Shown one piece after another: positions 1 through 64,000 of a stretch of DNA of 64,000 nucleotides; within the stretch, counting starts at the first letter, position 1; each line of letters opens with the position of its first letter. The DNA lies in NCBI GenBank assembly GCA_046261715.1, contig JBHEOF010000001.1, forward strand, positions 29,690 to 93,689, in the 5' to 3' direction. Below the pieces are notes generated by a model, which was not told the origin of the DNA, made no database searches, and was given only the letters and a program-made list of their open reading frames with translations. Made by a program: the position numbers and the translations under genes. The DNA comes from Bacteroidales bacterium. Its GTDB lineage: Bacteria > Bacteroidota > Bacteroidia > Bacteroidales > UBA7960.

Positions 1-300
1 TTCAGATGCAATGATCTCAACATTCTGACCTTTACCTTTAGATTCAACAAGCTTACCATTTACTGATATACAAGAACCTGTAGTAACCAATCTTAAAAGT
101 TCATCATTATTAAACTCCTGAACATCAACAACTACCTGGATATTATGTACAATACTGCCGTCGTTTAACGCAATAAAGGCTACATTTTTATTTCCTCTTT
201 TGGTTCTTACCCAACCTTTTACATTTACCTGCTTTTCCAGTAAATCTGTGTGATCATTTTTTAACAAATCGTAAACCCGTTTTCTTCTCAATTGCTCCAT
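1..300 (-). CDS. asnS: asparaginyl-tRNA synthetase, N-terminal ~100 aa (gene runs off the left edge)
   Basis: Hand translation of the minus strand from the ATG at 300-298 gives MEQLRRKRVYDLLKNDHTDLLEKQVNVKGWVRTKRGNKNVAFIALNDGSIVHNIQVVVDVQEF.... This is the OB-fold anticodon-binding N-terminus typical of bacterial AsnRS (VKGWVRT.R......FIALNDGS). It is not in the ORF track because it is truncated by the window edge. Confidence 0.85.
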   Translation of the reverse strand, partial: MEQLRRKRVYDLLKNDHTDLLEKQVNVKGWVRTKRGNKNVAFIALNDGSIVHNIQVVVDVQEFNNDELLRLVTTGSCISVNGKLVESKGKGQNVEIIASE

Positions 301-838
301 ATGTTTTAAAATAAGATTAATTTGATTATCTGTTTTTCTAACTCGCACCAACCAACCTGAAAATTACTGTAGCTTAAGCCGGCTGCAAAATTAATAGAAA
401 TTTGTGAAGTGGTCAATTACATTCAATACTTAAGCAAACGCCTTCTTTTGGATTATAGCAGAAAAAGCATCATGAAAATTAGTAAACATATATTAAATTT
501 TATCGCACATAATAAGCCATACAACAAATAAAACAGTTATTTAAAAGTTAAAATATGACAATATAATGAACTTAATCTTCCGCTATTCAACTTTTTACTT
601 TAAAAAATTTTTAGTTTATAAATTTTTTTAAAAAATCTTAGTATACTTGCAAAGTAAAATAACCGACATGAAATCGCGTATTTTTCTTTTTGTCAGCAAA
701 ATAAAAGTAACTCCCTGGGACCACTAACTTCAGGCATTCATAAAACCGCATGTTACTTTTTGTTGGTAAACCATGAAGAAAAATTGCGATTTTTTTATTT
801 CAAATCACAACCAAAACTTAAACAAATAATAAAAATTT

Positions 839-3778
839 ATGAAGAAAGAACTATTAGGTTTTATTGTTATGATTTTATTGGGTTTGAGCATAACAGCCCA
901 AACAATAACCATAACAGGAACCGTAACTTCTGTAATGGAAGACGATATGCCTTTGCCGGGAGCTACGGTTCAGATAAAAGGAACTACTCTAGGTACGGTA
1001 ACCGATATGGAGGGTCGTTATCAGATTGAAGCATCTGCAACAGACACATTATTTTTCTCTTATGTGGGTATGATAAGTGAAATTGTTCCCATTGAAGGCA
1101 GAAATATTATCAATGTTGGTCTGAGAATGGATATTGCCCGCCTTGGAGAGGTTGTAGTTGTAGGCTATGGAACAGAATCCAGTCGTCTTGTTTCAGGCTC
1201 ACTGGGTGTAGTAAGTGAAAGTGAGATGCGCGATGTGCCCATGCGTACACTTGATGGGGTGTTGCAAGGACGATCGGCTGGTGTGCAAATCACTCAGAAT
1301 GCAGGAAACCCGGGTGCAGCTACATCAATAAGAATCAGGGGAAACAGTTCGATATCGGCAGGAAATGAGCCTTTGTATGTTATTGACGGTATACCCATGA
1401 CCAGCGGAAACTATGGCCAAATTGGCTTCTCGGGACAAGGTATCAATGCTTTGTCAGACATTAACCCCAACGACATTGAATCGATCACCGTTCTGAAGGA
1501 TGCTTCAGCAGCTGCTATTTACGGTGCCAGGGCAACCAACGGTGTAATAGTCATTACTACACGCCGCGGTAGTGAAAAACGTACCGATATTAACTTTAAC
1601 ATGTCCATGGGCAGGCAGGAGGCAGCAAATGTATTGCAAATGCTCAACGCTGACCAGTGGCATGATTATCGCGGCACAGAGCCCGATCCTGATAATCCGG
1701 TTGACACGGACTGGTTGAGTAAAATTTTCAGGGAGGCCCCCATGAGCAGCTATGAGTTATCAGCAAGCGGTGGTGATGAAAAAACCCAGTTCTTTATTTC
1801 AGGAAACTATTTTATGCAGGAAGGTATTATTATCGGTACCGATTTTCAAAGATTAAACGGACGGCTTAACCTTGACCATAAAGTAAATTCAAATGTTACT
1901 ATAGGTGGTAGTCTTGGAACAAGTTATTCATTTAATAATCGTGTTGAAGGCGACCGGTCGTTGCATGGGGTATTGCCCAATGCCATTTCAATGGCACCCA
2001 TTTATCCTGTTTACAACGAAGATGGCACTTATAACCAGGATGGCTTTTTTGCAAACCCCATAGCAATAGGAAATGAAGCTATCAATGAAGCACACTCTTA
2101 CCGAACAATTGGTAATGCTTTTACCGATATCACATTTCTCGATAACTTTACATTCAGTACAAAATGGGGTATGGATTACCTGAGTTTGAGAGAACACAGT
2201 TATGATCCAACTACTACGCGTCAGGGTGCTACAACCAACGGTTTGGGAATTGAAGCTCAAACCAGTGTGCTGAATATAGTTTCAAATAATCTTCTACGAT
2301 ATAATAATAGTTTTCAGGAAGTTCATAACGTGGAAGTCTTGGGAGGTTATTCATTTGAAATGTTCCAACGTCGCATACAGTATGCAGAAGGTGTTGACTT
2401 CCCGGGTGCTTATTTCCAGTATCTGCTTGATGCCGGAACCATCAGATTAGCTGAAGCCAGGGCCACTGACAGGGGCATAAATTCATATTTCGGTCAAATG
2501 CGGTATAATTATGATTACAAATATATTGTGTCTTTGAGCGGCAGATTTGATGGATCATCTAAATTCGGACCCAACAACAGATATGGTTTCTTCCCGGCAG
2601 TTTCAGTTGCATGGCGTTTAACAGAAGAATCTTTCTTTCAAAGCCTTAAGGCAACTATAAATGAATTCAGAATCAGAACCAGTTATGGTCTTACAGGTAA
2701 TGACGGAATACCCGATTTTGCATACATGGACCTCTACAGGGGCAGAGCAAATTATCGTCAGCAAGCGGGTATAGCTCCCACTGGGATCCCTAATCCTGAC
2801 TTAAAATGGGAAACCACAAGACAATTTAACATAGGTGCAGATATTGAGTTTTTTGATGAAAGAATTGCATTTGCTCTGGATTATTACCACAATACTACAT
2901 CAGATTTGTTGTTCAACAGACCGGTTTCTTTCACTTCAGGATTTACTTCAATTACTTCCAATATCGGGGAACTTGAAAATAAAGGTGTTGAAGTTTCATT
3001 AACCACACTCAATGTCAGTAAAAATAAATTTTCCTGGGAAACAAAGTTTAATCTGAGCCATAATAAGAATAAAATCCTGTCACTTTATAAGGATCAGAAC
3101 CTTCTGGACCTTGACAGATATAGCCCCAGTGCAGTTATTGTGGGTGAGCCCATGAGCGTATTCTATGGTTTCAGAAGTTTGGGTGTTGACCCCAGTACCG
3201 GCGATATTGTTTGGGATGATATAGATGGTAACGGAGTAATCAACTCTGATGACCGCACTATCATTGGTGATCCTAATCCTTTATTTACAGGAGGATTTAC
3301 AAATAATCTGATGTATGGACCCTTTGAGTTAAACTTTTTTATTCAGTTTTCATATGGTAACGATATATTCAATGCAACACGAATATTTATTGAAGCAATG
3401 AAGGGGCCCGATAATCAAAGTGTTGCCATATTGGATCGCTGGAGACAGCCCGGTGACGAAACAGATATACCAAGAGCATCAGAAAACGACCCCAATGCAA
3501 ATAACCGCATTTCTTCAAGATTTGTTGAAGATGGATCCTATGCCCGGCTTAAAAACTTAACCTTTTCTTACAATGTGAAACGCGAATGGGTTCAACGAAT
3601 CGGAGCACAAAGTGCACGTATCTTCTTCACCGGAGCAAACCTTATTACTGTAACCAACTATTCAGGAATGGATCCTGAAGTAAATTACAGAGGAGACAGT
3701 AATTTGCTAAGAGCCACTGACTTTTTCACCTACCCACAGGCGAGAACCTATACGTTTGGAATTAATTTAAGACTTTAA
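839..3778 (+). CDS. SusC/RagA-family TonB-dependent outer-membrane transporter
   Basis: 979 aa. Signal peptide, then a carboxypeptidase-regulatory-like domain (ITITGTVTS...GATVQIKGT..GTVTDMEGRYQI). The plug region reads VVVVGYGT...LQGRSAGVQITQ..G.PGAATSIRIRG..S...NEPLYVIDGIP. A long beta-barrel ends in an aromatic-rich C-terminal strand (TYTFGINLRL). A SusD gene follows 12 nt downstream. Confidence 0.93.
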   Translation: MKKELLGFIVMILLGLSITAQTITITGTVTSVMEDDMPLPGATVQIKGTTLGTVTDMEGRYQIEASATDTLFFSYVGMISEIVPIEGRNIINVGLRMDIARLGEVVVVGYGTESSRLVSGSLGVVSESEMRDVPMRTLDGVLQGRSAGVQITQNAGNPGAATSIRIRGNSSISAGNEPLYVIDGIPMTSGNYGQIGFSGQGINALSDINPNDIESITVLKDASAAAIYGARATNGVIVITTRRGSEKRTDINFNMSMGRQEAANVLQMLNADQWHDYRGTEPDPDNPVDTDWLSKIFREAPMSSYELSASGGDEKTQFFISGNYFMQEGIIIGTDFQRLNGRLNLDHKVNSNVTIGGSLGTSYSFNNRVEGDRSLHGVLPNAISMAPIYPVYNEDGTYNQDGFFANPIAIGNEAINEAHSYRTIGNAFTDITFLDNFTFSTKWGMDYLSLREHSYDPTTTRQGATTNGLGIEAQTSVLNIVSNNLLRYNNSFQEVHNVEVLGGYSFEMFQRRIQYAEGVDFPGAYFQYLLDAGTIRLAEARATDRGINSYFGQMRYNYDYKYIVSLSGRFDGSSKFGPNNRYGFFPAVSVAWRLTEESFFQSLKATINEFRIRTSYGLTGNDGIPDFAYMDLYRGRANYRQQAGIAPTGIPNPDLKWETTRQFNIGADIEFFDERIAFALDYYHNTTSDLLFNRPVSFTSGFTSITSNIGELENKGVEVSLTTLNVSKNKFSWETKFNLSHNKNKILSLYKDQNLLDLDRYSPSAVIVGEPMSVFYGFRSLGVDPSTGDIVWDDIDGNGVINSDDRTIIGDPNPLFTGGFTNNLMYGPFELNFFIQFSYGNDIFNATRIFIEAMKGPDNQSVAILDRWRQPGDETDIPRASENDPNANNRISSRFVEDGSYARLKNLTFSYNVKREWVQRIGAQSARIFFTGANLITVTNYSGMDPEVNYRGDSNLLRATDFFTYPQARTYTFGINLRL

Positions 3779-3790
3779 AAGAGGACAAAA

Positions 3791-5146
3791 ATGAAAAAAA
3801 CAATTTATATTTCAGCGATATTAATCTGGGTTTTGGGTGCGTGTGATGTACTGGATGTACAACCTTACCACTCAATGCCTTCAGATGAAGCAATAACAGA
3901 TTCAGCACAGGTACAATCAGGAATAACAGGTTGCTACGATGCCCTACAGAGCGGAGGTTATTATGGAATGGATTACGTAATATGGGGTGATCTGCCTGCC
4001 GACAATCTCACACATGTGGGCATTACAGTTACCTGGGCCGATATTGATAACAATAATATACTTGCCGATAATGGCCTGGTTGAGGGCACATGGATTGCAA
4101 TTTATCGGGTGCTTAGCCGGGTAAACAATGTTTTAGAGCAAATTCCCGCTATTGAAGATGATAAACTTTCACAAACAGGAAAAAACATTGCTGAGGCTGA
4201 GCTCAGGTTTTTACGTGCCCTGGCACATTATGATCTGATGCGCTTGTTTGGACCCATTCCCATAAGGGAAAGTGCGGTAACAGCAGATGAAGAAAGCCTT
4301 AATCCCCCGAGAAACAGTATTGATGAAGTTTTGCAAAGTGTTAATACCGATCTGGATTTTGCAATTTTGCACCTGCCAGATGAACCCATTATCAGGAGTA
4401 AAGCATCCTTACCTGCTGCTATAGCGCTCAAAGCACGTATAGCATTGCATCAATATTACATTACTGGAAATACAGAGTTTTTAGCACGGGCAATAACCCA
4501 TGCAACTGAAGTAATAAATCATCCTTCACTGGAAATTGAACCCGACTATGCAAAATTGTATTCTCTTGAACCCACTACCGAATCCATTTTTGAAGTATCG
4601 TATAATGAACAGGACAGAAACCTTACTGCCCGGTATTTTGCGCATACTTCACTGGCGGGCAGATATGAATTTTCACCTACTGACTTTTATCTGAACTCGT
4701 TTGATGAAGATGATTTACGTAAGGATATCTCCGTTGCATTTGCAGGATCAGACCCCTACGTTTTGAAGTTCAATGACGTAGCCTCCGGAACAGATCCGGT
4801 TTATGTACTTCGTCTGGCAGAAATGTATCTGATCAGAGCTGAGGCAGCAACCATTTTACAGGATGATACTGATGAAATTCTCAGTGACATAAACGAGATA
4901 AGAGAGAGAGCCGGATTAACACCCGCCACTATGACCAGCTACACTGCACTTGCACTTGAAATTGAGTCGCAAAGGCAGAAAGAATTTGCTTTTGAAGGCC
5001 ATCGTTGGTTTGATCTTGTAAGAACCGGTAAGGCCCTTGACAGGCTCGAAAATGTAACAAGCATAAACCAAACTCTTTTCCCGATTCCCCAAGCCGAGAT
5101 CATTTCCAATGATAATCCGGGGATGTATCAAAATGATGGTTATTAA
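3791..5146 (+). CDS. SusD/RagB-family nutrient-binding outer-membrane lipoprotein
   Basis: 451 aa with lipoprotein signal (ILIWVLGAC). It has the SusD-like TPR core motif AEAELRFLRALAHYDLMRLFGPIPI and a C-terminal block QRQKEFAFEGHRWFDLVRTG. It lies immediately after SusC. Confidence 0.9.
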   Translation: MKKTIYISAILIWVLGACDVLDVQPYHSMPSDEAITDSAQVQSGITGCYDALQSGGYYGMDYVIWGDLPADNLTHVGITVTWADIDNNNILADNGLVEGTWIAIYRVLSRVNNVLEQIPAIEDDKLSQTGKNIAEAELRFLRALAHYDLMRLFGPIPIRESAVTADEESLNPPRNSIDEVLQSVNTDLDFAILHLPDEPIIRSKASLPAAIALKARIALHQYYITGNTEFLARAITHATEVINHPSLEIEPDYAKLYSLEPTTESIFEVSYNEQDRNLTARYFAHTSLAGRYEFSPTDFYLNSFDEDDLRKDISVAFAGSDPYVLKFNDVASGTDPVYVLRLAEMYLIRAEAATILQDDTDEILSDINEIRERAGLTPATMTSYTALALEIESQRQKEFAFEGHRWFDLVRTGKALDRLENVTSINQTLFPIPQAEIISNDNPGMYQNDGY

Positions 5147-5167
5147 CAACACTAAAAAATTATAAGC

Positions 5168-6076
5168 ATGAAAAAAATATCAATTTATTTCCCTTTTCTC
5201 GTTGTTTTTACCCTTCTGATGATTACACTTACAGCATGTAAGGAGGATGAATCTGATATTCCTCCGGCCAGCACCCAGGCTGCATTTGATTACGAAGTTA
5301 CTGTTATTGTAATTGATGAAGAAGAAGGCATAGAGTATTATGAAGTAAACCTGACTAACAGGTCGGTACTCGCTCAATCCTACTTTTGGGATTTTGGCAA
5401 CGGCGAAACATCAACCGAAGAAAACCCAACAGTTACTTACACCAGCTCGGGAAGCTATACAATTACATTAACAGTTGAACCTTTGAACGATGTGTACTAT
5501 AATAATCTTACCGAAAGTGTTTCATTGTCATTTGGTAAAATAGAAATTTTGTTCGAAGACTTTAGCGAAGGAATTGATTATCTGGATGAAGATACATGGG
5601 CTCCTGAAGGATGGCAAACTATTGATAATGATGGAGATGGCTTTAACTGGTTTGCAAGTTACAGAACAGAAGAGAATGACACCATCCATTCATTGCGAAG
5701 TCAGTCATGGACATCTGCAACAGGACCCCTGGCTCCTGATAACTGGCTTATTACTCCCGAAGTTGATCTTACAGAATATAGTGAAGGTGCTACCATAACA
5801 TTCAGGTTTACGGTAGGTGTTACTGCAAGTACACCTGAATACCGTCAGGAGAACTACGGTGTTTTCATTTCTGAAGGAAATGATAACATTGACAATTTTG
5901 AACTTCTGCTGGAAGAAACCTTTACGGAAGATACTCCGCGTATGACGCCTCTTGAAAGGAGTGTTGATATATCAGAATATGCCGGTGAGGTTGTTTACCT
6001 TGCCATACGACACTTCAATGTAACCGATAATGACCGGATCTTTGTTGAAGAGGTTGAAATTTTTGCTATAGAATAA
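5168..6076 (+). CDS. surface lipoprotein with a PKD domain and a choice-of-anchor-J / cleaved-adhesin-like domain (SGBP-like position in the locus)
   Basis: 302 aa with lipobox LTAC. PKD signature YFWDFGNGETSTEENPTVTYTSSGSYTITLTV. C-terminal domain reads EGWQTIDNDGDGFNWF...SQSW...LAPDNWLITPEVDL...YLAIRHFN. This is the third gene of the SusCD unit. Confidence 0.7.
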   Translation: MKKISIYFPFLVVFTLLMITLTACKEDESDIPPASTQAAFDYEVTVIVIDEEEGIEYYEVNLTNRSVLAQSYFWDFGNGETSTEENPTVTYTSSGSYTITLTVEPLNDVYYNNLTESVSLSFGKIEILFEDFSEGIDYLDEDTWAPEGWQTIDNDGDGFNWFASYRTEENDTIHSLRSQSWTSATGPLAPDNWLITPEVDLTEYSEGATITFRFTVGVTASTPEYRQENYGVFISEGNDNIDNFELLLEETFTEDTPRMTPLERSVDISEYAGEVVYLAIRHFNVTDNDRIFVEEVEIFAIE

Positions 6077-6091
6077 TACTCACATAATAAA

Positions 6092-6125
6092 AGGAAAAGC
6101 CAGCTTAATCTGGCTTTTCCTTTTC
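6092..6125 (+). terminator. intrinsic terminator-like hairpin after the SusCD-lipoprotein unit
   Basis: AGGAAAAGCCAG-CTTAAT-CTGGCTTTTCCT forms a perfect 12-bp stem followed by TTTC. Confidence 0.5.
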
Positions 6126-6139
6126 AATCCCCTGACTTT

Positions 6140-7009
6140 ATGAAATGGATATTATTGATATTTGTATCGGTTTTTTCTTTAGCTTACTGTAACCCGATTG
6201 GCAATAATGCCGATGGGGAGAGTAACGACATCAAGGGCAGCTTATTTATTATTGGTGGGGGCAGCCGACCTGATCATCTCGTTAACCGAATGATTGATGA
6301 AGCCAATCTGCGTAATGAAGGCTATGCAGTAGTTTTGCCCATGTCAAGTTCAGTGCCCGATTCTGCTATCATATGGGCTTCAGAACAATTTCACCGCAAT
6401 GGAATAGATAATGTAACAGGATTCAATTTTTTACCCGGCGGGTACATCCCGCTTCAGTGGATCGACTCGTTAAAAAATGCTTCACTGATTTATATTAGTG
6501 GTGGTGATCAAAATCGGTTTATGGCAGTTGCCGGGGAGAATGAAATTGAAGAAGCCTTACATTATGCTTACAAAAACGGGGCCTTGATTGCAGGTACAAG
6601 CGCAGGAGCAGCCGTAATGAGTGAATTAATGATTACCGGAGATGAATTGCGCTATCCCGACTATACTTCCACCTTCCGCACCATTGAATCTAAAAACTTG
6701 GAAGTAAAAAGAGGTCTGGGATTGGTTACTTCTGCCATAATTGACCAGCATTTTGTTTACCGAAGCCGCCACAACCGTTTGTTTACTGCCGTTATTGAAT
6801 ATCCGGAACAGATAGGTATAGGGATTGATGAATCAACGGCCATACTTGTAAAAGGTAATGAAGCTGAAGTTGTGGGAGAATCTCAGGTAATGATCTTTAA
6901 AAATCCCAATAACTCTTACAAGGAAAAAAACACCAAGCTGGGAGCGCTTAATCTGGTAATTGATATTTACTTACCTGGCGAAAAATTTTCAATGAATTTA
7001 CACCAATAA
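6140..7009 (+). CDS. cyanophycinase-like peptidase (family S51), exported lipoprotein
   Basis: 289 aa. Signal and lipobox (VFSLAYC), LFIIGGGSRPD near the N-terminus, ISGGDQNRF, and the serine nucleophile motif GTSAGAAVMSE. The size fits cyanophycinase rather than the ~230-aa PepE. Confidence 0.72.
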   Translation: MKWILLIFVSVFSLAYCNPIGNNADGESNDIKGSLFIIGGGSRPDHLVNRMIDEANLRNEGYAVVLPMSSSVPDSAIIWASEQFHRNGIDNVTGFNFLPGGYIPLQWIDSLKNASLIYISGGDQNRFMAVAGENEIEEALHYAYKNGALIAGTSAGAAVMSELMITGDELRYPDYTSTFRTIESKNLEVKRGLGLVTSAIIDQHFVYRSRHNRLFTAVIEYPEQIGIGIDESTAILVKGNEAEVVGESQVMIFKNPNNSYKEKNTKLGALNLVIDIYLPGEKFSMNLHQ

Positions 7010-7019
7010 AAAATCTCCA

Positions 7020-8639
7020 ATGCTGAAAAAAGTTCCGCACACTTATGTCATCGTTTTTGGTATTATTGTAATTGCAGCTGTCCTTACCTGGTTTATCCCC
7101 CCCGGTAAATACGTTGAAGTAACTGAGGTTATTGATGGCAAGGAAAGAACCGAAATGGTATTTTTATACGAAGAAGACCTTCCTGAAGAATACCAGGATA
7201 AATTTGACAGCAATATACAAACATGGCAGGTGTTTTCAGCCCTTTTTAAAGGTTTCGTTAAGCAAAGTAACATCATCATCTTTATTTTGATGATCGGCGG
7301 AGCATTTTGGATCATGAATCATAGCAGAGCAATAGATGTAGGAATTTTTGCTTTCCTCAAATTTACCCGAAAGCTTGAGAATAATACCTTGATGCGAAAA
7401 ATCGGTGTGGATAATATTATCATTGTACTGATCATGATCCTTTTCAGTTCATTTGGCGCTATATTCGGAATGAGCGAAGAAACCATTGCATTTGTTATAA
7501 TTCTCATACCCCTTGCCATTTCTATGGGTTATGATTCTTTAACAGGAGTTAGTATGGTGTATATTGCTGCCCATCTGGGATTTGCCGGTGCCATACTTAA
7601 TCCTTTTACAATTGGTATTGCACAAGGGTTAGCCGATTTACCCCTTTTTTCCGGTATTGAATATCGTTTGTTTGCCTGGGTAGTGATCAATATTGCAGGG
7701 ATATTTTTTGTGTTGCGGTATGCCCATAAAATCAGAAAGAACCCAACATCTTCCATAATGTATGAAGAAGATTCATACTGGCGAAAACGCGAAAAAGCAG
7801 AATCTACTGAGATAACCTATTATACACCTTTAATGGCCTGGGTTGTTTATGGAGTTACACTTTTGGCACTGGTAATTTTCTCATTTATCTACCCTGAAAC
7901 TACAATGGCCGTGGGAAACAGTTCTTTTACCTTTTGGGTTTTACCCCTTTTTACCATACTCTTCGCTATTCTGGGTGTAATCACATTGCGAAAATCAGTT
8001 CATTTCTTCATTCTTCTGCTGCTGGGGTATACCATAATATTCCTTATTGTCGGAGTAATGGGATATGGATGGTATGTAATGGAAATTGCCACCTTGTTCC
8101 TGGCCATGGGCATTGCCAGCGGCCTGGCAATAAACAAATCTGCTGATGATATTGCAAAACTGTTTCTGGAAGGCGTTAAGGATATTATGTCGGCAGCAAT
8201 AATAGTTGGGCTGGCAGGTGGAATAATTGTAGTGCTGGAAGATGGCGGTATTATTGATTCCATTCTTTACGGGCTTTCAAAGTCAATGGGTAACTTTGGC
8301 AATGTAGCTTCCGTTGGGGTGATGTATGTTATACAAACCATAATAAACATCGTTATTCCTTCAGGTTCTGCCAAAGCAGCCATAACAATGCCTATCATGG
8401 CACCTTTCAGCGATTTGATAGGAATATCACGCCAGGCAACTGTTATGGCATTTCAGTTTGGTGACGGTTTTACCAATATGATCACACCAACTTCAGGTGT
8501 ACTGATAGCTGTTTTGGGTGTTGCCAGAATTCCTTATCATAAATGGGTAAAATGGGTATGGCCTTTGATCATTACAATGATCATACTTGGATTCCTGTTG
8601 CTTATACCCACTGTAACGATGAAATTGAGTGGATTTTAA
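7020..8639 (+). CDS. YfcC-family (DcuC-like C4-dicarboxylate anaerobic carrier fold) polytopic transporter
   Basis: 539 aa. N-terminus KVPHTYVIVFGIIVIAAVLTWFIPPGKY is typical of YfcC proteins, and the protein has many TM segments. It starts 10 nt after the cyanophycinase gene. Confidence 0.8.
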   Translation: MLKKVPHTYVIVFGIIVIAAVLTWFIPPGKYVEVTEVIDGKERTEMVFLYEEDLPEEYQDKFDSNIQTWQVFSALFKGFVKQSNIIIFILMIGGAFWIMNHSRAIDVGIFAFLKFTRKLENNTLMRKIGVDNIIIVLIMILFSSFGAIFGMSEETIAFVIILIPLAISMGYDSLTGVSMVYIAAHLGFAGAILNPFTIGIAQGLADLPLFSGIEYRLFAWVVINIAGIFFVLRYAHKIRKNPTSSIMYEEDSYWRKREKAESTEITYYTPLMAWVVYGVTLLALVIFSFIYPETTMAVGNSSFTFWVLPLFTILFAILGVITLRKSVHFFILLLLGYTIIFLIVGVMGYGWYVMEIATLFLAMGIASGLAINKSADDIAKLFLEGVKDIMSAAIIVGLAGGIIVVLEDGGIIDSILYGLSKSMGNFGNVASVGVMYVIQTIINIVIPSGSAKAAITMPIMAPFSDLIGISRQATVMAFQFGDGFTNMITPTSGVLIAVLGVARIPYHKWVKWVWPLIITMIILGFLLLIPTVTMKLSGF

Positions 8640-8652
8640 ATGATGCCGGTGC

Positions 8653-9573
8653 TTACTTTATTTGTATTACAAGGTATCGGTTTGCACTCCAGAACCGATC
8701 AGCATTATTGATCACAAGTCTGCTTTCCTGATCATCACTTATTATTTCATAGGAATCTGCCGGATGCGATGTAATAAGTTCCGGATCATCTCCGATTATG
8801 GTGATTTCATAATCACGGGTAATATCAATCCGGGTGAAAAAATCCTTATTAAAATCATCTTTTAACTTATTGCTGCGACCCAATCCCAGGAAACCTCCTT
8901 CTCTGGAGATAATATCATTTTCAACAAGCTCATTGCGCGAACCCATGGCAAACCAGGCAGCATTCATTTCTAGTGTCTGCTCCTGCAGTAACTGACTCTT
9001 CTTCTGCGATTCCTGTTCCAGGGTATCAACCCTGGCCATGAGAAAATCGACCTGCAGATTCATTTCAGAAAGCTGATCCCTTAACATTTGTATTTCAATT
9101 TCCTTCTCTTCAATGGATTGGTTCAACCGTGCCACCATTTGTTCAAAACCCGCAATCTTTTGATCAGCGTTGCGTATACGATTATTCAGACTGGCGATGA
9201 GATCACGGTTTTTCTCCATAAGCTCACCTATAAGAATAATATCCTGATTGATACGATCCTGCTGACTTGCTGCCAGCTCCAATTGACCCGATGTTTCACC
9301 CGAAATGATTTCTTCGCGTTCTTTAATAATTTGAAGGTTATTTTCAATCTGATTTAAATCTTCAAAATAGGTATCAACATTATCAAGATTGGTCTGCAAC
9401 TCCTCTTTCAACTGCTGATTTTCATTCTGCAATTGTTTTAGCTCCTCTGAATTTTGATTGCAGGATGAGAATACAAATAAAGCTGAAAGTAGAATTGAAA
9501 AATAAAATTGTTTTTTCCATAATTCTTTTGGGCAAAGCACTAATTTGGTCCATTCATAAAGATCTGGTTTCAT
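8653..9573 (-). CDS. coiled-coil lipoprotein of unknown function
   Basis: 306 aa with lipobox-like FVFSSC. A long heptad-like E/Q/L-rich central region (ELKQLQNENQQLKEELQ..., QMLRDQLSEMNLQVDFLMARVDTLEQESQKK) is followed by a globular C-terminal domain. Confidence 0.6.
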   Translation of the reverse strand: MKPDLYEWTKLVLCPKELWKKQFYFSILLSALFVFSSCNQNSEELKQLQNENQQLKEELQTNLDNVDTYFEDLNQIENNLQIIKEREEIISGETSGQLELAASQQDRINQDIILIGELMEKNRDLIASLNNRIRNADQKIAGFEQMVARLNQSIEEKEIEIQMLRDQLSEMNLQVDFLMARVDTLEQESQKKSQLLQEQTLEMNAAWFAMGSRNELVENDIISREGGFLGLGRSNKLKDDFNKDFFTRIDITRDYEITIIGDDPELITSHPADSYEIISDDQESRLVINNADRFWSANRYLVIQIK

Positions 9574-9955
9574 ATTGTGTGGATTTAAGATTGTAATAAT
9601 TGCATCAATGACACATACTGAATTTTAACCCAAATATAACGCAATCATGAAGGAAAAAATATTTTTAAAAGAAAAAATTATTGCTTGTTATAAAAAAGAG
9701 GAAGCCGGCAGCGGGGAACTGCCGGCCGAGGAAAACAAAAGGGAATAATAAATTTAATAATAAATACAGAAAATTCAAAGTGAATGACTGAATTTAATAA
9801 TAAAAAAACACAAACCTTTTTCAAAACGGTAAGTTTTATTTCTTTTCACAAATTAATTCTATATTGGGAAAAGCTATTGAATCAATTTTTGTAATTTTGA
9901 AAGTTACGAAGAAGGAGAAAATTTAAACAGTGTGTAAAATAAAAAATTAAAGAAA

Positions 9956-11035
9956 ATGACAGCTAACTTGATGAAGAATATCGAACCCGGTATTGTTACC
10001 GGAGAAAAAGTACAGGAACTATTTAAAATCGCAAGAGAAAACCATTTTGCACTTCCTGCAGTTAACGTAATTGGCACTAATTCAATCAATGCAGTGCTTG
10101 AAACTGCCAAAGAAGTAAATTCACCGGTTATTATTCAGTTTTCAAATGGAGGAGCCCATTTTTATGCAGGAAAGAGTTTATCAAATGAAAATCAGAAAGC
10201 AGCCATTGCCGGAGCCATTTCAGGGGCAAAACATGTTGCTATGCTTGCCAAACATTATGGAGTGAGAGTAATAATGCATACCGATCATGCTGCAAAAAAA
10301 TTGCTCCCCTGGATTGATGGACTGATTGAAGCATCAGAAGAGCATTACAAAGAATTTGGCAAGCCGTTGTTCAGCTCACATATGCTTGATCTTTCTGAAG
10401 AACCACTGGAAGAGAATATTGATATTTGTGTTCGGTACCATAAAAGAATGAGCAAAATTGGTATGACTCTCGAAATCGAACTGGGTGTTACCGGCGGTGA
10501 AGAAGATGGTGTTGACAATACAGGTATTGACAGCTCAAAACTTTATACCCAACCCGAAGAGGTTACTGCAATGTATGAAGCACTTAATAAAATCTCCGAT
10601 AAATTTACTATTGCTGCATCATTTGGAAATGTTCACGGGGTTTATAAACCAGGTAATGTAAAACTGCAACCCAAAATTCTTGATAATTCTCAGAAATTTA
10701 TTGAAGAAAAGCTTAACACTGCACATAAACCGGTAAATTTTGTATTCCACGGAGGTAGCGGTTCATCACGTGAAGAGATAAGGGAAGCAATCTCTTATGG
10801 AGTAATAAAAATGAATATTGACACTGATACTCAGTGGGCTTTTTGGGATGGAGTTAAAAACTTCTATAAGAAAAATGAAGGTTACCTGCAGGAGCAAATC
10901 GGAAATCCTGAAGGTGAAGATAAACCCAACAAGAAGTTTTATGATCCACGTGCCTGGCTCAGAAAAGGTGAAGAAAGCTTGAGAGACAGACTTAATCTCG
11001 CCTTTGAAGATTTGAATGCAATTGACAGAAACTAA
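9956..11035 (+). CDS. fba: fructose-bisphosphate aldolase, class II
   Basis: 359 aa. Motifs FALPAVNV, PVIIQFSNGG, HTDHA, LEIELG.TGGEEDGV and FVFHGGSG are typical of class IIA FBA. Confidence 0.93.
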   Translation: MTANLMKNIEPGIVTGEKVQELFKIARENHFALPAVNVIGTNSINAVLETAKEVNSPVIIQFSNGGAHFYAGKSLSNENQKAAIAGAISGAKHVAMLAKHYGVRVIMHTDHAAKKLLPWIDGLIEASEEHYKEFGKPLFSSHMLDLSEEPLEENIDICVRYHKRMSKIGMTLEIELGVTGGEEDGVDNTGIDSSKLYTQPEEVTAMYEALNKISDKFTIAASFGNVHGVYKPGNVKLQPKILDNSQKFIEEKLNTAHKPVNFVFHGGSGSSREEIREAISYGVIKMNIDTDTQWAFWDGVKNFYKKNEGYLQEQIGNPEGEDKPNKKFYDPRAWLRKGEESLRDRLNLAFEDLNAIDRN

Positions 11036-11070
11036 AAAAAATGCCGGGCTTTTTACCCGGCATTTTTTTT
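11034..11070. terminator. bidirectional intrinsic terminator between fba (+) and the SPOR gene (-)
   Basis: A7-ATGCCGGG-CTTTTTA-CCCGGCAT-T8. This is a GC stem flanked by an A tract and a T tract. Confidence 0.7.
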
Positions 11071-11530
11071 AATTATTCCCTGGTTCTGTTATTTTATCCA
11101 CATCTTTATCAAGTGGTGGGAAATTTATTATATCAACTACAATTATAGCAGAAAGATAAGTTGATGAAACCTTGTTGAGAAATCTTATGGCATCAAGACG
11201 GGTCCTGAAATCTCCAACCCTTAATTTATAATAAGGCTCATCATATGAAATATAGGATGGGGTTTTGGGGTATTGAGCATCAAACTCTGCCTTTACCCTG
11301 TCAGTTCTTAATTTGGAGCGATTCCCCGAGTCGGTATATATTTGCACCCTGAAACCACTCATACCATTGCGTTGGTTAATTTTTCTTTGTGCTTCCTGCA
11401 ATTGATCTACTCTTTCATCCCTTTTCAGGTAGTTGTTTTCAATGCTGTAATTACTTTGCTGCTGAGTATTTTGAGCAGAAAGTACAGTAAAGAAAGGAAG
11501 AAATAATATCAGCATTAGTATTTTGATCAT
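11069..11530 (-). CDS. SPOR domain-containing protein
   Basis: 153 aa with signal peptide. The C-terminal SPOR-like fold reads GFRVQIYTDSG....AEFDAQYP......YDEPYYKLRVGDFRTRLDAIRFLNKV. Confidence 0.8.
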   Translation of the reverse strand: MIKILMLILFLPFFTVLSAQNTQQQSNYSIENNYLKRDERVDQLQEAQRKINQRNGMSGFRVQIYTDSGNRSKLRTDRVKAEFDAQYPKTPSYISYDEPYYKLRVGDFRTRLDAIRFLNKVSSTYLSAIIVVDIINFPPLDKDVDKITEPGNN

Positions 11531-11637
11531 AGCATCTTCTTTAAAGAAATGTAAAGTTATTGGCTTATTTTACAAAACGTCAAAGTTTGATTTTAATTAT
11601 CAAACAGAACAACCATATAGTAAACATTGAATCAGCT

Positions 11638-13110
11638 TTAGTATGCCAAAGCAAATACCACTCTTTGCGACGAAGGTTTACCGGAATAAATACATTTGCC
11701 TTCCTCTTTTTTATTATTTAAAGGAATACATCGTATAGTGGCTTTTGTTTCTTCCTTTATTTTCTCTTCTGTTTCAGCGGTTCCATCCCAATGGGCATAA
11801 ATGAAGCCACCTTTTTCAAGTAGTTTTTTAAACTCATCCCAACTATCCGCATAATAAGTTTTGGAATCCCTGAAAGTAAAGGCTTTTCTGTAAAGATTAT
11901 CCTGGATAGCTTCAAGCAGATGTTCAATTTTGTTTGCGAGGTCTTTCTGATTATATACAGATTTTTCAAGGGTATCGCGACGGGCAATTTCTATGGTTTC
12001 GTTTTCCACATCTCTGGGGCCAATAGCCAACCTCAGCGGTACACCCTTAAATTCATATTCATTAAATTTCCACCCGGGTTTATGGGTATCTCTGTCGTCA
12101 AGTTTAACTCTAATACCTTTCTGAAGCAACTCTTTTCGCAATTCATCCGCTTTATCACAAACCACTTTATATTGTTCATCATTTTTATAAATAGGTACAA
12201 TAACAACCTGAATCGGAGCAAGTTTTGGAGGTAACACAAGGCCATTATCATCAGAGTGAGCCATTATCAATGCACCCACTAGCCGGGTTGAAACCCCCCA
12301 TGATGTTGCCCATACATGTTCTAGCTTCCCTTCCTTACTGGTAAATTTCACATCAAAAGCCTTGGCAAAATTCTGCCCGAGAAAATGCGATGTACCGGCC
12401 TGTAAAGCTTTGCCATCCTGCATCAAGGCTTCGATACAATAAGTATCCAACGCACCTGCAAAGCGCTCATTCTCCGATTTTACCCCACGTAAAACAGGAA
12501 TTGCCATGAATTTTTCAGCAAATTCAGAATACACATCAAGCATTTTATGGGTTTCTTCAATAGCCTCATCACGTGTGGCGTGCGCAGTGTGCCCCTCCTG
12601 CCATAAAAATTCGGTTGTGCGCAAAAACATACGGGTACGCATTTCCCAGCGAACCACGTTGGCCCACTGGTTGACAAGAATAGGGAGATCACGGTATGAT
12701 TGAACCCAGTTGCGATAAGTATCCCATATAATGGTTTCGGAAGTAGGCCGGATAATCAGTTCTTCTTCAAGTTTTGCATCTTCATCAACCACTATTCCTT
12801 TGCCATCCGGATCATTTTTCAACCTGTAATGGGTTACCACAGCACATTCTTTGGCAAAACCTTCAACGTGATCTGCCTCTTTACTAAAAAAAGATTTTGG
12901 TATGAAAATTGGAAAGTAAGCATTGGAATGCCCGGTATCTTTAAACATTTGGTCAAGTGCTGATTGCATGCGTTCCCAAATAGCGTATCCGTAAGGTTTA
13001 ATTACCATGCATCCACGAACTGCTGAATTCTCTGCCAGATCAGCTTTCTGAACAATATCGTTGTACCATTTTGAATAATTCTCTTCTCGTGTTGAAAAAT
13101 CTTTAGCCAT
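11638..13110 (-). CDS. proS: prolyl-tRNA synthetase (archaeal/eukaryotic-like type common in Bacteroidota)
   Basis: 490 aa. Begins [16 protein letters not shown]...[16 protein letters not shown]. Class II motifs FRPTSE../[21 protein letters not shown], and a C-terminal domain ending ALAY. Confidence 0.95.
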
Positions 13111-13262
13111 ATATCGTGATTGGTATAAAATTTGTAGCTTATTAGACGATTAGATAATCCGGCAAATTTAAGAAATAATTAGAAAACAAAATCTTATTTT
13201 TGAAAGCGGGAAAAATAGCGAACCAATAAACTATATTATAAACTCTTAAGGAGGAAACAGAC

Positions 13263-14999
13263 ATGAAAACTTATGTAAAACTTATCGTTGCAATGTCGGT
13301 ATTTTTTGCTGCATGTTCAACCAGTTACCGTGCAACAAATACTTACGACGACATTTATTACAGTCCTGACAATGCGCGGCAATATGCAGAAACTGCTCAG
13401 GAAACCAGCGTAAATGCTGTTCAGGTGAGCCCTGCCGATGAAAGCCGTCCCGCAGGCACTTACACAGAAGATGGCCAGGCATACACTGATGATTATTATG
13501 ATAACAATAATCAGTACAGTGAAGAAGATTATTATTCGCAGCCTGCAGAAACAGAAACTTATTACGATGACCAGGGCAATACTTATATAACCAATAATTA
13601 TTATGATGGTTATTACGATTATGCCTATTCATCTCGTATACGCAGGTTCCATAACAACTATGCTTATTTCAGCTATTATGATCCTTACTTTACCAATCTT
13701 TACTGGTATAATTATGATCCTTATTATTATGGAATAAGCATCTATCAGGGTTACGGTGCTCTTCCGCTCTATTACCCCGGTTATTATTACTCCTGGGGTT
13801 ACAGGCCTTGGGGATGGGCCCATTACGGTTACGGTTGGGGCTGGGGTCCCAGTTGGGGCAGCCCCTGGTATGGCAATCATTACGGCTACTGGGCAGGTTA
13901 CCATCAAGGCTACTGGGCCGGTTATTATGGTGGCTACTATGGAGGTTATTATTCACAGTATCTCTATAACAGCTATGATGCTAATAACTACTATTATGGG
14001 CAAAGAGGCCCCACCGGAAGTACCGTTGCCGATGGCACAAGACCCGCTTCCGGTCGCCATAATAATCAGCAAGCATCCTTTGCTGAACGTTATGAATCTT
14101 CTGACAGACGTATACCAAGCACAAGGGATGTTGCCTCTCGTGAAGCAAGACAAGGAGAAGTAACACGTGAAAAACAAAGTTCAACTTCACCTGCTACAGC
14201 AAGGCGGCCAGTTGAAACACCTGCTGTAACCAGGGAAACCAGACCTGCAGAAACTGCAGCTCCTCAAAAACAAGTTGAAAGAGAAACAGCTGCAAGACCA
14301 CAGCAGGCAACACAACCGCAAAGGCCTGAACAGCAAGCCCGTCCGCAGCAAAGTACTCCGCAGCAACAACGGTATCAGCCTGAGCGCAGACAATCAGATT
14401 ATACTGCGCCAAGCCGTGAGCGTAACCAGGGTGAGCAAACACCAAGGTATACAAGGCCGCAACAGGCAACACCAGCAAGAAGTCCGCGTGAGAGTGAAGC
14501 TACTCCGGCACAAAGCAGGCCAAGAACGTATACTTCACCCAGCCAGCAGCAGCCACGCTCGAATCAGGAGTACAGGAGACCGGCCGGTGAGCAGAGACCT
14601 GCTTCTGTAGGAAATGAACGCGAAGGACAACAGCCTCAACAGCAGGCCCGTCCACAACAAACACGTCCTGCACCCACTCGTCCGCAGGCTACTCCGCAGC
14701 AAAGGCCACAACAAACAAGGCCACAGGCTACACCGCAGAGAACTCCTACGCAAACAAGGCCGCAGGCTACACCGCAAAGGTCTCCTCAAAGCAGACCTCA
14801 GGCTGCTCCGCAAAGGGCACCGCAAAGGAGTACCCCATCGGTTAGTTCCCCATCCCGAAGCAGGTCCTCTTCTTCCGGTAGCAATGTAAGAAGTACTCCT
14901 TCGCCTTCAAGAAGCTCGGGTTCTTCATCAAGAAGCAGCTCCAGCTCAAGAAGCAGTTCAAGCTCCAGCTCAAGAAGCAGTGGCGGTAGAAACAGATAG
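13263..14999 (+). CDS. YXWGXW-repeat lipoprotein with a long low-complexity tail (PQRT-rich repeats followed by a Ser/Arg tract)
   Basis: 578 aa with lipobox FFAAC. The Tyr/Gly/Trp-rich region reads YYSWGYRPWGWAHYGYGWGWGPSWGSPWYGNHYGYWAGY. About 250 aa of P/Q/R/T/A-rich sequence follows, with repeated RPQATPQR units. The final ~55 aa are almost pure Ser/Arg. All other frames are open here because of the biased composition. Confidence 0.75.
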   Translation: MKTYVKLIVAMSVFFAACSTSYRATNTYDDIYYSPDNARQYAETAQETSVNAVQVSPADESRPAGTYTEDGQAYTDDYYDNNNQYSEEDYYSQPAETETYYDDQGNTYITNNYYDGYYDYAYSSRIRRFHNNYAYFSYYDPYFTNLYWYNYDPYYYGISIYQGYGALPLYYPGYYYSWGYRPWGWAHYGYGWGWGPSWGSPWYGNHYGYWAGYHQGYWAGYYGGYYGGYYSQYLYNSYDANNYYYGQRGPTGSTVADGTRPASGRHNNQQASFAERYESSDRRIPSTRDVASREARQGEVTREKQSSTSPATARRPVETPAVTRETRPAETAAPQKQVERETAARPQQATQPQRPEQQARPQQSTPQQQRYQPERRQSDYTAPSRERNQGEQTPRYTRPQQATPARSPRESEATPAQSRPRTYTSPSQQQPRSNQEYRRPAGEQRPASVGNEREGQQPQQQARPQQTRPAPTRPQATPQQRPQQTRPQATPQRTPTQTRPQATPQRSPQSRPQAAPQRAPQRSTPSVSSPSRSRSSSSGSNVRSTPSPSRSSGSSSRSSSSSRSSSSSSSRSSGGRNR

Positions 15000-15018
15000 A
15001 AACATGATTTAAAATAAA

Positions 15019-15060
15019 GAAGGCTCCCATGCATTACCCTGTTTAGGGAGCCTTCCTTTT
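15019..15060 (+). terminator. intrinsic terminator-like hairpin
   Basis: GAAGGCTCCC...GGGAGCCTTC is a 10-bp perfect stem with a ~17-nt loop, followed by CTTTTATAAAATTTT. Confidence 0.5.
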
Positions 15061-15130
15061 ATAAAATTTTCATGGGTATTTCCTATAACGACCCTAAAAA
15101 ACATATTATCTAACCTAAAAACAATAAAAA

Positions 15131-16579
15131 ATGCAGCGTATAGCCATAATAATATTATTTGCATTAGGTTTGGCGTTTCAAAGCCATGCACAAAATGAAA
15201 CCGATGCTTTAAGATATTCATTGTTTAATCCGGGCGGAACCGCAAGATTTGTTAGTACAGGCGGTGCATTCGGAGCTCTCGGTGGAGACTTCTCCACACT
15301 GAGTGCAAACCCTGCGGGTATTGCCATTTACAGAAGCAATGAGTTTACAATTACCCCTGCACTGAACTTCAGCAAAGTGGAATCAAACTACTTTGGAACT
15401 TTTGCTGATGATATCAACTATAATTTTAATGTGGGTAATATTGGACTTGTGCTGGCCTTTAACGATCCCAACCAGTTGAAAGAGTCAGGTTGGATGGGTT
15501 TTCAGTTCGGATTTGGACTAAACCGGCATTCCAACTTTAACAACAGAAAGATCTACGAAGGATTTAACACGGAAAGTTCTTTAATGACTGATTACCTCTA
15601 CAGGGTATTTGATGCAGGAATTGATCCGGGAAATCCGGGTGGGTTTGAGCCTTTCACAACTGATTTAGCATGGGAAACATTGCTGATTGATACCATTAAC
15701 GGTGAGTTTATAGTGGATATGGAAAACGGAAATGTTCTCCAGCGAAGAGAAACCCAAACCAGTGGTTCGGTGCGTGAAATGGTGCTTACCTTAGGTGGCA
15801 ATTACAGCAATCGACTTTATTTGGGAGCCACTTTCGGTTTTCCTTCAGTTAGATTTGAAGAAGAATATACATATACTGAAGAAGATGTAAACAACACAAA
15901 CGAATTCTTCAATTCACTTGAGTACAGGGAAACTTTAAGAACTTCAGGAACAGGATTTAACTTTAAGCTGGGTATGATTTATCGTGCAACCGATATGATA
16001 CGTATAGGAGCAGCGGTGCATACACCTACTTTTTACAACCTTGAAGATGAGTGGCGCACTCAAATGAATTCTGATTTAAGTTTTGGAAATTATGAAGCAG
16101 CTTCACCACGGGGCCGTCACAGTTATGAGTTAAATACTCCGCTGCGGCTTATTGGTAGTCTCGGACTGGTATTCGGAACAAACGGACTTTTTAGCCTTGA
16201 CTACGAGTATGCTGATTACACACAGATGCGTTTGAGAAGCAGCGCTGCATCATTCTCAGCTGAAAACAACATCATCAGAAACAGTTTTCAGCAGCAGCAC
16301 AATATAAGGGCTGGTGGAGAAATACGGCTAGATCCATTGATTTTGAGAGCAGGTTATGCATATCATTCCAACCCTTACAAATCAGGTATTAATGAGATGG
16401 AAAGGAACACCTTGAGCGCAGGATTTGGTATACGCGACCAAAGCTATTTTGTTGATTTCGGTTATTATTATACTCAATATTCTGAAGATTTCTATCCCTA
16501 TTCCGCCGATCTGACCCCGGCAGTAAATTATGATTATTCAAGAAATGGATTTCTTATGACTTTGGGATTCAGATTTTAA
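15131..16579 (+). CDS. outer-membrane beta-barrel protein, FadL/OmpP1-like transport-protein fold
   Basis: 482 aa. Signal peptide ends HAQ. N-terminal hatch-like motif DALRYS....GTARF.S.GGAFGALGGD.S.LS.NPAG. Alternating beta-strand pattern, with a C-terminal aromatic strand FLMTLGFRF. Confidence 0.6.
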   Translation: MQRIAIIILFALGLAFQSHAQNETDALRYSLFNPGGTARFVSTGGAFGALGGDFSTLSANPAGIAIYRSNEFTITPALNFSKVESNYFGTFADDINYNFNVGNIGLVLAFNDPNQLKESGWMGFQFGFGLNRHSNFNNRKIYEGFNTESSLMTDYLYRVFDAGIDPGNPGGFEPFTTDLAWETLLIDTINGEFIVDMENGNVLQRRETQTSGSVREMVLTLGGNYSNRLYLGATFGFPSVRFEEEYTYTEEDVNNTNEFFNSLEYRETLRTSGTGFNFKLGMIYRATDMIRIGAAVHTPTFYNLEDEWRTQMNSDLSFGNYEAASPRGRHSYELNTPLRLIGSLGLVFGTNGLFSLDYEYADYTQMRLRSSAASFSAENNIIRNSFQQQHNIRAGGEIRLDPLILRAGYAYHSNPYKSGINEMERNTLSAGFGIRDQSYFVDFGYYYTQYSEDFYPYSADLTPAVNYDYSRNGFLMTLGFRF

Positions 16580-16615
16580 CCATTATTATTCCCCATCCAT
16601 TTATGTATAAACACC

Positions 16616-16652
16616 AAGGGCAGGTTTAATAAAACCTGCCCTTAATTTTTAT
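16616..16652. terminator. intrinsic terminator between convergent genes
   Basis: AAGGGCAGGTT-TAATAA-AACCTGCCCTT is an 11-bp perfect stem followed by AATTTTTATT. Confidence 0.6.
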
Positions 16653-16685
16653 TACATCTTTAATAATTGTATGATAAACGATTTA

Positions 16686-17534
16686 TCAGATTGAAGCATT
16701 TTCAACTATTTCTAAGTCAACCAGAATTCTCCCGCAATACTCACAAACGATAATTTTTTTATTCAGGCGAATATCAAGTTGCCTCTGTGGTGGAATTTTA
16801 TTAAAGCAACCACCGCATGCATCGCGCTCAACAGGTACGACAGCAAGACCATTTCGTGCATTCAGCCTTATCCTTTTATATGCACTCAATAATCTGTCAT
16901 CAATATTTTTTTCCTGTTGCCGTGATTTTTCCTGAAGTTGTTCTTCTTCTTTCTGAGTTTCTTCAACTATATCATTTAATTCTCTGTTTTTAACATCCAG
17001 ATCATTTTTCCTTTCATCAAGCTCATTAACAGCAATCTCAACCATTTGCTTTTTGTTTTCAATGGCTGCTGTAAATTCCTTGATCTTTTTTTCAGCAAGT
17101 TGCATTTCAAGAGTTTGATATTCAATCTCCTTGTTCAGCGAATCATATTCCCGGTTGTTTCGCACATTCATCTGCTGCGACTCATATTTTTTAACAAGTT
17201 CCTGACTTTCTGTTATGGAATTTTGTTTCTGTGTAATTTCCATTTCAAGGTCAGTAATCTCCTGGTTAAATTTATTTAAACGGGTTTCAAGCCCTTCGAC
17301 TTCATCCTCCAGATCCTGGACTTCAAGTGGGAGTTCCCCCCTGATAATACGGATTTTATCGATATGCGTATCTATCAACTGCAAAGTATACAAACTTGAC
17401 AGCTTTTTCTTTACCATCGACTCCACACTGTCTTCAGTGATTTTGTCCATTGCTGATGTTGTGGTTACAACTTCAGGTTCTTCAACTTTTGTTTTCCTGG
17501 TTTTGGATGTAGCAGTAGATTTAGCTTTGGCCAT
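16686..17534 (-). CDS. C4-type zinc-ribbon coiled-coil protein (COG1579-like), the usual partner of Nif3
   Basis: 282 aa. A long coiled coil ends in CGGCFNKIPPQ...VCEYCGRIL. It lies directly downstream of the Nif3-like gene, which is a conserved pairing. Confidence 0.8.
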   Translation of the reverse strand: MAKAKSTATSKTRKTKVEEPEVVTTTSAMDKITEDSVESMVKKKLSSLYTLQLIDTHIDKIRIIRGELPLEVQDLEDEVEGLETRLNKFNQEITDLEMEITQKQNSITESQELVKKYESQQMNVRNNREYDSLNKEIEYQTLEMQLAEKKIKEFTAAIENKKQMVEIAVNELDERKNDLDVKNRELNDIVEETQKEEEQLQEKSRQQEKNIDDRLLSAYKRIRLNARNGLAVVPVERDACGGCFNKIPPQRQLDIRLNKKIIVCEYCGRILVDLEIVENASI

Positions 17535-17565
17535 AGGGCAATATAGATTAATAGATTTTCTTTTA

Positions 17566-18660
17566 TTAAAAATATCTGACCGGGTTTGAACTTTGGTCAG
17601 AAATTAGGAGTGCAAAGTTAGTAATTTTTTTGCTAACAATTTCATACAAAATTTCTTTGGTAAATTGCTCGGTTTCATAATGTCCGGCATCAATCAAAAG
17701 CATCTTTTTATTCACATCAAAAAAGTCATGATATTTTACATCTGCCGTAATAAATGCATCTGCACCGGCCGACATTGCGCTATCTCTTAAAAAGCTTCCA
17801 CTGCCTCCACAAATAGCTACTTTTTTTATTTTTCGGTTAATAAAGTTACTATGCCTGAGAGCAGGAACCCCAAGTGCATCTTTTATGTGATTTAGAAATT
17901 CAATCTCTGCCAAGGGCTCATCAAGATATCCGATCATTCCTGCACCGACATTTGCGTAGTTATTATCAAGCGGATACAAATCATATGCTACCTCCTCATA
18001 CGGATGTGCAGCTATCATTGAGTTAATGACAGACTTTTCAATCCAGGCCGGTAAAATGGTTTCAATACGAACCTCAGGCTCGTAATGAATCTGACCTTTT
18101 TCGCCCACAAACGGATCTGTATTTTCACCGGCACGAAATGATCCAGTACCTTGGAGGTTATAACTACAACAGTCATATTCACCAATATGTCCGGCACCGG
18201 CAGAAAAAACAGCAGCTCTTACCTTCTCAGCATGGTCGCCCGGACAAAAAGTAACCAGTTTTTTCAATACCCCTCTTTTTGACATTAGAATACGGGTATC
18301 CTTCAATGCCAGTTTCATGGCAAGCTTGCGGTTTACCCCATCTGAAACACTATCAAGATTAGTATGAACTGAAATAATACTGATATTTTTTTTAATGGCT
18401 TCAATAAGTACTTTTTCAGTGTAATGAGATCCGGTTAATTTCTTTAATCCGCGAAAAATCAAAGGATGATGGGATATAATCAGATCACATTTTTTTTCAA
18501 TCGCTTCATTCAAAATTTCTTCAGTTATATCAATACATACAAGTCCTTTTGAAACTTCAGCTTCCGGATCACCGAACTGTATTCCTGAGTTATCATAATC
18601 TTCCTGAAGTGAAAATGGGGCAAACTGTTCAAATACTTTTACTATTTCTTTAAGCTTCAT
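17566..18660 (-). CDS. Nif3-like dinuclear metal-centre protein (GTP cyclohydrolase 1 type 2 homologue)
   Basis: Start chosen at MKLKEIVKVFEQFAPFSLQEDYDNSGIQFG (ATG at 18660), not at the upstream ORF-track start. Motifs ISHHPLIFRGLKK, HTNLD and DAGHYETE match the Nif3 family. Confidence 0.88.
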   Translation of the reverse strand: MKLKEIVKVFEQFAPFSLQEDYDNSGIQFGDPEAEVSKGLVCIDITEEILNEAIEKKCDLIISHHPLIFRGLKKLTGSHYTEKVLIEAIKKNISIISVHTNLDSVSDGVNRKLAMKLALKDTRILMSKRGVLKKLVTFCPGDHAEKVRAAVFSAGAGHIGEYDCCSYNLQGTGSFRAGENTDPFVGEKGQIHYEPEVRIETILPAWIEKSVINSMIAAHPYEEVAYDLYPLDNNYANVGAGMIGYLDEPLAEIEFLNHIKDALGVPALRHSNFINRKIKKVAICGGSGSFLRDSAMSAGADAFITADVKYHDFFDVNKKMLLIDAGHYETEQFTKEILYEIVSKKITNFALLISDQSSNPVRYF

Positions 18661-19019
18661 GTCAATTCTTGTTTTTGTCAAAAATCTGATAATTATGGCT
18701 AAATTAAAAAAATGCACACACTTTAGTGCAGAAACTTTTCAGTTAAAAATTCTATCTGTCAATACCTCGCGAAATATCTCAATACCAAATAAAAATGAAA
18801 AATAAAGTACAAAAATGTTTTTTAAAATCAATGTATAAGATTTGGTTTCATATATGTAAAATATCTCCTGTTGATAAAATAATATTTCCATACTCTCACT
18901 CCTTTTTCCCTTAAACACAACAAAACATTCTTCAAAACAAATGCTATCACGTAAAATCATCTGTATTTGTCTAAATATTAGTTTATTACGCTTGAATTAG
19001 TGGAATTCATTTTCTATAT

Positions 19020-20102
19020 TTGGCGCATGATTTTTCTAAGAATTCTGGCATTACCCATTTCAATTCTTTACGGAATTATTACCTGGTTCAGAAACAAATT
19101 TTTCGACTGGGCATTTTTACATCCCAAACTTATGACCGTCCGGTTATTGGTGTGGGAAACTTAAGCACCGGAGGAACTGGAAAAACACCTCATGTAGAAT
19201 ATCTGATCCAACTTTTAAAGCCTAATTATAAAATTGCCGCATTAAGCAGAGGTTACAAACGTAAAACAAAAGGTTTTAAATACGCATCAAAAAAGTCTAC
19301 TGTGCGGGATATTGGCGATGAACCCCTGCAAATGCACACCAAACACCCTGATACATATATTGCCGTATGCGAAAACCGCAGAAAAGGAATAAAAAAAATA
19401 CTTGAAAATTGTCCCGATAATGAAGTAATAGTACTGGATGATGTTTTTCAACACCGGTATGTTCAGCCTGGTTTAAATATCCTGCTTACAGATTATCATA
19501 AAATATTTACACGCAACTACATGTTGCCAACAGGTAACCTCAGGGAATTTCGCAGTGGTGCTAAAAGAGCTGACGCACTTATTGTAAGCAAGACACCCGG
19601 GGTATTTTCACCCCTTGACCGCAAGCTTTTGCTTAAAGAGCTGGATCGTTACCAAATCAAGCATATCTTTTTTTCATACATAAAATATGGGAAATGGATA
19701 CCTGTTAATGACAAAGCCAGAGAAGAGAGACAACAAAAAGCAAAAACAATCTTTCTGTTTACCGGTATAGCCAACCCTGTGCCCCTGGGCGAACACCTTA
19801 AAAGACTCAGTACCGATTTGAAAATCTTCAGATTTTCAGATCATCATCAATTTACTGTTAAAGAACTGCAACATGTAAAAGATACGTATAATGCAACTTT
19901 TAGTGGTACAAAGGCTGTTATTACCACAGAAAAGGATACTATGCGATTGCGCAATCCTGATCTGTTAAAGATATTTGACAAAATTCCTCTTTATTATGTG
20001 CCCATCGAAGTGGATTTTCATAAGGGAAACAAAAGAGCTTTTAACAAAATGGTAAATGACTATGTGAAATCATATTACCAAACGGAAAATACCGACAAAT
20101 AG
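19020..20102 (+). CDS. lpxK: tetraacyldisaccharide 4-prime-kinase LpxK. The conserved N-terminal membrane helix lies in a different frame, indicating an apparent 1-nt frameshift near 19109-19118.
   Basis: The body carries the P-loop PVIGVGNLSTGGTGKTP, plus ALSRGYKRK and VLDDVFQH. A separate frame starting at ATG 19027 encodes MIFLRILALPISILYGIITWFRNKFFDW, the canonical LpxK N-terminus, and stops at 19162-19164. See the findings. Confidence 0.85.
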   Translation: MAHDFSKNSGITHFNSLRNYYLVQKQIFRLGIFTSQTYDRPVIGVGNLSTGGTGKTPHVEYLIQLLKPNYKIAALSRGYKRKTKGFKYASKKSTVRDIGDEPLQMHTKHPDTYIAVCENRRKGIKKILENCPDNEVIVLDDVFQHRYVQPGLNILLTDYHKIFTRNYMLPTGNLREFRSGAKRADALIVSKTPGVFSPLDRKLLLKELDRYQIKHIFFSYIKYGKWIPVNDKAREERQQKAKTIFLFTGIANPVPLGEHLKRLSTDLKIFRFSDHHQFTVKELQHVKDTYNATFSGTKAVITTEKDTMRLRNPDLLKIFDKIPLYYVPIEVDFHKGNKRAFNKMVNDYVKSYYQTENTDK

Positions 20103-20124
20103 TAAAAGATTATCCTGCCAGTAT

Positions 20125-20388
20125 TTACATCTGAAATTTCTTTGTCTTTTTCCACAATGCCACTCTGCTGATACCCAAATACTCAGCGGTTTTACTCTGA
20201 TTCCAGTCATTAAGTTCAAGTACATCTGTGAGTTGTTCCTTGTTGATTTTCAATCTTCCTGAACGGGTTTTCCTGAAGCTGTCGGAATAATAAACCGAAG
20301 CAGAAAGTTCCTGTTCTTTTGTTCTTACTGTTTCAGATGCAAGTTTACGATTCACTTTATTTCCTGATAAGCAGCCATGTATCTTCAT
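20125..20388 (-). CDS. small Fis-type helix-turn-helix protein (start uncertain: ATG 20388 or GTG 20355)
   Basis: The C-terminus LELNDWNQSKTAEYLGISRVALWKKTKKFQM is a Fis/NtrC-type HTH_8 motif. The upstream part of the 126-aa ORF overlaps the SPOR gene, so a shorter start is likely. Confidence 0.55.
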   Translation of the reverse strand: MKIHGCLSGNKVNRKLASETVRTKEQELSASVYYSDSFRKTRSGRLKINKEQLTDVLELNDWNQSKTAEYLGISRVALWKKTKKFQM

Positions 20389-20794
20389 GTTCCGGAAAGT
20401 CAGATCTGATTTGCAAAATTCTTCTTCTTGCATCAGCCTCGAGCAGATAAGAGTTAACCGAAACCCTGTGAAAACCGGTTTCGCTGAGTAAAATAACAGG
20501 GTCAAATCCCTTGAGTTTCATTTCTTCAGTATAACGATCGGCATTGGCTTTTTCTCTGAAGCTACCGATGATCACAAAAAACCCACGAGCATCATGAGCA
20601 CTTTCATCCTCCTGGCGTGTAAAAGTAAACCGTTCTTCAACTGCCCTTATTCTGGTATCGCTGTCTACTTCCAAAGAAACTTCAGTATCTCTTTCCATTG
20701 CAGGCCTCGGGCCTTCTGCTTCTGTCATTTTTTTGGTCCGGCAACCGGCCATAATCATAAATCCGGCCATGATTAATATTAATGTTCTCTTCAT
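20357..20794 (-). CDS. SPOR domain lipoprotein
   Basis: Start chosen at MKRTLILIMAGFMIMAGC (lipobox). The C-terminal SPOR fold reads FFVIIGSFREKANADRYTEEMKLKGFDPVILLSETGFHRVSVNSY. Confidence 0.75.
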   Translation of the reverse strand: MKRTLILIMAGFMIMAGCRTKKMTEAEGPRPAMERDTEVSLEVDSDTRIRAVEERFTFTRQEDESAHDARGFFVIIGSFREKANADRYTEEMKLKGFDPVILLSETGFHRVSVNSYLLEADARRRILQIRSDFPEHEDTWLLIRK

Positions 20795-21142
20795 CTTATA
20801 TTTGTTTTTAAATGGAATACTCTGTTTATTGTTACTACTCAAAAGTGTAATAACGCGAAATTAATCAATTTTGTATTACACTTCAGGTGGAAACGAAGAG
20901 GATTATTTCCGGATTTACAATACATTGAATTCCACAAATCGTGGAGAATCTTACTCATTTTCCTGTATGTAAACATGCTGATAAAACCTGATTTTAATAG
21001 AACAAAACACTCATTATGTACTGATAATATGTCACTTACAATTCTTCTTTATACTGTTGTATGAAAACATGGCATTGACATTGATTCCTTTTAATACGAA
21101 TAAATTGAAAAAATATTAATTTTAAAATCAAAATACAATATT

Positions 21143-21787
21143 ATGAGAACTAAAAAATTGGCAACTCTGGTAGCAATTTTATTCTTTTCTTTTCTGATTT
21201 CATCAAAAGTATATTCTCAGGAGGTGAGTGGCGGAATAAAGGGTGGTCTCACCATGAGTAATTTATACATTGACGCTGATGACCTGGATGATGAAAATGC
21301 CCGTTTCGGATTCCATGCAGGATTCTTCAGTCAGATCATGTTCTTTGAAACACTTGGTATTCAGCCTGAGATCCTGTTTACTACTAAAGGCACCGAAGCT
21401 ATTTATGAAGCTATTTATTCGGGGCTGTTTGATCAAACCGTAAAATTTAATTTAAGTTACATTGAAATACCAGCCCTGCTGATGTTCAGACCTGTTGAGA
21501 TACTTGAGTTTTATGCCGGACCTTACGCAGGAATTATGTTAGGCAGCAATATTGAATTTTCCGGACTCATTGACGGAGAAGATGAAATTGACAGGGATAA
21601 TTTCAACACCTTCGATTACGGTATTGCGGCAGGCTTAGCCATGAATTTTGGAAATGTAAAAGCAGGACTGCGCTACAATATAGGAATGTGGAAACTTGCC
21701 AAAACCGACCTGACAAACAGTTTACTGGGCGATAGCAAAAATGCTTACGGACAACTGTATATCGCATTCAGGATTACAGAGAAATAA
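21143..21787 (+). CDS. small outer-membrane beta-barrel (porin-family / PorT-like) protein
   Basis: 214 aa with signal peptide. Alternating strands GGIKGGLTMSN, FGFHAGFF, YIEIPALLMF, GIAAGLAMNF and a terminal aromatic strand. Confidence 0.7.
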   Translation: MRTKKLATLVAILFFSFLISSKVYSQEVSGGIKGGLTMSNLYIDADDLDDENARFGFHAGFFSQIMFFETLGIQPEILFTTKGTEAIYEAIYSGLFDQTVKFNLSYIEIPALLMFRPVEILEFYAGPYAGIMLGSNIEFSGLIDGEDEIDRDNFNTFDYGIAAGLAMNFGNVKAGLRYNIGMWKLAKTDLTNSLLGDSKNAYGQLYIAFRITEK

Positions 21788-21806
21788 AAATATTTATCCA
21801 TTAATA

Positions 21807-21846
21807 AAACAGCGGATAACCTGAGGAAATCCGCTGTTTTATTTTC
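21807..21846 (+). terminator. intrinsic terminator
   Basis: AAACAGCGGA...TCCGCTGTTT is a 10-bp stem followed by TATTTTC. Confidence 0.6.
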
Positions 21847-21948
21847 ATAGTAGTAATATTAACCATTCATATTTGACCTTGTGCCGGGATACTTTTTCTT
21901 TTAAAAATGCTATGTCATTTTTCGTAATTTAGCAAAAAATTCTGCCCG

Positions 21949-23907
21949 GTGATTAAACCCGAAACCATAGATAAAATATTTGATACCGCCCGCATTGAAG
22001 ATGTGGTGGGAGATTTTGTCACCCTGAAAAAACGGGGTGTGAATCTGCTGGGTTTGTGTCCTTTTCACAATGAAAAAACTCCTTCTTTCACGGTTTCTCC
22101 GGCTAAAGGTATTTTCAAATGTTTTGGTTGCGGCAAAGGAGGTAATGCCGTGAATTTTATCATGGAGCATGAGCACTTTAGCTATCCTGAAGCACTGAAA
22201 TACCTTGCAAACAAATATTCCATCGAGGTTGAAGAGGAAAAACCTTCAGTTGAGCAACAGGAAGTATTGGATGAAAAAGAGAGTCTTTTTAACCTGACTG
22301 CATTTGCACAAAAGCATTTTGAAGAAACCCTGCACAACACCGAAGAAGGGAAGGCAGTTGGTCTGAGTTATTTTAAAGAACGTGGTTTCACTACCGAAAC
22401 CATCAAAAAATTCGGTTTGGGTTATAGCCTGAATGTTTGGGATGATTTTACATCCAAAGCCCTGAAACATGGATATAAGAAAGAACTACTGGAAAAAAGC
22501 AGCCTGGTGCGCACAAAAGATCATCAGACCTATGACACCTTCAGGGCAAGGGTAACTTTTCCTATTCATAATCTTTCGGGGAGAGTTTTGGGTTTTGGCG
22601 CAAGAATTCTTACACAGGATAAAAAGAAACCCAAATATATCAATACTGCCGAGTCGGAGATTTACCATAAAAGCAAAGTACTTTACGGATTATACTTTGC
22701 CAAAAGTGCGATAGTTCGTGAAGACAACTGCTATCTAACTGAAGGTTATACCGATGTGATCTCACTATCGCAAGCAGGCATTGAAAATGTCATTTCTTCG
22801 TCGGGCACATCTCTTACCACAGAACAGATTCGGCTTATTCGCCGCTACACCCAAAATATCACTTTGTTGTTCGATGGCGATCCGGCAGGGATAAAAGCAG
22901 CATTCAGGGGAATTGACATGATCCTTGAAGAAGGTATGAATGTAAAAATCGTACTGTTTCCTGACGGGGAAGATCCTGATTCATACGCACGCAACTATCG
23001 CCCTGTTGAGGTAAAGGAGTTCATTACAAAAAATGCACATGATTTTATTACCTTCAAAACAAACCTTCTTCTTGAAGAAACGCAAAATGACCCGATCAGG
23101 AAAGCATCTCTGATCAAGGAAATAGCATTGAGTATTTCTCAAATTCCCGAACCCATTGCACGTACTTTGTATGTGCAGAAAAGCAGTGATCTGCTCGGGA
23201 TTGATGAAAAGCTGCTGATGGCCGAGATCAATAAACAGCGGAAGGAAAGGGCAAGAAAAAAGGCAACACAACCATCAGACAGAGATGAACAAACATGGGA
23301 GCCGGCTGAAACAGAAATTGCTTCTGAAAAACAAATTGAAAAAGGAATTCATGTTGATCAGCAGGAAAAGGAACTTATCAGGCTTTTACTACTCTACCAT
23401 GATCATGACATTATTTTTAATGAAAATGATGAAAACGGGCAGGCAATTGAATATAAGTTCAAAGTTTCAGATTATATAGTTGATGAAATAATGGACGATG
23501 AAATAGAATTTGACAATACCTATTGCCAGCAAATTTTTAATGAGTTTTCTCAGGCCAAAAATGAAAAAACAGCATTAAACGAACAACACTTTTTTCAACA
23601 TTCTGATCCGGAAATAAGCAAATTGGCAATTGATCTTACTTCATCGCAATACCTGCTAAGTGATCAATGGGAAAACAAACACAGCATTTTTGTAAAAAGA
23701 GAAGAAGACGACACAAAGAAAATTGTTTTTGAAGTACTTTATGCATTAAAACTTAAAAAGCTTGAAAAAAGGATTTATGAGAATAAGGAATTGCTAAAAG
23801 ACGAAAATGAAGAAGAGCAAATAATAAAAAGGCTTGAAAATCTGAAACAACTTGAAAGCATAAAAATCCTGATTGCTAAAGAATTAAGCAGAATTGTGAC
23901 TCAATAG
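21949..23907 (+). CDS. dnaG: DNA primase
   Basis: 652 aa with a GTG start. CHC2 zinc finger CPFHNEKTPSFTVSPAKGIFKCFGCGKGG. RNA-polymerase core, Toprim EGYTDV...DGDPAG, and a divergent acidic C-terminal domain. Confidence 0.93.
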   Translation: MIKPETIDKIFDTARIEDVVGDFVTLKKRGVNLLGLCPFHNEKTPSFTVSPAKGIFKCFGCGKGGNAVNFIMEHEHFSYPEALKYLANKYSIEVEEEKPSVEQQEVLDEKESLFNLTAFAQKHFEETLHNTEEGKAVGLSYFKERGFTTETIKKFGLGYSLNVWDDFTSKALKHGYKKELLEKSSLVRTKDHQTYDTFRARVTFPIHNLSGRVLGFGARILTQDKKKPKYINTAESEIYHKSKVLYGLYFAKSAIVREDNCYLTEGYTDVISLSQAGIENVISSSGTSLTTEQIRLIRRYTQNITLLFDGDPAGIKAAFRGIDMILEEGMNVKIVLFPDGEDPDSYARNYRPVEVKEFITKNAHDFITFKTNLLLEETQNDPIRKASLIKEIALSISQIPEPIARTLYVQKSSDLLGIDEKLLMAEINKQRKERARKKATQPSDRDEQTWEPAETEIASEKQIEKGIHVDQQEKELIRLLLLYHDHDIIFNENDENGQAIEYKFKVSDYIVDEIMDDEIEFDNTYCQQIFNEFSQAKNEKTALNEQHFFQHSDPEISKLAIDLTSSQYLLSDQWENKHSIFVKREEDDTKKIVFEVLYALKLKKLEKRIYENKELLKDENEEEQIIKRLENLKQLESIKILIAKELSRIVTQ

Positions 23908-23996
23908 AACCAACATATTCCGGCAGCAAAAATCTATTGAGATAAAACAGGCAACAAAATAACTTAATATCCGAATCATTTCAAACTGTTTTACAC

Positions 23997-24779
23997 ATGT
24001 CGATAAATTTAAAAAGGAAAGATCAGAAATATGAATACGGGTTGGTACTCAGCGGTGGGGGTACCCGCGGAGTTGCTCACCTGGGCGTAATCAAAGCTCT
24101 GGAAGAATCCGGAATAAAACCTGATATAATCAGTGGTGTGAGTGCGGGAAGTATTGTAGGTGCCCTTTACGCGGATGGCAAAAATCCTGAAGAGATCTTT
24201 GAAGCAATTACATCTCATAAAATGTTCAGCTTCCTTGAGTTCACAATCCCTAAAACAGGTTTAATAAAAATGTCGGGGTTTGAAAAAACTTTAAAAAAGC
24301 TATTAAAGGCAGAAAACTTTGAAGAACTCAACATACCTCTTAATATTTTTGCCGTTAACATGAACACTGGCGAGTATACCTGCTTCGACAGCGGCCCTCT
24401 TGCTGTTGTGGTAAAAGCATCCTCTTCTATTCCCATTGTATTTCCTCCGGTTGAAATTAATGGTGAATTATACACTGATGGCGGACTAATCAATAACTTT
24501 CCTTTAGAAGCTCTGGAGGGTAAATGTAAACGTATAATAGGAGTAAGTGTTAATCCACTGGGCATAAAGCGAAAACTTGACAGCCTTAAAATCATTGCCG
24601 AAAGAACCTTTCAGCTTAATATCCGAAGCCATACCCTCGACCGAAAAAACAGATGCGATCTTTTTATTGAACCCGAAGGTCTGGATGATTATAGCCTGAT
24701 CGATCTTTCAGGTGCTGAAGAAATGTTCAAAATGGGTTATAAAACGGCCAAAAAACTCATCAAAGAAAAAGGCTGGTAA
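23997..24779 (+). CDS. patatin-like phospholipase
   Basis: 260 aa. Oxyanion motif GGGTRG, nucleophile elbow GVSAGS and catalytic DGG. Confidence 0.85.
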   Translation: MSINLKRKDQKYEYGLVLSGGGTRGVAHLGVIKALEESGIKPDIISGVSAGSIVGALYADGKNPEEIFEAITSHKMFSFLEFTIPKTGLIKMSGFEKTLKKLLKAENFEELNIPLNIFAVNMNTGEYTCFDSGPLAVVVKASSSIPIVFPPVEINGELYTDGGLINNFPLEALEGKCKRIIGVSVNPLGIKRKLDSLKIIAERTFQLNIRSHTLDRKNRCDLFIEPEGLDDYSLIDLSGAEEMFKMGYKTAKKLIKEKGW

Positions 24780-24831
24780 TAGATTAGATGCAATTTGTTA
24801 ATTTTGCCCTTTCAAATCAACTGGTGAAATT

Positions 24832-26319
24832 ATGTCAAACAATAAAAATATTTACATATACAATACATTAAGCCGTAAGAAGGAACTTTTTGAACCTTTA
24901 AAGCCTCCTTTTGTGGGTTTATATGTTTGTGGACCCACTGTTTACGGCGATGGTCACTTGGGTCATGCACGCCCTGCCATTACCTTCGACCTGGTTTTCA
25001 GGTATCTGCTCCACCTGGGATATAAGGTAAGATACGTGCGCAACATAACAGATGTTGGACATCTTGAAAATGATGAACTGGAACAGGGAGAAGATAAAAT
25101 CGAAAAAAAAGCCCGTCTTGAACAGCTTGAACCCATGGAAGTGGTGCAATATTACACCGACCGTTATCATGAAGATATGGACAGTCTGAATGTTAAAAAA
25201 CCAAGTATTGAACCCAGGGCATCAGGACATATCATTGAACAGATAGAGCTCACCAAACAAATTCTTAAGGCCGGTTATGCTTACGAAGTGAATGGCTCGG
25301 TATATTTCGATGTAGAAAAATACCATAAAAAACATCAATATGGAAAGTTGAGCGGCCGTGTCATTGAGGAGATGATGGCCAACACGCGCGAGCTGGAAGG
25401 GCAGGAAGAAAAACGCAGCAATGTGGATTTTGCACTATGGAAAAAAGCATCTCCATCGCATATCATGCGCTGGCCATCACCATGGAGTGAAGGTTTTCCG
25501 GGTTGGCACCTTGAATGTTCAGCAATGAGCACCAAATACCTGGGCGAAGTATTCGACATTCACGGAGGTGGCATGGATCTGCTTTTTCCCCATCATGAAT
25601 GTGAGATCGCACAGTCTAATGCAGCACAGGGTAAAGACGCCGTGAAATTGTGGATGCATAACAATATGATTACCATCAACGGCCAGAAAATGGGAAAATC
25701 ACTGGGCAATTTTATTACCCTCAGGCAATTCTTCAAAGGCGACCATGAAACCCTTGAAAAAGCATACAGCCCAATGACGATTAGGTTCTTCATTTTGCAG
25801 GCCCATTACCGTAGCACGCTTGACTTCAGCAATGAAGCGCTTATTGCAGCAGAAAAGGGATTAAAAAGGCTTTTACAAGCAATGGATGCCCTTAACAGCC
25901 TGAAACCGGCAGATAAATCATCAGCAAATATAAACCATCTTGAAGCGGATTGTTATAATGCACTCAACGATGATTTCAACAGTCCTGTGGCCATAGCTCA
26001 TTTGTTTGATGCTGTGAGGATTATTAATTCCGTTCATGATGGTAAAGACACACTCAGCAAAGAGGACCTTGAAAACCTTAAAATAGTCTTCCGCAATTTT
26101 GTTATGGAAATCTTTGGTTTGAAATCTGAAATTGCAGCAGAAAATAAGCAAACCGAAACCTTGTTGCATGGTATAATGAAACTTTTACTCGATATCCGTC
26201 AGAAGGCCAAAGAACAAAAAGATTACTCCACATCCGATAACATACGCGATCAGTTGACTTCGCTTAAGATTGCAGTAAAAGACAGTAAGGATGGTGCTAC
26301 CTGGGAATTGAAAGAGTAA
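24832..26319 (+). CDS. cysS: cysteinyl-tRNA synthetase
   Basis: 495 aa. Class I HIGH-type GHLGHAR, KMSKS-type KMGKS, and YVCGPTVY and WHLEC motifs. Confidence 0.95.
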
Positions 26320-26344
26320 CTTAATCTTTCCGCAGGAATTATAA

Positions 26345-26380
26345 AAAAGGCTGTAAAGGAAAACCTGTACAGCCTTTTTC
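26345..26380. terminator. bidirectional intrinsic terminator between cysS (+) and mmdB (-)
   Basis: AAAAGGCTGTA...TACAGCCTTTT stem flanked by A and T tracts. Confidence 0.55.
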
Positions 26381-26401
26381 AACGAAATCAATCAATTTTT
26401 C

Positions 26402-27565
26402 TTATGTAAGAAAGCTAAGCAGGATTCCGGCGGCAATGGCACTTCCTATTACACCTGATACATTGGCAGCCATTGCATGCATGAGCAGATGATTGGTTTT
26501 ATCGTACTCAAGACCCACATGTTGCGAAACACGTGCGCTATCGGGCACAGCTGATACGCCTGAATTACCAATCAAAGGATTTATCTTGTTACCCTCTGAT
26601 GCAAAAAAGTTCATAACTTTAGCAAACAACACCCCGCTGAATGTTGCTACAATAAAGGATGCAGCACCCAATCCAAAGATCATCATCGACTGGGGGGTGA
26701 TAAATACATCACCCTGAGTAGATGCACCTACTGTAAGACCGAGAAAGATAGTAACAATATCAATGAGCGATGATCTTGCTGTTTCAGCCAGGCGATTGGT
26801 AACACCACTCTCTTTCAGGAGATTTCCAAAGAACAACATCCCCAGCAATGGCAATGAGGTTGGCATAATAAAAGTGGTAAGAAGCATACCAATAATCGGA
26901 AATAGAATTTTCTCCTGCTTGGGAACGGCACGCGGCGGTTTCATACGAATGAGCCTTTCCTTTTTGGTAGTCAGGAGCCGCATGATAGGCGGCTGAATCA
27001 CAGGCACCAGTGCCATATACGAATACGCTGCAATGGCAATTGGACCGATAAATTCAGGTGCAAGTTTTGATGAAAGAAAGATCGCCGTGGGGCCATCGGC
27101 ACCACCAATAATGGCAATTGCACCGGCCTGTTCAGGTTCAAAACCCAGCAATAAAGATGATGAATAAGCAGCAAAAATACCAAATTGCGCAGCTGCTCCC
27201 AGTAGTACCAGCTTTGGCTTTGAAAGCAATGATGAAAAATCCGTCATTGCTCCAATTCCAAGGAATATAAGTGGAGGATAAAATCCTCTTTCCACTCCCT
27301 GGTAAAGCAAATTAAGCACACTTCCTTCTTCGTAAATCCCGATTTGTAGATTGGCTGAAAGATCAAATGGTATATTTCCTAAAATAATCCCAAACCCAAT
27401 GGGTATAAGCAATAAAGGTTCGTAATGCTTAATGATGGCCAGTGAAATAAAGAAAAGACCGACACATATCATTATCAGGTGACGATAATCAACATTGGCA
27501 AAGCCTGTGTATCCATAGAGTTCGGATAATTGTTCTGTTATGAATTGAAAAACTCCTGTATCCAT
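26402..27565 (-). CDS. mmdB: Na+-translocating decarboxylase beta subunit (OadB/MmdB family)
   Basis: 387 aa polytopic membrane protein. Motifs EPLLLIPIGFG, GADGPTAIF and NLLKESGV are typical of oxaloacetate/methylmalonyl-CoA decarboxylase beta chains. Confidence 0.9.
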   Translation of the reverse strand: MDTGVFQFITEQLSELYGYTGFANVDYRHLIMICVGLFFISLAIIKHYEPLLLIPIGFGIILGNIPFDLSANLQIGIYEEGSVLNLLYQGVERGFYPPLIFLGIGAMTDFSSLLSKPKLVLLGAAAQFGIFAAYSSSLLLGFEPEQAGAIAIIGGADGPTAIFLSSKLAPEFIGPIAIAAYSYMALVPVIQPPIMRLLTTKKERLIRMKPPRAVPKQEKILFPIIGMLLTTFIMPTSLPLLGMLFFGNLLKESGVTNRLAETARSSLIDIVTIFLGLTVGASTQGDVFITPQSMMIFGLGAASFIVATFSGVLFAKVMNFFASEGNKINPLIGNSGVSAVPDSARVSQHVGLEYDKTNHLLMHAMAANVSGVIGSAIAAGILLSFLT

Positions 27566-27575
27566 AATAAATCTC

Positions 27576-28010
27576 CTATCCTATTTCAATCATTACATCA
27601 CCTTCCATAACTGATTGACCTGGATTAACCAGAATAGCAGCAACGGTACCTTCTTTATCAGAGTCAATATTATTCTCCATTTTCATTGCTTCAAGGGTAA
27701 TAAGTTTCTGGCCCATTGATATCTTATCACCCACTTTGCAGTGAATATTTAATACCGTGCCCGGCAGTGGTGCCTTAATGTTACCAACACCTTTGCTAAC
27801 CCTGGTTCCTGTACCTTCTGACGGGGTTGTATCGGTAGAAGGTACGGCACGTGCCCGAACCAGCTTGGGAGTTTTTACCGGTTGAATAGATCTGTCAACC
27901 TCAACATTGTATGTTGAACCGTTTACCTCCAGTTCAATGATGTTGTCTTCCACGTTGAGAATGCTAACATCATATTCATTACCATGTATCGTAAACTTAT
28001 ATTTTTTCAT
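27576..28010 (-). CDS. mmdC: biotin carboxyl carrier subunit of the decarboxylase
   Basis: 144 aa with the C-terminal biotinyl domain and EAMKMEN biotin-attachment motif. Confidence 0.85.
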   Translation of the reverse strand: MKKYKFTIHGNEYDVSILNVEDNIIELEVNGSTYNVEVDRSIQPVKTPKLVRARAVPSTDTTPSEGTGTRVSKGVGNIKAPLPGTVLNIHCKVGDKISMGQKLITLEAMKMENNIDSDKEGTVAAILVNPGQSVMEGDVMIEIG

Positions 28011-28053
28011 TGTTTTTATTCTTTTCCAGAAATGACAGTCGTAAAATTACCCG

Positions 28054-28500
28054 TCAGTTTTTTGTTATATTTCTTAATCCGTAAATTTTTGAGCTCCAGG
28101 GCGAATAAGTTCGCGAAACCTTGCTGATAGTAAGTACCGTATTTTCGTAGTCATGAAGTTCAGACCGATAAAGGTAAATTGCTGCGGCAATGGCTGCATT
28201 TACTTCACCACTAAGGTCTTCCGGTCGTGAAGCCTTGCTATCATCAGTATCAATTTCTTGTTTTGTATATTTTCGCCCTGACCATAATGATGATAATCGC
28301 GATTTAAACTCCGGCGAATAGATTCGTTGAGTGTTTGAAAAAACTGCAAAAAGAAGAACCAATGATAAAAACACGATTCCCATTCCTAATATGGCCATAA
28401 GAACACCGTAAGGGTCATTCTGGGCAAACACAGAAACTTCATCGGCTGCTCTTGTATTGCCGGTTTCCACTTGTTGCGCAATATAATGTATATTCAGCAT
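28054..28500 (-). CDS. OadG-family small membrane subunit (decarboxylase gamma/delta-like)
   Basis: 148 aa. A single TM helix GVLMAILGMGIVFLSLVLLFAVF is followed by an A-rich linker (VNAAIAAAIYLY). Its position is between the carboxyltransferase and BCCP genes. Confidence 0.65.
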   Translation of the reverse strand: MLNIHYIAQQVETGNTRAADEVSVFAQNDPYGVLMAILGMGIVFLSLVLLFAVFSNTQRIYSPEFKSRLSSLWSGRKYTKQEIDTDDSKASRPEDLSGEVNAAIAAAIYLYRSELHDYENTVLTISKVSRTYSPWSSKIYGLRNITKN

Positions 28501-28513
28501 AATTATTTATAGA

Positions 28514-30073
28514 TTACAGTGGAATATTTGAATGTTTTTTCGGAGGGTTCAAATCCTTTTTGGTAGCCAGCGATTGCAAAGCCCTTATAATTCTGAACCT
28601 GGTATTTCTTGGTTCAATAACATCATCAATATACCCGTATTTTGCCGCATTATAAGGAGTAGCAAATTTCTCAAGGTATTCATTTTCTTTATCAATGATG
28701 AATTTTAATCGTTCTTCTTCATTTTCAATGGCTTTAATCTCTTTGTTTCTGAGAATTTCTGTTGCCCCCTTAGGCCCCATAACAGCAATCTCTGCCATGG
28801 GCCATGCATAGTTGATATCACCGCGCAGGTGTTTCGAACTCATTACACAATAGGCACCTCCATAAGCCTTTCGAAGCACCACAGTAACTTTTGGAACAGT
28901 CGCTTCACCATAAGCAAAAAGCAGCTTGGCTCCGTGTAGAATTATACCACCATATTCCTGCACTGTTCCCGGGAGAAAACCGGGCACATCAACAAGGGTA
29001 ACAAGAGGAATATTGAAAGAATCGCAAAATCTGACAAACCGGGCAGCCTTTCTTGAAGCATTGATATCAAGAACCCCTGCAAGATATTTTGGTTGATTGG
29101 CAACTATGCCCACAGGCATACCATTGAAACGGGCAAATCCGGTTATAATATTAGATGCATAATTGCGATGAACCTCCAAAAACTCGTTATAATCCACAAT
29201 GGCATAAATCACATCCTTTACATCATACGGTTTATTGGGATTTACAGGAATAATATCATTCAGCTCATCGTCAAGTCTGTCAATAGGATCTTCGCATGGT
29301 GAAAGCGGAGGATCTTCAAGATTATTCTGGGGAAGAAAGCTCAACATTTTTCTGATGAGCAATAAGCCCTGTTCTTCATCATCAGCTACAAACTGAGCCA
29401 CACCGGACTTTGATCCATGTGTCATGGCACCACCAAGCTCCTGATCTGTTACCACTTCGCCTGTTACAGTTTTCACAACTTTGGGACCTGTAAGAAACAT
29501 ATAGCTATTCTCTTTGGTCATAACAATAAAATCGGTGAGGGCGGGAGAATAAACTGCCCCACCGGCACAAGGGCCAAAGATTCCGGTGATTTGGGGTATA
29601 ACTCCTGATGCATTGATATTACGTTGAAATATCTCAGCATAACCTGCAAGACTGTTAACGCCTTCCTGAATTCTTGCACCACCACTATCGTTCAGACCGA
29701 TAACGGGTGCACCTACCTTCATGGCCTTGTCCATTATTTTGCAGATTTTCTCAGCATAGGCAAGCGACAATGAACCGCCGAAAACAGTAAAATCCTGGGC
29801 ATAAACATAAACCAGACGCCCGTCAACCGTGCCAAAACCTGTTATTACTCCATCGGAATATATTTTTTGTGATTCTATTCCGAAATCATTGCAACGGTGG
29901 GTAACAAACATATCAAACTCTTCGAAGCTTCCTTCATCAAGTAAAATATCAATCCGTTCGCGGGCAGTCAGTTTACCTTTACGATGCTGTGCATCAATAC
30001 GTTTTTGCCCGCCGCCAAGCTTTGCCAGCTCACGCTTCTCGAGCAATTCTTTAATTTTCCTTTCAAACGACAT
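28514..30073 (-). CDS. mmdA: methylmalonyl-CoA decarboxylase alpha subunit / acyl-CoA carboxyltransferase
   Basis: Start chosen at [22 protein letters not shown] (ATG 30073). The body is the duplicated crotonase-like carboxyltransferase fold ([52 protein letters not shown]). Confidence 0.92.
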
Positions 30074-30092
30074 GTCAGAATTTACTTTACAG

Positions 30093-30506
30093 TTAGGATT
30101 TGTTTTTGTCTTCGCAAAGTTCGGTAAGCACTCCACCGGTAGATTTTGGATGCAGGAAAGCAATATCAAGACCTTCGGCTCCTTTTCGCGGTTGCTGATC
30201 TACCAGTTGAATTCCTTTTTCCTGCAGGGTAACAAGTGCATTCTCAATACCATCAACAGCAAAAGCAAGATGATGAACTCCTTCTCCTTTTTTCTCAATA
30301 AATTTTCCGATGGGGCCACCGGGGTCAGTAGACTCAAGAAGTTCGATTTTTGTGTCGCCAAGCTTGAAGAAAGCAGTTTTAACTTTTTGATCTTTTACCT
30401 CCTCAATGGCATAGCATGCAAGACCCAGCACATCTTCATAAAAACGAATGGATTCATCAAGATCTTTTACAGCAATACCAATGTGTTCAATATGGGTAAG
30501 TTTCAT
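30093..30506 (-). CDS. mce: methylmalonyl-CoA epimerase (VOC/glyoxalase fold)
   Basis: Start chosen at [23 protein letters not shown] (ATG 30506). Also GEGVHHLAF and [14 protein letters not shown]. Confidence 0.9.
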
Positions 30507-30667
30507 AAGATTTATATTAAGGGTGAGGGATAATATTTGCCGCAAAGTTATGGATTTAAACCATTAAAAAAAGCGTGAAAACATGATTTATATTCACATT
30601 AGATTAAAATTGTGAAATAAATAACAAAGTAGTGTGATAAGATGCTTAAGGGTTGAAAATCCAAGAC

Positions 30668-32527
30668 TTATTGTGCGGAAATATCCCAGATCACCTCTAC
30701 ATCCCAGTTAAGTCTTGACTGGATTTTATCCGGAAAAACATACACCTTCTCGGGCTGAACTTCATCAAGATAGGTACCTGTATCCCACATTCCATTCCGG
30801 TTACTGTCTTCAACAAGCCGAAACCTGAAAGTTGAAGCCGGCAAATATTCAAATTGATAAATATCACTTTCGGAAATAATTTTTTCATCCACAATTTCAA
30901 ATTTCTCAGTAAGCAGCTGAAGTAAAAATTGTTTTTGTGGCTCCGGATCCTGAATTGTGTCATTGATGATTTGTAAAGTATCATCTTCAACTATACCCGG
31001 CAATGTTATATTAGCCATAATATAGCCATAGTCTTCCCGTGTAGTTGTTCTGAAGGAATAAGATAATGTATCATTTGTTGCTCCGAAAATATCAGTAAGA
31101 GCCCCGGGCAGCAGCCTGACCAGATACGTAGAATCCTGTTCCATAAAAGATTTGAAATGTAAACGCCGTTTTGTAATGTCTGCAAATTCAAATTCTGCTT
31201 CTGCAGGAATACTGTCACTGACAAAAACCTGCACTGAGTCAGGTATAAACTCTCTTACAGGCGTTTGGCTTACCAGTTCAAAACTCCTGAAAAATGGTTG
31301 TTTTCGGGCCTTAAGTGTAGGTGTACTTATATTTAGTACCGGCCCTTCCTCCTGCTGAGGGGTTCCTCTTCCCCGCACAGCGCGAACTGTTAATGAGATA
31401 TTTACTGTATCGAGTAAACGATCATGATCATAAACCTTTAAAAAGAGTGAATCTCTCTCTGATTCAGAGAACCATATGGCCAGAGTATCCCGGTTCCGGT
31501 TGTATTCTTTAATATTCCAGTTTTCAGGTAAGGGTTCTTTGTAATCTGTAAAATGCACAGAGTCAACCGGAGCACGAAAAGCAAAACTGATTCTTCCCTT
31601 GCGTGTAAGCGTTGATGCCATCAACCTTTGAAGGGTATCTTTTTCCTGGAAAAGGAATAATTCATAGCGATGAATATCCGTTGTCATCTGCAAATCAGAT
31701 AAACTATCTGCAGGGCTTACTACATCCGGATTTTCGGTAATCGTATCATTTTGTTGAAGGGGTGTAACTTCAATTGAGTCACCTGTAAGGGTATCAGCTT
31801 CTGCAATTTCCTTTTCCCTGCCTAAAGGTTCTATAAACTCAGGTTTTATTAAACTGTCAATAAACCCGATCATTTCATCCGGGTTATCGTAAAGGTAATT
31901 CGTGTTAACATCCTTAAGAGCAAACATCAGGTACTCTCCTTCACGCATATTGCTTATAAAAAAATTGCCTTCTTTATCGGTTTTTGACAAGTAAACCGGC
32001 CGCTGAAGCATAGGAACCGAGTCAAAAACATCATCATACAACATTACAAAAACATCTTCTTCAGGTTCAAGGGTAAGGGCGTTTTTCACATTGCCCGTTA
32101 CCGATAATGAATCAACATAACTACCCGTTGAAACCACAAATTGAAAATTTGGGATGGCATTGCCTTCGGTTATGTCAACAATGGATTCACCAAAAAAGAA
32201 ATTGTAAGTGGTATTCTCCATTAAAGTATCTTCAACCGACATAATTACAGAGCGACCCCGAACCCTAATTTCAGGATCATTTTGCAATGGGGGTGAAACT
32301 AAAAGGTTTTGTCTGAGATCTTTGATTTCAACAAACTCATTGAAAAATATTCGTACATCCTGTCCTTCATAATAGGTTGAATAATTTGGTGGTGTGCTTC
32401 TTAACACAACCGGCGGATCTTCATCTTCCGGTCCTCCAGTGGGGGCTACCACATTAGCACATGCAGCTAATACAATTATAAGTGCACTGTAAATTAAGTT
32501 TCTTGAGAAAGATGGCAACTTCACCAT
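30668..32527 (-). CDS. Ig-like (SbsA/Big_5-type) domain lipoprotein of unknown function
   Basis: Lipoprotein signal MVKLPSFSRNLIYSALIIVLAAC is followed by PTGGPEDEDPPVVLRSTPPN...FNEFVE, typical of Bacteroidota Ig-like-domain lipoproteins. The ORF-track start at 32563 is an alternative. Confidence 0.6.
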   Translation of the reverse strand: MVKLPSFSRNLIYSALIIVLAACANVVAPTGGPEDEDPPVVLRSTPPNYSTYYEGQDVRIFFNEFVEIKDLRQNLLVSPPLQNDPEIRVRGRSVIMSVEDTLMENTTYNFFFGESIVDITEGNAIPNFQFVVSTGSYVDSLSVTGNVKNALTLEPEEDVFVMLYDDVFDSVPMLQRPVYLSKTDKEGNFFISNMREGEYLMFALKDVNTNYLYDNPDEMIGFIDSLIKPEFIEPLGREKEIAEADTLTGDSIEVTPLQQNDTITENPDVVSPADSLSDLQMTTDIHRYELFLFQEKDTLQRLMASTLTRKGRISFAFRAPVDSVHFTDYKEPLPENWNIKEYNRNRDTLAIWFSESERDSLFLKVYDHDRLLDTVNISLTVRAVRGRGTPQQEEGPVLNISTPTLKARKQPFFRSFELVSQTPVREFIPDSVQVFVSDSIPAEAEFEFADITKRRLHFKSFMEQDSTYLVRLLPGALTDIFGATNDTLSYSFRTTTREDYGYIMANITLPGIVEDDTLQIINDTIQDPEPQKQFLLQLLTEKFEIVDEKIISESDIYQFEYLPASTFRFRLVEDSNRNGMWDTGTYLDEVQPEKVYVFPDKIQSRLNWDVEVIWDISAQ

Positions 32528-32819
32528 GATGAGATAACAAATTAATTTGTCGGTTTTAATCATTCAACGTCAAAGGCATGGCAAAATTATCAATATTTAC
32601 GGAAAGATGTTCTTTAAAACATAATGACAAAGAAATATGACTACTTATGGCTATATGTTTTTGGTTCAATTGAATATATTTCGTACATTTGAGATGATAA
32701 ACCATTAGTCGTTCCTTTAGTTTATCTTCTGGCTGTTTCGGTATCCCCTGAAGATTTCCCCAATTTCCCTTTTGTCTTCAATTCCATTTCCCCTGACCGG
32801 AACAGCCTTTTTGTATCCT

Positions 32820-33461
32820 TTAATTTGTTTCAGGCAGAGTAAAAACTTTTTCAAGATTGCAGAAACTATATTCCTGCCCACTAAAATAAACCAGCAGTTT
32901 TTCAAGCACAACAGTAACATTTTTTGCAGCTTTTTCAGAGTCGTGCAGTAAAACTATTGAACCCGAAGCAATTCTTTTTTTCAGTGCAGCGATCTTTTTT
33001 TCAGGAATACTTTCCTTTTTGTAATCATGTGTTAGATGAGACCACATTACAATAGAGAATCTTTTTTTCAGTGCCCTTATCTGGGCCGGGGTAATACGCC
33101 CATAAGGCGGACGAAAAAGATTAGACTGAAAAACATCATCACACAGATTTATATCATCCATATATTCCTTTACGGAATTCCCCCAACCACTAACATGGTT
33201 AAAGGTATGATTACCCAGGGAGTGACCTTCATCTTTAATTATATTAATAACCCCGGGATGCTTTTGGGCTTGCCTTCCCGTGCAAAAAAAGGTGGCTTTT
33301 GCATTGTAAGTATCCAGCAATTGCAAAATATTATCGGTAACACCCGGGAAAGGACCGTCGTCAAACGTCAGGAAAATTTTTTTATCAGGTGTTGGCACCT
33401 TCCATTTTAAAGCTCCCGGAGAAACTTTCTGCAAAATATAGGGGCTGCTAACTAACATCAT
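32820..33461 (-). CDS. polysaccharide deacetylase (NodB homology domain)
   Basis: 213 aa with TFDDGP, ATFF..G and GNHTFNH motifs. Confidence 0.85.
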   Translation of the reverse strand: MMLVSSPYILQKVSPGALKWKVPTPDKKIFLTFDDGPFPGVTDNILQLLDTYNAKATFFCTGRQAQKHPGVINIIKDEGHSLGNHTFNHVSGWGNSVKEYMDDINLCDDVFQSNLFRPPYGRITPAQIRALKKRFSIVMWSHLTHDYKKESIPEKKIAALKKRIASGSIVLLHDSEKAAKNVTVVLEKLLVYFSGQEYSFCNLEKVFTLPETN

Positions 33462-33534
33462 ATACCGGGAAAATTATTTTGTTGGGAAAGGAGTTCACTG
33501 AACCACAATTCATTTTCTATAGATACCTTGTATT

Positions 33535-34590
33535 TCAGGCACTTATTCTGTTTGCTTTTCTTGATTGGAATAGCTTTTTCAAACTTTTCTTCAACTCTTT
33601 GCGGTCAATATATTTACCAATAAAAACTATTTTGGAATAACGTGATTCATCATCTTCCCAATCAGTACCATCCTCAAAATTATAAGAGCCCTTTACGGCA
33701 TGGAAAACAGAACGTTTACTCTTATCTCTGAAGTTAAGAATTCCTTTTACCCGGTAAAGTGTATTTTGATTGAAATACAAGTAGCTTGACATCCAGATAT
33801 TGAAAAGTTCCTGATCAAAACATTCATCGAAAATAAATCCTTCTGCATGAATATCATGGCGATGATGTATCGTTTCACTTGACAGAGATTTATTTGATAT
33901 GGCAAGTTCATGTATTGAAATACTTATATTGTGAAATGAACGGGTTGTTTTTTCTATATGCGAAGAAGAATAGGCTTTGGTTTGTAGCAAAGGTGTGCCA
34001 TTTGTTTGTGCCCATTTTGTTTCAACTATTTCAGCCATGGGATTGATTTCGCAGATATGCTCTTTCAACTGACTGATGTATGTTCTTTCAACGAGATCAA
34101 TCTTGTTAAGAATAACCAGATCAGACAAGGCAATTTGTTTTCGTGAATCAACTTCGTTGTTTATCGTTTTTTCCAGAGTTGATGCATCTGTAAGACAAAT
34201 AACACTGTTTACCTCAAAGTACTTTTCAATGGTATTATTGGATACAAATAAATCAATAACACTCGTAGGATCAGCGATTCCGGTAGTTTCAACCAGCAAA
34301 TGGTCGATTTCATCCGATTTTTCTATAATGGTTTGAAGAGAATTGAAAAAATCCCTGCTCAACGAACAACAAATACATCCATTGGTAAGCTCATAAACCG
34401 GTGTCTCTTTAACGGATAAAAGTTCACCATCAATACCTAACTCTCCAAATTCATTCTCTATAATTGCAAAACGGGTATCCTGATTTTTACGGATAATGTT
34501 ATTTAGCAATGTGGTTTTTCCTGAGCCAAGAAATCCTGTAATGATAGTAACCGGGATACGTTTTTGTGCTATTTTAAAATTTTCCTGCAT
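33535..34590 (-). CDS. COG0523-family G3E GTPase (CobW/ZigA-like metallochaperone)
   Basis: 351 aa. P-loop GFLGSGKTTLLN, metal-binding CICC motif, LNKIDL and a CobW C-terminal domain. Confidence 0.85.
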   Translation of the reverse strand: MQENFKIAQKRIPVTIITGFLGSGKTTLLNNIIRKNQDTRFAIIENEFGELGIDGELLSVKETPVYELTNGCICCSLSRDFFNSLQTIIEKSDEIDHLLVETTGIADPTSVIDLFVSNNTIEKYFEVNSVICLTDASTLEKTINNEVDSRKQIALSDLVILNKIDLVERTYISQLKEHICEINPMAEIVETKWAQTNGTPLLQTKAYSSSHIEKTTRSFHNISISIHELAISNKSLSSETIHHRHDIHAEGFIFDECFDQELFNIWMSSYLYFNQNTLYRVKGILNFRDKSKRSVFHAVKGSYNFEDGTDWEDDESRYSKIVFIGKYIDRKELKKSLKKLFQSRKANRISA

Positions 34591-34918
34591 TAACCAGTTA
34601 ATAATGTATTATTTATCCGGTTTTGAAAAGCTGTAGTAGCTATTTTGGTTGTTATTGTTAATTCAACGGGTTGTTAACTTCTTTATTGCAAAGCAAATGT
34701 AAAGAATAAACTATGGATTTAAAAACAAACTAACATCTTTTTATACAAATAATTAGATTATTTCAATGAATCAATAATTCTATTAAACATATTTCCCGAA
34801 AATTGTTTACAATAATGTATTTTTTTTTGAAATTCTTTAATTTAATCTCATCAGGTAAGAAACATAATATTCAATTATCTAAAAAAGAGGAACTGATATT
34901 CAAGGTGGGACAAAATGA

Positions 34919-35428
34919 TTATTTCCTGCTACCTTTCATCCATATACCAGGGAATTCAATACAGTCCTTCAATACAAGGAAAAGTGCAATTATATAAAAA
35001 CTCTCAAGGAAAATATGATATAAAAATCTGGCGAATGAAGAAGTATAATAAAAGGTGAGAAGGAGCATAAAAACCATTTGAAAGAAAAGAAATATACCAA
35101 AATTGATCATCGACTGCTTTGCTGCTATTTTTGCTGGCAGCACATAAAATAAGACCGAAAACCAGCTAAAAACAATAATTACAGGAAATAATATCGCTTG
35201 TACCTTTTGCGGATAGAACCCCTTTTTACCATCAATAAGAGTGTGCACCATAAAAACAAGATCACCGGAATCACTTGTTACACCCACATTTGCATCGCCT
35301 CCAAAAACCGCTTTCATCGTATTTAGCAAAAAGGCCAGTATATGGGCATAAAACCTTTCAAAGCCATTAACCCAAATCAGTGTTATCAGCACCGATGCTG
35401 CAATCCATATAATTATTTTTTTAAGCAT
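34919..35428 (-). CDS. polytopic membrane protein coupled to the exosortase-family gene (possible exosortase-system-associated protein)
   Basis: 169 aa from ATG 35428 (MLKKIIIWIAASVLITLIW...). The ORF-track TTG start at 35446 would abut the upstream stop. It has 4-5 hydrophobic helices and no recognisable catalytic motif. Confidence 0.6.
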   Translation of the reverse strand: MLKKIIIWIAASVLITLIWVNGFERFYAHILAFLLNTMKAVFGGDANVGVTSDSGDLVFMVHTLIDGKKGFYPQKVQAILFPVIIVFSWFSVLFYVLPAKIAAKQSMINFGIFLFFQMVFMLLLTFYYTSSFARFLYHIFLESFYIIALFLVLKDCIEFPGIWMKGSRK

Positions 35429-35446
35429 TGGAAATAATAGTAACAA

Positions 35447-36010
35447 TTAGTTGCCTGCAAAAAAGAGAGGTTTATCTGACCTTTTATCGGCCCACAAAAT
35501 GATTATAAATACCAGCAGGGCAAAAAGTATATTCCAGAAATAATCATGAATGTTGTAAAAAACATTTGTGGAATAGTTGCCAATGGCTCCCATAATTAAA
35601 AATCTCATTTTATTGGCAATAAATATAACTCCTGTCATTATTACAAAATTTATTGCTTTATTTTTTATCGACCAGGGCATAAATATCGAAATCATCAGGA
35701 TAAAAATATAGAAATTATATGCAGTACATTCCAGGATCACTTCCATGCCAAACCCGGAAAAATTCAGTGCCGGGAATCCCCCATCAGAAACTGGTAACTG
35801 CAGTAGTTTCCCTGTTGCTATAACTGATTTGTGTGTAAAGTTTACCATAAAATGCCTTATAACATCTTTTATACCCGGTAAATGAACCATAGCCAGTAAA
35901 AGAAACCATCCTGAGAATGAAAACAACAGAGGTTTTATTCTTTTAAGATACTCTCTCCGCAACTTATCTCTTTGTTTTGCCTTTTCCCTGAGTTCTTTAC
36001 TATTTGCCAC
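35447..36010 (-). CDS. exosortase/archaeosortase-family protein (XrtF-like by size and phylum)
   Basis: 187 aa with a GTG start and a basic cytoplasmic N-terminus followed by TM helices. The family triad is present in canonical order: Cys in VILECTAYNF, Asn-x-x-Arg in IANKMRFLIMG, and His in YNIHDYFWN. Confidence 0.7.
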   Translation of the reverse strand: MANSKELREKAKQRDKLRREYLKRIKPLLFSFSGWFLLLAMVHLPGIKDVIRHFMVNFTHKSVIATGKLLQLPVSDGGFPALNFSGFGMEVILECTAYNFYIFILMISIFMPWSIKNKAINFVIMTGVIFIANKMRFLIMGAIGNYSTNVFYNIHDYFWNILFALLVFIIILWADKRSDKPLFFAGN

Positions 36011-36194
36011 AACCGATATTTTTAATTATTTACACGATTTAAAGGTAAAAAGTTATTCACAACAATAAAGCAAAAACCTGCCAAAAGTTAATTGCTTAAA
36101 ATTATATGTTACTTTTGGTTTTTGTCAATAATAATAAATTTACAGATTGTATTTTCCTGTGTTGAAATTATCGTTCAGTATTAATTTCCTGTAA

Positions 36195-37133
36195 ATGAAA
36201 AAGTTTTTTTCCCTGTTATTTATTCTTGGTTTTATTACAGTGTATGCACAGGAGCGCAATGCCGATCCTGCCAAACAATGGGATATTTCAAAAGAAAATG
36301 ATTGTGAAGGGTTTTCATTGAATTTTTTTGATGAGGAACTTGTAACAGCAGACACCCTGATCACAAAAATTTTAGGTGATGATATCCAATCATACAGTAT
36401 ATTGAATTCTCAGGCTGCTACCGGTCAAAATGCATCTGCGGGTATATTTAATGGTGGAAATGCTGCGGGAATTAACCTGGAAAGTGGAATAATACTGAGT
36501 TCCGGATTTATAAAAAACGTAACCGGACCGAATGAATATTCCGGAGTAACAGGAGTATTGAATCTGCCGGGCGATGAAGACATGGAAGCTCTTATACCCG
36601 GCTATGAAACCCTTGACGCAACCATACTTGAGTTTTCATTTATACCGGTTCATGACACACTCTTCATAAGCTTTGTTTTTGGATCTGATGAGTACAATGA
36701 ATGGGTCGGCTCACCTTACAATGATGTATTTGGATTTTTTCTGAATGGTGAAAACATTGCTTTGGTTCCTGAAACAAATGACAGAATATCAGTAAATAGT
36801 ATCAATAATTTCAGTAATAATAATTTTTTTATAAATAATGATGAGCGTCCAGGTCTGTTTTGCAATGAAATGGATGGTTTCACAACTTTACTGACTGCCA
36901 TAGGTATTGTTTCACCCGGTGAATTAAACCACATAAAGCTGGCCATTGCCGATGCCGGCGACAGAAGTTTCGACTCCTGGGTTTTTATCAAAAGTGGCGG
37001 TTTTACCGGCATTGATCCGGGTGATCCTGATGACGACGATCCGGTTCCATTACCCCTGAAAAACTGGCCCATATTTCTTATAATGATAATGATACTGGTT
37101 TTCACCTTCATTAAGATCAGAAGATCTGCATAA
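36195..37133 (+). CDS. secreted choice-of-anchor-L-like protein with a PEP-CTERM-like C-terminal sorting signal
   Basis: 312 aa. Signal peptide MKKFFSLLFILGFITVYAQ. The core reads LEFSFIP..DTLFISFVFGSDEYNEWVGSPYNDVFGFFLNGENIALVP...DG.T..L. The C-terminus is DPGDPDDDDPVPLPLKNW-PIFLIMIMILVFTFI-KIRRSA. Confidence 0.7.
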   Translation: MKKFFSLLFILGFITVYAQERNADPAKQWDISKENDCEGFSLNFFDEELVTADTLITKILGDDIQSYSILNSQAATGQNASAGIFNGGNAAGINLESGIILSSGFIKNVTGPNEYSGVTGVLNLPGDEDMEALIPGYETLDATILEFSFIPVHDTLFISFVFGSDEYNEWVGSPYNDVFGFFLNGENIALVPETNDRISVNSINNFSNNNFFINNDERPGLFCNEMDGFTTLLTAIGIVSPGELNHIKLAIADAGDRSFDSWVFIKSGGFTGIDPGDPDDDDPVPLPLKNWPIFLIMIMILVFTFIKIRRSA

Positions 37134-37362
37134 AGAAATTAACTCAAGCCCCGGACTTCTTTTCTTACCTGTAATACCTGAATACTTTTCAATGGACAAA
37201 GATTTTTATATTACCGGTTTATTCTCTGTCAATGGTATCGTTGTAGCGGGATATTTTCCTGTTATTGATTTTTAAGAATGCTCACAGCCTTAAAGCACAC
37301 TGATTTTCAATTTTTTTTGTAGGTTTGCCATCCTTATAAAACATAACCAATATAAAAAACCT

Positions 37363-39102
37363 ATGAATAAAAAAATTGCTTTAGCCTTACTCAGCATTAC
37401 TCTTTTTGCTTTCCCGGCACTGGCTTGCACCAGCTACCTGGTTACCCCCGGAGCATCAGTAGATGGTTCATCCATGATAAGTTATGCCGCCGATTCACAC
37501 ATCAGGTATGGTGAGTTGTATTTTTTTGAAGGGGGCCCGAAAGCTCCCGGATCACATTTTCAGGTATATTACCGTGGCAGCCACAAACCGCTTGCACGCA
37601 TACCGCTGCCCGATCGCACATACCAGGTGGTGGGCTATATCAACGAAAAGCAGGTAGCCATTGGCGAAACTACTTTCGGGGGTCACAATGAACTGTTCGA
37701 TACTACCGGTGGTGTTGACTATACCGGACTTATGCAACTGGCACTTATGCAGGCGCCCACCGCGCGCGATGCCATCCGGATCATTGGTGAACTTGCCGAT
37801 GAATACGGATATTACAGCATGGGAGAATCTTTTTCCATTGCCGACCCGAATGAGGTCTGGATCATGGAGATCATTGGAAAAGGAACTGATCTGCAATACG
37901 ACCCTGCCAAAGGTGAATACTACAATGCCGAAAAGGGCGCGGTATGGGTAGCTCAAAGAATTCCTGACGGGTATATCTCTGCACACGCCAATCATGCACG
38001 TATTATGACATTCCCGAAAGCTGACGGGGTAGTATCTATCACCAACAAACAATTCGATGAGCTTCATGAGCCTGGTATAAGTGTAATTTATGCACATGAT
38101 GTTATTGATTTTGCCCGTCGTAAAGGATATTTTGATGGTGAAGATGCAAAATTCAGCTTTTCAGATGTGTATGCGCCTATTGATTTTGGGGCAGCCCGAT
38201 TTTGTGAAGCACGCGTATGGAGCATGTTTAATAAAGTGGCCCCCGGCATGGATCAATATATGGACTATGCCATGGGATTTGATCTTAAAAATCGTATGCC
38301 GCTTTACGTTAAGCCCGAGAGAAAGCTTTCTGTGGAAGACCTGATTAATTTCAAACGCGATTATCTGCAGGGAACCGATTTTGATCTTTCCCAGGATATA
38401 GGTGCTGGTCCGTGGGGTAAACCTTACCGGTGGAGACCTTTGACATGGGAAATTGATGGGAAAACCTATTTTCACGAACGCACCACGGCTACCCAGCAAA
38501 CTGCATTTTCGTTCATTACCCAATCACGAAAAGATTATCCGGGGCCTATTGGCGGTATCATTTGGTTTGGTGTTGATGATGCCAATACAAGCGTTTATGT
38601 GCCCATGTATGCCGGAATAAAAAAAGCTCCTGAGAAATACAAAGAAGGTTTTGGAAGTATTATTGAATATGAGGATGATGCCGCTTTCTGGGTATTTAAT
38701 AAGGTAGCTCATCTGGCATATCTCAGATACAGCTTAAAAATCGATGATATTAAAAAGGTTCAGGCAGAACTGGAAAACAGTTTCAGAGAATTTTTACCGG
38801 CCATTGACAGAGAAGCTCTTGAACTGTATGAGAAAGACCCGGAACAGGCAAAAGATTTTCTCACCAGCTTCAGCGTTTCCATGGGTAACTATACTGTTGA
38901 ACGGTGGCAGGAACTTTACAGGTTTTTAATGATTAAATACCTGGATGGAAATATTAAAAAAGAAGAAGATGGTGAATTTCTTACCAACCAGTGGGGGAAA
39001 TACCCTGTTGTTGAACATCCTGAATACCCTGAGTGGTGGTTAAGAACGATTATTGAACTTACAGGAGACAAATATCTTTACATTGAAGAAGAACAAGACT
39101 AA
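37363..39102 (+). CDS. C69-family dipeptidase (secreted)
   Basis: 579 aa. The signal peptide ends ...FPALA, exposing CTSYLV (the N-terminal Cys nucleophile of the Ntn-type C69 family). Also contains the SIADPNEVWIMEI block. Confidence 0.88.
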   Translation: MNKKIALALLSITLFAFPALACTSYLVTPGASVDGSSMISYAADSHIRYGELYFFEGGPKAPGSHFQVYYRGSHKPLARIPLPDRTYQVVGYINEKQVAIGETTFGGHNELFDTTGGVDYTGLMQLALMQAPTARDAIRIIGELADEYGYYSMGESFSIADPNEVWIMEIIGKGTDLQYDPAKGEYYNAEKGAVWVAQRIPDGYISAHANHARIMTFPKADGVVSITNKQFDELHEPGISVIYAHDVIDFARRKGYFDGEDAKFSFSDVYAPIDFGAARFCEARVWSMFNKVAPGMDQYMDYAMGFDLKNRMPLYVKPERKLSVEDLINFKRDYLQGTDFDLSQDIGAGPWGKPYRWRPLTWEIDGKTYFHERTTATQQTAFSFITQSRKDYPGPIGGIIWFGVDDANTSVYVPMYAGIKKAPEKYKEGFGSIIEYEDDAAFWVFNKVAHLAYLRYSLKIDDIKKVQAELENSFREFLPAIDREALELYEKDPEQAKDFLTSFSVSMGNYTVERWQELYRFLMIKYLDGNIKKEEDGEFLTNQWGKYPVVEHPEYPEWWLRTIIELTGDKYLYIEEEQD

Positions 39103-39144
39103 CTTTGTAAAAAAATTGAGTTAAAACCTAAAATTCATTTTTAT

Positions 39145-39753
39145 ATGTTTACAGGAATTATAGAAACCACCGGAAAAGTGGTTAAGATAGAAAGAGAAAG
39201 AGGGAATATTCATTTTACTATTGAAACCCCCATTGCAGATGAGTTAAAAGTAGACCAAAGTGTGGCACATGATGGGGTATGCCTTACAACCGTTCATGTT
39301 GATAAGAATACGAAGCAGTATACCGTTACAGCAATACAGGAAACACTCGATAAAACCAATATGCGTACCTGGAAAGAAGGATACCGCGTTAATCTTGAGA
39401 GATGTATGCGTATTGACGGGCGTTTGGACGGACATATTGTTCAGGGGCATGTAGACCAAACTGCTGTTTGCACCAAAGCCCAAGAGTTGGATGGAAGCTG
39501 GAAGTTCTGGTTTGAGTATGACCCGGGTCCGAAGAATATTACCGTTGAAAAGGGTTCCATCTCGGTAAATGGAGTAAGTCTGACAGTTGTTGATTCTGAG
39601 CCCAACATGTTTTCAGTAGCCATCATACCTTACACTTATGATGTTACAAATTTTGGTGATTTTAAAAAAGGTACGGTAATAAACCTTGAGTTTGATATTA
39701 TCGGCAAATATGTTGCCCGGCTTCTTGAGCAACATTTCGAAGCCAGAAAATAA
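39145..39753 (+). CDS. ribE: riboflavin synthase alpha chain
   Basis: 202 aa beginning MFTGIIE. It has two lumazine-binding repeats (SVAHDGVCLTV / SISVNGVSLTV). Confidence 0.93.
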   Translation: MFTGIIETTGKVVKIERERGNIHFTIETPIADELKVDQSVAHDGVCLTTVHVDKNTKQYTVTAIQETLDKTNMRTWKEGYRVNLERCMRIDGRLDGHIVQGHVDQTAVCTKAQELDGSWKFWFEYDPGPKNITVEKGSISVNGVSLTVVDSEPNMFSVAIIPYTYDVTNFGDFKKGTVINLEFDIIGKYVARLLEQHFEARK

Positions 39754-39773
39754 TATATTAATATTTCCTTAAG

Positions 39774-39816
39774 AAAAAAAAATGGCTGTTTTTATACAAA
39801 AACAGCCATTTTTTTA
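39774..39816. terminator. bidirectional intrinsic terminator between ribE (+) and skp-like (-)
   Basis: A-tract-AATGGCTGTTTTT-ATAC-AAAAACAGCCATT-T5. The stem is 13 bp and perfect. Confidence 0.75.
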
Positions 39817-39827
39817 TGTGAATTTTT

Positions 39828-40340
39828 TTATTCAAGACCTAACTTAGCCTTTACCAAGGGCATAATGTCATCACCCGGATCGGAATATAAAAGAACTCCA
39901 ACACTGCGGTCAAAAACATACGTATAACCATTTTCCTTAGCAACTTCTTCAATGGCATTACGTGCCTGATCAACAATAGGTTGAAGCAAACGGTTTTCTT
40001 CCTGCACCAGTTCATCCTGTGCTGACTCCTGAAATTCCGTAATTCTTTCCTGTAGACTTGAAAGCTCACGTTCCCTTGATTGGCGAATAAGTTGCGACAG
40101 ATTTTCCTGGTTTTCAAGATAGTCCTGGTATTTGGTCTGAAATTCTCTTTGCATAGTTGTAAACTGTGTTTCCAGTTCCTGTGCAAATTTTTCAAGTTGT
40201 TGTGATGCTTCTTCCCTGCCGGGCATCATCTGAAGCAATTCATTGGTATTGATATGACCAAATTTCTCCTGAGCGTTAGCGGTGGCATTCATTCCAAGAA
40301 AGAATACCATCAATACTGCAATGCTAAAAATCTTTTTCAT
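39828..40340 (-). CDS. OmpH/Skp-family periplasmic chaperone (the KFGHIN-type paralog)
   Basis: 170 aa with signal peptide. Begins QEKFGHINTNELLQMMP, has a long coiled-coil arm, and ends GYTYVFD. Confidence 0.85.
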   Translation of the reverse strand: MKKIFSIAVLMVFFLGMNATANAQEKFGHINTNELLQMMPGREEASQQLEKFAQELETQFTTMQREFQTKYQDYLENQENLSQLIRQSRERELSSLQERITEFQESAQDELVQEENRLLQPIVDQARNAIEEVAKENGYTYVFDRSVGVLLYSDPGDDIMPLVKAKLGLE

Positions 40341-40500
40341 TTTGAATAGTTTAGGTTTAAAGTGTTTTTAATCTCCCCCTCACGAGGTTGTCTTTCAGGT
40401 TATTTAAGTGATTAGTTAACAAATTTCCTGCCATTTTTTAAGGGCACAAATATAAAAATTATAAACGAATAACAACCCATTTTAACAGCATTTAATAACA

Positions 40501-40542
40501 GAGTTAGATTAAGGTTGAGATTGAGATTAGGATTAGGTTCAG
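40501..40542 (+). repeat. hexamer tandem array (GRTTRR)x7, C-free on the + strand
   Basis: Read directly: GAGTTA GATTAA GGTTGA GATTGA GATTAG GATTAG GTTCAG. There is no C between 40500 and 40539. Confidence 0.8.
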
Positions 40543-40581
40543 ATGTGAATTTCGTAAAAATATGACAAAAAATAAAAATTT

Positions 40582-40611
40582 TTTGCAATTCAAAAATGTT
40601 GCGTATATTTG
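40582..40611 (+). promoter_or_regulatory. putative Bacteroidota sigma-A promoter for tRNA-Gly (-33 TTTG / -7 TAnnTTTG)
   Basis: TTTG at 40582-40585 and TATATTTG at 40604-40611. The latter lies 18 nt upstream of the mature tRNA 5-prime end. Confidence 0.45.
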
Positions 40612-40628
40612 CAACCGCAATTACAAAA

Positions 40629-40701
<73 letters not shown>

Positions 40702-40704
40702 CAA

Positions 40705-40731
40705 AGACCTCTGAAAAAGAGGTTTTTTTTT
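40705..40731 (+). terminator. intrinsic terminator after tRNA-Gly
   Basis: ACCTCT-GAAAA-AGAGGT followed by T9. Confidence 0.65.
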
Positions 40732-40758
40732 GCTATAAGTTTTGGTTTGGTAAATTTG
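40729..40758 (+). promoter_or_regulatory. putative promoter for tRNA-Leu (-33 TTTG / -7 TAnnTTTG)
   Basis: TTTG at 40729-40732 and TAAATTTG at 40751-40758. The latter lies 20 nt upstream of the tRNA 5-prime end. Confidence 0.4.
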
Positions 40759-40778
40759 TAGCAAAGTTCTTTAAAAAC

Positions 40779-40863
40779 GCCCGGATGGTGGAATTGGTAG
40801 ACACCCAGGACTTAAAATCCTGTGGCCATTGCGGCCGTGCCGGTTCGAGCCCGGCTCCGGGTA
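40779..40863 (+). tRNA. tRNA-Leu (anticodon TAA), type II with long variable arm
   Basis: GCCCGGA-TG-GTGG-AATTGGTAG-ACAC-...-CAGGA-CTTAAAA-TCCTG-(variable arm TGGCCATTGCGGCCGT)-GCCGG-TTCGAGC-CCGGC-TCCGGGT-A. Confidence 0.95.
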
Positions 40864-40876
40864 CGTTTTAAAGCTC

Positions 40877-40905
40877 AGCCTCCTGATTATCAGGGGGCTT
40901 TTTTA
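40877..40905 (+). terminator. intrinsic terminator after tRNA-Leu
   Basis: AGCCTCCTGA-TTA-TCAGGGGGCT (10-bp stem with one G.U pair) followed by T6. Confidence 0.65.
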
Positions 40906-40939
40906 TAACATTATGCACCACATGAAGTATATCGACACT

Positions 40940-40981
40940 CCCTAAACCCTAATCACTAATCACTAATCCCTAATCCCCCCT
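40940..40981 (-). repeat. heptamer tandem array, (KGATTAG)n on the minus strand / (CMCTAAW)n on the plus strand, G-free on the + strand
   Basis: Read directly: CCCTAAA CCCTAAT CACTAAT CACTAAT CCCTAAT CCCCCCT. The array ends about 8 nt from the gatD stop codon (40989-40991). The first two units equal the plant telomere unit CCCTAAA. Confidence 0.8.
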
Positions 40982-40988
40982 CACCATA

Positions 40989-42374
40989 CTACTTTCTGAA
41001 CTTCTTAATAAACTCTTCCACTTCCGGCAATCCTCCCTGGTAAACCAGGTAACCATTATAAGGTTCCCGGGGAGTAATATCATCGTTCATCGGGGTAAGC
41101 ATCATGCGTTTTACTTCTTCGGGGTCGTTGGTTTGCCCAAGTACCCAACCCAGTTTTATATAAGCCACTTCGGGTAACATATTTTCAGCGGGTATAACCC
41201 CCAGTGCCATAAGCTCGCGACCAGTTTCATACACAAACATGTGTACATAACCCCAAAGGGTTTGCACAGTCATATAAACTGCAACACCTTTTTTACAGGC
41301 TCGTTTCAATGCAGGATAAAGCGGTTTGTTGACATGACCCAAACCCGTTCCGGCAATAATGATACCCTTGTAACCATTATCAACAAGAGAATCTATCATA
41401 TCAGGCATCATATTGGGGTAGTAGTATACCATGGCTACTTTTTCTTCAAAATAAGGATAGATCTTCACCTTATTATCCTTGCGCCTTGGGTTATATTCAG
41501 TTTTAATAGGTACCACACCCTTCCTTGTAACCCTGGCCAAAGGAGTATCACCCAGTGTGCGAAATGTACTGCGATATGAAGAATGCATTTTCCTGACCCG
41601 GGTACCACGATGTAGCAGCGCGTATTCATCAGAGGTGGGCCCGAACATGCATACCATTACTTCTGCGATATCAGCATAACCGGCCGTATAACATGCATGC
41701 ATAAGATTCAGAGCTGCATCAGAAGAAGGCCTGTCGGATGAACGCTGCGAACCAACCAGTACAATGGGTACCGGCGAATCCTGTATCATATAGGTCAATG
41801 CAGCGGCGGTATGATGCAGGGTATCGGTACCATGCCCGATCACGATACCCTGTATTCCGTTTTCAATCTCTTTACCAATGGCAACAGCCAGCTTTTTATA
41901 CTGTTCCGGACCCATATTTTCGCTAAAAACAGCAAAAACCTTTTCTGTAGTAAGATTGCAGATATCAGCCAACTCGGGTACTGCACCATACAATTCACCC
42001 GGACTGAAGGCCGGAATCACTGCTCCGGTCCGGTAATCGAGCCGCGATGCAATAGTACCGCCGGTTCCAATAAGTTTTACTTTGGGCAAACCTTTGGTAT
42101 AGGGAAACTCTTTCTCCGGAATCTTGTAGTTTGCCTTCTTATAGCCTGTTTCCTTCATTGACAAAATGGTGCCCACATCAATACCAATATTGTATCCCGT
42201 ATCAATTTTTAACACAATGTGGGTGTCATCATCATTTTCAGACCTGGGAAGTACGGTGCCTGAAAAATTACCCCGGGAGGTTTCGATCTTACACTGCCCC
42301 CAAACCCTAACATTATATTTTTTAAGCACCTTTAGTGCTGTATTCTTATAGCCCTGAAAATAATCTTCTGCCAT
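40989..42374 (-). CDS. gatD: archaeal-type Glu-tRNA(Gln) amidotransferase subunit D homologue (GatD)
   Basis: 461 aa. GatD-specific N-terminal domain (CKIETSRGNFSGTVLP...VLKIDTGYNIGIDV). The asparaginase core carries GTGGTIASRLDYRTGAV, GHGTDT and the GatD hallmark VGSQRSSDRPSSDAALNL...RKMHSS.R..F. Confidence 0.88.
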   Translation of the reverse strand: MAEDYFQGYKNTALKVLKKYNVRVWGQCKIETSRGNFSGTVLPRSENDDDTHIVLKIDTGYNIGIDVGTILSMKETGYKKANYKIPEKEFPYTKGLPKVKLIGTGGTIASRLDYRTGAVIPAFSPGELYGAVPELADICNLTTEKVFAVFSENMGPEQYKKLAVAIGKEIENGIQGIVIGHGTDTLHHTAAALTYMIQDSPVPIVLVGSQRSSDRPSSDAALNLMHACYTAGYADIAEVMVCMFGPTSDEYALLHRGTRVRKMHSSYRSTFRTLGDTPLARVTRKGVVPIKTEYNPRRKDNKVKIYPYFEEKVAMVYYYPNMMPDMIDSLVDNGYKGIIIAGTGLGHVNKPLYPALKRACKKGVAVYMTVQTLWGYVHMFVYETGRELMALGVIPAENMLPEVAYIKLGWVLGQTNDPEEVKRMMLTPMNDDITPREPYNGYLVYQGGLPEVEEFIKKFRK

Positions 42375-42402
42375 CTGATTTTATTTTTATTATTTATGTG
42401 AG

Positions 42403-44382
42403 TTATTCGCATTCTTTTTCACCAATCTTTTTCCTGAGTTCCTGTAAACTGATATTTCCGAGAGCTTTTGAACGCAGGCGACCCATGATCCAATCGGTTC
42501 TGGCATCAGTTCTTTTACTTTTTCGTATTGCACAATACTTATTTTCAAGAAAAGGAATATCTTCAAGAATCTGCTTCACAGAATATGGCTTGTATTTAAC
42601 GCTAATAAGAAGCGAATCAAAATCCATTTTGGGATGCTGATACAAAACCGGCAGCAAATCAAATACGATTGCCATATCAAGTTTCTTTTTCCTGATTTTT
42701 TTTATCAGCATAGATATAAGACCATAATGAAAATCTTTTGATGCCGGAAATTGTCCTTCAATATATTTGAGTCTGTGCCCCAGCAATGTACCTGCAAATA
42801 CCGGGTCTTCATTTAATTCTGTAATTAGTTTTTCCAAAACAGGAAAAAGATCTTTTTTCAGAATATATTCATAAGTATCTTCCGGGATTCCCCATTTTTG
42901 CATTTGTCTGTAAGCATTGATGGACGCTACAGGGATTCTTTTTCGCAGCTCATCAATATAATCATCTTTCAAAGGTATGGGTGCCGAATCGGTATCCGGG
43001 TACATTCGATCGGCACCGGGCAAAACACGTTCAAAGATGGTAGTACCATCGGGCATAGATTTGCGGGTTTCGTTGGGAACGCCGTCAAATGCCCATTTAC
43101 ACCTTTCTTCAACGGTTTCCGCGGCGGTAGGCATATCATCTTCCGGCCCCCAGAAAACCAGCAACGCATCATCTGTGCGGGCAGAAAGCATTTTTTTGAT
43201 CATGACCCAGCTTTTCTCTCCAATTATGGGTTTAAGGTTTTCGTCATGATCCATATTGGGTATTTCAATACAGGCAATTACTTTCAGCCGTTCACTTATT
43301 TCATCGGCAAATACTTTCCCGGGCTGTGTAAAATGCGAAAGGATTCCTCTGAAACCCGGTAATGCCAATGCGTACATATGCCATTTATTTTCTTTTACCT
43401 GCTTTGCAAATCTGGGTTTCAGCTCAAGAGCTTCAGGATCCAGCCGCTGCGATTGCATTTTCCATAGATCAGGATTTTTTACTTTATTTTGCAGCAACGA
43501 CCTAACATTAAGCAGTGCCCACTGCCGGAAACTTTCATTGTGTGTAAGTAAAGGTATCTGGCGAATGCGTGGCACACCCTTGATCTCAATCCGGGTACCC
43601 CCGCGACAACTCACATTTACATCCTGTCGTGCAGCGCCCATTCCCGTCATTACTTTACCCGTACTTCTGTTTAAAAAACGGATGAACTGGCACGCATCGG
43701 CTACTTCCTTCGGATTTACCATATCAGGGTAAGTTACTGTTTCAATAAGCGGCATGCCCAACCGGTCGGTTTTGTAAATGCGCCTGTGCCCCACGTCTGA
43801 TATTTCACGACATGAATCTTCCTCAATACTCAATTGTATGAGCCTGATTTTTTTATAAGGTAGCTCAATCTCTCCCTCCACCCCAATTATGGCGGTGCGT
43901 TGAAACCCGGTGGGTATACTCCCGTCAAGGTATTGCTTGCGTGTAATATGCACTTCTCCAACAATATTGAGTTTTTTCAGCAGGGAGACCTCAATGGCAA
44001 TTTCAAGGGCTTCACGGTTAAGAGGGAAAGGTGGAGTATCATCAACCTCGTAAGTACAGGTGGTTTCGTTCTTAATCCGGTACACAATTTCTTTACGGGT
44101 TTTAAACTCCATAAGAGCTGTTCCGTCATATTCGCCCAGTTCGCTGAGTGTTGGCCGCATATGGCGAATTACTTCAGCGTCGTATTCATTATCATTCTGG
44201 TATATACCTGTTGGGCAGCGGCAGAAAAGCTTTTTATCTGTTTTTAATTGCTGATGAACTTCTAGCCCCGACATAAATCCGATACGATCATAATCGGCCT
44301 GGGTAGCATCTTTAAAGTTCACATAGCCAATAGACTCAAGCGTTTGCTTGTAATTCCGGCGGGCATCAAACTTTTTTTTCAC
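42403..44382 (-). CDS. gatE: archaeal-type Glu-tRNA(Gln) amidotransferase subunit E homologue (GatE)
   Basis: 659 aa. Motifs GLEVHQQLKT.KKLFCRCP, RHMRPTLSELGEYDGTAL, YEVDDTPPFPLN, RKQYLDGSIPTGFQRTAII and LSIEEDSCR, plus a long insertion and a YqeY-like tail. It has the GatE/GatB kinase-type fold at GatE length and lies adjacent to gatD. Confidence 0.82.
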   Translation of the reverse strand: MKKKFDARRNYKQTLESIGYVNFKDATQADYDRIGFMSGLEVHQQLKTDKKLFCRCPTGIYQNDNEYDAEVIRHMRPTLSELGEYDGTALMEFKTRKEIVYRIKNETTCTYEVDDTPPFPLNREALEIAIEVSLLKKLNIVGEVHITRKQYLDGSIPTGFQRTAIIGVEGEIELPYKKIRLIQLSIEEDSCREISDVGHRRIYKTDRLGMPLIETVTYPDMVNPKEVADACQFIRFLNRSTGKVMTGMGAARQDVNVSCRGGTRIEIKGVPRIRQIPLLTHNESFRQWALLNVRSLLQNKVKNPDLWKMQSQRLDPEALELKPRFAKQVKENKWHMYALALPGFRGILSHFTQPGKVFADEISERLKVIACIEIPNMDHDENLKPIIGEKSWVMIKKMLSARTDDALLVFWGPEDDMPTAAETVEERCKWAFDGVPNETRKSMPDGTTIFERVLPGADRMYPDTDSAPIPLKDDYIDELRKRIPVASINAYRQMQKWGIPEDTYEYILKKDLFPVLEKLITELNEDPVFAGTLLGHRLKYIEGQFPASKDFHYGLISMLIKKIRKKKLDMAIVFDLLPVLYQHPKMDFDSLLISVKYKPYSVKQILEDIPFLENKYCAIRKSKRTDARTDWIMGRLRSKALGNISLQELRKKIGEKECE

Positions 44383-44399
44383 GTAAGCTGATTTTTAGT

Positions 44400-45527
44400 T
44401 TAATTTTCTGATTTTATGTAATTTACGTTTCTTTCTTCGAGATAATCCATAACAAATTCAAAGGCATCTTCATCCATACCAATAAGTTCAGGAGGAAAAA
44501 CTCCTTTCCCCGAAAATCTTCCCTGCAAGATCAGTTCTGCATGTGCTGTTGCAGTAAAACCGGTTGTGCGGGACATGGAAGCCAAACCGGCTTTTTCATC
44601 AAACTCATCATACAGATCATACGTTATAGTATGCGGTTTGCCATCCATTTTTCCTTGTACTTTTATTCTCATAACAGTAAAGTCATGTTCACCGGCATCA
44701 AGCTTCCAGTCATTGATCAAAACCTTGCTGGTAAAATCAATGGGCCGTATAGCTGTGTTGTTTACAGTAATCGGATCTTTTTTAAAGAAGCCTGCTGTTT
44801 TAAGAGCCTGGATAAGATTGATATGTCCGGGATATCTGAGTGTTTTTTCTTTCATATTGGGAATATGCGGCAGATTCTTCAGCAACGACCTCAAGCCATC
44901 AGTATAAAATGCCTCAAGGGTTCCCACTTTTTCAAAAAATAACAGCTCAGGTTCGCTCATGGCTGGTTTAGTCATTTGCTTTCCCTTCTCAATATAGCGT
45001 GCCGGCCGGGTATACTCTTCAATAACATCTATCGGAGAAAAAGGTGCTTTGTAATAAAAAGGGTAAATTTTTACTTTTGGCAACCCTCCAACCATGTATT
45101 CAAGGCTCTCTATCTCCATAATTTCATTGAGATAACCTGCAATAAGATTGGGTATGCCCGGAGCAACACCGCAATCGGTTATGGCAGTTACCCCCTTTTC
45201 AGCCGCCAATGCATTCAGGGCCATGTAATCTTCGGGCATAAAAGAAATATCTACAATATTCTTTCCGGCTTGAATTACCGTACGTAACAGATCGAAACCC
45301 ATAAAACCAGGTACTGCAGATATTACAAGATCAAAGCCGGAGATTAGCTTGGTTATACTTTCTTCCTCCATGAAGTTAACCGGCTGAGTTTTTATACCAA
45401 AATTACTTTTCAGAAATTCCAGTGATTTTTTATCAATATCAGCTGATGTAACATCATGATTTTCTGAAAGATCGATAGCAATTGCTTTACCTATCATTCC
45501 TGCGCCCAATACGATTATCTTGCTCAT
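44400..45527 (-). CDS. saccharopine-dehydrogenase-family NAD(P)-binding oxidoreductase
   Basis: 375 aa. N-terminal Rossmann motif KIIVLGAGMIGKAIAIDL and a Sacchrp_dh-like C-terminal domain. It ends 17 nt before the gatE start on the same strand. Confidence 0.78.
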   Translation of the reverse strand: MSKIIVLGAGMIGKAIAIDLSENHDVTSADIDKKSLEFLKSNFGIKTQPVNFMEEESITKLISGFDLVISAVPGFMGFDLLRTVIQAGKNIVDISFMPEDYMALNALAAEKGVTAITDCGVAPGIPNLIAGYLNEIMEIESLEYMVGGLPKVKIYPFYYKAPFSPIDVIEEYTRPARYIEKGKQMTKPAMSEPELLFFEKVGTLEAFYTDGLRSLLKNLPHIPNMKEKTLRYPGHINLIQALKTAGFFKKDPITVNNTAIRPIDFTSKVLINDWKLDAGEHDFTVMRIKVQGKMDGKPHTITYDLYDEFDEKAGLASMSRTTGFTATAHAELILQGRFSGKGVFPPELIGMDEDAFEFVMDYLEERNVNYIKSEN

Positions 45528-45796
45528 AACGTTATAATTTTGAATTTAATTAATGTGTAAATGTGATTCCCGAAAAAATTAAAGCTTCAAAAAATAGTAG
45601 TTTTACTGTATTTTCATAGCTTACGGCGAACTAAATTAGCAAAATTGCGAAACAATAAATATCCGCGAATCAAAAAATAATCAAAAACATTAATTTTGCC
45701 GGTAATCACCGGACAAAAATAAAACATACTCCCTTAGTTATCATATGATTTTACAGGGAGTGGTTAATTATCTCAAAAGTTTTGAGGAAATAATAT

Positions 45797-47620
45797 ATGA
45801 TAGCCCGCAGTACCCAATCAGACTTTTTTTCCCGCAGAAAAATTTCAGTCATAGTCTTTTTCATTATTATAGGGTTTCTTTACCTCGCCAGGTTGTATCA
45901 TATCCAGATCATTGATCACCGATACAAGATATATGCAAGCAGCAATGTTCAGCGGGTTATTACCGATTATGCTGCCCGTGGATTGATTTATGACCGGAAC
46001 GGAGAATTACTTGTTTATAATGAACCTTATTATGACCTGATGGTAATACCCCGGCAGGTTACATCAATTGATACTACTGAATTTATCCGCCTGTTAGATA
46101 TAACCGAGGAGCAGTTTACAAACCGAATGCAGGCAGCCACCAGTCATAGCAGATATAAAGGCAGTGTATTTGAGCGACAGATATCAAAGGATGTGTATGC
46201 CGTTTTACAGGAGAAACTGTTCAGGTTTCCGGGTTTTTATGTGCAACCACGTACTTTGCGTAAATATCCTTATCAAATGGCTGCCCATATTTTCGGTTAT
46301 GTAGGCGAAGCAGGGCCGTCAACCATTGAAAACGAACCTTATTACAAATCCGGCGATTATATAGGTATTTCAGGTATTGAAAAGCATTATGAAGAAATTC
46401 TCAGGGGACAAAAAGGATCAAGGATAATTCTTGTTGATGCACTAAACCGTGATATCGGTCCATTTCAGGATGGCCGTTATGATACTCTCGCTGTTGCAGG
46501 AACAGATCTTTTTACATCACTTGATTATGAGCTTCAATTGTATGGCGAAAGGTTAATGCAAAACAAACGGGGAAGTATTGTAGCCATTGAACCTTCAACG
46601 GGCGAAATTCTGGCTTTGGTAACGTCACCGGGATATGATCCTAATCTGCTTGTTGGAAGGATTCGTTCGCAGAACTACAGAAATCTTCAGGAAGATACCC
46701 TCAAGCCTTTATTCAACCGGGCACTTATGGCCAGTTACCCTCCGGGTTCTGTATTTAAGATCGCAAATTTCCTGGTAGGCCTTCAGGAAGGTGGCATCAA
46801 TCTGAATTCACGCTATTCATGTCCGGGTTATTATTATAGTGGTGGTATCACCGTAAAATGCCGTACCCACCCGCAACCTGTAAATGTTATAACCGCCATT
46901 CAGCATAGTTGCAATACATTTTCATGCATTCAGTTCAGAAATACCCTGGAACTGCCAAAATTTGGAAGTATGCAGGAGGCATTAACCACATGGCGAAACC
47001 ACCTGGTGAGTATGGGATTTGGCCGGACCTTCAACAGCGACCTGCCTTATGAATTAAGCGGATTGCTGGGAAGCGCCGATTACTATGATGGCATTTACGG
47101 ACCACGGGGATGGCGCACACTTACAGTTATTTCACTTGCCATTGGTCAGGGTGAGATAGGAACAACGCCGCTGCAGCTGGCAAATCTGGCTGCAACCGTT
47201 GCAAACAGGGGGGTTTATTATACCCCTCATATTGTTAAAGCCTTTGAAACTCCCGATAACCTGAATCCTGAATATATTGAAAAGCAATACACCACAATTG
47301 ACTCAATACATTATGAAACCATGGCAACTGCCATGTATGAAACCGTGGAATCAGGAACCGGAAGATTTTCAAAGATACCGGATATACCTTTTGCCGGAAA
47401 GACAGGTACAGTTCAAAACCCACATGGTGAGAACCACTCTGCGTTTATCGCATTTGCACCGGTAGAAGATCCTAAAATAGCAATATCAGTAATTGTTGAA
47501 AATGCAGGAGGAGGTGCCTCATGGGCCGCACCCATCTCAAGCCTCATGATTGAGAAATATCTCACAGGAGAAATAAAACGCTCCTGGTTTGAACAACGTA
47601 TACTGGATGCCAGCTTTTAA
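45797..47620 (+). CDS. mrdA: penicillin-binding protein 2 (elongasome transpeptidase)
   Basis: 607 aa. N-terminal TM anchor, PBP dimerisation domain, and the motifs SxxK (PPGSVFK), SxN (HSCN) and KTGT (GKTGTVQ). Confidence 0.92.
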   Translation: MIARSTQSDFFSRRKISVIVFFIIIGFLYLARLYHIQIIDHRYKIYASSNVQRVITDYAARGLIYDRNGELLVYNEPYYDLMVIPRQVTSIDTTEFIRLLDITEEQFTNRMQAATSHSRYKGSVFERQISKDVYAVLQEKLFRFPGFYVQPRTLRKYPYQMAAHIFGYVGEAGPSTIENEPYYKSGDYIGISGIEKHYEEILRGQKGSRIILVDALNRDIGPFQDGRYDTLAVAGTDLFTSLDYELQLYGERLMQNKRGSIVAIEPSTGEILALVTSPGYDPNLLVGRIRSQNYRNLQEDTLKPLFNRALMASYPPGSVFKIANFLVGLQEGGINLNSRYSCPGYYYSGGITVKCRTHPQPVNVITAIQHSCNTFSCIQFRNTLELPKFGSMQEALTTWRNHLVSMGFGRTFNSDLPYELSGLLGSADYYDGIYGPRGWRTLTVISLAIGQGEIGTTPLQLANLAATVANRGVYYTPHIVKAFETPDNLNPEYIEKQYTTIDSIHYETMATAMYETVESGTGRFSKIPDIPFAGKTGTVQNPHGENHSAFIAFAPVEDPKIAISVIVENAGGGASWAAPISSLMIEKYLTGEIKRSWFEQRILDASF

Positions 47621-47640
47621 TTATTTGTATTACACTGCAT

Positions 47641-48903
47641 ATGGGAACACAATTTGACTTCTTTAAAAAACTTGATAAAACTACCATTTTTATATACCTG
47701 TGCCTGGTTGTAATAGGATGGATAAGCATATATGCAGCTGAGATTAAAGTTCAGCATTCAAGTATTTTTGATTTCAGCCAAAGCTACGGGAAACAATTTG
47801 TCTGGATTTTAACTTCTATAGTGCTTGGAGTAATTATACTGAGTATAGACGCTAAAATATTCCCCACTTTTGCTTATATCATTTATATACTGGGAATAAT
47901 TTCCCTGATTGGAGTTCTCTTGTTTGGCACCACCATAAACTCTTCAAAATCATGGTTTCAGATAGCTGGAATTGCGATTCAACCTGCCGAATTTGTAAAA
48001 TATGCCACAGCACTTGCCCTGGCCCGGATCATTTACGATAATAAAACCCGATCACAAAACATTAAAACCCTTCTAAAACCGGCGATGCTGGTTGCTCTGC
48101 CGGTAGTTCTTATCTTTTTGCAAAACGACACAGGAACAGCCCTGGTGTTTGCAGCTTTTGTTTTAGTATTTTACCGCGAAGGATTTATTCCGGGCTGGTT
48201 ACTCCTACTGGGTATTGCTGCGGTATTCCTTTTTATACTTACATTACTGTTCAGCGAGTTTTATATTATAGGCGGATTAACTGCCTTGTTTTTGATTTCT
48301 TCATTCTTTTTAAGAAAAAAACCGGCGATTATAAAGCAAATATTTCTACTGCTTATCCTTATAAACGGTTATGTTTATACGGTTAATTATGCTTTTGAAG
48401 AGCTGCTGCAGCCACACCAAAAGATGAGGATAGCAGTACTTATTGATGAAAATATTGATCTGCGGGGAGCAGGATATAACCTGCACCAGTCAAAAATTGC
48501 CATTGGCTCAGGCGGCATGTGGGGCAAGGGTTTTCTGGAAGGTACGCAAACCAAATTCAGCTTCGTACCTGAGCAGGGAACTGATTTTATTTTTTGTACT
48601 ATTGGCGAAGAATGGGGATTTGCAGGTAGTTTTGTGCTTATATCACTGTACATATTTCTGCTGGTACGCATAGTATTACTTGCCGAAAGACAACGATCGG
48701 TTTTCAGCCGGATATTTGGTTACAGTCTTGCTTCTATAGTCTTTTTTCACTTCATGATAAATATTGGGATGACCATCGGACTTGTTCCTGTAATCGGCAT
48801 ACCTCTCCCGTTTATCAGCTACGGTGGATCTTCTCTGTGGGCATTTACCATATTTCTTTTTACATTTTTAAAACTTGACTCAAAAAGACTGGAACTGCTA
48901 TAA
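47641..48903 (+). CDS. rodA: rod shape-determining protein RodA (SEDS family)
   Basis: 420 aa polytopic FtsW/RodA/SpoVE protein (QPAEFVK, DTGTAL, PE..TDFIF, PLPFISYGGSS). It lies directly after mrdA. Confidence 0.92.
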   Translation: MGTQFDFFKKLDKTTIFIYLCLVVIGWISIYAAEIKVQHSSIFDFSQSYGKQFVWILTSIVLGVIILSIDAKIFPTFAYIIYILGIISLIGVLLFGTTINSSKSWFQIAGIAIQPAEFVKYATALALARIIYDNKTRSQNIKTLLKPAMLVALPVVLIFLQNDTGTALVFAAFVLVFYREGFIPGWLLLLGIAAVFLFILTLLFSEFYIIGGLTALFLISSFFLRKKPAIIKQIFLLLILINGYVYTVNYAFEELLQPHQKMRIAVLIDENIDLRGAGYNLHQSKIAIGSGGMWGKGFLEGTQTKFSFVPEQGTDFIFCTIGEEWGFAGSFVLISLYIFLLVRIVLLAERQRSVFSRIFGYSLASIVFFHFMINIGMTIGLVPVIGIPLPFISYGGSSLWAFTIFLFTFLKLDSKRLELL

Positions 48904-48993
48904 ATATAGAATGAAAGCTTTGCTTGCATAACTGCTTAATAATAAATTTTATCTTTATACTTTTGAGCAGTAAATTCAAAAATTCATATAACC

Positions 48994-49875
48994 ATGCAAA
49001 TTGCATTATTTGGGAGAAAATTTGACCGGGAGTTTCTTCCTGTAATTGAGAGAATGATCCAACTTCTCGAAGCAAAGGTCAATAAATTTTTTATACACAA
49101 ACGCTTTTATGATTTTTTGAAGGAGCAGGTATCCTTTCAAAAACCTGTAGATGTATTCACTGATTATACACAGATTCCCGATGATTGTTTTTGCTTGATT
49201 AGTGTTGGGGGCGACGGCACCTTACTTGACACACTTCCTTATATAAGAAGTTCGGAAATTCCTGTATTGGGTATCAATACCGGTCGACTGGGATTCTTAT
49301 CGGCTGTTTCATCTGATGAAATGGAAGAATCTGTTGATGCACTTCTTTCAGGACGTTTCAGGATTGACCGCCGATCATTACTGATGCTTGACAGCGGGCA
49401 GGAAAAACTTTTTGAAAACTTTCCTTACGCTCTGAACGAGTTTACCGTTCTTAAGCGCGATAATACAACAATGATTTCTATAAGTGCTTATGTTGATGGC
49501 AGTTACCTTAACACATACTGGGCTGATGGTTTAATGGTAGCTACTCCTACGGGATCAACAGGATATTCATTAAGCTGTGGGGGACCTATTATATCACCTG
49601 ATTCGGAAAATTTTATCATCACTCCCATTGCATCACATAATCTTACAGTACGCCCCATCGTTATAAAGGACGAATCCATAGTTAAACTAAGAGTTGAAGG
49701 AAGAATAAAAAGTCATCTGCTTCTTATGGATTCAAGATCCATTCCCCTGGAGAATCCTGTGGATCTGTATATTAAAAAAGCTGATTTCAGTATAAATTTA
49801 ATTTGTATTGAGCACAACGACTTTTTTAAGACCATAAGGAATAAGCTGGCATGGGGCTTTGATAAAAGAAACTAA
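48994..49875 (+). CDS. nadK: NAD kinase
   Basis: 293 aa with GGDGTLL, the NE block and ATPTGSTGYSLS.GGP motifs. Confidence 0.92.
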   Translation: MQIALFGRKFDREFLPVIERMIQLLEAKVNKFFIHKRFYDFLKEQVSFQKPVDVFTDYTQIPDDCFCLISVGGDGTLLDTLPYIRSSEIPVLGINTGRLGFLSAVSSDEMEESVDALLSGRFRIDRRSLLMLDSGQEKLFENFPYALNEFTVLKRDNTTMISISAYVDGSYLNTYWADGLMVATPTGSTGYSLSCGGPIISPDSENFIITPIASHNLTVRPIVIKDESIVKLRVEGRIKSHLLLMDSRSIPLENPVDLYIKKADFSINLICIEHNDFFKTIRNKLAWGFDKRN

Positions 49876-50032
49876 GACCAGGCTATTACATTGATATACA
49901 TAAGAGCAGCTAATTTTTTTTAATTATTTTTGTCGTTCAAAAAAAATACTTTTACAATATAAGCCAGTGAATTGCAATTGGAATCGCTGGAAAGCATTAA
50001 ACACCAGACTAAAATTAGATGATTATTTTCTG

Positions 50033-51007
50033 ATGAAACATATTCTTACTATCATTCTACTCACATTCATTTTTATTGCTCAGGTATTTCCCCAAAGGCA
50101 AGCCTGGCAGCGCAATCGTCATCATGCTGCGCTGGGACTTGGAGCTGCAGGTTTTATGGGTGATCTTGGCGGAGCTGACAAAACTGGAACGCAAGGTCTC
50201 AGAGATTTTGATTTTGCTGCCGTAAGACCATCACTGATGATTGGGTACCGATATTTATTGCTTGAAAACCTTGCTGTTTCAACCCATTTAACTTTTGCAT
50301 ATGTTGCAGGTGATGATAAAAACACAAATGAGTTACATCGTAACAACCGGAATATTAATTTCCGCTCGCCTGTAATTGAATTCGCACCCAAGTTGCAATA
50401 TTATTTTATTTCCTATGAGAGGGTTGGAGCTCGCCACGGAAGGGCAACAGGAATAAGGGTAAGAAGACAAATGGATATTTCTGCGTATATCTTTACCGGA
50501 GTTGCCGGATTTTATTTTAATCCACAGGGATATTTTGATGCAGAAAATTATTCGGGAACTATACCTGCTGATGAATTGCCATCAAATGGCTGGTATAACC
50601 TAAGGCCACTTTCTACCGAAGGGCAGGGCTATTTCCCAACCCGTAGGAATTACTCTTCATTTTCTCTTGCCATACCTTTTGGAATAGGTGGGTTATTGCA
50701 TATAAACAGAGACATGTCTGTAGGCGTTGAATTTGGATTCCGAACAACTTTTACCGATTACATTGATGATGTAAGTACCACATATGTTAACCCGGCTATT
50801 TACCAGGAAATATTCTCTGATCCCGGGCAAGTAGCATTGGCTGAATATTTTGCCAATCCAACCATTAACACCCTGGATGCAAGTACTACGGCGCCAGGGC
50901 AGCAAAGGGGAAGTCCGTTCAATACTGACGCCTATATGTTTACAATGTTTACTTTTTACTACAGAATTCCTAACCTTACCAGACCATCCAGGGTTTGGGG
51001 AAATTAA
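50033..51007 (+). CDS. DUF6089-like outer-membrane beta-barrel protein (paralog 1)
   Basis: Start chosen at MKHILTIILLTFIFIAQVFPQ (ATG 50033). Shares LGLGAAGFMGDLGG, LHRNNRNINFRS, LSTEGQG and DYIDDVSTTY blocks with the next gene. Confidence 0.7.
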   Translation: MKHILTIILLTFIFIAQVFPQRQAWQRNRHHAALGLGAAGFMGDLGGADKTGTQGLRDFDFAAVRPSLMIGYRYLLLENLAVSTHLTFAYVAGDDKNTNELHRNNRNINFRSPVIEFAPKLQYYFISYERVGARHGRATGIRVRRQMDISAYIFTGVAGFYFNPQGYFDAENYSGTIPADELPSNGWYNLRPLSTEGQGYFPTRRNYSSFSLAIPFGIGGLLHINRDMSVGVEFGFRTTFTDYIDDVSTTYVNPAIYQEIFSDPGQVALAEYFANPTINTLDASTTAPGQQRGSPFNTDAYMFTMFTFYYRIPNLTRPSRVWGN

Positions 51008-51134
51008 ATTTTTCAATCCGTATAATTTGCTATTTGTATAATATTTTCAACCGGTTTTTCGTTTTCTTAATCAATTTCAATAAAGACTGCGATAACCAAT
51101 TTTAAAAAGCAGGTAATCAGCTACAAACACTGTC

Positions 51135-51986
51135 ATGTTAAAAAACCACAAGCTATTCTTCAAGCCAGTTGCTTTGATCAGAGTTATTTTTATTACTTTT
51201 CTTACCATTTTTTGCTACTCCGGGGTAAATGCCCAAAGAAACGAAATAGGCTTTATGTTTGGCGGCACATATTATATGGGCGATCTTAATCCTGAAATTC
51301 CTTTTGTAATGAACCGGATCGGTGGTGGTGCATTATACAGGTTTAACATCAACAAACATATTGCTTTGAGAGCTAATTTTTTATATGGTAGTGTTGAAGG
51401 TGATGATGTTGCCACAAACTACAATGAGACCCGGAACCTACATTTTCGATCAACTATTACAGAATTTTCTGTGCAGGGCGAAGTGAACTTCCTGCCCTTT
51501 GAACCCGGTGATTTGGAAACACCCTATTCTACTTATATTTTTGGTGGCGGCGGCCTTTTTCTTTTTAACCCAAGGGCTGAGCTGAATGGCAGTTGGTACG
51601 ATCTTAAACCATTGGCAACCGAAGGGCAGGGCTCTGATCTGTATCCCGAGCGAAAACCTTATTCATTAACTTCATACAACTTTCTTTTTGGAGTTGGGTT
51701 AAAATTTAATATTACGAAGCAGATCACTGGTGCTTTTGAATGGGGTATGCGACGCACAGGAACCGACTACCTCGATGATGTCAGCACAACATACCCCGAT
51801 CCTTCTGTTTTTGGAGGTAATGACCTGGCAATTCAACTGCACGACCGCAGCCTTGAAAACCGGGGTGAAAACGCCGGTTTTCAAAGGGGAAATCCCAATG
51901 TAAAGGACTGGTATTCCTTCGCCGGGTTAATTCTTACTTTCAGGATAAAAAACTTCAGCAGAGAAATATGCCCGGCTTACAATTAA
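51135..51986 (+). CDS. DUF6089-like outer-membrane beta-barrel protein (paralog 2)
   Basis: 283 aa with FMFGGTYYMGDLNP, RNLHFRSTITE, LATEGQG and DYLDDVSTTY. It is clearly paralogous to the preceding gene. Confidence 0.7.
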   Translation: MLKNHKLFFKPVALIRVIFITFLTIFCYSGVNAQRNEIGFMFGGTYYMGDLNPEIPFVMNRIGGGALYRFNINKHIALRANFLYGSVEGDDVATNYNETRNLHFRSTITEFSVQGEVNFLPFEPGDLETPYSTYIFGGGGLFLFNPRAELNGSWYDLKPLATEGQGSDLYPERKPYSLTSYNFLFGVGLKFNITKQITGAFEWGMRRTGTDYLDDVSTTYPDPSVFGGNDLAIQLHDRSLENRGENAGFQRGNPNVKDWYSFAGLILTFRIKNFSREICPAYN

Positions 51987-52079
51987 TTTTTCATAATCTT
52001 TGGGCTTTTTCTTTTATTTGTTAAAACAAATTAAGAAATTTGTGCCTATTTTTTCGCAGCAGTAATTGATCTGTTCAGA

Positions 52080-52805
52080 ATGGATTTTAAACAAAACATC
52101 AACAAAAATAAACTTCCCAAACATATAGCTGTCATAATGGACGGCAACGGCCGTTGGGCCAGGCAAAGAGGGAAAGAAAGGATTTTCGGACATGAAAGTG
52201 GTGTTCAGGCAGTAAGGGAAACTGTTGAAGCTGCCGGTGAAGTGGGTGTTAAATACCTTACTTTTTATGCCTTTTCCACTGAAAACTGGTGTCGCCCGAA
52301 AAAGGAGATAGATACTCTTATGGAATTGCTGGTAAAAGCCATTCATAATGAAACCCCCGAGTTGATGGAAAAAGGTGTGAGACTCGCCACCATTGGCGAT
52401 GTGGATTCATTACCCGAAGCCTGCAGAAAAGAATTGTTTGATGCTATTGATAAAACCAAAAATAATACCCGTTTAACTCTTACTGTTGCAATAAGTTACA
52501 GCTCGCACTGGGAAATTATTAGTGCGGTAAAAAATATTGCCATACAGGTAAAGGAAAACAAAATTAACCCGGAAGATATTGATAAAAAGCTTTTTCAGTC
52601 ATTTCTGCAAACACATGACATGCCAGATCCTGATCTTTTAATCAGAACCAGCGGGGAACTGCGCATAAGTAATTTCCTGCTCTGGCAAATTGCTTATAGT
52701 GAGTTATATTTCACACCCGTTTTGTGGCCCGATTTCAGGAAAAAACATCTGTACCAGGCAATTCTTGATTATCAGCGAAGAGAACGAAGATTTGGAAAAA
52801 CCTGA
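52080..52805 (+). CDS. uppS: undecaprenyl-diphosphate synthase (isoprenyl transferase)
   Basis: 241 aa with HIAVIMDGNGRWA, YAFSTENW and RTSGE.RISNFLLWQ.AYSE. Confidence 0.93.
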   Translation: MDFKQNINKNKLPKHIAVIMDGNGRWARQRGKERIFGHESGVQAVRETVEAAGEVGVKYLTFYAFSTENWCRPKKEIDTLMELLVKAIHNETPELMEKGVRLATIGDVDSLPEACRKELFDAIDKTKNNTRLTLTVAISYSSHWEIISAVKNIAIQVKENKINPEDIDKKLFQSFLQTHDMPDPDLLIRTSGELRISNFLLWQIAYSELYFTPVLWPDFRKKHLYQAILDYQRRERRFGKT

Positions 52806-52887
52806 TATCATTGCACAAGATTTTCAGAACTAAAGAGTTTATATTATTACACATAGAAAAAACATATCTCAAAAACATAACCCGATA

Positions 52888-55401
52888 ATGACAAAATCTT
52901 TTTTTACATCTCTATTGCTACTATTCATGTTTTTCCTGCCTTTTACGGGGAAAACACAAACAGTACTTACCGGTGATCAGATAAATATTGATTATAATAG
53001 CCCCAGGGAATATACCATCGGTGGAATTTCTGTATCCGGAGTTGATTACATGGATCATAACATTATTGTTATGGTAAGTCAGCTAAATATTGGAGATAAA
53101 ATTCTGGTGCCCGGCGAGGATATTGCCCGGGCCATTGATAATATCTGGAAGCAAGGTCTTTTTACTGATGTGGCTATTGGAGTTACATCTATACAGGATG
53201 ATTTGATTTTTCTGGACATAGAACTGAAAGAACGACCCCGGTTAACGCGTTTTGAATTTCAGGGTGCACGAAAATCAGATGAAACCAAGATCACCGAAGA
53301 TCTTAATCTGGTAAGAGGCGATGTGGTTACTGAAAATGTACTTTACAGAGCAAAATCAATCATTGAAGAATATTACATTGAAAAAGGATTTCTTAAACCG
53401 GAAGTAAACATCAGGCAATTAACCGATACCACCCGCACCAATAGCATAATACTTGAATTTGATATTGACCGCGGTGAAAGAACCCGCATCAGTGAAGTAC
53501 TTGTTCACGGCAATGAAGTACTCAACGACAGGCAAATAAAAAGGCTCATGAAAAATACCCGTGAAAGAAGCCTTCGATTCATTTTTAACTCATCCAAACT
53601 GGTTGAAGAAGAATTCAGGGAAGACAAGCAAAAAATTATTGACAGGTATAATGAACTGGGAAAAAGAGATGCCTTAATTTTAAGAGATACTTTTTACTTT
53701 GTTGAGGAAGATCGCATTAAACTGGAATTGTTCATTGATGAAGGGCCAACGTACTATTTCCGGAATATCAACTGGGTAGGTAACACAGTTTATCCTGATG
53801 AAGTGCTTACCGAAGTTCTTGACATTCGTTCAGGAGACATATATAATCAAAAGCTTCTTGAAACCAACCTTTATATGAACATGGAAGGTTTTGATGTAAG
53901 TTCATTATACCTTGATGACGGCTATCTTTTCTTCAATATCACGCCCACGGAAGTAAATGTAAGCAACGACTCTATTGACCTGGAACTGAGAATTTATGAA
54001 GGTCAGCAGGCCGAAATTGCCAGGGTAACGGTAAGCGGAAATTCAAAAACCAATGATCATGTCATTTTGCGTGAAGTAAGAACCCGCCCTGGTATGCTCT
54101 TCAGCCGCAGTGAAATCATCAGAAGTCAGCGCGATATCGTGCAGTTGGGATATTTCGACCAGGAAAAGATCGATATTATTCCCACCCCGAATGCTGCTGA
54201 CGGAACCGTTGATCTGGAATACGTTGTAGAGGAAACTTCATCTGACCAGATTGAACTTTCAGGTGGTTGGGGAGCCAATCAGATTATTGGTACATTGGGG
54301 CTTTCGTTCAACAACTTCTCAACAAAGAATTTTTTCAAAAAAGAGGCATGGAGGCCACTGCCTTCAGGTGACGGACAAAAACTTACACTCAGGGGCCAGA
54401 CTTACGGAAGAGGATATGTTTCTTACAGCATGTCGTTTATGGAACCCTGGCTGGGTGGAAAAAAACCCAATGCTTTCAGCGTTTCGGTTTATCAGACCAC
54501 ACACCGTAACCGTTTCCCAAAAAGCAGTGAGGATTATGGTTACTACAGTATTTTGGGTACGTCCGTTGGTCTTGCACAACGTCTTCGTGTGCCCGATGAC
54601 TTTTTCTTCCTAAGGCAAACGATAGGATACCAGAGATATGAAGTACTCAACAGCCCTATCCGTTTTATTATTGACGAAGGTAAAGCCAATAACTTCAGTT
54701 ACGGTATTGAGTTTGGAAGGAATTCTGTGGATGCGCCGCTTTATCCCAGAGGTGGATCGGAAGTTTCCCTAGGTTTGCAAATTACTCCACCCTACTCTCT
54801 CTTTAACGATAAGGACTACTCACAAATGCCGGACCAGGAAAAATACAGATGGCTGGAATATCACAAATGGAAATTCAATACATCCTGGTATACTTCATTG
54901 ATTGGAGACCTTGTATTTAGTGCACGCACCCGGATGGGTTTCCTGGGGTACTTTAATCCTGACATAGGTGTTTCACCCTTTGAAAGATTTTACCTTGGTG
55001 GTGACGGGCTCTCAGGTTGGGCGATTGACGGAAGGGAAATCATTGCCATGAGAGGGTATGAGAACTACGCACTTACACCGCAGGATCCCACAGGTGTTCA
55101 GGATTTTATTGGCGGAAATGTATATAATAAATTTACGGCTGAACTCCGGTATCCGGTTTCCCTCAATCCTATGGCAACCATTTATGGCCTGGTATTTGCT
55201 GAAGCAGGTAATGCATGGGGAAGATTCAGAGACTTTAACCCATTCCAGTTGCATCGCTCGGCCGGTTTTGGCGTAAGGATATTCCTGCCGATGTTTGGAT
55301 TGCTTGGCCTCGACTGGGGTTATGGTTTCGACGAAATTCCCGGACGTCCAGGTGATGCCGGAGGAAGATTCCACTTCAGCATCGGACAGTCAATTGATTA
55401 G
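52888..55401 (+). CDS. bamA: outer-membrane protein assembly factor BamA
   Basis: 837 aa with signal peptide. Five POTRA-like repeats are followed by an Omp85 barrel, with the terminal motif GRFHFSIGQSID. It sits in the conserved uppS-bamA-skp context. Confidence 0.93.
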   Translation: MTKSFFTSLLLLFMFFLPFTGKTQTVLTGDQINIDYNSPREYTIGGISVSGVDYMDHNIIVMVSQLNIGDKILVPGEDIARAIDNIWKQGLFTDVAIGVTSIQDDLIFLDIELKERPRLTRFEFQGARKSDETKITEDLNLVRGDVVTENVLYRAKSIIEEYYIEKGFLKPEVNIRQLTDTTRTNSIILEFDIDRGERTRISEVLVHGNEVLNDRQIKRLMKNTRERSLRFIFNSSKLVEEEFREDKQKIIDRYNELGKRDALILRDTFYFVEEDRIKLELFIDEGPTYYFRNINWVGNTVYPDEVLTEVLDIRSGDIYNQKLLETNLYMNMEGFDVSSLYLDDGYLFFNITPTEVNVSNDSIDLELRIYEGQQAEIARVTVSGNSKTNDHVILREVRTRPGMLFSRSEIIRSQRDIVQLGYFDQEKIDIIPTPNAADGTVDLEYVVEETSSDQIELSGGWGANQIIGTLGLSFNNFSTKNFFKKEAWRPLPSGDGQKLTLRGQTYGRGYVSYSMSFMEPWLGGKKPNAFSVSVYQTTHRNRFPKSSEDYGYYSILGTSVGLAQRLRVPDDFFFLRQTIGYQRYEVLNSPIRFIIDEGKANNFSYGIEFGRNSVDAPLYPRGGSEVSLGLQITPPYSLFNDKDYSQMPDQEKYRWLEYHKWKFNTSWYTSLIGDLVFSARTRMGFLGYFNPDIGVSPFERFYLGGDGLSGWAIDGREIIAMRGYENYALTPQDPTGVQDFIGGNVYNKFTAELRYPVSLNPMATIYGLVFAEAGNAWGRFRDFNPFQLHRSAGFGVRIFLPMFGLLGLDWGYGFDEIPGRPGDAGGRFHFSIGQSID

Positions 55402-55404
55402 GAA

Positions 55405-55465
55405 AGGTTGAGATTAAGGTTAAGGTTAAGATTGAGGTTGAGAAGTTTAGATGTTTAGGGTTTTA
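55405..55465 (+). repeat. hexamer array (AGRTTR)x6 plus a GTTTAG-type tail, C-free, starting 3 nt after the bamA stop
   Basis: Read directly: AGGTTG AGATTA AGGTTA AGGTTA AGATTG AGGTTG AGAAGT TTAGATGTTTAGGGTTTTA. There is no C from 55392 to 55465. Confidence 0.85.
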
Positions 55466-55489
55466 CTTACTTTCCTATTTTCTCACTCT

Positions 55490-55545
55490 CTTAATTACTT
55501 AGTAACCCAATAACCCAATAACTTAGTAACCCAATAACGAAATAA
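55490..55545 (+). repeat. octamer array (CCCAATAA / CTTAGTAA)x7, G-poor
   Basis: Read directly: CTTAATTA CTTAGTAA CCCAATAA CCCAATAA CTTAGTAA CCCAATAA CGAAATAA. It ends 21 nt before the skp start codon. Confidence 0.85.
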
Positions 55546-55566
55546 AAAATACCGGAGGAAATAACT

Positions 55567-56082
55567 ATGAAAAAAACAGCATTTATTACAGCCATTGCGT
55601 TGTTCACAACCTTGTCAGTATTCGGACAGAGATTTGCCTATATCGATTCTGATTATATTCTGGAAAACATTCCTGAATACCAGGCTGCACAAATGCAGCT
55701 GAACGAGCTTTCGGTACAATGGCAAAATGAAATTGAAGCCAAATTTGGTGCGATTGATGAAATGTATCGCAAGTACCAGGCTGAATCAGTATTGCTGCCC
55801 GAAGAAATGAAACGCCAGCGTGAAGAAGAGATCATTGAAATGGAACGTGAAGCAAAAGAACTGCAAATGCAACGATTTGGCCGCGACGGTGATCTTTTTC
55901 AAAGACGCGAAGAACTGGTCAAGCCCTTACAGGATCAAATCTACGAAGCTGTTGAGCAAATAGCCACCCGCGGAAACTATGCCGTAATTTTTGATAAAGC
56001 AGGAGGCGGCAATATGATCTATTCTGATGTGCGTTACGACCTGAGCGATGAAGTGTTGCAGCAAATGGGGTACAGGAACTAG
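55567..56082 (+). CDS. OmpH/Skp-family periplasmic chaperone (the RFAYID-type paralog)
   Basis: 171 aa with signal peptide. Begins QRFAYIDSDYILENIPEY, has a coiled-coil arm, and ends NYAVIFDK. It lies downstream of bamA. Confidence 0.85.
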   Translation: MKKTAFITAIALFTTLSVFGQRFAYIDSDYILENIPEYQAAQMQLNELSVQWQNEIEAKFGAIDEMYRKYQAESVLLPEEMKRQREEEIIEMEREAKELQMQRFGRDGDLFQRREELVKPLQDQIYEAVEQIATRGNYAVIFDKAGGGNMIYSDVRYDLSDEVLQQMGYRN

Positions 56083-56086
56083 AGGG

Positions 56087-56134
56087 GTTGATGAGTTGAT
56101 GAGTTGATGAGTTTATAAGTTTAGAAGTTAGGGG
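56087..56134 (+). repeat. octamer array GTTGATGA x3 followed by GTTTATAA, GTTTAGAA and GTTAGGGG, C-free, starting 5 nt after the skp stop
   Basis: Read directly. There is no C from 56081 to 56134, and each unit carries TGA, TAA or TAG. Confidence 0.85.
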
Positions 56135-56225
56135 CTAATCGATAGCTTAGTCCCGATAGCGAAGGCGATTCGGGATTGAGGGTTGAGAGAAAAGATTCTT
56201 TTATGCTTCGAACATAAGATTTTTG

Positions 56226-56256
56226 AAAAGCTCCGGAAGTTCCGGGGCTTTTTTTA
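56226..56256. terminator. bidirectional intrinsic terminator between skp (+) and mutS (-)
   Basis: AAAA-GCTCCGGA-AGT-TCCGGGGC-T7. Confidence 0.7.
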
Positions 56257-56260
56257 TCCT

Positions 56261-58897
56261 TTATTTTTTCCCCAATAACCTTTTAATCTCGTTAAGCTTC
56301 ATAAGGGCTTCAACCGGGGTAAGGGTGTTGATATCCGTATTGAGGATATCTTCTTTTATTTGCTGCAATAAAGGATCATCAAGCTGAATAAAGCTTAGCT
56401 GGTAATCGCCGGCTACAGTTCCCGGTTTTTTCTTTCCCTTTGAAATATCTTTGCCGGTAATTTCATCGTGGCTATGGCTTTTTTCGAGCTGAGAAAGGAT
56501 ATCATTGGCCCGGTTGATCACATGCGAAGGCATACCGGCCATTTTGGCTACATGTATACCAAAACTGTGCTCGCTTCCCCCCGGAACAAGTTTTCTTAAA
56601 AAAATCACTGTGTTGTGCGTTTCCTTGACCGAAACATTGAAGTTTTTTATGCGCGGAAAAGATTCGGCCATTTCATTGAGTTCGTGGTAATGTGTGGCAA
56701 ACAGTGTTTTTGCCCTGAACAGCGGGTGTTCGTGCAAAAACTCAGCTATAGCCCAGGCTATGCTTATGCCATCGTAGGTGCTGGTACCCCGCCCGATTTC
56801 ATCCAGCAAAATCAAACTCCGGTTTGATATGTTGTTAAGAATGCTTGCTGTTTCATTCATTTCTACCATGAAAGTTGACTCACCCGATGATATATTATCA
56901 GATGCACCTACCCTGGTAAAAATCTTATCCACCCAGCCCAGCTCAGCTTTAACGGCAGGAACAAAGCTTCCCATCTGTGCCATCAGCACAATCAAAGCAG
57001 TTTGCCTGATCAAAGCCGATTTACCCGACATATTGGGGCCGGTGATCATGATGATCTGCTGCTTTTCATTGTCAAGAAAAAGATCATTGGCTATATACTC
57101 TTCGCCCGGGGGCAACTGCTGTTCAATAACCGGATGCCGGCCTTGTTTAATATTCAGCACAAAGGAATCATTGATTTCAGGTTTGTGGTAATTGTATTGC
57201 TTTGCCACATTAGCAAAACAGAGCAAACAATCGAGCCTGGCAATCACTGTTGCATTTAACTGAATGGGCTCAATATATTCCGAAAGTGCTGCGATGAGTT
57301 CCAGGAAGATCCTTTCTTCCTCCTTCAGGATTTTTTCCTCAGCACCCAGTATCTTCTCTTCATATTCTTTGAGCTCAGGTGTAATATACCTTTCTGAATT
57401 CACCAGTGTTTGTTTTCTTACCCAATCTTCGGGCACCTTATTCTTATGGGTGTTGGTTACTTCCAGGAAGTAGCCAAATACATTGTTGTAAGATATTTTG
57501 ATGTTGGGAATTCCGGTGCGTTCAATCTCGCGCTGACGGATCTGTGCAAGGTAGTCTTTCCCGGAGGTGGAGATGCTGCGCAGCTCATCGAGCACATCAC
57601 TTACCCCATCAGCAATTACATTTCCTTTGGTGATAATTGCTGAGGGCTCGGGCATAATCTCACGCGCTATTCTTTCACGAATCCTGGCACATGGATTCAA
57701 CTGATCGGCAAGGGATTTCAGCGACTCTGAATCATGCTCCATGCAAAGATCTTTAATGGGTTCTATGGCTGACAATGCACGGTGCACCTGCAGTATTTCA
57801 CGCGGATTGATCTTTCCTACCGCAACTTTGGATATGAGCCTTTCCAGGTCGCCAATATTTTTTATATGCTTGCCCAGTTCCTCTGCCAGATCCTGATCTT
57901 TCAGCAGCAATTCAACCACACGGTGCCTTTCCCGGATCGTAGCTTTATCTTTCAGCGGCAATACCACCCAGCGTTTGAGCATACGGCTTCCCATAGGTGA
58001 AAGGGTATGATCAAGAACCAGTATCAAACTGGTGGCATTTTCATTCATAGAATGCAGCAACTCAAGGTTGCGGATGGTAAACTTATCAAGCCACACATAG
58101 CGGCTTTCATCGATCCTGGAAATGCGTGTAATATGCTGCACCTTGTCGTGCCGTGTTTCAGCAAGATAATGCATGGCTGCCCCGGCAGCAATAATTCCAT
58201 TCTCAATTTCTTCTATCCCAAAACCTTTATACGAAACTGTACCAAAATGCCTTAACAGCAGATCATCGGCAAACTCACGGGTATACACCCAGTCTTCCAG
58301 GGTTGAAGTATAGTATTTTCCGGGAAAAGATTCATGAAGTTCGCGCAGGCGGTTTTTTTGCACTACGATCTCACTTGGTCGGAAGGTCTGGATAAGCTTA
58401 TCCACATACTCCCTGCTGCCCTGGTCGGTATAAAATTCGCCGGTGGAGACATCCAGAAATGCGATACCGTAAATGTTACCCTGTGTATGAATGCCGGCAA
58501 GAAAGTTATTTTCCTTGTGTTCAAGCACTTTGTCGCTGAAAGCTACGCCGGGTGTAACAAGTTCGGTAACACCCCTTTTTACGATCTTTTTTGTCATTTT
58601 GGGGTCTTCCAGCTGCTCGCAGATGGCAACTTTCTGCCCTGCTCTCACCAGTTTGGGAAGATACGTATCCAGGGCATGATATGGAAAACCGGCAAGCTCA
58701 ACGTACGACGCCGCTCCATTGGCCCTGCGCGTAAGCACAATACCCAGAATCTCGGAGGTTTTTACAGCATCCTGACCAAAAGTTTCATAAAAATCGCCCA
58801 CCCTGAAAAGCAATAGTGCATCAGGGTATTTCACCTTTACAGCGTAATACTGTTTCATCAAAGGAGTTTCAACCGCTTTGTCAGATGATTTTGCCAA
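56261..58897 (-). CDS. mutS: DNA mismatch repair protein MutS
   Basis: 878 aa. N-terminal [30 protein letters not shown], Walker [11 protein letters not shown] box [14 protein letters not shown] and the THYHEL block. Confidence 0.95.
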
Positions 58898-59126
58898 TGA
58901 TTTGTTTTTTTAATTGGCAAACCTACGCATTTTTTTCCTTTTTTCAGAAGGGATTTATAGCTGCGGTTTCTGGGTCACTTAATACTTTTTTCTCTCCGTA
59001 AACTGCTGCTTGTAAATGTTTAATAAAGTTAAACTTCTTGATAATCTATATGTTAATTTGGCCGTTTACCTGTGATTCCTTAAATTTGACACTCAAATAA
59101 ATTTTTTAAACAAAAAAGACATTATT

Positions 59127-59624
59127 ATGTATTTGAAAAAATCAATTCAAAGTTTATTCACTCTTTTCCTGGTAACTTTATTCAGTACAGGATTGTTTGC
59201 TCAAATGCCTATGCAGGCGCCTGCAACCGCACCCGCAGACTATTCTGATGCAGAACTTATGCAATTTGCCAAGGCAGTACAAAAAGTTATGATTATACAG
59301 GAGGAAAACCAGGAACAAATGATGGCAAGCATTGAAGAGAATGAAATTACTGTTGATCGCTTTAATGAAATGCTCATGCAAGGGCAGCAGCAGGGACAGG
59401 ATGCCATTGAAGCCACCGAAGAAGAAATGCTCGCATTTAACAATGCAATGAACCAGGTACAGCAACTCCAGCAGCAAATGCAGATGGATATGATGGAAGC
59501 CATTACCGATGAAGGCCTTGACGTTGAAAAATACCAGGGCATTATGCAGGCCTATGAACAAAACCCAGAGGTAAAGGGGAAAGTTGATGCCTATTTTGAT
59601 GAACTGGAAGCAGAGCAGGAATAA
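59127..59624 (+). CDS. DUF4168-like secreted Q/M/E-rich protein
   Basis: 165 aa with signal peptide. Contains duplicated helical units (SDAELMQFAKAVQKVMIIQEE.. / TEEEMLAFNNAMNQVQQLQQQ..). Confidence 0.6.
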   Translation: MYLKKSIQSLFTLFLVTLFSTGLFAQMPMQAPATAPADYSDAELMQFAKAVQKVMIIQEENQEQMMASIEENEITVDRFNEMLMQGQQQGQDAIEATEEEMLAFNNAMNQVQQLQQQMQMDMMEAITDEGLDVEKYQGIMQAYEQNPEVKGKVDAYFDELEAEQE

Positions 59625-59796
59625 AATTTAATCTGATATCTGATATACTTAAAAAAAAAAGCGCTTAACTGAAAAGTCAGGGGCTTTTTTTATATTTATT
59701 TTGAATTCATATATTTAGCCACGTATAGCAGATTGGGAAAGATGTCGGAAAATACGTTCTTATTCTCCATCAAAATTTATTCCTTTATTCTGATCA

Positions 59797-60891
59797 TCAC
59801 GCCAGGTCGATTTCATCATTGAGGTACACGTCCTGAATAGAGTTCAGCAGTTGTACGCCTTCTTTCATAGGGCGTTGAAATGCTTTTCGTCCGGAAATCA
59901 AACCCGCTCCACCGGCACGTTTATTAATAACAGCCGTTCGAACGGCATCCTGTAAATCGTTTTTTCCTGATGCACCTCCGGAATTGATAAGCCCGATTTT
60001 TCCCATGTAATTGTTTATAACCTGGTACCGGCAGAGATCGATGGGATGGTCTGACGATAGTTCTTCGTACATGCCGGGATGCGTTTTCCCAAACTTCAGC
60101 ACTTCGAATCCCCTGTTTGTAGTGGGTAGTTTTTGCTTTATGATATCGGCTTTCAGAGTTACACCAAGATGGTTGGCCTGACCGGTAAGGTCGACTGCGG
60201 TATGGTAGTCATCGTCCTTTTCCTTAAATGCTCCGTTTCGGGTGTAACACCACAAAATAGTGGCCATTCCCAGTTCATGGGCATGCTCAAAGGCATGTGA
60301 TACTTCAATGATCTGCCGGTTCGATTCTTCGGAACCGAAATATATGGTTGCCCCCACAGCTGCTGCCCCCAGGTTCCATGCCTCGTGCACTGATCCGAAC
60401 ATGATCTGGTCGTGTTTGTTGGGAAAGGTCATCAACTCATTATGATTAATTTTTACGATGAACGGAATTTTGTGGGCGTATTTTCGCGAATGCAGCGCCA
60501 ATCCGCCAAAAGTACTAGCCACACCGTTGCAGCCTCCTTCGATGGCCAGCTTAATGATATTTTCCGGGTCGAAATAATCGGGGTTGGGAGCAAATGAGCT
60601 TCCTGCTGTGTGCTCAATTCCCTGGTCGACCGGCAAAATGGAAAGGTAGCCGGTGCCGGCAAGTCTGCCCGAATTATACAATGCTCCAAGATTGCGAAGC
60701 ACCTGTGCGTTGCGATCGCTGTTAGCAAATATATCATCAATATGATGAGGTCCGGGCCTGTAGAGCTTTTCTGCAGGGATGGTCTGCGACCGGTAATCCA
60801 GTAAATCCCTGTTCTCTTCTCCAAGTAAGGCTGCAATTTTTTCTAAGTTATTTATAGGTGTATCCATGTTATGAAATTTTTCTTTTAGCAC
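59797..60891 (-). CDS. fbaB: class I fructose-bisphosphate aldolase, FbaB/DhnA type
   Basis: 364 aa. Near-colinear with my recollection of E. coli FbaB: LRN...[74 protein letters not shown] and [17 protein letters not shown]. Confidence 0.9.
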
Positions 60892-61243
60892 TGAAAAAAG
60901 TATACCACCAATTATTATAAAATGACCGGATTTGCATGATGCTTATAATCAATATATTGAGCAAATTCGGAGTTATAAAAAATTCTATAGGGTGGGGGAA
61001 TAATTCCACAATACAGTGCATTTATGGCAACATTTATGGGAGCGGCAAAATCTGAAAAGGTAAGCGAAATTGATAGTAGCCGGATATGGCAAATGCATCA
61101 ATTTGAACATTCTTTCGCGCAAGCAGCCTTCCCTTAAAAAAGCTGTTTCCAGCTGTATTATTTGTTGTTTCAGCAAATAGGGGCAAATATAGGAGAAATT
61201 GGGAATGGAGTTTGTCTGTAAGAAAGTAATCTGAACTTGCAGC

Positions 61244-61281
61244 AAAAATAAAGCCCGGCAGCGCAATGCTGCCGGGCTTAT
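61244..61281 (-). terminator. intrinsic terminator downstream of tRNA-Met
   Basis: Read on the minus strand: AAGCCCGGCAGC-ATTGC-GCTGCCGGGCTT (12-bp perfect stem) followed by TATTTTTG. Confidence 0.75.
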
Positions 61282-61284
61282 TAG

Positions 61285-61356
<72 letters not shown>

Positions 61357-61562
61357 ATATATTTTGAAAGCTAATGTTGCTTTATTTTCTGAAGAACGAT
61401 GCAAAACCAGGTATTTTTCCGTTTTGCAGGTGCAAAGATACAACAATTTTTATCACTCACAAACTATGATCCGGCAAATTGAATTTAAAATCGTAATTTT
61501 GTAATTCTTTGGTATTATCCACTTATAAATCAGCTATTTCCATTTTGAGTAAAACAAATCAT

Positions 61563-62435
61563 ATGCATAAATCCGGTTTCGTAAACATATTAGGCAAGCC
61601 CAATGTGGGCAAATCCACTTTGATGAATGCCCTGCTGGGTGAAAAACTTTCCATCATTACCCCCAAAGCACAAACCACCCGCCACCGCATACTGGGCATT
61701 GCCAATGATGATGACTACCAGATCGTATTTTCCGATACCCCGGGGATCATAAAGCCGGGCTACAAGCTGCAGGAGCATATGATGAGTTTTGTGCAATCGG
61801 CCATGGAAGACGCCGATCTTTTTATCCTGGTAACGGAAATAGATGACGATTTCAAGGATGAGAAAACGCTGAATAAGCTTCATAAGACGGATATTCCCGT
61901 ATTACTTCTTATAAATAAGATTGACCTGGCCAGCCAGGACCAGGTGGTAGCCAAGTGCGAGCAGTGGAAGCGTGATTTTCCATCCTTTCTGGTGCTGCCC
62001 ATCTCGGCCATCAACAACTTCAACCTCGACCAGGTGATGAGCAAGATCCTGGAGATCATACCCGAAAATCCGCCATATTTCCCCAAAGACGAACTTACTG
62101 ATCGCCCCATGCGGTTTTTCATCGCTGAAATGATCAGGGAAAAGATTTTAATGAACTACCAGAAAGAGATCCCCTATTCTGTAGAAGTGGTGGTGGAGGA
62201 ATACAAAGAAGAAGAAAAGCTGGTACGCATCCGTTGTGTTATTTTTGTAGCCCGCGATTCGCAAAAGGGAATCATCATCGGCCACAAAGGCAGCGCTCTA
62301 AAGCGCATAGGCACCCAGGCCCGCAAAGACATCGAAGAATTTATCGGCAAGCAGGCTTTCATCGATCTGCATGTAAAAGTGAGCAAAAACTGGCGTGATA
62401 GTGATTTGCAGCTGGGGCGGTTTGGGTACAGGTAG
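61563..62435 (+). CDS. era: GTPase Era
   Basis: Start chosen at MHKSGFVNILGKPNVGKSTLMNAL (ATG 61563). Motifs G1 GKPNVGKS, G3 DTPG and G4 NKID, with a C-terminal KH domain (IIGHKGSALKRIG). Confidence 0.93.
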   Translation: MHKSGFVNILGKPNVGKSTLMNALLGEKLSIITPKAQTTRHRILGIANDDDYQIVFSDTPGIIKPGYKLQEHMMSFVQSAMEDADLFILVTEIDDDFKDEKTLNKLHKTDIPVLLLINKIDLASQDQVVAKCEQWKRDFPSFLVLPISAINNFNLDQVMSKILEIIPENPPYFPKDELTDRPMRFFIAEMIREKILMNYQKEIPYSVEVVVEEYKEEEKLVRIRCVIFVARDSQKGIIIGHKGSALKRIGTQARKDIEEFIGKQAFIDLHVKVSKNWRDSDLQLGRFGYR

Positions 62436-62600
62436 AGTTTACCGCGGAGACGCAATGGCGGGGAGTTCGCAGAGAGTTATAAAATTTTTTTTCTTGCTTT
62501 CCATATAACATCCCCTAACCCCCTTAAAAGGGGGAATAGTTCGGTATTTAATTCATACTTTTGCTATGATTACCGGCTTCGGTCTTCGGTCTTAAACCTT

Positions 62601-64000
62601 TCAACCTTCTTTCATACTCATTTGTATCCTCTTCCTCCCCACATCCACATCCATAATGGTAACCATAACTTTTTGATTGAGTTTTACTACTTCTGACGGG
62701 TTACTGATGAACCGGTCGGCCATCTGGCTGATGTGTACCAGTCCGTCCTGGTGGGCGCCCACATCCACAAAGGCACCGAAGGCAGTGATATTGGTTACAA
62801 TACCGGGAAGTTTCATCCCCGGGCGCAGGTCGTGGATACTTTTTACCGATGGGTCAAACTCAAACACTTCAATTTCCTTGCGGGGATCGCGTCCGGGTTT
62901 GGCCAGTTCGGCCATGATATCCTTCAGGGTGGGCAGTCCCGCTGTTTCGGTTTTGTATTTTTCCAGCACGATCTGTTTACGGAGTTCTTCCTTTTTCATC
63001 AGGTCACCTACCGCTACCCCCAGGTCTTTGGCCATGGCATCCACGATATGGTAACTCTCGGGGTGCACGGCACTTTTGTCGAGCGGGTTTTTGCTCTGGC
63101 TCACCCGCATAAAGCCTGCAGCCTGCTCAAAGGCTTTGGCACCAAAGCGCGGTACTTTTTTCAGGGCGGTGCGCGAGGCAAAGGGACCGTTTTCGTTGCG
63201 GTATTCCACAATATTTTTGGCAAGCACGGGCCCCAGTCCGGACACGTAGGTCAGCAGTTCCTTGCTGGCGGTATTCACTTCCACTCCCACAGCGTTCACT
63301 GCACTGACCACCACATCATCCAGACTGTTTTTCAGCAGTTTCTGATCCACATCATGCTGGTACTGCCCCACCCCAATGGATTTGGGATCGATCTTTACCA
63401 GTTCGGCCAGCGGATCGGCCAGGCGCCGGCCAATACTCACAGCGCCACGCACGGTAACATCATAATCGGGGAATTCTTCCCGGGCCACAGCCGATGCAGA
63501 ATACACCGATGCACCGCTCTCATTGACCATAACGGCCATGATATCGCGCGGGAAACGGATACTGCGTACCAGCGATTCGGTTTCGCGCCCGCCGGTGCCA
63601 TTACCGATGGAGATGGCTTCGATATCATAGGCATTTACCAGGCTCTGTATTTTGGCTGCCGCTTCTTTTCTTTTGTTATGGGGCGGATGGGGATAAATAT
63701 TTTCGTTGTGAAGCAGTTTTCCCTGTTTGTCGAGACACACTAACTTGCAACCGGTGCGCAGGCCCGGGTCAATGGCCAGTATGTTTTTCTGCCCCAGGGG
63801 TGGCGCAAGCAGCAACTGACGCAGATTATCTGCAAATACCCTGATGGCTTCCTCATCGGCTTTCAACTTAAACAGTTGCCGCATCTCGGTTTCCATGGAT
63901 GGGGCCAATAACCTTTTGTAGCTGTCTCTTACAGCCATCTCTACCTGCTCCGATGCCTTGTTGTTCCCTTTTACAAACATATCTTCAAGAATTTCAAGGG
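62601..64000 (-). CDS. tex: Tex-like RNA-binding transcription accessory protein, C-terminal ~465 aa (gene continues past the right edge)
   Basis: The frame stays open to the window edge (..LEILEDMFVKGNN..). It has a YqgF/RuvC-like region (ILAIDPGLRTGCK), an HhH region and a C-terminal S1 domain (GIVTNITAFGAFVDVGAHQDGLVHISQM). Confidence 0.9.
   Translation of the reverse strand, partial: LEILEDMFVKGNNKASEQVEMAVRDSYKRLLAPSMETEMRQLFKLKADEEAIRVFADNLRQLLLAPPLGQKNILAIDPGLRTGCKLVCLDKQGKLLHNENIYPHPPHNKRKEAAAKIQSLVNAYDIEAISIGNGTGGRETESLVRSIRFPRDIMAVMVNESGASVYSASAVAREEFPDYDVTVRGAVSIGRRLADPLAELVKIDPKSIGVGQYQHDVDQKLLKNSLDDVVVSAVNAVGVEVNTASKELLTYVSGLGPVLAKNIVEYRNENGPFASRTALKKVPRFGAKAFEQAAGFMRVSQSKNPLDKSAVHPESYHIVDAMAKDLGVAVGDLMKKEELRKQIVLEKYKTETAGLPTLKDIMAELAKPGRDPRKEIEVFEFDPSVKSIHDLRPGMKLPGIVTNITAFGAFVDVGAHQDGLVHISQMADRFISNPSEVVKLNQKVMVTIMDVDVGRKRIQMSMKEG

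Follow-up and report, generated by a model that had tools for sequence, protein, structure and literature searches.

A SusC/SusD-type gene cluster in a Bacteroidales bacterium predicted to be a reduced cyanophycin utilisation locus

We propose that a cluster of five genes from an uncultured Bacteroidales bacterium (UBA7960) is a reduced, PUL-like cyanophycin utilisation locus, and we hold this reading with a probability of about 0.7. The cluster lies in a window of 64 kb, the whole stretch of DNA analysed (assembly GCA_046261715.1, contig JBHEOF010000001.1, positions 29,690-93,689, forward strand); coordinates below are those of the window. The genes, all on the + strand, encode in order a SusC/RagA-type TonB-dependent outer-membrane transporter (839-3778, 979 aa), a SusD/RagB-family surface lipoprotein (3791-5146, 451 aa), a PKD/choice-of-anchor-J surface lipoprotein (5168-6076, 302 aa), an S51 lipoprotein that is a predicted cyanophycinase (6140-7009, 289 aa), and a YfcC-family (DcuC superfamily) inner-membrane carrier (7020-8639, 539 aa). 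This gene content, listed in a first-pass annotation, was borne out by open reading frames and family matches, and the gaps it gave, 63 nt between the PKD and S51 genes and 10 nt between S51 and yfcC, were reproduced. The same annotation had read the cluster as a possible cyanophycin locus, which is supported by the grouping of the S51 protein, by the conserved adjacency of the genes, and by dipeptidase and arginine-catabolic partners in related loci.

The cluster is flanked by genes for AsnRS (- strand), a Cbp1-like lipoprotein (- strand) and fructose-bisphosphate aldolase. Domain and family profiles matched no glycoside hydrolase in the cluster or in the flanking genes, in agreement with the earlier claim. 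The reported lack of an isoaspartyl dipeptidase (iadA/iaaA) extends from the cluster to the whole 64-kb window, within which there is also no T9SS-secreted large S51 protein. Purifying selection acts on each of the five genes, as judged against a relative that is about 88% identical at the nucleotide level (dN/dS 0.04-0.13, the highest value, 0.13, being that of S51); the cluster is not decaying.

SusC matches TIGR04056 at 856 bits (cut-off 368) and the SusC signature TIGR04057, and contains Plug, CarboxypepD_reg and beta-barrel domains. SusD matches PF07980 and PF14322. Its lipid cysteine is followed by C-DVLDV, with two acidic residues at +2 to +6, an N-terminus that resembles a lipoprotein export signal and would place the protein on the surface. 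The third protein matches PF18911, PF07675 and NF038128 (choice-of-anchor J, 79 bits); a PKD domain is followed by a C-terminal Cleaved_Adhesin/choice-of-anchor-J domain. Its N-terminus, C-KEDES, fits the K-(D/E)2 signal for lipoprotein surface export (PMC5080379). Domains with 42-43% identity to this C-terminal domain occur in another locus (L001), in a 923-aa protein where they are fused to an S51 peptidase. We regard this lipoprotein as a candidate substrate-binding protein.

The S51 enzyme

The S51 protein groups with the cyanophycinases and not with PepE in its HMM scores, conserved residues and modelled fold. It matches PF03575, and the proposed comparison of profiles placed it above the cut-off of the cyanophycinase model TIGR02069 (149.6 bits against 126.6) and below that of the PepE model (35.8 bits against 156). 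Both the GTSAGA motif and the lipoprotein signal described earlier are present: residues 150-160 read IAGTSAGAAVM, and the N-terminus, MKWILLIFVSVFSLAYC, is a signal peptide that ends in a cysteine conserved in at least 90% of the family. A storage role, in which the enzyme would mobilise the cell's own cyanophycin, was excluded by this signal peptide and conserved lipid cysteine.

Residues Q124, S154, D202, Q203 and H204 align with Q101, S132, D172, Q173 and H174 of Synechocystis CphB, and R208, R210, R213 and E231 align with R178, R180, R183 and E201. In CphB, S132 is the nucleophile according to the title of PDB entry 7UQW, and H174 and R178 bind substrate (PMC12661447). The triad and Arg-pocket residues are invariant across 24 homologs. 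Among the 75 small S51 proteins of our survey, eight of these nine positions show no substitution, alignment gaps being the sole departures, and 73 of the proteins have Q203. An AF2 model (pLDDT 86) matches 7UQV, 7UQW and 3EN0, and Foldseek gave TM values of 0.73-0.84 to cyanophycinases, above PepE.

It is possible that the enzyme is no cyanophycinase in practice, and that the cluster serves RagAB-like uptake of another peptide, such as beta-aspartyl or Arg/Lys-rich oligopeptides. The best PDB match of the S51 protein, in sequence and in fold, is 7UQV, called 'pseudo-CphB' by its depositors, at 31% identity, compared with only 22-23% for true CphB. This 'pseudo-CphB' is reportedly inactive on cyanophycin. 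It keeps the same residues as CphB and reaches 281 bits on TIGR02069, above the window protein; thus, neither the profile nor the residues prove S51 activity. The profile match carries less weight than it seems to. The dN/dS of S51, at the top of the five genes, also fits another peptide, as does the presence of RagA (330 bits) among the nearer solved relatives of SusC. However, the nearest solved structure is the SusC homolog 8AA4 (524 bits), not RagA, and the Arg-rich pocket is invariant in S51 homologs. Partner genes in related loci fit the downstream steps of cyanophycin use, namely an isoaspartyl dipeptidase in 28/80 loci, arginase and ornithine aminotransferase. We consider another peptide unlikely as the substrate.

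Related loci and the site of cleavage

We surveyed 80 Bacteroidota loci or genomes, from several orders, that carry an S51 ortholog. SusC/SusD genes lie within 10 kb of the ortholog in 46 of the 80 loci, and in 35/51 when only loci with full flanks are counted; the gene order of the window recurs in 34 of the 45 SusCD-containing loci scored for order. In the reverse test, SusD homologs of at least 41% identity were S51-linked in 4/5 informative loci, and those of at most 36% in 0/73. Adjacency of SusCD, S51 and, in part, YfcC, which the first-pass annotation had suggested surveying, is thus conserved across Bacteroidota orders. Among the organisms in culture that have an orthologous locus are Flammeovirga pacifica WPAGA1, Gelidibacter algens and Dawidia cretensis. 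The isoaspartyl dipeptidase is IadA in 12 loci and IaaA in 16; a partner IadA matches TIGR01975 at 467 bits, and in the closest relatives (L081 and L082) iadA lies directly upstream of susC. Arginase, ornithine aminotransferase and AsnC are each recurrent partners, in 6-7 loci. A second, large, T9SS-tailed S51 protein occurs in 18/80 loci, which keep the small S51 too.

Acidic export signals are found in 32/42 SusD proteins and 44/48 PKD lipoproteins and in 1/47 small S51 proteins of the same loci. In the window, S51 has no acidic residue at +2 to +6 after the lipid cysteine. By these signals, SusD and the PKD protein are predicted to lie on the surface, and S51 in the periplasm.

The YfcC carrier matches PF03606 (DcuC) at 344 bits and NF008611 (YfcC) at 376.8 bits, below the equivalog cut-off of 500. 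YfcC homologs are present in 23/80 S51 loci. They accompany dipeptidases that lack a signal peptide, and are thus cytoplasmic, in 16/22 loci, and exported IaaA in 0/6 (p = 0.0025, a statistic from few independent lineages, the six exported-IaaA loci being two groups, flavobacterial and Sphingobacteriaceae). Loci with an exported IaaA or M20 have other carriers instead, for example SDF. We predict that the YfcC carrier imports beta-Asp-Arg. The earlier topology of outer-membrane import, periplasmic cleavage and uptake by YfcC is backed by the export signals and by this link between YfcC and cytoplasmic dipeptidases.

The same substrate could be handled with another topology: either S51 works on the cell surface, or all the cutting falls to a secreted S51 encoded outside the cluster, and SusCD imports dipeptides that then pass through YfcC. 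Those cyanophycinases that have been characterised act as exo-enzymes and yield dipeptides (PMC10206079), a property we counted against any route that needs importable oligomers. The T9SS-secreted S51 added in the 18 loci points the same way, and the rules for export signals are statistical, not absolute. Against this, the export signal is nearly confined to SusD and the PKD proteins, and the small S51 is retained even where a secreted one is present; if only dipeptides entered, a second exported cyanophycinase beside the transporter would be left without a substrate. We judge this other topology to be quite improbable.

The hairpin and the region upstream of susC

An intergenic hairpin (6089-6124, + strand; 15-bp stem, 6-nt loop) lies between the PKD and S51 genes. 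It has a folding energy of -21.3 kcal/mol (z = -5.5), and none of 200 shuffled sequences folds as well; an A-tract precedes it and a T-tract follows it. The structure was present as first described, with its coordinates refined from 6092-6125. The stem is kept in related loci L161-L164 with one A-U to C-G double change and two wobble-compatible changes, and two further loci (L001 and L002) have hairpins of unrelated sequence at the same position. This hairpin is likely to be a terminator or attenuator, with the transport genes before it and S51-yfcC after it. Probably S51-yfcC is transcribed less than susC-susD-PKD because of it, or one transcript ends here. The caution that it may separate two transcription units was a real one, as relatives have hairpins at the same position, and S51-yfcC may be a separate unit owing to it. 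There is no space for a promoter between the end of the hairpin and the S51 ATG, which are only 15 nt apart, and the + strand from 5389 to 6329 contains no Bacteroidetes -7 box.

That the cluster is two unrelated neighbours, a SusCD-PKD system for another nutrient, which stops at the hairpin, and a separate S51-YfcC module for dipeptides, is very unlikely: in four lineages a strong hairpin does stand between the two at the same place, and 23/80 S51 loci have no partner gene at all, but orthologs of SusC (43-67% identity) and SusD stay beside S51 in the same order in many loci of several Bacteroidota orders, and both the reverse test and the short, promoterless stretch before S51 argue against chance.

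Upstream of susC is an AT-rich spacer of 540 bp. In an alignment with strain-level relatives (L161, L162 and L164) its 5' part is divergent, and a block at 586-725 (+ strand) is near-invariant. This block is a putative promoter region. It contains TATACTTG at 642-649, with one mismatch to the Bacteroidetes -7 box TAnnTTTG; the exact box is absent from the + strand between 301 and 838. The susC leader (670-793, + strand) is structured (z = -2.3), with an outer helix of 18 pairs and one bulged base (670-688/776-793) and an inner helix (703-711/752-760). RNAalifold with L161, which shows an imperfect inverted repeat of 42 nt, gave 30 pairs, including one compensatory C-G to U-A change and one G.U to G-C change. 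The leader has no match in Rfam, and its covariance model found matches in the same species only.

Proposed route and comparison with known systems

In our model, SusD and the PKD/choice-of-anchor-J protein would bind cyanophycin, or soluble fragments of it, from lysed producer cells. SusC, energised by TonB, would bring oligomers across the outer membrane, and the periplasm-facing S51 lipoprotein would cut them to beta-Asp-Arg dipeptides. YfcC would then move the dipeptides to the cytoplasm, and an isoaspartyl dipeptidase from a gene outside the cluster would free Asp and Arg there. The genes and their order, the family and active site of S51, the conserved linkage to genes for dipeptidases and arginine catabolism, and the pattern of export signals are observations. 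We infer what the substrate is, in which direction and form it is transported, that the periplasm is where it is cleaved, and what YfcC carries; the searched literature holds no measurement of activity, binding or transport for any member of this locus type.

The window resembles Sus and the levan and dextran utilisomes of Bacteroides thetaiotaomicron, which also combine SusC, SusD, an extra surface lipoprotein, a periplasmic hydrolase and an inner-membrane carrier. Unlike these classical PULs, it has no CAZyme; its hydrolase is an S51 serine peptidase, whose predicted substrate is a non-ribosomal polyamide. RagAB of Porphyromonas gingivalis (Madej et al. 2020, Nat Microbiol; PDB 6SLI), an oligopeptide importer, is, like the system proposed here, a SusCD-type transporter of peptides rather than glycans. 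RagAB takes ordinary proteolytic peptides and has no linked dedicated peptidase or carrier. The SusCD pair of the window is at least as close to glycan SusCD pairs as it is to RagAB.

The window S51 has its fold in common with CphB (Synechocystis; 3EN0, 7UQW), a cyanophycinase like the extracellular CphE of Pseudomonas anguilliseptica, and likewise a Ser-His-Glu triad and a Gln/Asp/Arg pocket; the window protein differs from CphB in sequence and in being a lipoprotein. In Citromicrobium sp. JLT1363, a TonB-dependent transporter adjoins a cyanophycinase gene, and cyanophycin uptake was inferred from the genome earlier (Tang et al. 2012, PMC3400609); that transporter is alphaproteobacterial, with neither a SusD partner nor surface lipoproteins. 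The Aot system of Pseudomonas aeruginosa, in which the AotJQMP importer and the CphZ-type dipeptidase AotO take up and hydrolyse beta-Asp-Arg (PMC9974463), is a functional analogue of the last two steps of our route. Aot relies on an ABC importer and a hydrolase of the M14 family, whereas the window has a YfcC/DcuC-type secondary carrier and related loci have IadA or IaaA.

The first-pass annotation knew of no described SusCD-based cyanophycin locus, but one had been published. According to the summary of Sharon & Schmeing 2023 (PMC10206079), it was in Salinivirga cyanobacteriivorans L21-Spi-D4 that Ben Hania et al. 2017 (Environ Microbiol 19:1134) reported a PUL-like locus for the use of cyanophycin, and PMC6243061 also refers to it. 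As these two sources present it, the Salinivirga locus, like the window, has SusC/SusD, one or more cyanophycinase genes and an inner-membrane carrier, and is read as scavenging environmental cyanophycin. A cluster already noted in Flammeovirga pacifica WPAGA1 (L047 of our survey) encodes in order a large S51, SusC, SusD, PKD, S51, IaaA and YfcC, and is 52% (S51) and 51% (SusC) identical to the window. Compared with this kind of locus, the window has one cyanophycinase, not two, and lacks the T9SS-tailed large S51, iadA and iaaA; its third gene encodes a choice-of-anchor-J domain, whereas PKD + beta-propeller proteins are common elsewhere. Loci of this kind had thus been predicted as early as 2017, and the copy in the window is a reduced member, without the dipeptidase and the secreted S51. 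If our reading is right, the cell captures, imports and digests cyanophycin, an Asp-Arg nitrogen-storage polymer, that is released by other bacteria.

Gene content and layout of the locus

The locus consists of five open reading frames arranged head to tail on the + strand, with the SusCD, S51 and YfcC genes contiguous. The first encodes a SusC/RagA-type transporter (839-3778, +; TIGR04056, 856 bits with a cut-off of 368; TIGR04057 signature; Plug, barrel and CarboxypepD_reg domains). A SusD lipoprotein with a lipid Cys (3791-5146, +; PF07980 and PF14322) starts 12 nt past susC, and it is followed by a 302-aa lipoprotein (5168-6076, +) that has a PKD domain and a C-terminal Cleaved_Adhesin/choice-of-anchor-J domain. 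The S51 peptidase gene (6140-7009, +) comes after a gap of 63 nt, and the gene for a YfcC/DcuC-type carrier (7020-8639, +) after a gap of 10 nt. The first-pass annotation had described this gene content, these gaps and the lack of a glycoside hydrolase, and we confirmed every detail. Four of the proteins were looked up in GenBank, where they are named RagB/SusD, choice-of-anchor J, cyanophycinase and YfcC family.

Housekeeping genes flank the locus: a divergent AsnRS gene from position 300, and downstream a Cbp1-like lipoprotein, fructose-bisphosphate aldolase and ProRS. In domain and profile searches, neither the five genes nor the flanking ones had a glycoside hydrolase, lyase or esterase domain. 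As no CAZyme is linked to it, the locus is PUL-like but not a PUL in the strict sense, and we rejected a glycan PUL for the same reason. Decay into pseudogenes was rejected because dN/dS is 0.04-0.13 for all five genes when compared with four strain-level relatives (L161-L164), in which the gene order is identical to that of the window.

A 15-bp hairpin (6089-6124; -21.3 kcal/mol, z = -5.5) is present between the PKD and S51 genes, as had been noted from the sequence, and the S51 start codon lies only 15 nt beyond it. The hairpin is kept in the strain-level relatives, where one pair is changed on both sides (a compensatory change) and two further changes are compatible with wobble pairing. Two loci from other genomes (L001 and L002) have hairpins of unrelated sequence at the same place, likewise flanked by A- and T-tracts. 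No Bacteroidetes -7 box was found on the + strand between 5389 and 6329, and no exact TAnnTTTG box upstream of susC or the S51 gene; a scan for sigma-70 and terminator consensus sequences gave counts equal to those of shuffled sequences. We read the hairpin as a putative attenuator or partial terminator that would lower S51 and yfcC expression relative to the transport genes, and not as proof of independent transcription units. A second, long imperfect hairpin (670-793) lies in the 5' region of susC, with a conserved block at 586-725. It is kept in the strain-level relatives with one compensatory change. Rfam gave chance-level matches only, and a covariance model of this leader found the strain-level relatives and no more distant loci. 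The leader hairpin possibly serves as a cis-regulatory RNA, or else as an operator.

The source is an uncultured MAG, labelled Bacteroidales bacterium in GenBank. Adjacent GatD and GatE genes (40989-44382, -; TIGR02153, 506 bits with a cut-off of 324, and TIGR00134, 403 bits with a cut-off of 320) encode an archaeal-type Glu-tRNA(Gln) amidotransferase. To our knowledge GatDE is regarded as an archaeal signature, and its occurrence in a Bacteroidales MAG is a possible case of horizontal transfer or contamination. The beta and alpha subunits of a sodium-pumping methylmalonyl-CoA decarboxylase are encoded at 26402-30169 (-), which is consistent with an anaerobic, propionate-forming Bacteroidales lifestyle. 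A 578-aa open reading frame (13263-14999, +) has no Pfam or NCBIfam match and a 312-aa one (36195-37133, +) has no Pfam match.

Identity of the S51 protein

The S51 protein scores 149.6 bits against TIGR02069, the NCBI cyanophycinase equivalog (cut-off 126.6), and 35.8 bits against NF003642, the family of dipeptidase E (PepE; cut-off 156). It has thousands of relatives, the best of which are Bacteroidota proteins of the same size. Among 24 homologs (57-84% identity), the Cys that ends the signal peptide is at least 90% conserved, and the motif G-T-S154-A-G-A, D202-Q-H204, R208, R210, R213, Q124 and E231 are invariant. When the protein was aligned with PDB chains by phmmer, Q124, S154, D202, Q203, H204, R208, R210, R213 and E231 matched Q101, S132, D172, Q173, H174, R178, R180, R183 and E201 of CphB. 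The triad S154, H204 and E231 aligns to both Synechocystis CphB structures, 3EN0 and 7UQW, and is invariant in the family except for one alignment gap at S154 in a 75-sequence set. The title of PDB entry 7UQW identifies S132 as the nucleophile, and H174 and R178 take part in substrate binding (PMC12661447). The pocket residues Q124, D202, Q203, R208, R210 and R213 are all there and conserved. The full pocket of CphB reportedly comprises Q101, D172, Q173, R178, R180 and R183.

The fold leads to the same assignment. A Foldseek search with the AF2 model (pLDDT 86.2) returned 7UQV, 7UQW and 3EN0 at E = 6e-21 to 2e-19 and TM 0.73-0.84, whereas PepE structures were lower (TM 0.47-0.57, normalised by query length). 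Thus, profile scores, residues and fold group the protein with the cyanophycinases, as the first reading had supposed, and its lower profile score and poorer fold match led us to reject dipeptidase E.

The closest match to the window protein, in both sequence and fold, is 7UQV, which its depositors named 'pseudo-CphB'. This is reportedly a putative cyanophycinase without activity. As a control, 220 residues of 7UQV were scored against NCBIfam and reached 281 bits with TIGR02069. Thus, passing TIGR02069 and keeping the pocket residues is no proof of activity, and automatic 'cyanophycinase' names, the window protein's included, may cover inactive or differently specific enzymes. The literature searched held no assay of any S51 protein of the Bacteroidota lipoprotein clade on cyanophycin. 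This caveat favours a peptide other than cyanophycin as the substrate, and the partner genes of related loci have to be set against it.

Conservation of the neighbourhood

With one genome scanned per species, 80 loci were found to have an ortholog of the window S51 protein (42-65% identity); they belong to the Bacteroidales, Cytophagales, Flavobacteriales, Chitinophagales, Sphingobacteriales and Balneolales. Cultured members include Flammeovirga pacifica WPAGA1 (L047), Gelidibacter algens (L005), Dawidia cretensis (L016), Robertkochia sediminum (L026), Flavobacterium xanthum (L057) and Elizabethkingia ursingii (L032). Their open reading frames were called and matched to the window proteins, the remainder were clustered, and the cluster representatives were identified. 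SusC or SusD lies within 10 kb of S51 in 46 of the 80 loci. If only the 51 loci with 8 kb or more on each side are counted, the figure is 35. Gene order was scored in 45 loci with SusCD, and in 34 of these SusCD precedes S51 on one strand, as it does in the window. SusC of many loci is 43-67% identical to that of the window. The adjacency is thus conserved across several Bacteroidota orders, which speaks against its being due to chance.

The order seen repeatedly starts with a large S51, followed by SusC, SusD, one PKD lipoprotein or two, the small S51, YfcC and a dipeptidase. Here the small S51 is the lipoprotein type of the window, and the large one (18 loci; 580-745 aa) has a T9SS C-terminal sorting domain. 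The isoaspartyl dipeptidases are IadA in 12 loci (TIGR01975, 467 bits with a cut-off of 331) and IaaA in 16 (Asparaginase_2/beta-aspartyl-peptidase). YfcC occurs in 23 loci (PF03606/NF008611), PKD and beta-propeller lipoproteins in 29 (PF18911 and related), a FecR anti-sigma factor, in some with an ECF sigma factor, in nine (PF04773, PF16344), and arginase with ornithine aminotransferase and an AsnC regulator in six to seven, from Flavobacterium. These partner genes match the needs downstream of cyanophycin, which are beta-Asp-Arg hydrolysis and then arginine breakdown. The annotated neighbours of S51 across the 80 loci included no cyanophycin synthetase (cphA). As the S51 enzyme is also exported, we rejected the idea that the locus mobilises cyanophycin stored by the cell itself.

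The large S51 proteins of 19 loci (for example L003 1426-3513 and L047 1991-3910) keep the Ser, the His and the three Arg. In 15 of the 19 the triad Glu is replaced by Asp, and in all 19 the counterpart of Q173 is Thr or Ser. Three T9SS-tailed ones that were scored fall below the TIGR02069 cut-off (91-104 bits). The large S51 may cut cyanophycin differently from CphB.

We also approached the link from the SusD side. An alignment of 17 SusD orthologs was used to scan metagenome contigs and gave 80 loci, seven of which have a SusD at least 41% identical to that of the window. An S51 gene adjoins SusCD in four of these seven (L081, L082, L084 and L087); in a fifth, L083, there is none across 7-10 kb, and the other two, L085 and L086, are too short or end on the side in question. 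In the remaining 73 loci, where SusD is at most 36% identical, S51 is always absent. By this reverse test, the S51 link belongs to a single orthologous clade of SusCD. Outside the species, the nearest relatives found were L081 and L082 (SusC 62-65% identical; YfcC of L081 80%). Both have iadA directly upstream of susC, where the window has the divergent AsnRS gene and an AT-rich spacer of 540 bp.

A model for cyanophycin capture and uptake

The first part of our model concerns the surface. Surface lipoproteins of Bacteroidota have an acidic export signal right behind the lipid Cys, K-(D/E)2 or similar (PMC5080379). We counted acidic residues at positions +2 to +6 in proteins of the surveyed loci and scored at least two as positive. 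Under this rule SusD was positive in 32 of 42 proteins (window C-DVLDV, two acidic residues) and the PKD lipoprotein in 44 of 48 (C-KEDES, three), as against one of 47 for the small S51 (C-NPIGN, none). The binding proteins are therefore predicted to be on the surface and the cyanophycinase inside. With such a topology SusC would have to bring in oligomers, not dipeptides. In favour of cleavage at the surface is the T9SS-tailed large S51 of other loci; against it is the single positive among 47 small S51 proteins.

The choice-of-anchor-J domain of the window is 42-43% identical to domains of a 923-aa exported protein encoded right after yfcC in L001 (9565-12336, -). This protein combines an S51 domain with two Cleaved_Adhesin/choice-of-anchor-J domains, Listeria-Bacteroides repeats and a dockerin, an architecture unlike that of the T9SS-tailed large S51. 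The fusion of the module to S51 supports a role for it in binding the same substrate. In a PDB sequence search, window SusC scored 330 bits with RagA, 524 with the SusC homolog 8AA4 and 356 with the SusC homolog 5T3R. The best match of window SusD was 9SJE_B, and RagB was absent from its top matches.

The second part concerns the carrier. It belongs, by its profile scores, to the YfcC/DcuC superfamily (PF03606, 344 bits) and is no equivalog of E. coli YfcC, since it reaches 376.8 bits with NF008611 (YfcC, putative basic amino acid antiporter) and the equivalog cut-off is 500. A literature search on YfcC and arginine gave nothing useful. Signal peptides are lacking in all IadA proteins and in IaaA of Cytophagales-type loci. 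IaaA has a signal peptide, with YfcC absent, in flavobacterial and Sphingobacteriaceae loci, namely L028, L032, L037 and L042 (flavobacterial), L051 and L070. It lacks one, with YfcC present, in L014, L015, L019, L043, L047, L048, L052 and L066 (Cytophagales and others). This suggests that the last step takes place in the periplasm in some loci and in the cytoplasm in others. YfcC accompanies cytoplasmic dipeptidases in 16 of 22 loci and exported ones in none of six (Fisher p = 0.0025), a statistic that is weak because the six exported cases come from two lineages only. L070 and L080, where IaaA is exported, have a sodium:dicarboxylate (SDF) symporter in place of YfcC. This distribution fits YfcC as a putative dipeptide importer that would supply a cytoplasmic dipeptidase.

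The last step of the window locus differs from that of its relatives. Using tblastn, we found no IadA, IaaA, M20 peptidase, arginase or large S51 within the 64-kb window, which extends the first-pass remark that the cluster holds no isoaspartyl dipeptidase. A search with IadA of L081 had no MFN239... accession, the source MAG series, among the ten NCBI matches listed. A single dipeptidase-like gene was noticed in the window; it encodes a C69-family homolog (37363-39102, +; PF03577, 233 bits; NF033678, 140 bits, below the cut-off of 250), which has no link to beta-Asp-Arg. The window lineage keeps SusCD, S51 and YfcC but no longer has iadA linked to them, and may therefore depend on an unrecognised kind of isoaspartyl dipeptidase. 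Elsewhere, an M20 peptidase gene adjoins the small S51 gene in five loci (L005 10923-12158; L006 10773-12125; L013 10806-12122; L016 10884-12176, -; L020 10872-12194), directly downstream of it in four. These five loci are without IadA, IaaA and YfcC, and the M20 proteins of at least L006, L013, L016 and L020 begin with a signal peptide. Bacteroidota beta-Asp-Arg dipeptidases 'remain undiscovered' (Sharon & Schmeing 2023, PMC10206079), and the exported M20 peptidase is a candidate for this enzyme.

Taken together, we propose that SusD and the PKD/choice-of-anchor-J protein would bind the substrate at the surface, that SusC would import cyanophycin oligomers, that S51 would cleave them in the periplasm and that YfcC would take beta-Asp-Arg into the cytoplasm. 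This is in essence the function put forward at first pass, and it is supported by both the grouping of S51 and the conserved adjacency. We give it a probability of about 0.7. The remainder is shared by a substrate peptide other than cyanophycin, by cleavage at the surface and by chance adjacency.

Locus and model have precedents. The first-pass annotation was wrong in knowing of no described SusCD-based cyanophycin locus: such a kind of locus was predicted in 2017 (Ben Hania et al., as cited by Sharon & Schmeing 2023), and the citing review reports similar scavenging clusters in L21-Spi-D4 and Flammeovirga pacifica WPAGA1 (PMC10206079). The F. pacifica locus is L047 of our survey and has the canonical order. 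The transport complex predicted in 2017 is reportedly homologous to polysaccharide utilisation loci. In Salinivirga there are two cyanophycinases, of which one bears a Por secretion domain (PMC6243061), and a TonB-dependent transporter has been inferred for cyanophycin uptake in Citromicrobium (Tang et al. 2012). Thus, the kind of locus is already known, from genome analysis only; we found no biochemical or genetic tests of such loci in the literature searched. Unlike the canonical loci, which have two S51 genes, the window has one, and it is a reduced member, with no dipeptidase in 64 kb and a different surface protein. Of the features of a cyanophycin utilisation locus (Ben Hania et al. 2017, as relayed in PMC10206079), the window cluster has a cyanophycinase gene next to a transporter and lacks an isoaspartyl dipeptidase.

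The gain from this window is modest, as its genes were already named in GenBank and the locus kind had been predicted. The parts open to test are the surface binding by the choice-of-anchor-J/PKD protein, the periplasmic cyanophycinase and, if the dipeptidase is cytoplasmic, YfcC as the carrier; the testable alternative is a periplasmic route via exported IaaA or M20. Cyanophycin is a large nitrogen-rich reserve of cyanobacteria and many other bacteria, and its recycling after cell death is poorly known. Tentatively, and at somewhat less than even odds, we suggest that this locus family would provide the first demonstrated case of SusCD import of a non-ribosomal polyamide in oligomeric form. 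A periplasm-facing lipoprotein cyanophycinase would complete digestion, YfcC would carry beta-Asp-Arg, which would give its family a first assigned substrate, and the lineage may use an isoaspartyl dipeptidase of an unrecognised kind, with the exported M20 as a candidate. If true, SusCD 'utilisomes' would extend beyond glycans and proteolytic peptides to a storage polyamide, and cyanophycin would have specialised consumers in the Bacteroidota of mats, sediments and waters.

Follow-up and report, generated by a model that had tools for sequence, protein, structure and literature searches.

A minimal exosortase, its constant membrane partner and a proposed new C-terminal sorting signal in uncultured anaerobic Bacteroidales

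Exosortases are widespread and poorly understood. The described systems closest to the locus reported here are XrtA/PEP-CTERM, ArtA/PGF-CTERM, XrtH/IPTL-CTERM and the XrtF system, which consists of exosortase F and an 'exosortase F system-associated' membrane protein. For ArtA, the Cys, Arg and His residues of the active site have site-directed support, as cited in the paper by Haft (10.1101/2023.06.07.544157), which also provides eight criteria for sorting signals. Deletion of either xrtF or its partner gene in Flavobacterium johnsoniae results in much less biofilm, reduced colonisation of sand and the absence of zorbs (PMC10936215), so that the statement of the original prediction for the present locus, namely, that the function and substrates of XrtF are undefined, still applies to the substrates but only in part to the function. 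Here we analyse a 64-kb stretch of Bacteroidales DNA (the window) and its relatives, and propose that they probably carry an uncatalogued sorting system of uncultured anaerobic Bacteroidales with three parts: a new exosortase subclass, an obligate partner and a new C-terminal signal.

The enzyme, a protein of 187 aa, is encoded from a GTG start on the minus strand (positions 35447..36010) and belongs to the exosortase/archaeosortase family, as originally predicted: it matches the signature model TIGR04178 with 43.1 bits (cutoff 23), a model that all 40 relatives scanned match too; Pfam PF09721 scores 20.9 bits, under its threshold of 25.7, and is a precomputed annotation of many of the homologues. 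Both predicted open reading frames were recovered at their positions on the minus strand, and the enzyme contains the three expected segments with the predicted catalytic residues, Cys95 in VILECTAYNF (codon 35726-35728, minus strand), Arg136, together with Asn133, in IANKMRFLIMG (35603-35605, minus strand) and His155 in YNIHDYFWN (35546-35548, minus strand). Relatives of the enzyme were found at 75 loci across 74 species-representative genomes, the hosts being anaerobic, mostly uncultured Bacteroidales. Glu94, Cys95, Asn133 and Arg136 are kept in 75/75 sequences and His155 in 74/74, one more sequence being cut by a contig end; the conservation of Cys, Arg and His in orthologues, on which the prediction had been staked beforehand, is thus complete. 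Given the TIGR04178 match, the conserved residues and the database homologues (at least 25 of the enzyme and 48 of the partner, the latter all named hypothetical and devoid of a Pfam domain), the two are real genes rather than chance open reading frames. Hydropathy and the distribution of positive charge suggest that both termini of the enzyme are cytoplasmic and that Cys, Arg and His lie in the periplasmic half of the membrane. Neither the enzyme nor the partner matched a PDB entry by sequence search, and Foldseek searches with the AF2 models of the enzyme (m446760d16ae4; pLDDT 86.4) and the partner (pLDDT 90.3) yielded only matches with E>0.2 and TM<0.3, that is, no related solved structure.

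The partner gene (34919..35446, minus strand) encodes a membrane protein with four transmembrane (TM) segments and a three-stranded periplasmic beta-sheet, which falls into no NCBIfam or Pfam family. Two starts are available, a TTG at 35446, 0 nt past the TAA stop of the enzyme gene (35447-35449), which gives 175 aa, and an ATG at 35428, 18 nt past that stop, which gives 169 aa; the NCBI call for an identical protein (P0026) takes the ATG. The synteny claimed for the pair was borne out in full, the partner being located directly 3' of the enzyme gene, in the same orientation, at all loci that no contig end interrupts (73/73); start and stop overlap by 4 nt in 11 of them. The enzyme and the partner are also the sole universally conserved genes of the neighbourhood. 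The next most common neighbour is an AraC-type regulator (20 loci), the others are lineage-specific housekeeping genes (pyrBI, CobW GTPase and C69 dipeptidase), and a search around the enzyme loci for further conserved neighbours (an EPS locus, a transporter or a lipid enzyme) found none. The partner was considered as a degenerate paralogue of the enzyme and rejected as such, the profile comparison by hhalign giving a probability of 0.6%.

Divergent from this operon, and separated from it by 184 bp with promoter-like matches on both strands (36011..36194), lies a plus-strand gene (36195..37133) for a 312-aa secreted choice-of-anchor L protein, which had gone unnoticed in the original prediction together with its sorting signal. 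The intergenic matches are to consensus only and comprise TTGACA-16-TATAAT, 12/12, from 36128 to 36101 on the minus strand, and, on the plus strand, TACTTTTG (36110-36117); the window shows no enrichment of the TANNTTTG motif. The protein begins with a signal peptide (MKKFFSLLFILGFITVYA, followed by Q), matches NF038133 with 222.7 bits and ends in a candidate sorting tail, PVPLPLKNWP-IFLIMIMILVFTFI-KIRRSA (residues 283-312; 37041..37130, plus strand), in which LPLKNWP, an off-consensus clade variant of [VIL]-P-x-S-N-W-A, precedes a TM helix and a basic cluster. This tail matches the tail HMM described below with 43.5 bits (E=2.7e-12), the match ending one residue short of the C-terminus, and no other open reading frame of the 64-kb window bears one. 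Orthologues of the gene are likewise divergent from the enzyme operon in the nearest relatives (L001-L003, L006, L008, L010, L011 and L020), and we consider this neighbour a probable cargo of the enzyme pair.

About 110 secreted proteins that are otherwise unrelated carry the same tail at their extreme C-terminus. Its consensus, built on 111 non-redundant tails, consists of a Pro-rich linker, [VIL]-P-[LVI]-S-N-W-A, a TM helix and R-[FY]-R-R; between 0 and 7 residues separate its end from the C-terminus, to which the motif Pro has a distance of 24-28 residues. The sequence logo of the tail-seeded set is biased towards the consensus, because those tails were picked with the consensus pattern, and the unbiased enzyme-seeded set displays the same motif at somewhat lower frequencies (P 100%, W 90%, N 82%). 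The passengers form 27 unrelated clusters, and 5498/5778 pairs (95%) have only the tail in common. A simple heuristic recognised a signal-peptide-like N-terminus in 80/87 of the tail proteins, and the passenger domains are those typical of surface proteins, including DUF11, Ig-like, LRR, fn3, GEVED, cleaved-adhesin and subtilase. At least seven tail copies reside on one 279-kb contig (L119+L121). Seven of Haft's criteria describe what is observed, namely, location at the extreme C-terminus, multiple copies, at least three near-invariant residues, a hydrophobic helix, a basic cluster, N-terminal signal peptides and mutually unrelated passengers. The eighth, homologues with other signals or with none, has partial and indirect support: 22/101 passengers carry choice-of-anchor L, J or R domains, the curated definition of which is association with alternative anchors, and there is one tail-less choice-of-anchor L homologue (L057:1742-2575). 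Curated sorting-domain models gave no match at cutoff to either 8 tails or 101 full-length cargo proteins, and no model of the C-terminal domain of type IX secretion (T9SS CTD) was present among the NCBIfam families matched by the 101 tail proteins or among 25 of the 29 Pfam families matched by tail proteins. The known sorting-domain models, which were tried as candidates and rejected, produced only sub-threshold noise from the helix and the basic cluster, the highest scores being those of Loki-CTERM (15.3 against a cutoff of 19.9), the LPXTG anchor (14.6 against 15.9) and IPTL-CTERM (13 against 20.5). The tail is best read as a new signal, for which we propose the name 'VPxSNWA-CTERM'.

Tail and enzyme are associated in the genomes in both directions. 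Within neighbourhoods examined up to 20 kb around the loci, 41 tail-bearing open reading frames lie within 5 kb of the enzyme, at 34/75 enzyme loci and at a median distance of 381 nt; 23 of them are located 5' of the enzyme gene in the same orientation, and 11 diverge from it. Conversely, the tail pattern alone served to seed a set of 80 metagenome loci (572 kb), the scan using a tighter tail alignment (A5), given that the first (A4) was too variable; six of these loci contained the enzyme family, against an expectation of about 0.14 (Poisson P~1e-8). At locus L074, which has the most divergent enzyme pair (28% identity), the two flanking proteins carry EPVP[FV]SI[YF]S...KLRKR, a divergence of the tail that corresponds to that of the enzyme and speaks for co-variation of the two.

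The relationship of the enzyme to the named classes can be judged against the subclass models, and the window enzyme and 40 relatives stay under the cutoff of every named Xrt and Art model. The original prediction had called the locus an XrtF-like pair, and the layout is indeed the same, in that a small polytopic membrane protein comes after a short exosortase of about 180 aa and the host belongs to Bacteroidota; furthermore, the two F. johnsoniae genes share one biofilm phenotype, which fits a unit of two proteins (PMC10936215). However, the window enzyme does not match TIGR04128 even at E<=1, and only 2/40 relatives do so, at E~0.005 against a cutoff of 90 bits, which places XrtF among the most distant classes. 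A HMMER search with 50 partner proteins at E<=10 likewise gave no match that passes its filters, either to the 'exosortase F system-associated' model or to other relevant ones, in agreement with the description of the partner as lacking a recognisable motif (0/50 for the relevant NCBIfam models). In addition, XrtF has no known sorting signal, whereas the window enzyme family has a clear one. XrtF is accordingly refuted at the level of family membership, and we regard it as exceedingly improbable that this is an XrtF system. The enzyme and its tail might instead represent a divergent branch of XrtH/IPTL-CTERM, with [VI]P-LSNW-A being IPTLxxWG one residue shorter, a likeness that we presume from the family name, and the system being a far member of a named class. 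Among the named subclasses, XrtH (TIGR04177) gives the window enzyme its highest score (34.6 bits), the XrtH model is matched by all 40 relatives (best E 5.5e-13), and one tail weakly matches IPTL-CTERM (TIGR04174; 13 bits). Yet 34.6 bits is far under the cutoff of 86, and ArtB, pacearchaeosortase and XrtX score similarly, which indicates no specific affinity to XrtH; the IPTL-CTERM cutoff of 20.5 is reached by 0/8 tails, and the model is absent among the matches of 101 full-length cargo proteins. Moreover, we know of no obligate partner gene for XrtH. We consider this relationship very unlikely, and the evidence supports the fallback of the original prediction, a related undescribed minimal sortase system.

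A different alternative concerns the tail itself, which could serve purely as a C-terminal membrane anchor and never undergo cleavage, the enzyme pair acting on something else or having another role and the adjacency reflecting shared regulation of envelope genes. Cleavage is indeed deduced rather than observed, and a tail gene is absent within 5 kb at 41/75 enzyme loci. However, a plain anchor would have no need to keep P-x-S-N-W-A near-invariant, and at a set distance from the C-terminus (24-28 residues), in 27 unrelated families, and the tail begins with [VI]P, as known exosortase signals do. The strong two-way enrichment of tail and enzyme, the co-variation of the L074 tail with its enzyme and the choice-of-anchor domains, which are defined by carrying processed sorting signals, likewise count against an uncleaved anchor, and we hold this explanation to be very unlikely.

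For the sorting system that we favour, we infer a pathway that extends from cleavage and its site to the chemistry of transfer, the enzyme-partner complex and the final location of the cargo. The enzyme would be a minimal inner-membrane cysteine endopeptidase or transpeptidase, with Cys95, Arg136 and His155 placed at the periplasmic face by the sequence-based topology, and the 4-TM partner, encoded in the same operon, would most likely be complexed with it. The cargo would comprise Sec-exported, adhesin-like surface proteins with a tripartite C-terminal signal. Having passed the inner membrane via Sec, they would be tethered by the C-terminal helix, with the basic cluster in the cytoplasm and the VPxSNW motif at the outer leaflet, where the enzyme might cleave at or near the motif, thereby removing the helix. 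By analogy with ArtA and rhombosortase, the new C-terminus of the cargo could then be transferred to an anchoring moiety, either lipid or glycan, or the cargo could be released for surface display.

The role of the partner may be illuminated by the nearest outgroup in profile searches, in which a length of 300-420 aa is seen in 58 of the 150 top representatives. In 34 of these 58, the exosortase domain is continued on its C-terminal side by 120 aa or more, and this outgroup extension is collinear with the partner profile in hhalign comparisons (probability 65-81%, E 1e-5 to 6e-5, 118-125 columns), whereas the controls, a reversed profile and the enzyme profile, gave probabilities of at most 1.3%. 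The fusion is a hint that the partner may act with the enzyme, as far as a profile match of moderate probability between membrane proteins can suggest. Cluster look-ups of the fused proteins returned metagenomic sources only, with generic names or none. A more speculative possibility, which we entertain only tentatively, is that minimal exosortases generally have a second subunit, missing so far, and that the partner is this subunit; short exosortases would then function solely as heterodimers with a 4-TM, beta-sheet-bearing protein. With the same reservation, the partner, split here and fused in the sister clade, might dock the cargo helix or supply the acceptor, and the XrtF-associated protein could perhaps be a diverged form of it. 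If this were true, the enzyme would be the first exosortase of Bacteroidota for which a cargo is defined, and the phylum would have a way of anchoring surface proteins that is independent of T9SS.

The literature on XrtF, on Bacteroidota exosortases and on choice-of-anchor domains yielded no description of an enzyme-partner-tail system of this kind. Curated models are lacking for all three parts, so that at present the enzyme is annotated as a generic exosortase, the partner as a hypothetical protein and the tail not at all. The cargo of this Bacteroidota exosortase appears to be readable from sequence through the new and well-defined tag that dozens of adhesin-like proteins bear at the C-terminus, and the findings suggest a surface route in Bacteroidota without the type IX secretion tag. 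The window, with one enzyme, one partner and one adjacent tagged substrate, also offers reagents for asking what the task of minimal exosortases is and why a partner is needed for it.

In comparison with known systems, the locus follows the general plan of XrtA/PEP-CTERM and ArtA/PGF-CTERM: the signature HMM is passed, the enzyme is a polytopic membrane protein with the Cys/Arg/His set, and the cargo has a signal peptide and, at the C-terminal end, a motif that opens with [VI]P and abuts a TM helix, with an Arg cluster behind the helix. As in those systems, one enzyme appears to serve many cargo proteins, the genes of which often adjoin the enzyme gene. The differences are that every named subclass model fails, that the P-x-S-N-W-A motif is new, that a minimal 187-aa enzyme is accompanied by a constant 4-TM partner of an uncharacterised family, and that the hosts are anaerobic, mostly uncultured Bacteroidales. 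The fused proteins of the outgroup resemble the system in that the partner family can be aligned collinearly with their C-terminal half, but they are single polypeptides on high-GC contigs unlike those of Bacteroidota, and at the single locus inspected the cargo appears to be of another kind, namely, a mini-protein of 74 aa that combines a poly-Pro stretch with a helix and a basic tail. The XrtF pair (Fjoh_1448/1449) shares the phylum and the succession of short exosortase and small membrane protein, with both genes required for the same phenotype in F. johnsoniae, yet neither protein of the window pair has detectable sequence membership in it, and XrtF has no recognised cargo signal. Finally, XrtH/IPTL-CTERM shares a short exosortase (about 160-190 aa), the best, albeit sub-threshold, HMM resemblance and a motif of similar flavour, an aliphatic residue and Pro and then Trp directly ahead of the helix, but its lineage is another one, the enzyme and signal of the window lie well under its cutoffs, and it is the window system that has an obligate partner.

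The window's exosortase-family gene (35447-36010, minus strand, GTG start) encodes a 187-aa protein containing all three motifs noted in the original prediction, VILECTAYNF, IANKMRFLIMG and YNIHDYFWN, and scoring 43.1 bits on the NCBIfam signature model TIGR04178 (cutoff 23). Scanning a single genome for each GTDB species recovered 74 enzyme loci, all from Bacteroidales or Bacteroidota MAGs, including Lentimicrobiaceae, Draconibacterium and soda-lake, Guaymas and digester bins. Cys95 and Arg136 are conserved in 75/75 sequences and His155 in 74/74, with Glu94 and Asn133 likewise invariant (75/75). On every sequence-level criterion the protein behaves like an exosortase, and it is assigned here to that superfamily as a true member. 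None of the named NCBIfam subclass cutoffs was reached by the window enzyme, be it those of ArtB (24.2 bits versus 150), pacearchaeosortase (22.9 versus 80) or XrtX (17.8 versus 170), and 40 scanned relatives matched the generic signature only, with best subclass E-values of ~1e-13, below the cutoffs. Hydropathy and charge distribution suggest that the strongly basic N-terminus (11 K/R in 26 residues) is cytoplasmic, that residues 45-90 form a periplasmic helix and a three-stranded sheet, and that three more helices follow, Cys95, Arg136 and His155 each lying in the periplasmic half; AF2 gave a confident model (pLDDT 86.4).

The partner gene ends at 34919 on the same strand and has two possible starts, a TTG at 35446 (175 aa), which abuts the TAA stop of the enzyme gene, and an ATG 18 nt further on at 35428 (169 aa); the database entry 'MAG: hypothetical protein ABR597_00295 [Bacteroidales bacterium]' is identical to the 169-aa form. 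The proposed synteny of the pair held up throughout: a partner homologue is the next same-strand gene in 73 of 75 loci, the remaining two ending at contig ends, and in eleven loci the two genes overlap by 4 nt, as is typical of translational coupling. In a neighbourhood clustering, no gene of the locus other than those for enzyme and partner proved universally conserved. No Pfam domain is assigned to the partner family, all named copies of which are 'hypothetical'; profile comparison ruled out that the partner is a paralogue of the enzyme. Judging from its AF2 model (pLDDT 90.3; a long N-terminal helix, a three-stranded sheet and three helices) and charges, the partner is predicted to be an N-in, C-in protein with four transmembrane segments and a small periplasmic sheet. 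No solved structure resembling either model was found.

When 1.84 billion representatives were searched by profile, 556 relatives emerged, with ~23 clusters forming the family proper. In the next group, lengths of 300-420 aa are seen for 58 of the top 150 proteins, and in 34 of these the N-terminal exosortase domain is followed by a polytopic C-terminal extension of 120 aa or more; none of the long proteins reached a subclass cutoff. When compared with the partner profile using hhalign, the extensions aligned collinearly over 118-125 columns (probability 65-81%, E 1e-5 to 6e-5), versus a probability of at most 1.3% for reversed profiles and the enzyme profile. These alignments provide moderate evidence for a fusion of exosortase and partner genes, an event to be expected for proteins that function together as a unit. 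In the one fused locus examined (L155, a high-GC metagenomic contig), a 405-aa fused exosortase and partner-like protein (3457-4674, plus strand) is directly followed by a 74-aa mini-protein (4649-4873, plus strand) with a signal peptide, an eight-proline run, a helix and a basic KAKRASK tail, which may represent a dedicated one-to-one substrate.

The original prediction correctly located the gene pair but missed its divergent neighbour (36195-37133, plus strand), which encodes a candidate cargo of 312 aa with a signal peptide, a choice-of-anchor L domain (NF038133, 222.7 bits) and a C-terminal end reading ...DDDDPVPLPLKNWP-IFLIMIMILVFTFI-KIRRSA. Iterative searches from this protein (74 related loci) drew in unrelated neighbours purely through a common C-terminal tail. 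With an HMM of the tail, 34 of 75 enzyme loci yielded 41 matching ORFs, the tail always ending within 7 residues of the C-terminus and the ORFs lying at a median distance of 381 nt from the enzyme gene (23 just upstream on the same strand, 11 divergent). The consensus comprises a Pro-rich linker, [VIL]-P-[LVI]-S-N-W-A-[ILV] (P 100%, W 90-93%, N 82-92%; the Pro 24-28 residues before the C-terminus), ~14 hydrophobic residues and a terminal R-[FY]-R-[RK]-x-[LI]-(A); the window tail is a clade variant, LPLKNWP, common to its closest relatives. In the relative L011 (79% enzyme identity), two ORFs (3782-4171 and 4217-4816, minus strand) take the place of the orthologous choice-of-anchor L gene, the second retaining the tail; the split reflects either a frameshift/pseudogene or an assembly error.

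Assessed against the Haft checklist for sorting signals (10.1101/2023.06.07.544157, section 5), the tail displays seven features outright; support for the eighth, alternative anchors on homologues, is only indirect. It lies at the extreme C-terminus, occurs several times per genome (four in tandem in L121, three in L119, one 279-kb contig), has several near-invariant residues and consists of a helix followed by an Arg cluster. Signal peptide-like N-termini are present in 80 of 87 passengers, which fall into 27 unrelated clusters, the tail being the sole common part in 95% of pairs. Choice-of-anchor L, J or R domains, defined by curators through association with alternative anchors, occur in 22 of 101 passengers (one choice-of-anchor L homologue, in L057, lacks the tail). 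Other passengers have DUF11, Ig-like, LRR, fn3, GEVED, cleaved-adhesin and subtilase domains, all typical surface modules. No curated sorting-domain model, including PEP-CTERM, IPTL-CTERM, Loki-CTERM, LPXTG and T9SS, reached its cutoff.

In a reciprocal test, a metagenome scan seeded by the tail pattern alone returned 80 loci (572 kb), six of which encode the enzyme family, five with the partner in view; assuming one enzyme gene per ~4 Mb, ~0.14 would be expected (Poisson P~1e-8). In a RefSeq Draconibacterium MAG (L074), the enzyme-partner pair that diverges most (28% identity) is flanked by two proteins (3884-4702 and 6392-6967, plus strand) with matching divergent tails, EPVP[FV]SI[YF]S...FKLRKRIFNI. 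These tails resemble a sister class of signal that co-varies with its enzyme, which suggests that enzyme and signal co-evolve.

Known superfamily members cleave the C-terminal helix from their cargo, and for ArtA this removal, possibly by a one-step transpeptidation, is linked to lipid attachment (10.1101/2023.06.07.544157). By analogy, Sec would export the cargo and the tail would hold it in the inner membrane, such that the motif would lie next to Cys95, Arg136 and His155 at the periplasmic leaflet; beyond this retention, we infer that the enzyme might cut at or near the motif, that the new C-terminus would be transferred to an anchor or released, and that the partner could dock the substrate helix or present the acceptor.

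The 184-bp divergent intergenic region contains, as consensus matches only, a sigma-70-type TTGACA-16-TATAAT (12/12; 36101-36128, minus strand) ~90 nt upstream of the enzyme start and TACTTTTG, a Bacteroidota -7-like element (36110-36117, plus strand), 78 nt ahead of the substrate ATG; the window shows no enrichment of TANNTTTG (80 observed versus 76.6 expected). A terminator-like hairpin followed by a T-run (37243-37265, plus strand), the sole such site in 34500-37400, lies ~110 nt past the choice-of-anchor L stop. Elsewhere, tandem arrays of three or four tail-bearing paralogues occupy L121:6241-11618, L119:6758-10084 and L095:7034-12530 (all plus strand), those in L121 and L095 directly adjoining the enzyme-partner pair. 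An AraC-type protein of ~404 aa with a C-terminal HTH domain (PF12833; for instance, L071:5643-6857, minus strand) adjoins the pair, on one strand or the other, in 20 of 75 loci and may regulate the sorting system; it is absent from the window. The flanking CobW/ZigA-like metallochaperone GTPase (33535-34590, minus strand) and C69-family dipeptidase with a signal peptide (37363-39102, plus strand) keep their positions in the closest relatives only, and no link to the sorting system was seen.

As for named systems, the XrtF label originally given to the pair was not borne out: the window enzyme had zero match to the XrtF model, which 2 of 40 relatives touched (E~0.005), and none of 50 partners matched the XrtF-associated or any other relevant NCBIfam model. 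Nor is the enzyme an XrtH (34.6 bits versus 86). NCBIfam release 20 (June 2026) contains no model for the enzyme subclass, partner or tail, and the literature searched yielded no description of this enzyme-partner-tail system. The accompanying statement that neither substrates nor function of XrtF are defined stands for the substrates, none being known, and is partly outdated for the function, given a reported biofilm phenotype (PMC10936215). The XrtF pair is an architectural analogue of the enzyme-partner pair, without detectable sequence relationship. Given the many exosortase subclasses that have signals of their own, the system is unlikely to astonish a specialist; it nonetheless provides a clean and testable set of three parts in a phylum that had lacked exosortase cargo.

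Follow-up and report, generated by a model that had tools for sequence, protein, structure and literature searches.

A gatE–gatD gene pair in a Bacteroidales chromosome

The window analysed here, a 64,000-nt stretch of contig JBHEOF010000001.1 from an uncultured Bacteroidales bacterium, contains two full-length open reading frames on the same strand with 28 nt between them. The upstream frame, gatE (42403–44382, minus strand; 659 aa, GTG start), is matched by TIGR00134 and Pfam GatB_N and is the putative kinase/transamidase subunit of a Glu-tRNA(Gln) amidotransferase. The downstream frame, gatD (40989–42374, minus strand; 461 aa, ATG start), is matched by NF003217 and is the putative glutaminase subunit, an asparaginase-like protein with a GatD-specific N-terminal domain. 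The ORF listing of the window contains exactly the full-length 461-aa and 659-aa frames described in a first-pass annotation of the same DNA. A gene of the saccharopine dehydrogenase family (44400–45527, minus strand; 375 aa; Pfam Sacchrp_dh_NADP and Sacchrp_dh_C) precedes gatE, in the same orientation, by 17 nt. Comparison of loci showed that only the 12 closest (L001–L011 and L067) have this gene next to gatE; it is not a conserved partner of gatE, and the two are probably co-transcribed in the lineage of the window only.

The remaining neighbours (SusC/SusD, LpxK, DnaG, PBP2/MrdA, RodA, PorG, UppS, BamA, MutS and Era) are those of a typical Bacteroidota chromosome, and the gene annotation bears out the earlier description of surroundings that are unambiguously bacterial (bamA, lpxK, SusCD, mrdA/rodA). 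The GC content, GC3 and codon usage of gatE and gatD were indistinguishable from those of the host, with gatE the least deviant of 40 genes, and synteny of the pair with mrdA/rodA was seen in 12 independent assemblies. Together, the setting and the host-like codon usage rule out both a chimera and a recent import of gatE–gatD. The binning chimera that the first-pass annotation had named as a possible undoing of its reading is at odds with both the mrdA/rodA synteny and the codon usage. Across loci, the pair occupies two stable bacterial neighbourhoods, one with mrdA/rodA and the other with LptD/OstA/amidase/MlaD. Estimates of dN/dS were 0.02 for gatD and 0.05–0.07 for gatE, comparable in range to the value for the neighbouring PBP2 gene (0.04–0.05). 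Both genes are under strong purifying selection, and the pair is long resident in bacterial chromosomes.

Searches for associated genes gave no tRNA(Gln) gene in the window or in the 80 genome-scan loci (L001–L080), and no gltX, glnS or gatCAB in the window or any examined locus. Within the 1.3 Mb of examined loci there was likewise no second GatE/GatB-like or GatD/asparaginase-like sequence.

Family assignment and catalytic centres

The 461-aa protein scored above cutoff with two GatD models, NCBIfam NF003217 (509 bits; cutoff 310) and TIGR02153 (506 bits; cutoff 324). It also passed the generic type I asparaginase subfamily model TIGR00519 (383 bits; cutoff 260.5), at a score below those of the GatD-specific models. 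Its Pfam domains are GatD_N (residues 28–68, 46 bits), Asparaginase (98–287, 186 bits) and Asparaginase_C (312–425, 122 bits). The best match among solved structures was archaeal GatD (1zq1_A, E 2e-118, aligned over residues 34–443), whereas ordinary asparaginase structures reached E 2e-35 at best. A free-standing AnsA or AnsB asparaginase was rejected on the basis of the scores against NF006998 (125 bits; cutoff 376) and NF008304 (137 bits; cutoff 506) and the presence of GatD_N. The three motifs listed in the first-pass annotation were all located: GTGGTIAS at residues 103–110, HGTDT at 181–185 and SQRSSDRPSSDA at 209–220. Thr107 (in GGTIAS), Thr183 and Asp184 (in HGTDT) and Lys262 (in VRKMH) did not vary among the 68 GatD sequences compared, bacterial and archaeal. 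GatD is 76–97% identical across the examined loci and 461 aa long wherever it is complete; the window protein shares 61–69% identity with other bacterial GatD and 46–48% with archaeal GatD.

The 659-aa protein passed TIGR00134 (402.7 bits; cutoff 319.55) and fell one bit short with NF003107, the second GatE equivalog model (454.8 bits; cutoff 456). By contrast, the best GatB model, TIGR00133, gave only 116.5 bits (cutoff 314.8). The best solved-structure match was archaeal GatE (2d6f_C, E 1e-88, aligned over residues 30–654), with GatB chains at E 5e-18. An AF2 model (pLDDT 85.3) had 1zq1_C (E 4e-42) and 2d6f_D as its best fold matches; GatE chains were matched at E 1e-40 to 1e-42 (TM 0.75–0.79) over 513–544 columns, as against about E 1e-20 for GatB chains. 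Weak AspRS fold matches were also obtained, and the AspRS-like insertion of GatE (residues ~300–430) aligned to archaeal GatE with at most 9% gaps. The Pfam GAD domain was found in the basal bacterial member (P0157) and was not detected in the window GatE.

The motifs previously picked out in this frame were also all present: GLEVHQQL (residues 39–46), LFCRCP (52–57), RPTLSELGE (76–84), DDTPP (114–118) and DGSIPTGFQRT (153–163). In M. thermautotrophicus (Mth) GatE, His15, Glu157 and Glu184 bind Mg2+, and their mutation abolishes activity (PMC2330236). Alignment to 2d6f_C identified His43, Glu187 and Glu214 as the equivalents in the window protein, and each was found in all GatE homologues that have a residue at its column (98, 99 and 99 of 99, respectively). 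With the Mg2+ ligands of GatE and the Thr/Asp/Lys centre of GatD both in place, the earlier statement that the catalytic motifs are intact in both frames holds. These data place gatE and gatD in the GatDE family, well beyond what chance could give. By the HMM scores, the proteins lie outside the ordinary bacterial GatB and asparaginase families, a placement that the first-pass annotation had named as grounds to reject its reading.

The archaeal enzymes of M. thermautotrophicus (2D6F) and P. abyssi (1ZQ1) are likewise made of two subunits from adjacent genes, and the window pair aligns with them over its full length. The GatD build is the same, with GatD_N followed by a two-domain asparaginase, a Thr nucleophile and a Thr/Asp/Lys centre. 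So too is that of GatE, in which a GatB/E cradle with His/Glu/Glu as ligands for Mg2+ is joined by an AspRS-like insertion, a helical domain and a tail. Bacterial GatCAB catalyses the same overall reaction and shares the GatB/E catalytic core and the YqeY-type tail, GatB being a paralogue of GatE. However, its fold matches to the window protein are ~20 orders of magnitude weaker, GatB lacks the AspRS-like insertion, and the window glutaminase is an asparaginase-type GatD rather than an amidase-type GatA, without GatC. GatCAB was rejected as an identity for the pair, given the TIGR00133 score below cutoff, the GatD-type partner and the absence of gatA, gatB and gatC from the window.

Diverged regions of GatE

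Apart from their bacterial host, the window proteins differ from archaeal GatDE at three places in GatE. The N-terminal segment ahead of catalytic His43 (residues 1–42; 44257–44382, minus strand) exceeds its archaeal counterpart by ~26 residues; the catalytic His is preceded by a median of 42 residues in Bacteroidales-type GatE, 28 in the remaining bacterial GatE and 16 in archaeal GatE. Residues 1–30 are 73% identical to the clade consensus, and the AF2 model predicts helices at 7–18 and 28–34, with block-mean pLDDT of 81–96 for residues 1–40. The second difference is the block CTYEVDDTPPF (residues 109–119; 44026–44058, minus strand), which stands in place of archaeal C-L-V-E-x-D-E-E-P-P-H in the alignment. 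CTYE(V/M)DDTPPF was near-invariant in 55 bacterial GatE sequences; the block that had been called divergent is real, and is a signature of all bacterial GatE sequences.

The third region comprises the C-terminal helical region and tail (residues 473–659; 42406–42966, minus strand), which is strongly diverged, most of all in residues 541–659 (42406–42762). In archaeal GatE, this C-terminal region and tail bind the tRNA D-loop. The window tail is 7–30% identical to the bacterial or archaeal consensus and 57–60% identical inside its own clade, and Pfam GatB_Yqey was not detected in the window GatE, even at E ≤ 10. Profile–profile comparison (hhalign) nonetheless gave 99.4% for homology to other bacterial tails and 99.2% for archaeal tails over ~185 columns, and residues 471–650 form an all-helical fold in the AF2 prediction (block-mean pLDDT 71–94). 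The tail is thus, as judged from sequence profiles, strongly diverged yet homologous over its full length. Divergence past the reach of the Pfam model leaves room for a changed substrate, and fits the altered tRNA or substrate that the first-pass annotation had thought possible.

Distribution and phylogeny of bacterial GatDE

The two genes were adjacent in ~70 of 80 examined species-representative genomes, nearly all of them Bacteroidota MAGs, and gatE followed by gatD was also found in four contigs of the wider bacterial clade (L081, L082, L084 and L085); in L083, the asparaginase-like frame is split off and only 266 aa long. Other bacterial GatE and GatD from MAGs fall in the same clade and have the same gene order, and the stop codon of one gene often overlaps or adjoins the start codon of the next. 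These GatE are 35–48% identical to that of the window and share the CTYE(V/M)DDTPPF block, but have a shorter N-terminus, and most have a detectable GatB_Yqey domain, sometimes also GAD.

In neighbour-joining trees, the Bacteroidales-type GatE, including that of the window, were recovered with 100% bootstrap support, and all bacterial GatE were separated from archaeal GatE with 97%, so that the nearest relatives of the window protein are bacterial and not archaeal. Identity to these closest relatives was 40–92%, as against 27–35% to archaeal GatE, and the identities of GatD follow the same pattern. Named bacterial members come from Acidobacteriota/Aminicenantes, Myxococcota/'Deltaproteobacteria', Calditrichota (Calditrichaeota) and CSSED10-310, and the genes around the basal member include Lnt, MurC/MurD, MraZ and RsmH. 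The window pair is part of a large, multi-phylum bacterial GatDE clade. Its distribution in bacteria is patchy, and among the Bacteroidota only some uncultured lineages have it; Bacteroidales-type sequences also occur in MAGs labelled Aminicenantes, Chlorobiota and UBP2, which together with the patchiness suggests transfer between bacteria.

Reviews describe GatDE as an archaeal signature protein restricted to archaea. Here the pair lies in a Bacteroidota host chromosome and has relatives in many bacterial MAGs. Since restriction to archaea is a taxonomic and not a biochemical property, this does not weaken the assignment to the enzyme family. Database labels for the bacterial homologues already read GatD and GatE; our literature search found no paper discussing bacterial GatDE, and the lineage has apparently gone undiscussed.

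Origin of the bacterial clade

The first-pass annotation had offered two origins for the pair, a bacterial GatDE clade or an old transfer from archaea to Bacteroidota. The bootstrap values of 100% and 97% uphold the former; with other bacteria as the nearest relatives, the data do not support a direct transfer from an archaeon. A recent direct transfer, or an assembly or binning chimera of archaeal and bacterial DNA, would fit the archaea-only distribution given in reviews, but is extremely improbable and is refuted by the bacterial genes on both sides of the pair in one contiguous sequence, the host-like codon usage and GC content, the recurrence of the same pair and neighbours in 12 independent assemblies (and of gatED in ~70 of 80 bacterial loci), and the bacterial identity of the closest relatives.

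A different account would make bacterial GatDE a vertical relic that predates the split between archaea and bacteria and survives in few phyla, without acquisition from archaea; a LUCA scenario for GatDE is credited to Sheppard and Soll in a citation within PMC9499178. The position of the bacterial GatE, from several phyla, as one clade apart from all sampled archaeal GatE and the midpoint root between the two groups are both consistent with such a relic. When five GatB sequences were used as outgroup, however, only 10% of replicates recovered archaeal GatE as monophyletic, and in 278 of 300 the sister of the outgroup consisted of archaeal sequences alone. This puts the root within archaea, with bacteria as a derived group, although a distance method with so distant an outgroup makes this rooting weak and prone to long-branch attraction. 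The patchy distribution and the Bacteroidales-type sequences in MAGs of other phyla also count against a relic, which we regard as unlikely. An older archaeal origin of the whole bacterial clade is, on this weak evidence, the likelier root, and we take the most probable course of events to be a single ancient acquisition from archaea, after which the genes long spread by vertical descent and between bacteria.

Proposed function

We consider it likely, judging from the sequence features above, that the pair encodes a working GatDE, a Glu-tRNA(Gln) amidotransferase, in this uncultured Bacteroidales bacterium. If the pair works like its homologues in M. thermautotrophicus and P. abyssi, a GluRS able to use tRNA(Gln) would make Glu-tRNA(Gln), which GatE would bind via its cradle, AspRS-like insertion and C-terminal tail. 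GatE would then phosphorylate the gamma-carboxyl group with ATP/Mg2+ held by His43, Glu187 and Glu214, while GatD would hydrolyse Gln or Asn, with Thr107 as nucleophile and Thr183, Asp184 and Lys262 completing the centre. The ammonia released would pass through an intersubunit tunnel of a predicted alpha2-beta2 complex to GatE, yielding Gln-tRNA(Gln). Most Bacteroidetes reach the same product by a GlnRS that charges the tRNA directly, as a single enzyme without an amidotransferase.

Archaeal GatDE recognises A1-U72 together with the archaeal D-loop, and S. aureus GatCAB positively recognises the U1-A72 pair of bacterial tRNA(Gln) (PMC2330236). If the substrate is the same, recognition by the window GatDE would therefore have to differ from that of the archaeal enzyme. 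We infer that the pair has GatDE activity on bacterial Glu-tRNA(Gln) and that the remodelled tail may be an adaptation to bacterial tRNA(Gln), with its U1-A72 pair and different D-loop.

A 2014 survey found GlnRS and a discriminating GluRS, without gatCAB, in 12 of 14 Bacteroidetes genomes (PMC3927822), so that GatDE here could be redundant or lack a Glu-tRNA(Gln) substrate. Against this background, GatDE, above all of the Bacteroidales type, might have kept its kinase and amidase chemistry and turned to another substrate, such as Asp-tRNA(Asn) or some other tRNA, misacylated or specialised, or to a tRNA-dependent amidation outside translation, with GlnRS supplying Gln-tRNA(Gln). The low identity of the tail to other GatE tails and the loss of its Pfam signature, the extra N-terminal segment and the replacement of CLVExDEEPPH near the active site are all compatible with such a switch. 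We nevertheless think it improbable, since the Mg2+ ligands, the other catalytic residues and the GatD centre are all invariant, the tail is homologous over its full length, and canonical GatB_Yqey and GAD domains persist in the other members of the bacterial clade. In addition, gatD is the sole conserved neighbour of gatE across lineages, among housekeeping envelope genes and with no biosynthetic cluster, and selection on the pair is as strong as for an essential gene.

Returning to Glu-tRNA(Gln) amidotransferase activity as the preferred reading, we tentatively propose a broader possibility, held with less than even confidence: that a bacterial GatDE lineage exists, that it provides an essential route to Gln-tRNA(Gln) displacing GlnRS in some Bacteroidales, and that its tail and N-terminus were re-engineered for bacterial tRNA(Gln). 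If true, GatDE would be no archaeal signature but would include a deep, multi-phylum bacterial lineage. These Bacteroidales would have gone back from the direct pathway to the indirect one, in a phylum that otherwise relies on GlnRS without an amidotransferase, and would serve as a natural experiment on how tRNA identity co-evolves.

Results

The first-pass annotation, made by a model from sequence alone, proposed an archaeal-type GatDE pair, that is, a Glu-tRNA(Gln) amidotransferase, in a bacterial chromosome. An ORF listing confirmed both reading frames as described: gatE (window positions 42403..44382, minus strand; 659 aa, GTG start) and gatD (40989..42374, minus strand; 461 aa), separated by 28 nt, and all of the motifs that had been quoted were found in them. 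The 461-aa protein carries the Pfam domains GatD_N, Asparaginase and Asparaginase_C, and scored 509 and 506 bits against two NCBI GatD equivalog models (cutoffs 310 and 324). The 659-aa protein contains the GatB/GatE catalytic domain and scored 402.7 bits against TIGR00134 (gatE_arch; cutoff 319.55), 454.8 bits against NF003107 (one bit under the cutoff of 456) and only 116.5 bits against the best GatB model (cutoff 314.8). The top sequence matches among solved structures were archaeal GatE (2d6f_C; E 1e-88, over residues 30-654) and archaeal GatD (1zq1_A; E 2e-118), with weaker matches to GatB (E 5e-18, GatE query) and to asparaginases (E 2e-35, GatD query).

The window is a typical piece of a Bacteroidota chromosome, with genes for SusC/SusD, cyanophycinase, ProRS, LpxK, DnaG, CysRS, methylmalonyl-CoA decarboxylase subunits, RibE, Skp, PBP2/MrdA, RodA, NAD kinase, two PorG paralogues, UppS, BamA, MutS and Era. 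Within it, gatE and gatD are flanked by a convergent tRNA-Gly/tRNA-Leu pair and a saccharopine-dehydrogenase-family gene. In GC, GC3 and codon usage, gatE and gatD both deviate by less than one standard deviation from the 40 genes of the window, gatE least of all, and a recent transfer was rejected on the basis of this composition. The flanking tRNA-Gly(GCC) (40629-40702, plus strand) and tRNA-Leu(TAA) (40779-40864, plus strand), convergent with gatD, are accompanied by a strong hairpin and T-run at 40877-40899, and the same tRNA species recur across related loci (Leu-TAA seven times, Gly-GCC six). A scan for sigma-70 promoters and terminators showed no enrichment relative to shuffled sequence and is uninformative for Bacteroidota promoters.

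No glnS, gltX, asnS, gatA, gatB, gatC or tRNA(Gln) gene was found within the window, where the only tRNAs are tRNA-Gly(GCC), tRNA-Leu(TAA) and tRNA-Met; nor was tRNA(Gln) present in the 80 fetched genome-scan loci carrying a window-like gatE (L001-L080), which held only Gly and Leu tRNAs. Across the window and 1.3 Mb of fetched loci there was no match to a GatB or asparaginase paralogue, and none to glnS using an approximate E. coli query; these searches cover flanks of about 15 kb and are uninformative on whole-genome content.

Several other features of the window were recorded. Fructose-bisphosphate aldolases of both class II and class I are encoded in it (9956-11035, plus strand, and 59797-60891, minus strand), each well above its equivalog cutoff. 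Two long ORFs of 578 and 482 aa without an NCBIfam match (13263-16579, plus strand) lie where G+C is second-highest in the window (0.465, against a maximum of 0.501 at 62001-64000) and AT skew is strongest (+0.19). At 839-7009 (plus strand), downstream of a SusC/SusD pair come genes for a choice-of-anchor J protein, a cyanophycinase-like peptidase and, after these, a basic amino acid antiporter of the YfcC type; the locus may be of the polysaccharide-utilisation type but aimed at cyanophycin or peptides rather than glycans. The PorG-like type IX secretion outer-membrane proteins are in tandem (49967-51007 and 51135-51986, both plus strand), the first being longer and under the family cutoff (85.8 versus 130 bits). 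A 631-aa ORF without an NCBIfam match (30668-32563, minus strand) lies near a small exosortase/archaeosortase-family protein (35447-36010, minus strand), and a choice-of-anchor L protein is encoded at 36195-37133.

Among 5.8 billion proteins searched, more than 120 clusters (at 90% identity) were 63-92% identical to the window GatE; where named, they are labelled 'MAG: GatE [Bacteroidales/Bacteroidetes bacterium]'. Scanning one genome per GTDB species found at least 97 loci, a number bounded by the peptide patterns used, and 80 of the 97 were kept for analysis. Nearly all of these are from Bacteroidales/Bacteroidota MAGs (Lentimicrobiaceae, Prolixibacteraceae and others), one of them a complete 4.6-Mb chromosome, and a few come from MAGs with the labels Aminicenantes, Chlorobiota, UBP2, Acidobacteria, Edwardsbacteria or Saprospiraceae. 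Every named relative is a MAG, with no cultured carrier found; contigs of up to 4.3-5.0 Mb bore at most an Acidobacteriota MAG label. In about 70 of the 80 loci the gene after gatE is gatD; complete copies of GatD are all 461 aa long (76-97% identical), and GatE is 56-92% identical.

Synteny with the saccharopine-dehydrogenase-family gene, mrdA and rodA was limited to the 12 closest loci, while about 30 others share a different stable neighbourhood (OstA/LptD, N-acetylmuramoyl-alanine amidase, MlaD, RidA, M16 peptidase and ClC). With neighbours so limited by lineage, no partner of gatE other than gatD is conserved, and the pair has long been resident in two or more bacterial chromosomal settings. 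The upstream gene itself (44400-45527, minus strand; 375 aa, Sacchrp_dh_NADP and Sacchrp_dh_C domains) ends 17 nt from gatE and weakly matches carboxynorspermidine synthase (39 bits). A functional tie to gatE was rejected because it adjoins gatE in those 12 loci only; it probably shares a transcript with gatED only in this family-level lineage.

The gatED of the Bacteroidales type, comprising the window GatE and its close relatives, is also present in MAGs with the labels Aminicenantes, Chlorobiota, UBP2 and Acidobacteria (L016, L018, L036 and L072; GatD 76-81% identical to that of the window), which points to inter-phylum transfer or mis-binning. Other Aminicenantes, by contrast, have another bacterial type of GatE. 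L016 is a 145-kb contig of Ca. Aminicenans sakinawicola whose neighbouring genes are unrelated (GH127, Hsp90), whereas the OstA-like neighbour of the Bacteroidales loci is also present in L018.

An exhaustive phmmer search with the window GatE against 1.84 billion representatives gave a graded series of scores, in which one cluster represents the Bacteroidales type. An intermediate group of about 40 clusters (400-600 bits, 41-53% identity) has exclusively bacterial named members (Deltaproteobacteria, Myxococcota, Pseudomonadota, Aminicenantes/Acidobacteriota, Calditrichaeota and CSSED10-310). The remaining matches listed, to about 260 bits, are mostly full-length at 29-38% identity, and the named members of this low-scoring group are archaeal (Heimdall-, Thor- and Parvarchaeota, Thermoprotei); in a separate PDB search, the Mth GatE chain scored 301.5 bits. 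The most basal intermediate GatE is encoded in a bacterial context, beside Lnt, MurC/MurD, MraZ and RsmH, and other intermediate genes lie on contigs of 4.3 Mb and 5.0 Mb. On a 4.3-Mb bacterial contig (L083), the gene after gatE is split (7833-9318): the other strand has an unannotated 224-aa ORF, and the asparaginase-like ORF is only 266 aa long, which could reflect a disrupted gatD or an assembly error.

In a neighbour-joining GatE tree (99 sequences, 620 columns, 200 bootstraps), the Bacteroidales-type clade had 100% support and the split of all bacterial from all archaeal GatE 97%. The tree does not resolve the placement of the Bacteroidales type within the bacterial clade, and the nearest archaeal neighbour is Heimdallarchaeota, with support of only 55%. 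In agreement with this split, the window GatD is 61-69% identical to other bacterial GatD versus 46-48% to those of P. abyssi and M. thermautotrophicus. A second neighbour-joining tree was rooted with five GatB sequences from PDB alignments (435 columns, 300 replicates). Archaeal GatE was monophyletic in only 10% of replicates, and the sister of the outgroup was purely archaeal in 278/300. The root thus tends to fall inside the archaea, with long-branch attraction likely. This weakly favours an archaeal origin of the bacterial clade, given a distance method and a very distant outgroup.

The chemistry-bearing parts of the enzyme are intact. Mutating three Mg2+ ligands of M. thermautotrophicus GatE abolishes both kinase and transamidase activity (PMC2330236); the equivalents in the window protein, His43, Glu187 and Glu214, are kept in every GatE with a residue at the column (98, 99 and 99 of 99, respectively). 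Likewise, 68 GatD sequences show no variation at the nucleophile Thr107 or at the Thr183/Asp184/Lys262 centre. An AlphaFold2 model of GatE (pLDDT 85.3) matched the folds of P. abyssi GatE (E 4e-42) and M. thermautotrophicus GatE (E 1e-40), with TM 0.75-0.79, and GatB chains at about E 1e-20. Compared with close relatives, dN/dS was 0.02 for gatD and 0.05-0.07 for gatE, with 0.04-0.05 for the flanking PBP2 gene.

The block that the first-pass annotation had flagged as divergent proved to be clade-wide in bacteria, where GatE reads C-T-Y-E-[V/M]-D-D-T-P-P-F at the position of archaeal C-L-V-E-x-D-E-E-P-P-H. The catalytic His is preceded by 42 residues in the Bacteroidales type, versus 28 in the other bacterial GatE proteins and 16 in those of archaea; the extension in the window protein has no Pfam match, and AF2 predicts confident helices in this segment. 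The tail (residues 541-659), whose counterpart in the archaeal enzyme reads the tRNA D-loop by shape, is 57-60% conserved within its own clade and 7-30% identical to the bacterial or archaeal consensus. Pfam GatB_Yqey was not detected on it even at E<=10, unlike in other bacterial GatE, so profile-profile comparison was needed; this recovered full-length homology (probability 99.2-99.4%), with a score about half that between other bacterial and archaeal tails.

Discussion

These data best support a functional Glu-tRNA(Gln) amidotransferase that would work as in archaea: GatE would phosphorylate the gamma-carboxyl of Glu-tRNA(Gln), and ammonia released by GatD from Gln or Asn would be channelled to GatE to yield Gln-tRNA(Gln). 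We infer both this substrate and the need for a GluRS that charges tRNA(Gln). Since U1-A72 of bacterial tRNA(Gln) is a positive recognition element for S. aureus GatCAB, and archaeal GatDE recognises A1-U72 together with the archaeal D-loop (PMC2330236), the remodelled tail and N-terminal extension are plausibly adaptations to bacterial tRNA. In a 2014 survey, 12 of 14 Bacteroidetes genomes had GlnRS and a discriminating GluRS, without gatCAB (PMC3927822). GlnRS may have been lost in the carriers, with GatDE working beside a non-discriminating GluRS; alternatively, both routes may coexist, or GatDE may act on another substrate.

The window pair belongs to a known enzyme family rather than to a new kind of system, because automated pipelines already name hundreds of these proteins GatD or GatE. 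Even so, reviews from 2008-2022 describe GatDE as an archaeal signature protein found in archaea only, and a full-text literature search, with subscription-only papers outside its scope, found no report or discussion of it in bacteria. The finding holds up, would moderately surprise a specialist and can be tested directly. Used as archaeal markers, gatD and gatE could misjudge the contamination of a MAG or its domain of origin. The pair also raises the questions of how a GatE adapted to A1-U72 and archaeal D-loops recognises bacterial tRNA(Gln), whether GatDE is paired with a non-discriminating GluRS, and whether it replaces GlnRS or GatCAB in these bacteria. Reviews to 2022 rest scenarios for LUCA and the origin of glutamine coding on an archaea-only distribution of GatDE, and those scenarios now have a different factual base, given a strongly conserved GatDE lineage that spans several bacterial phyla.
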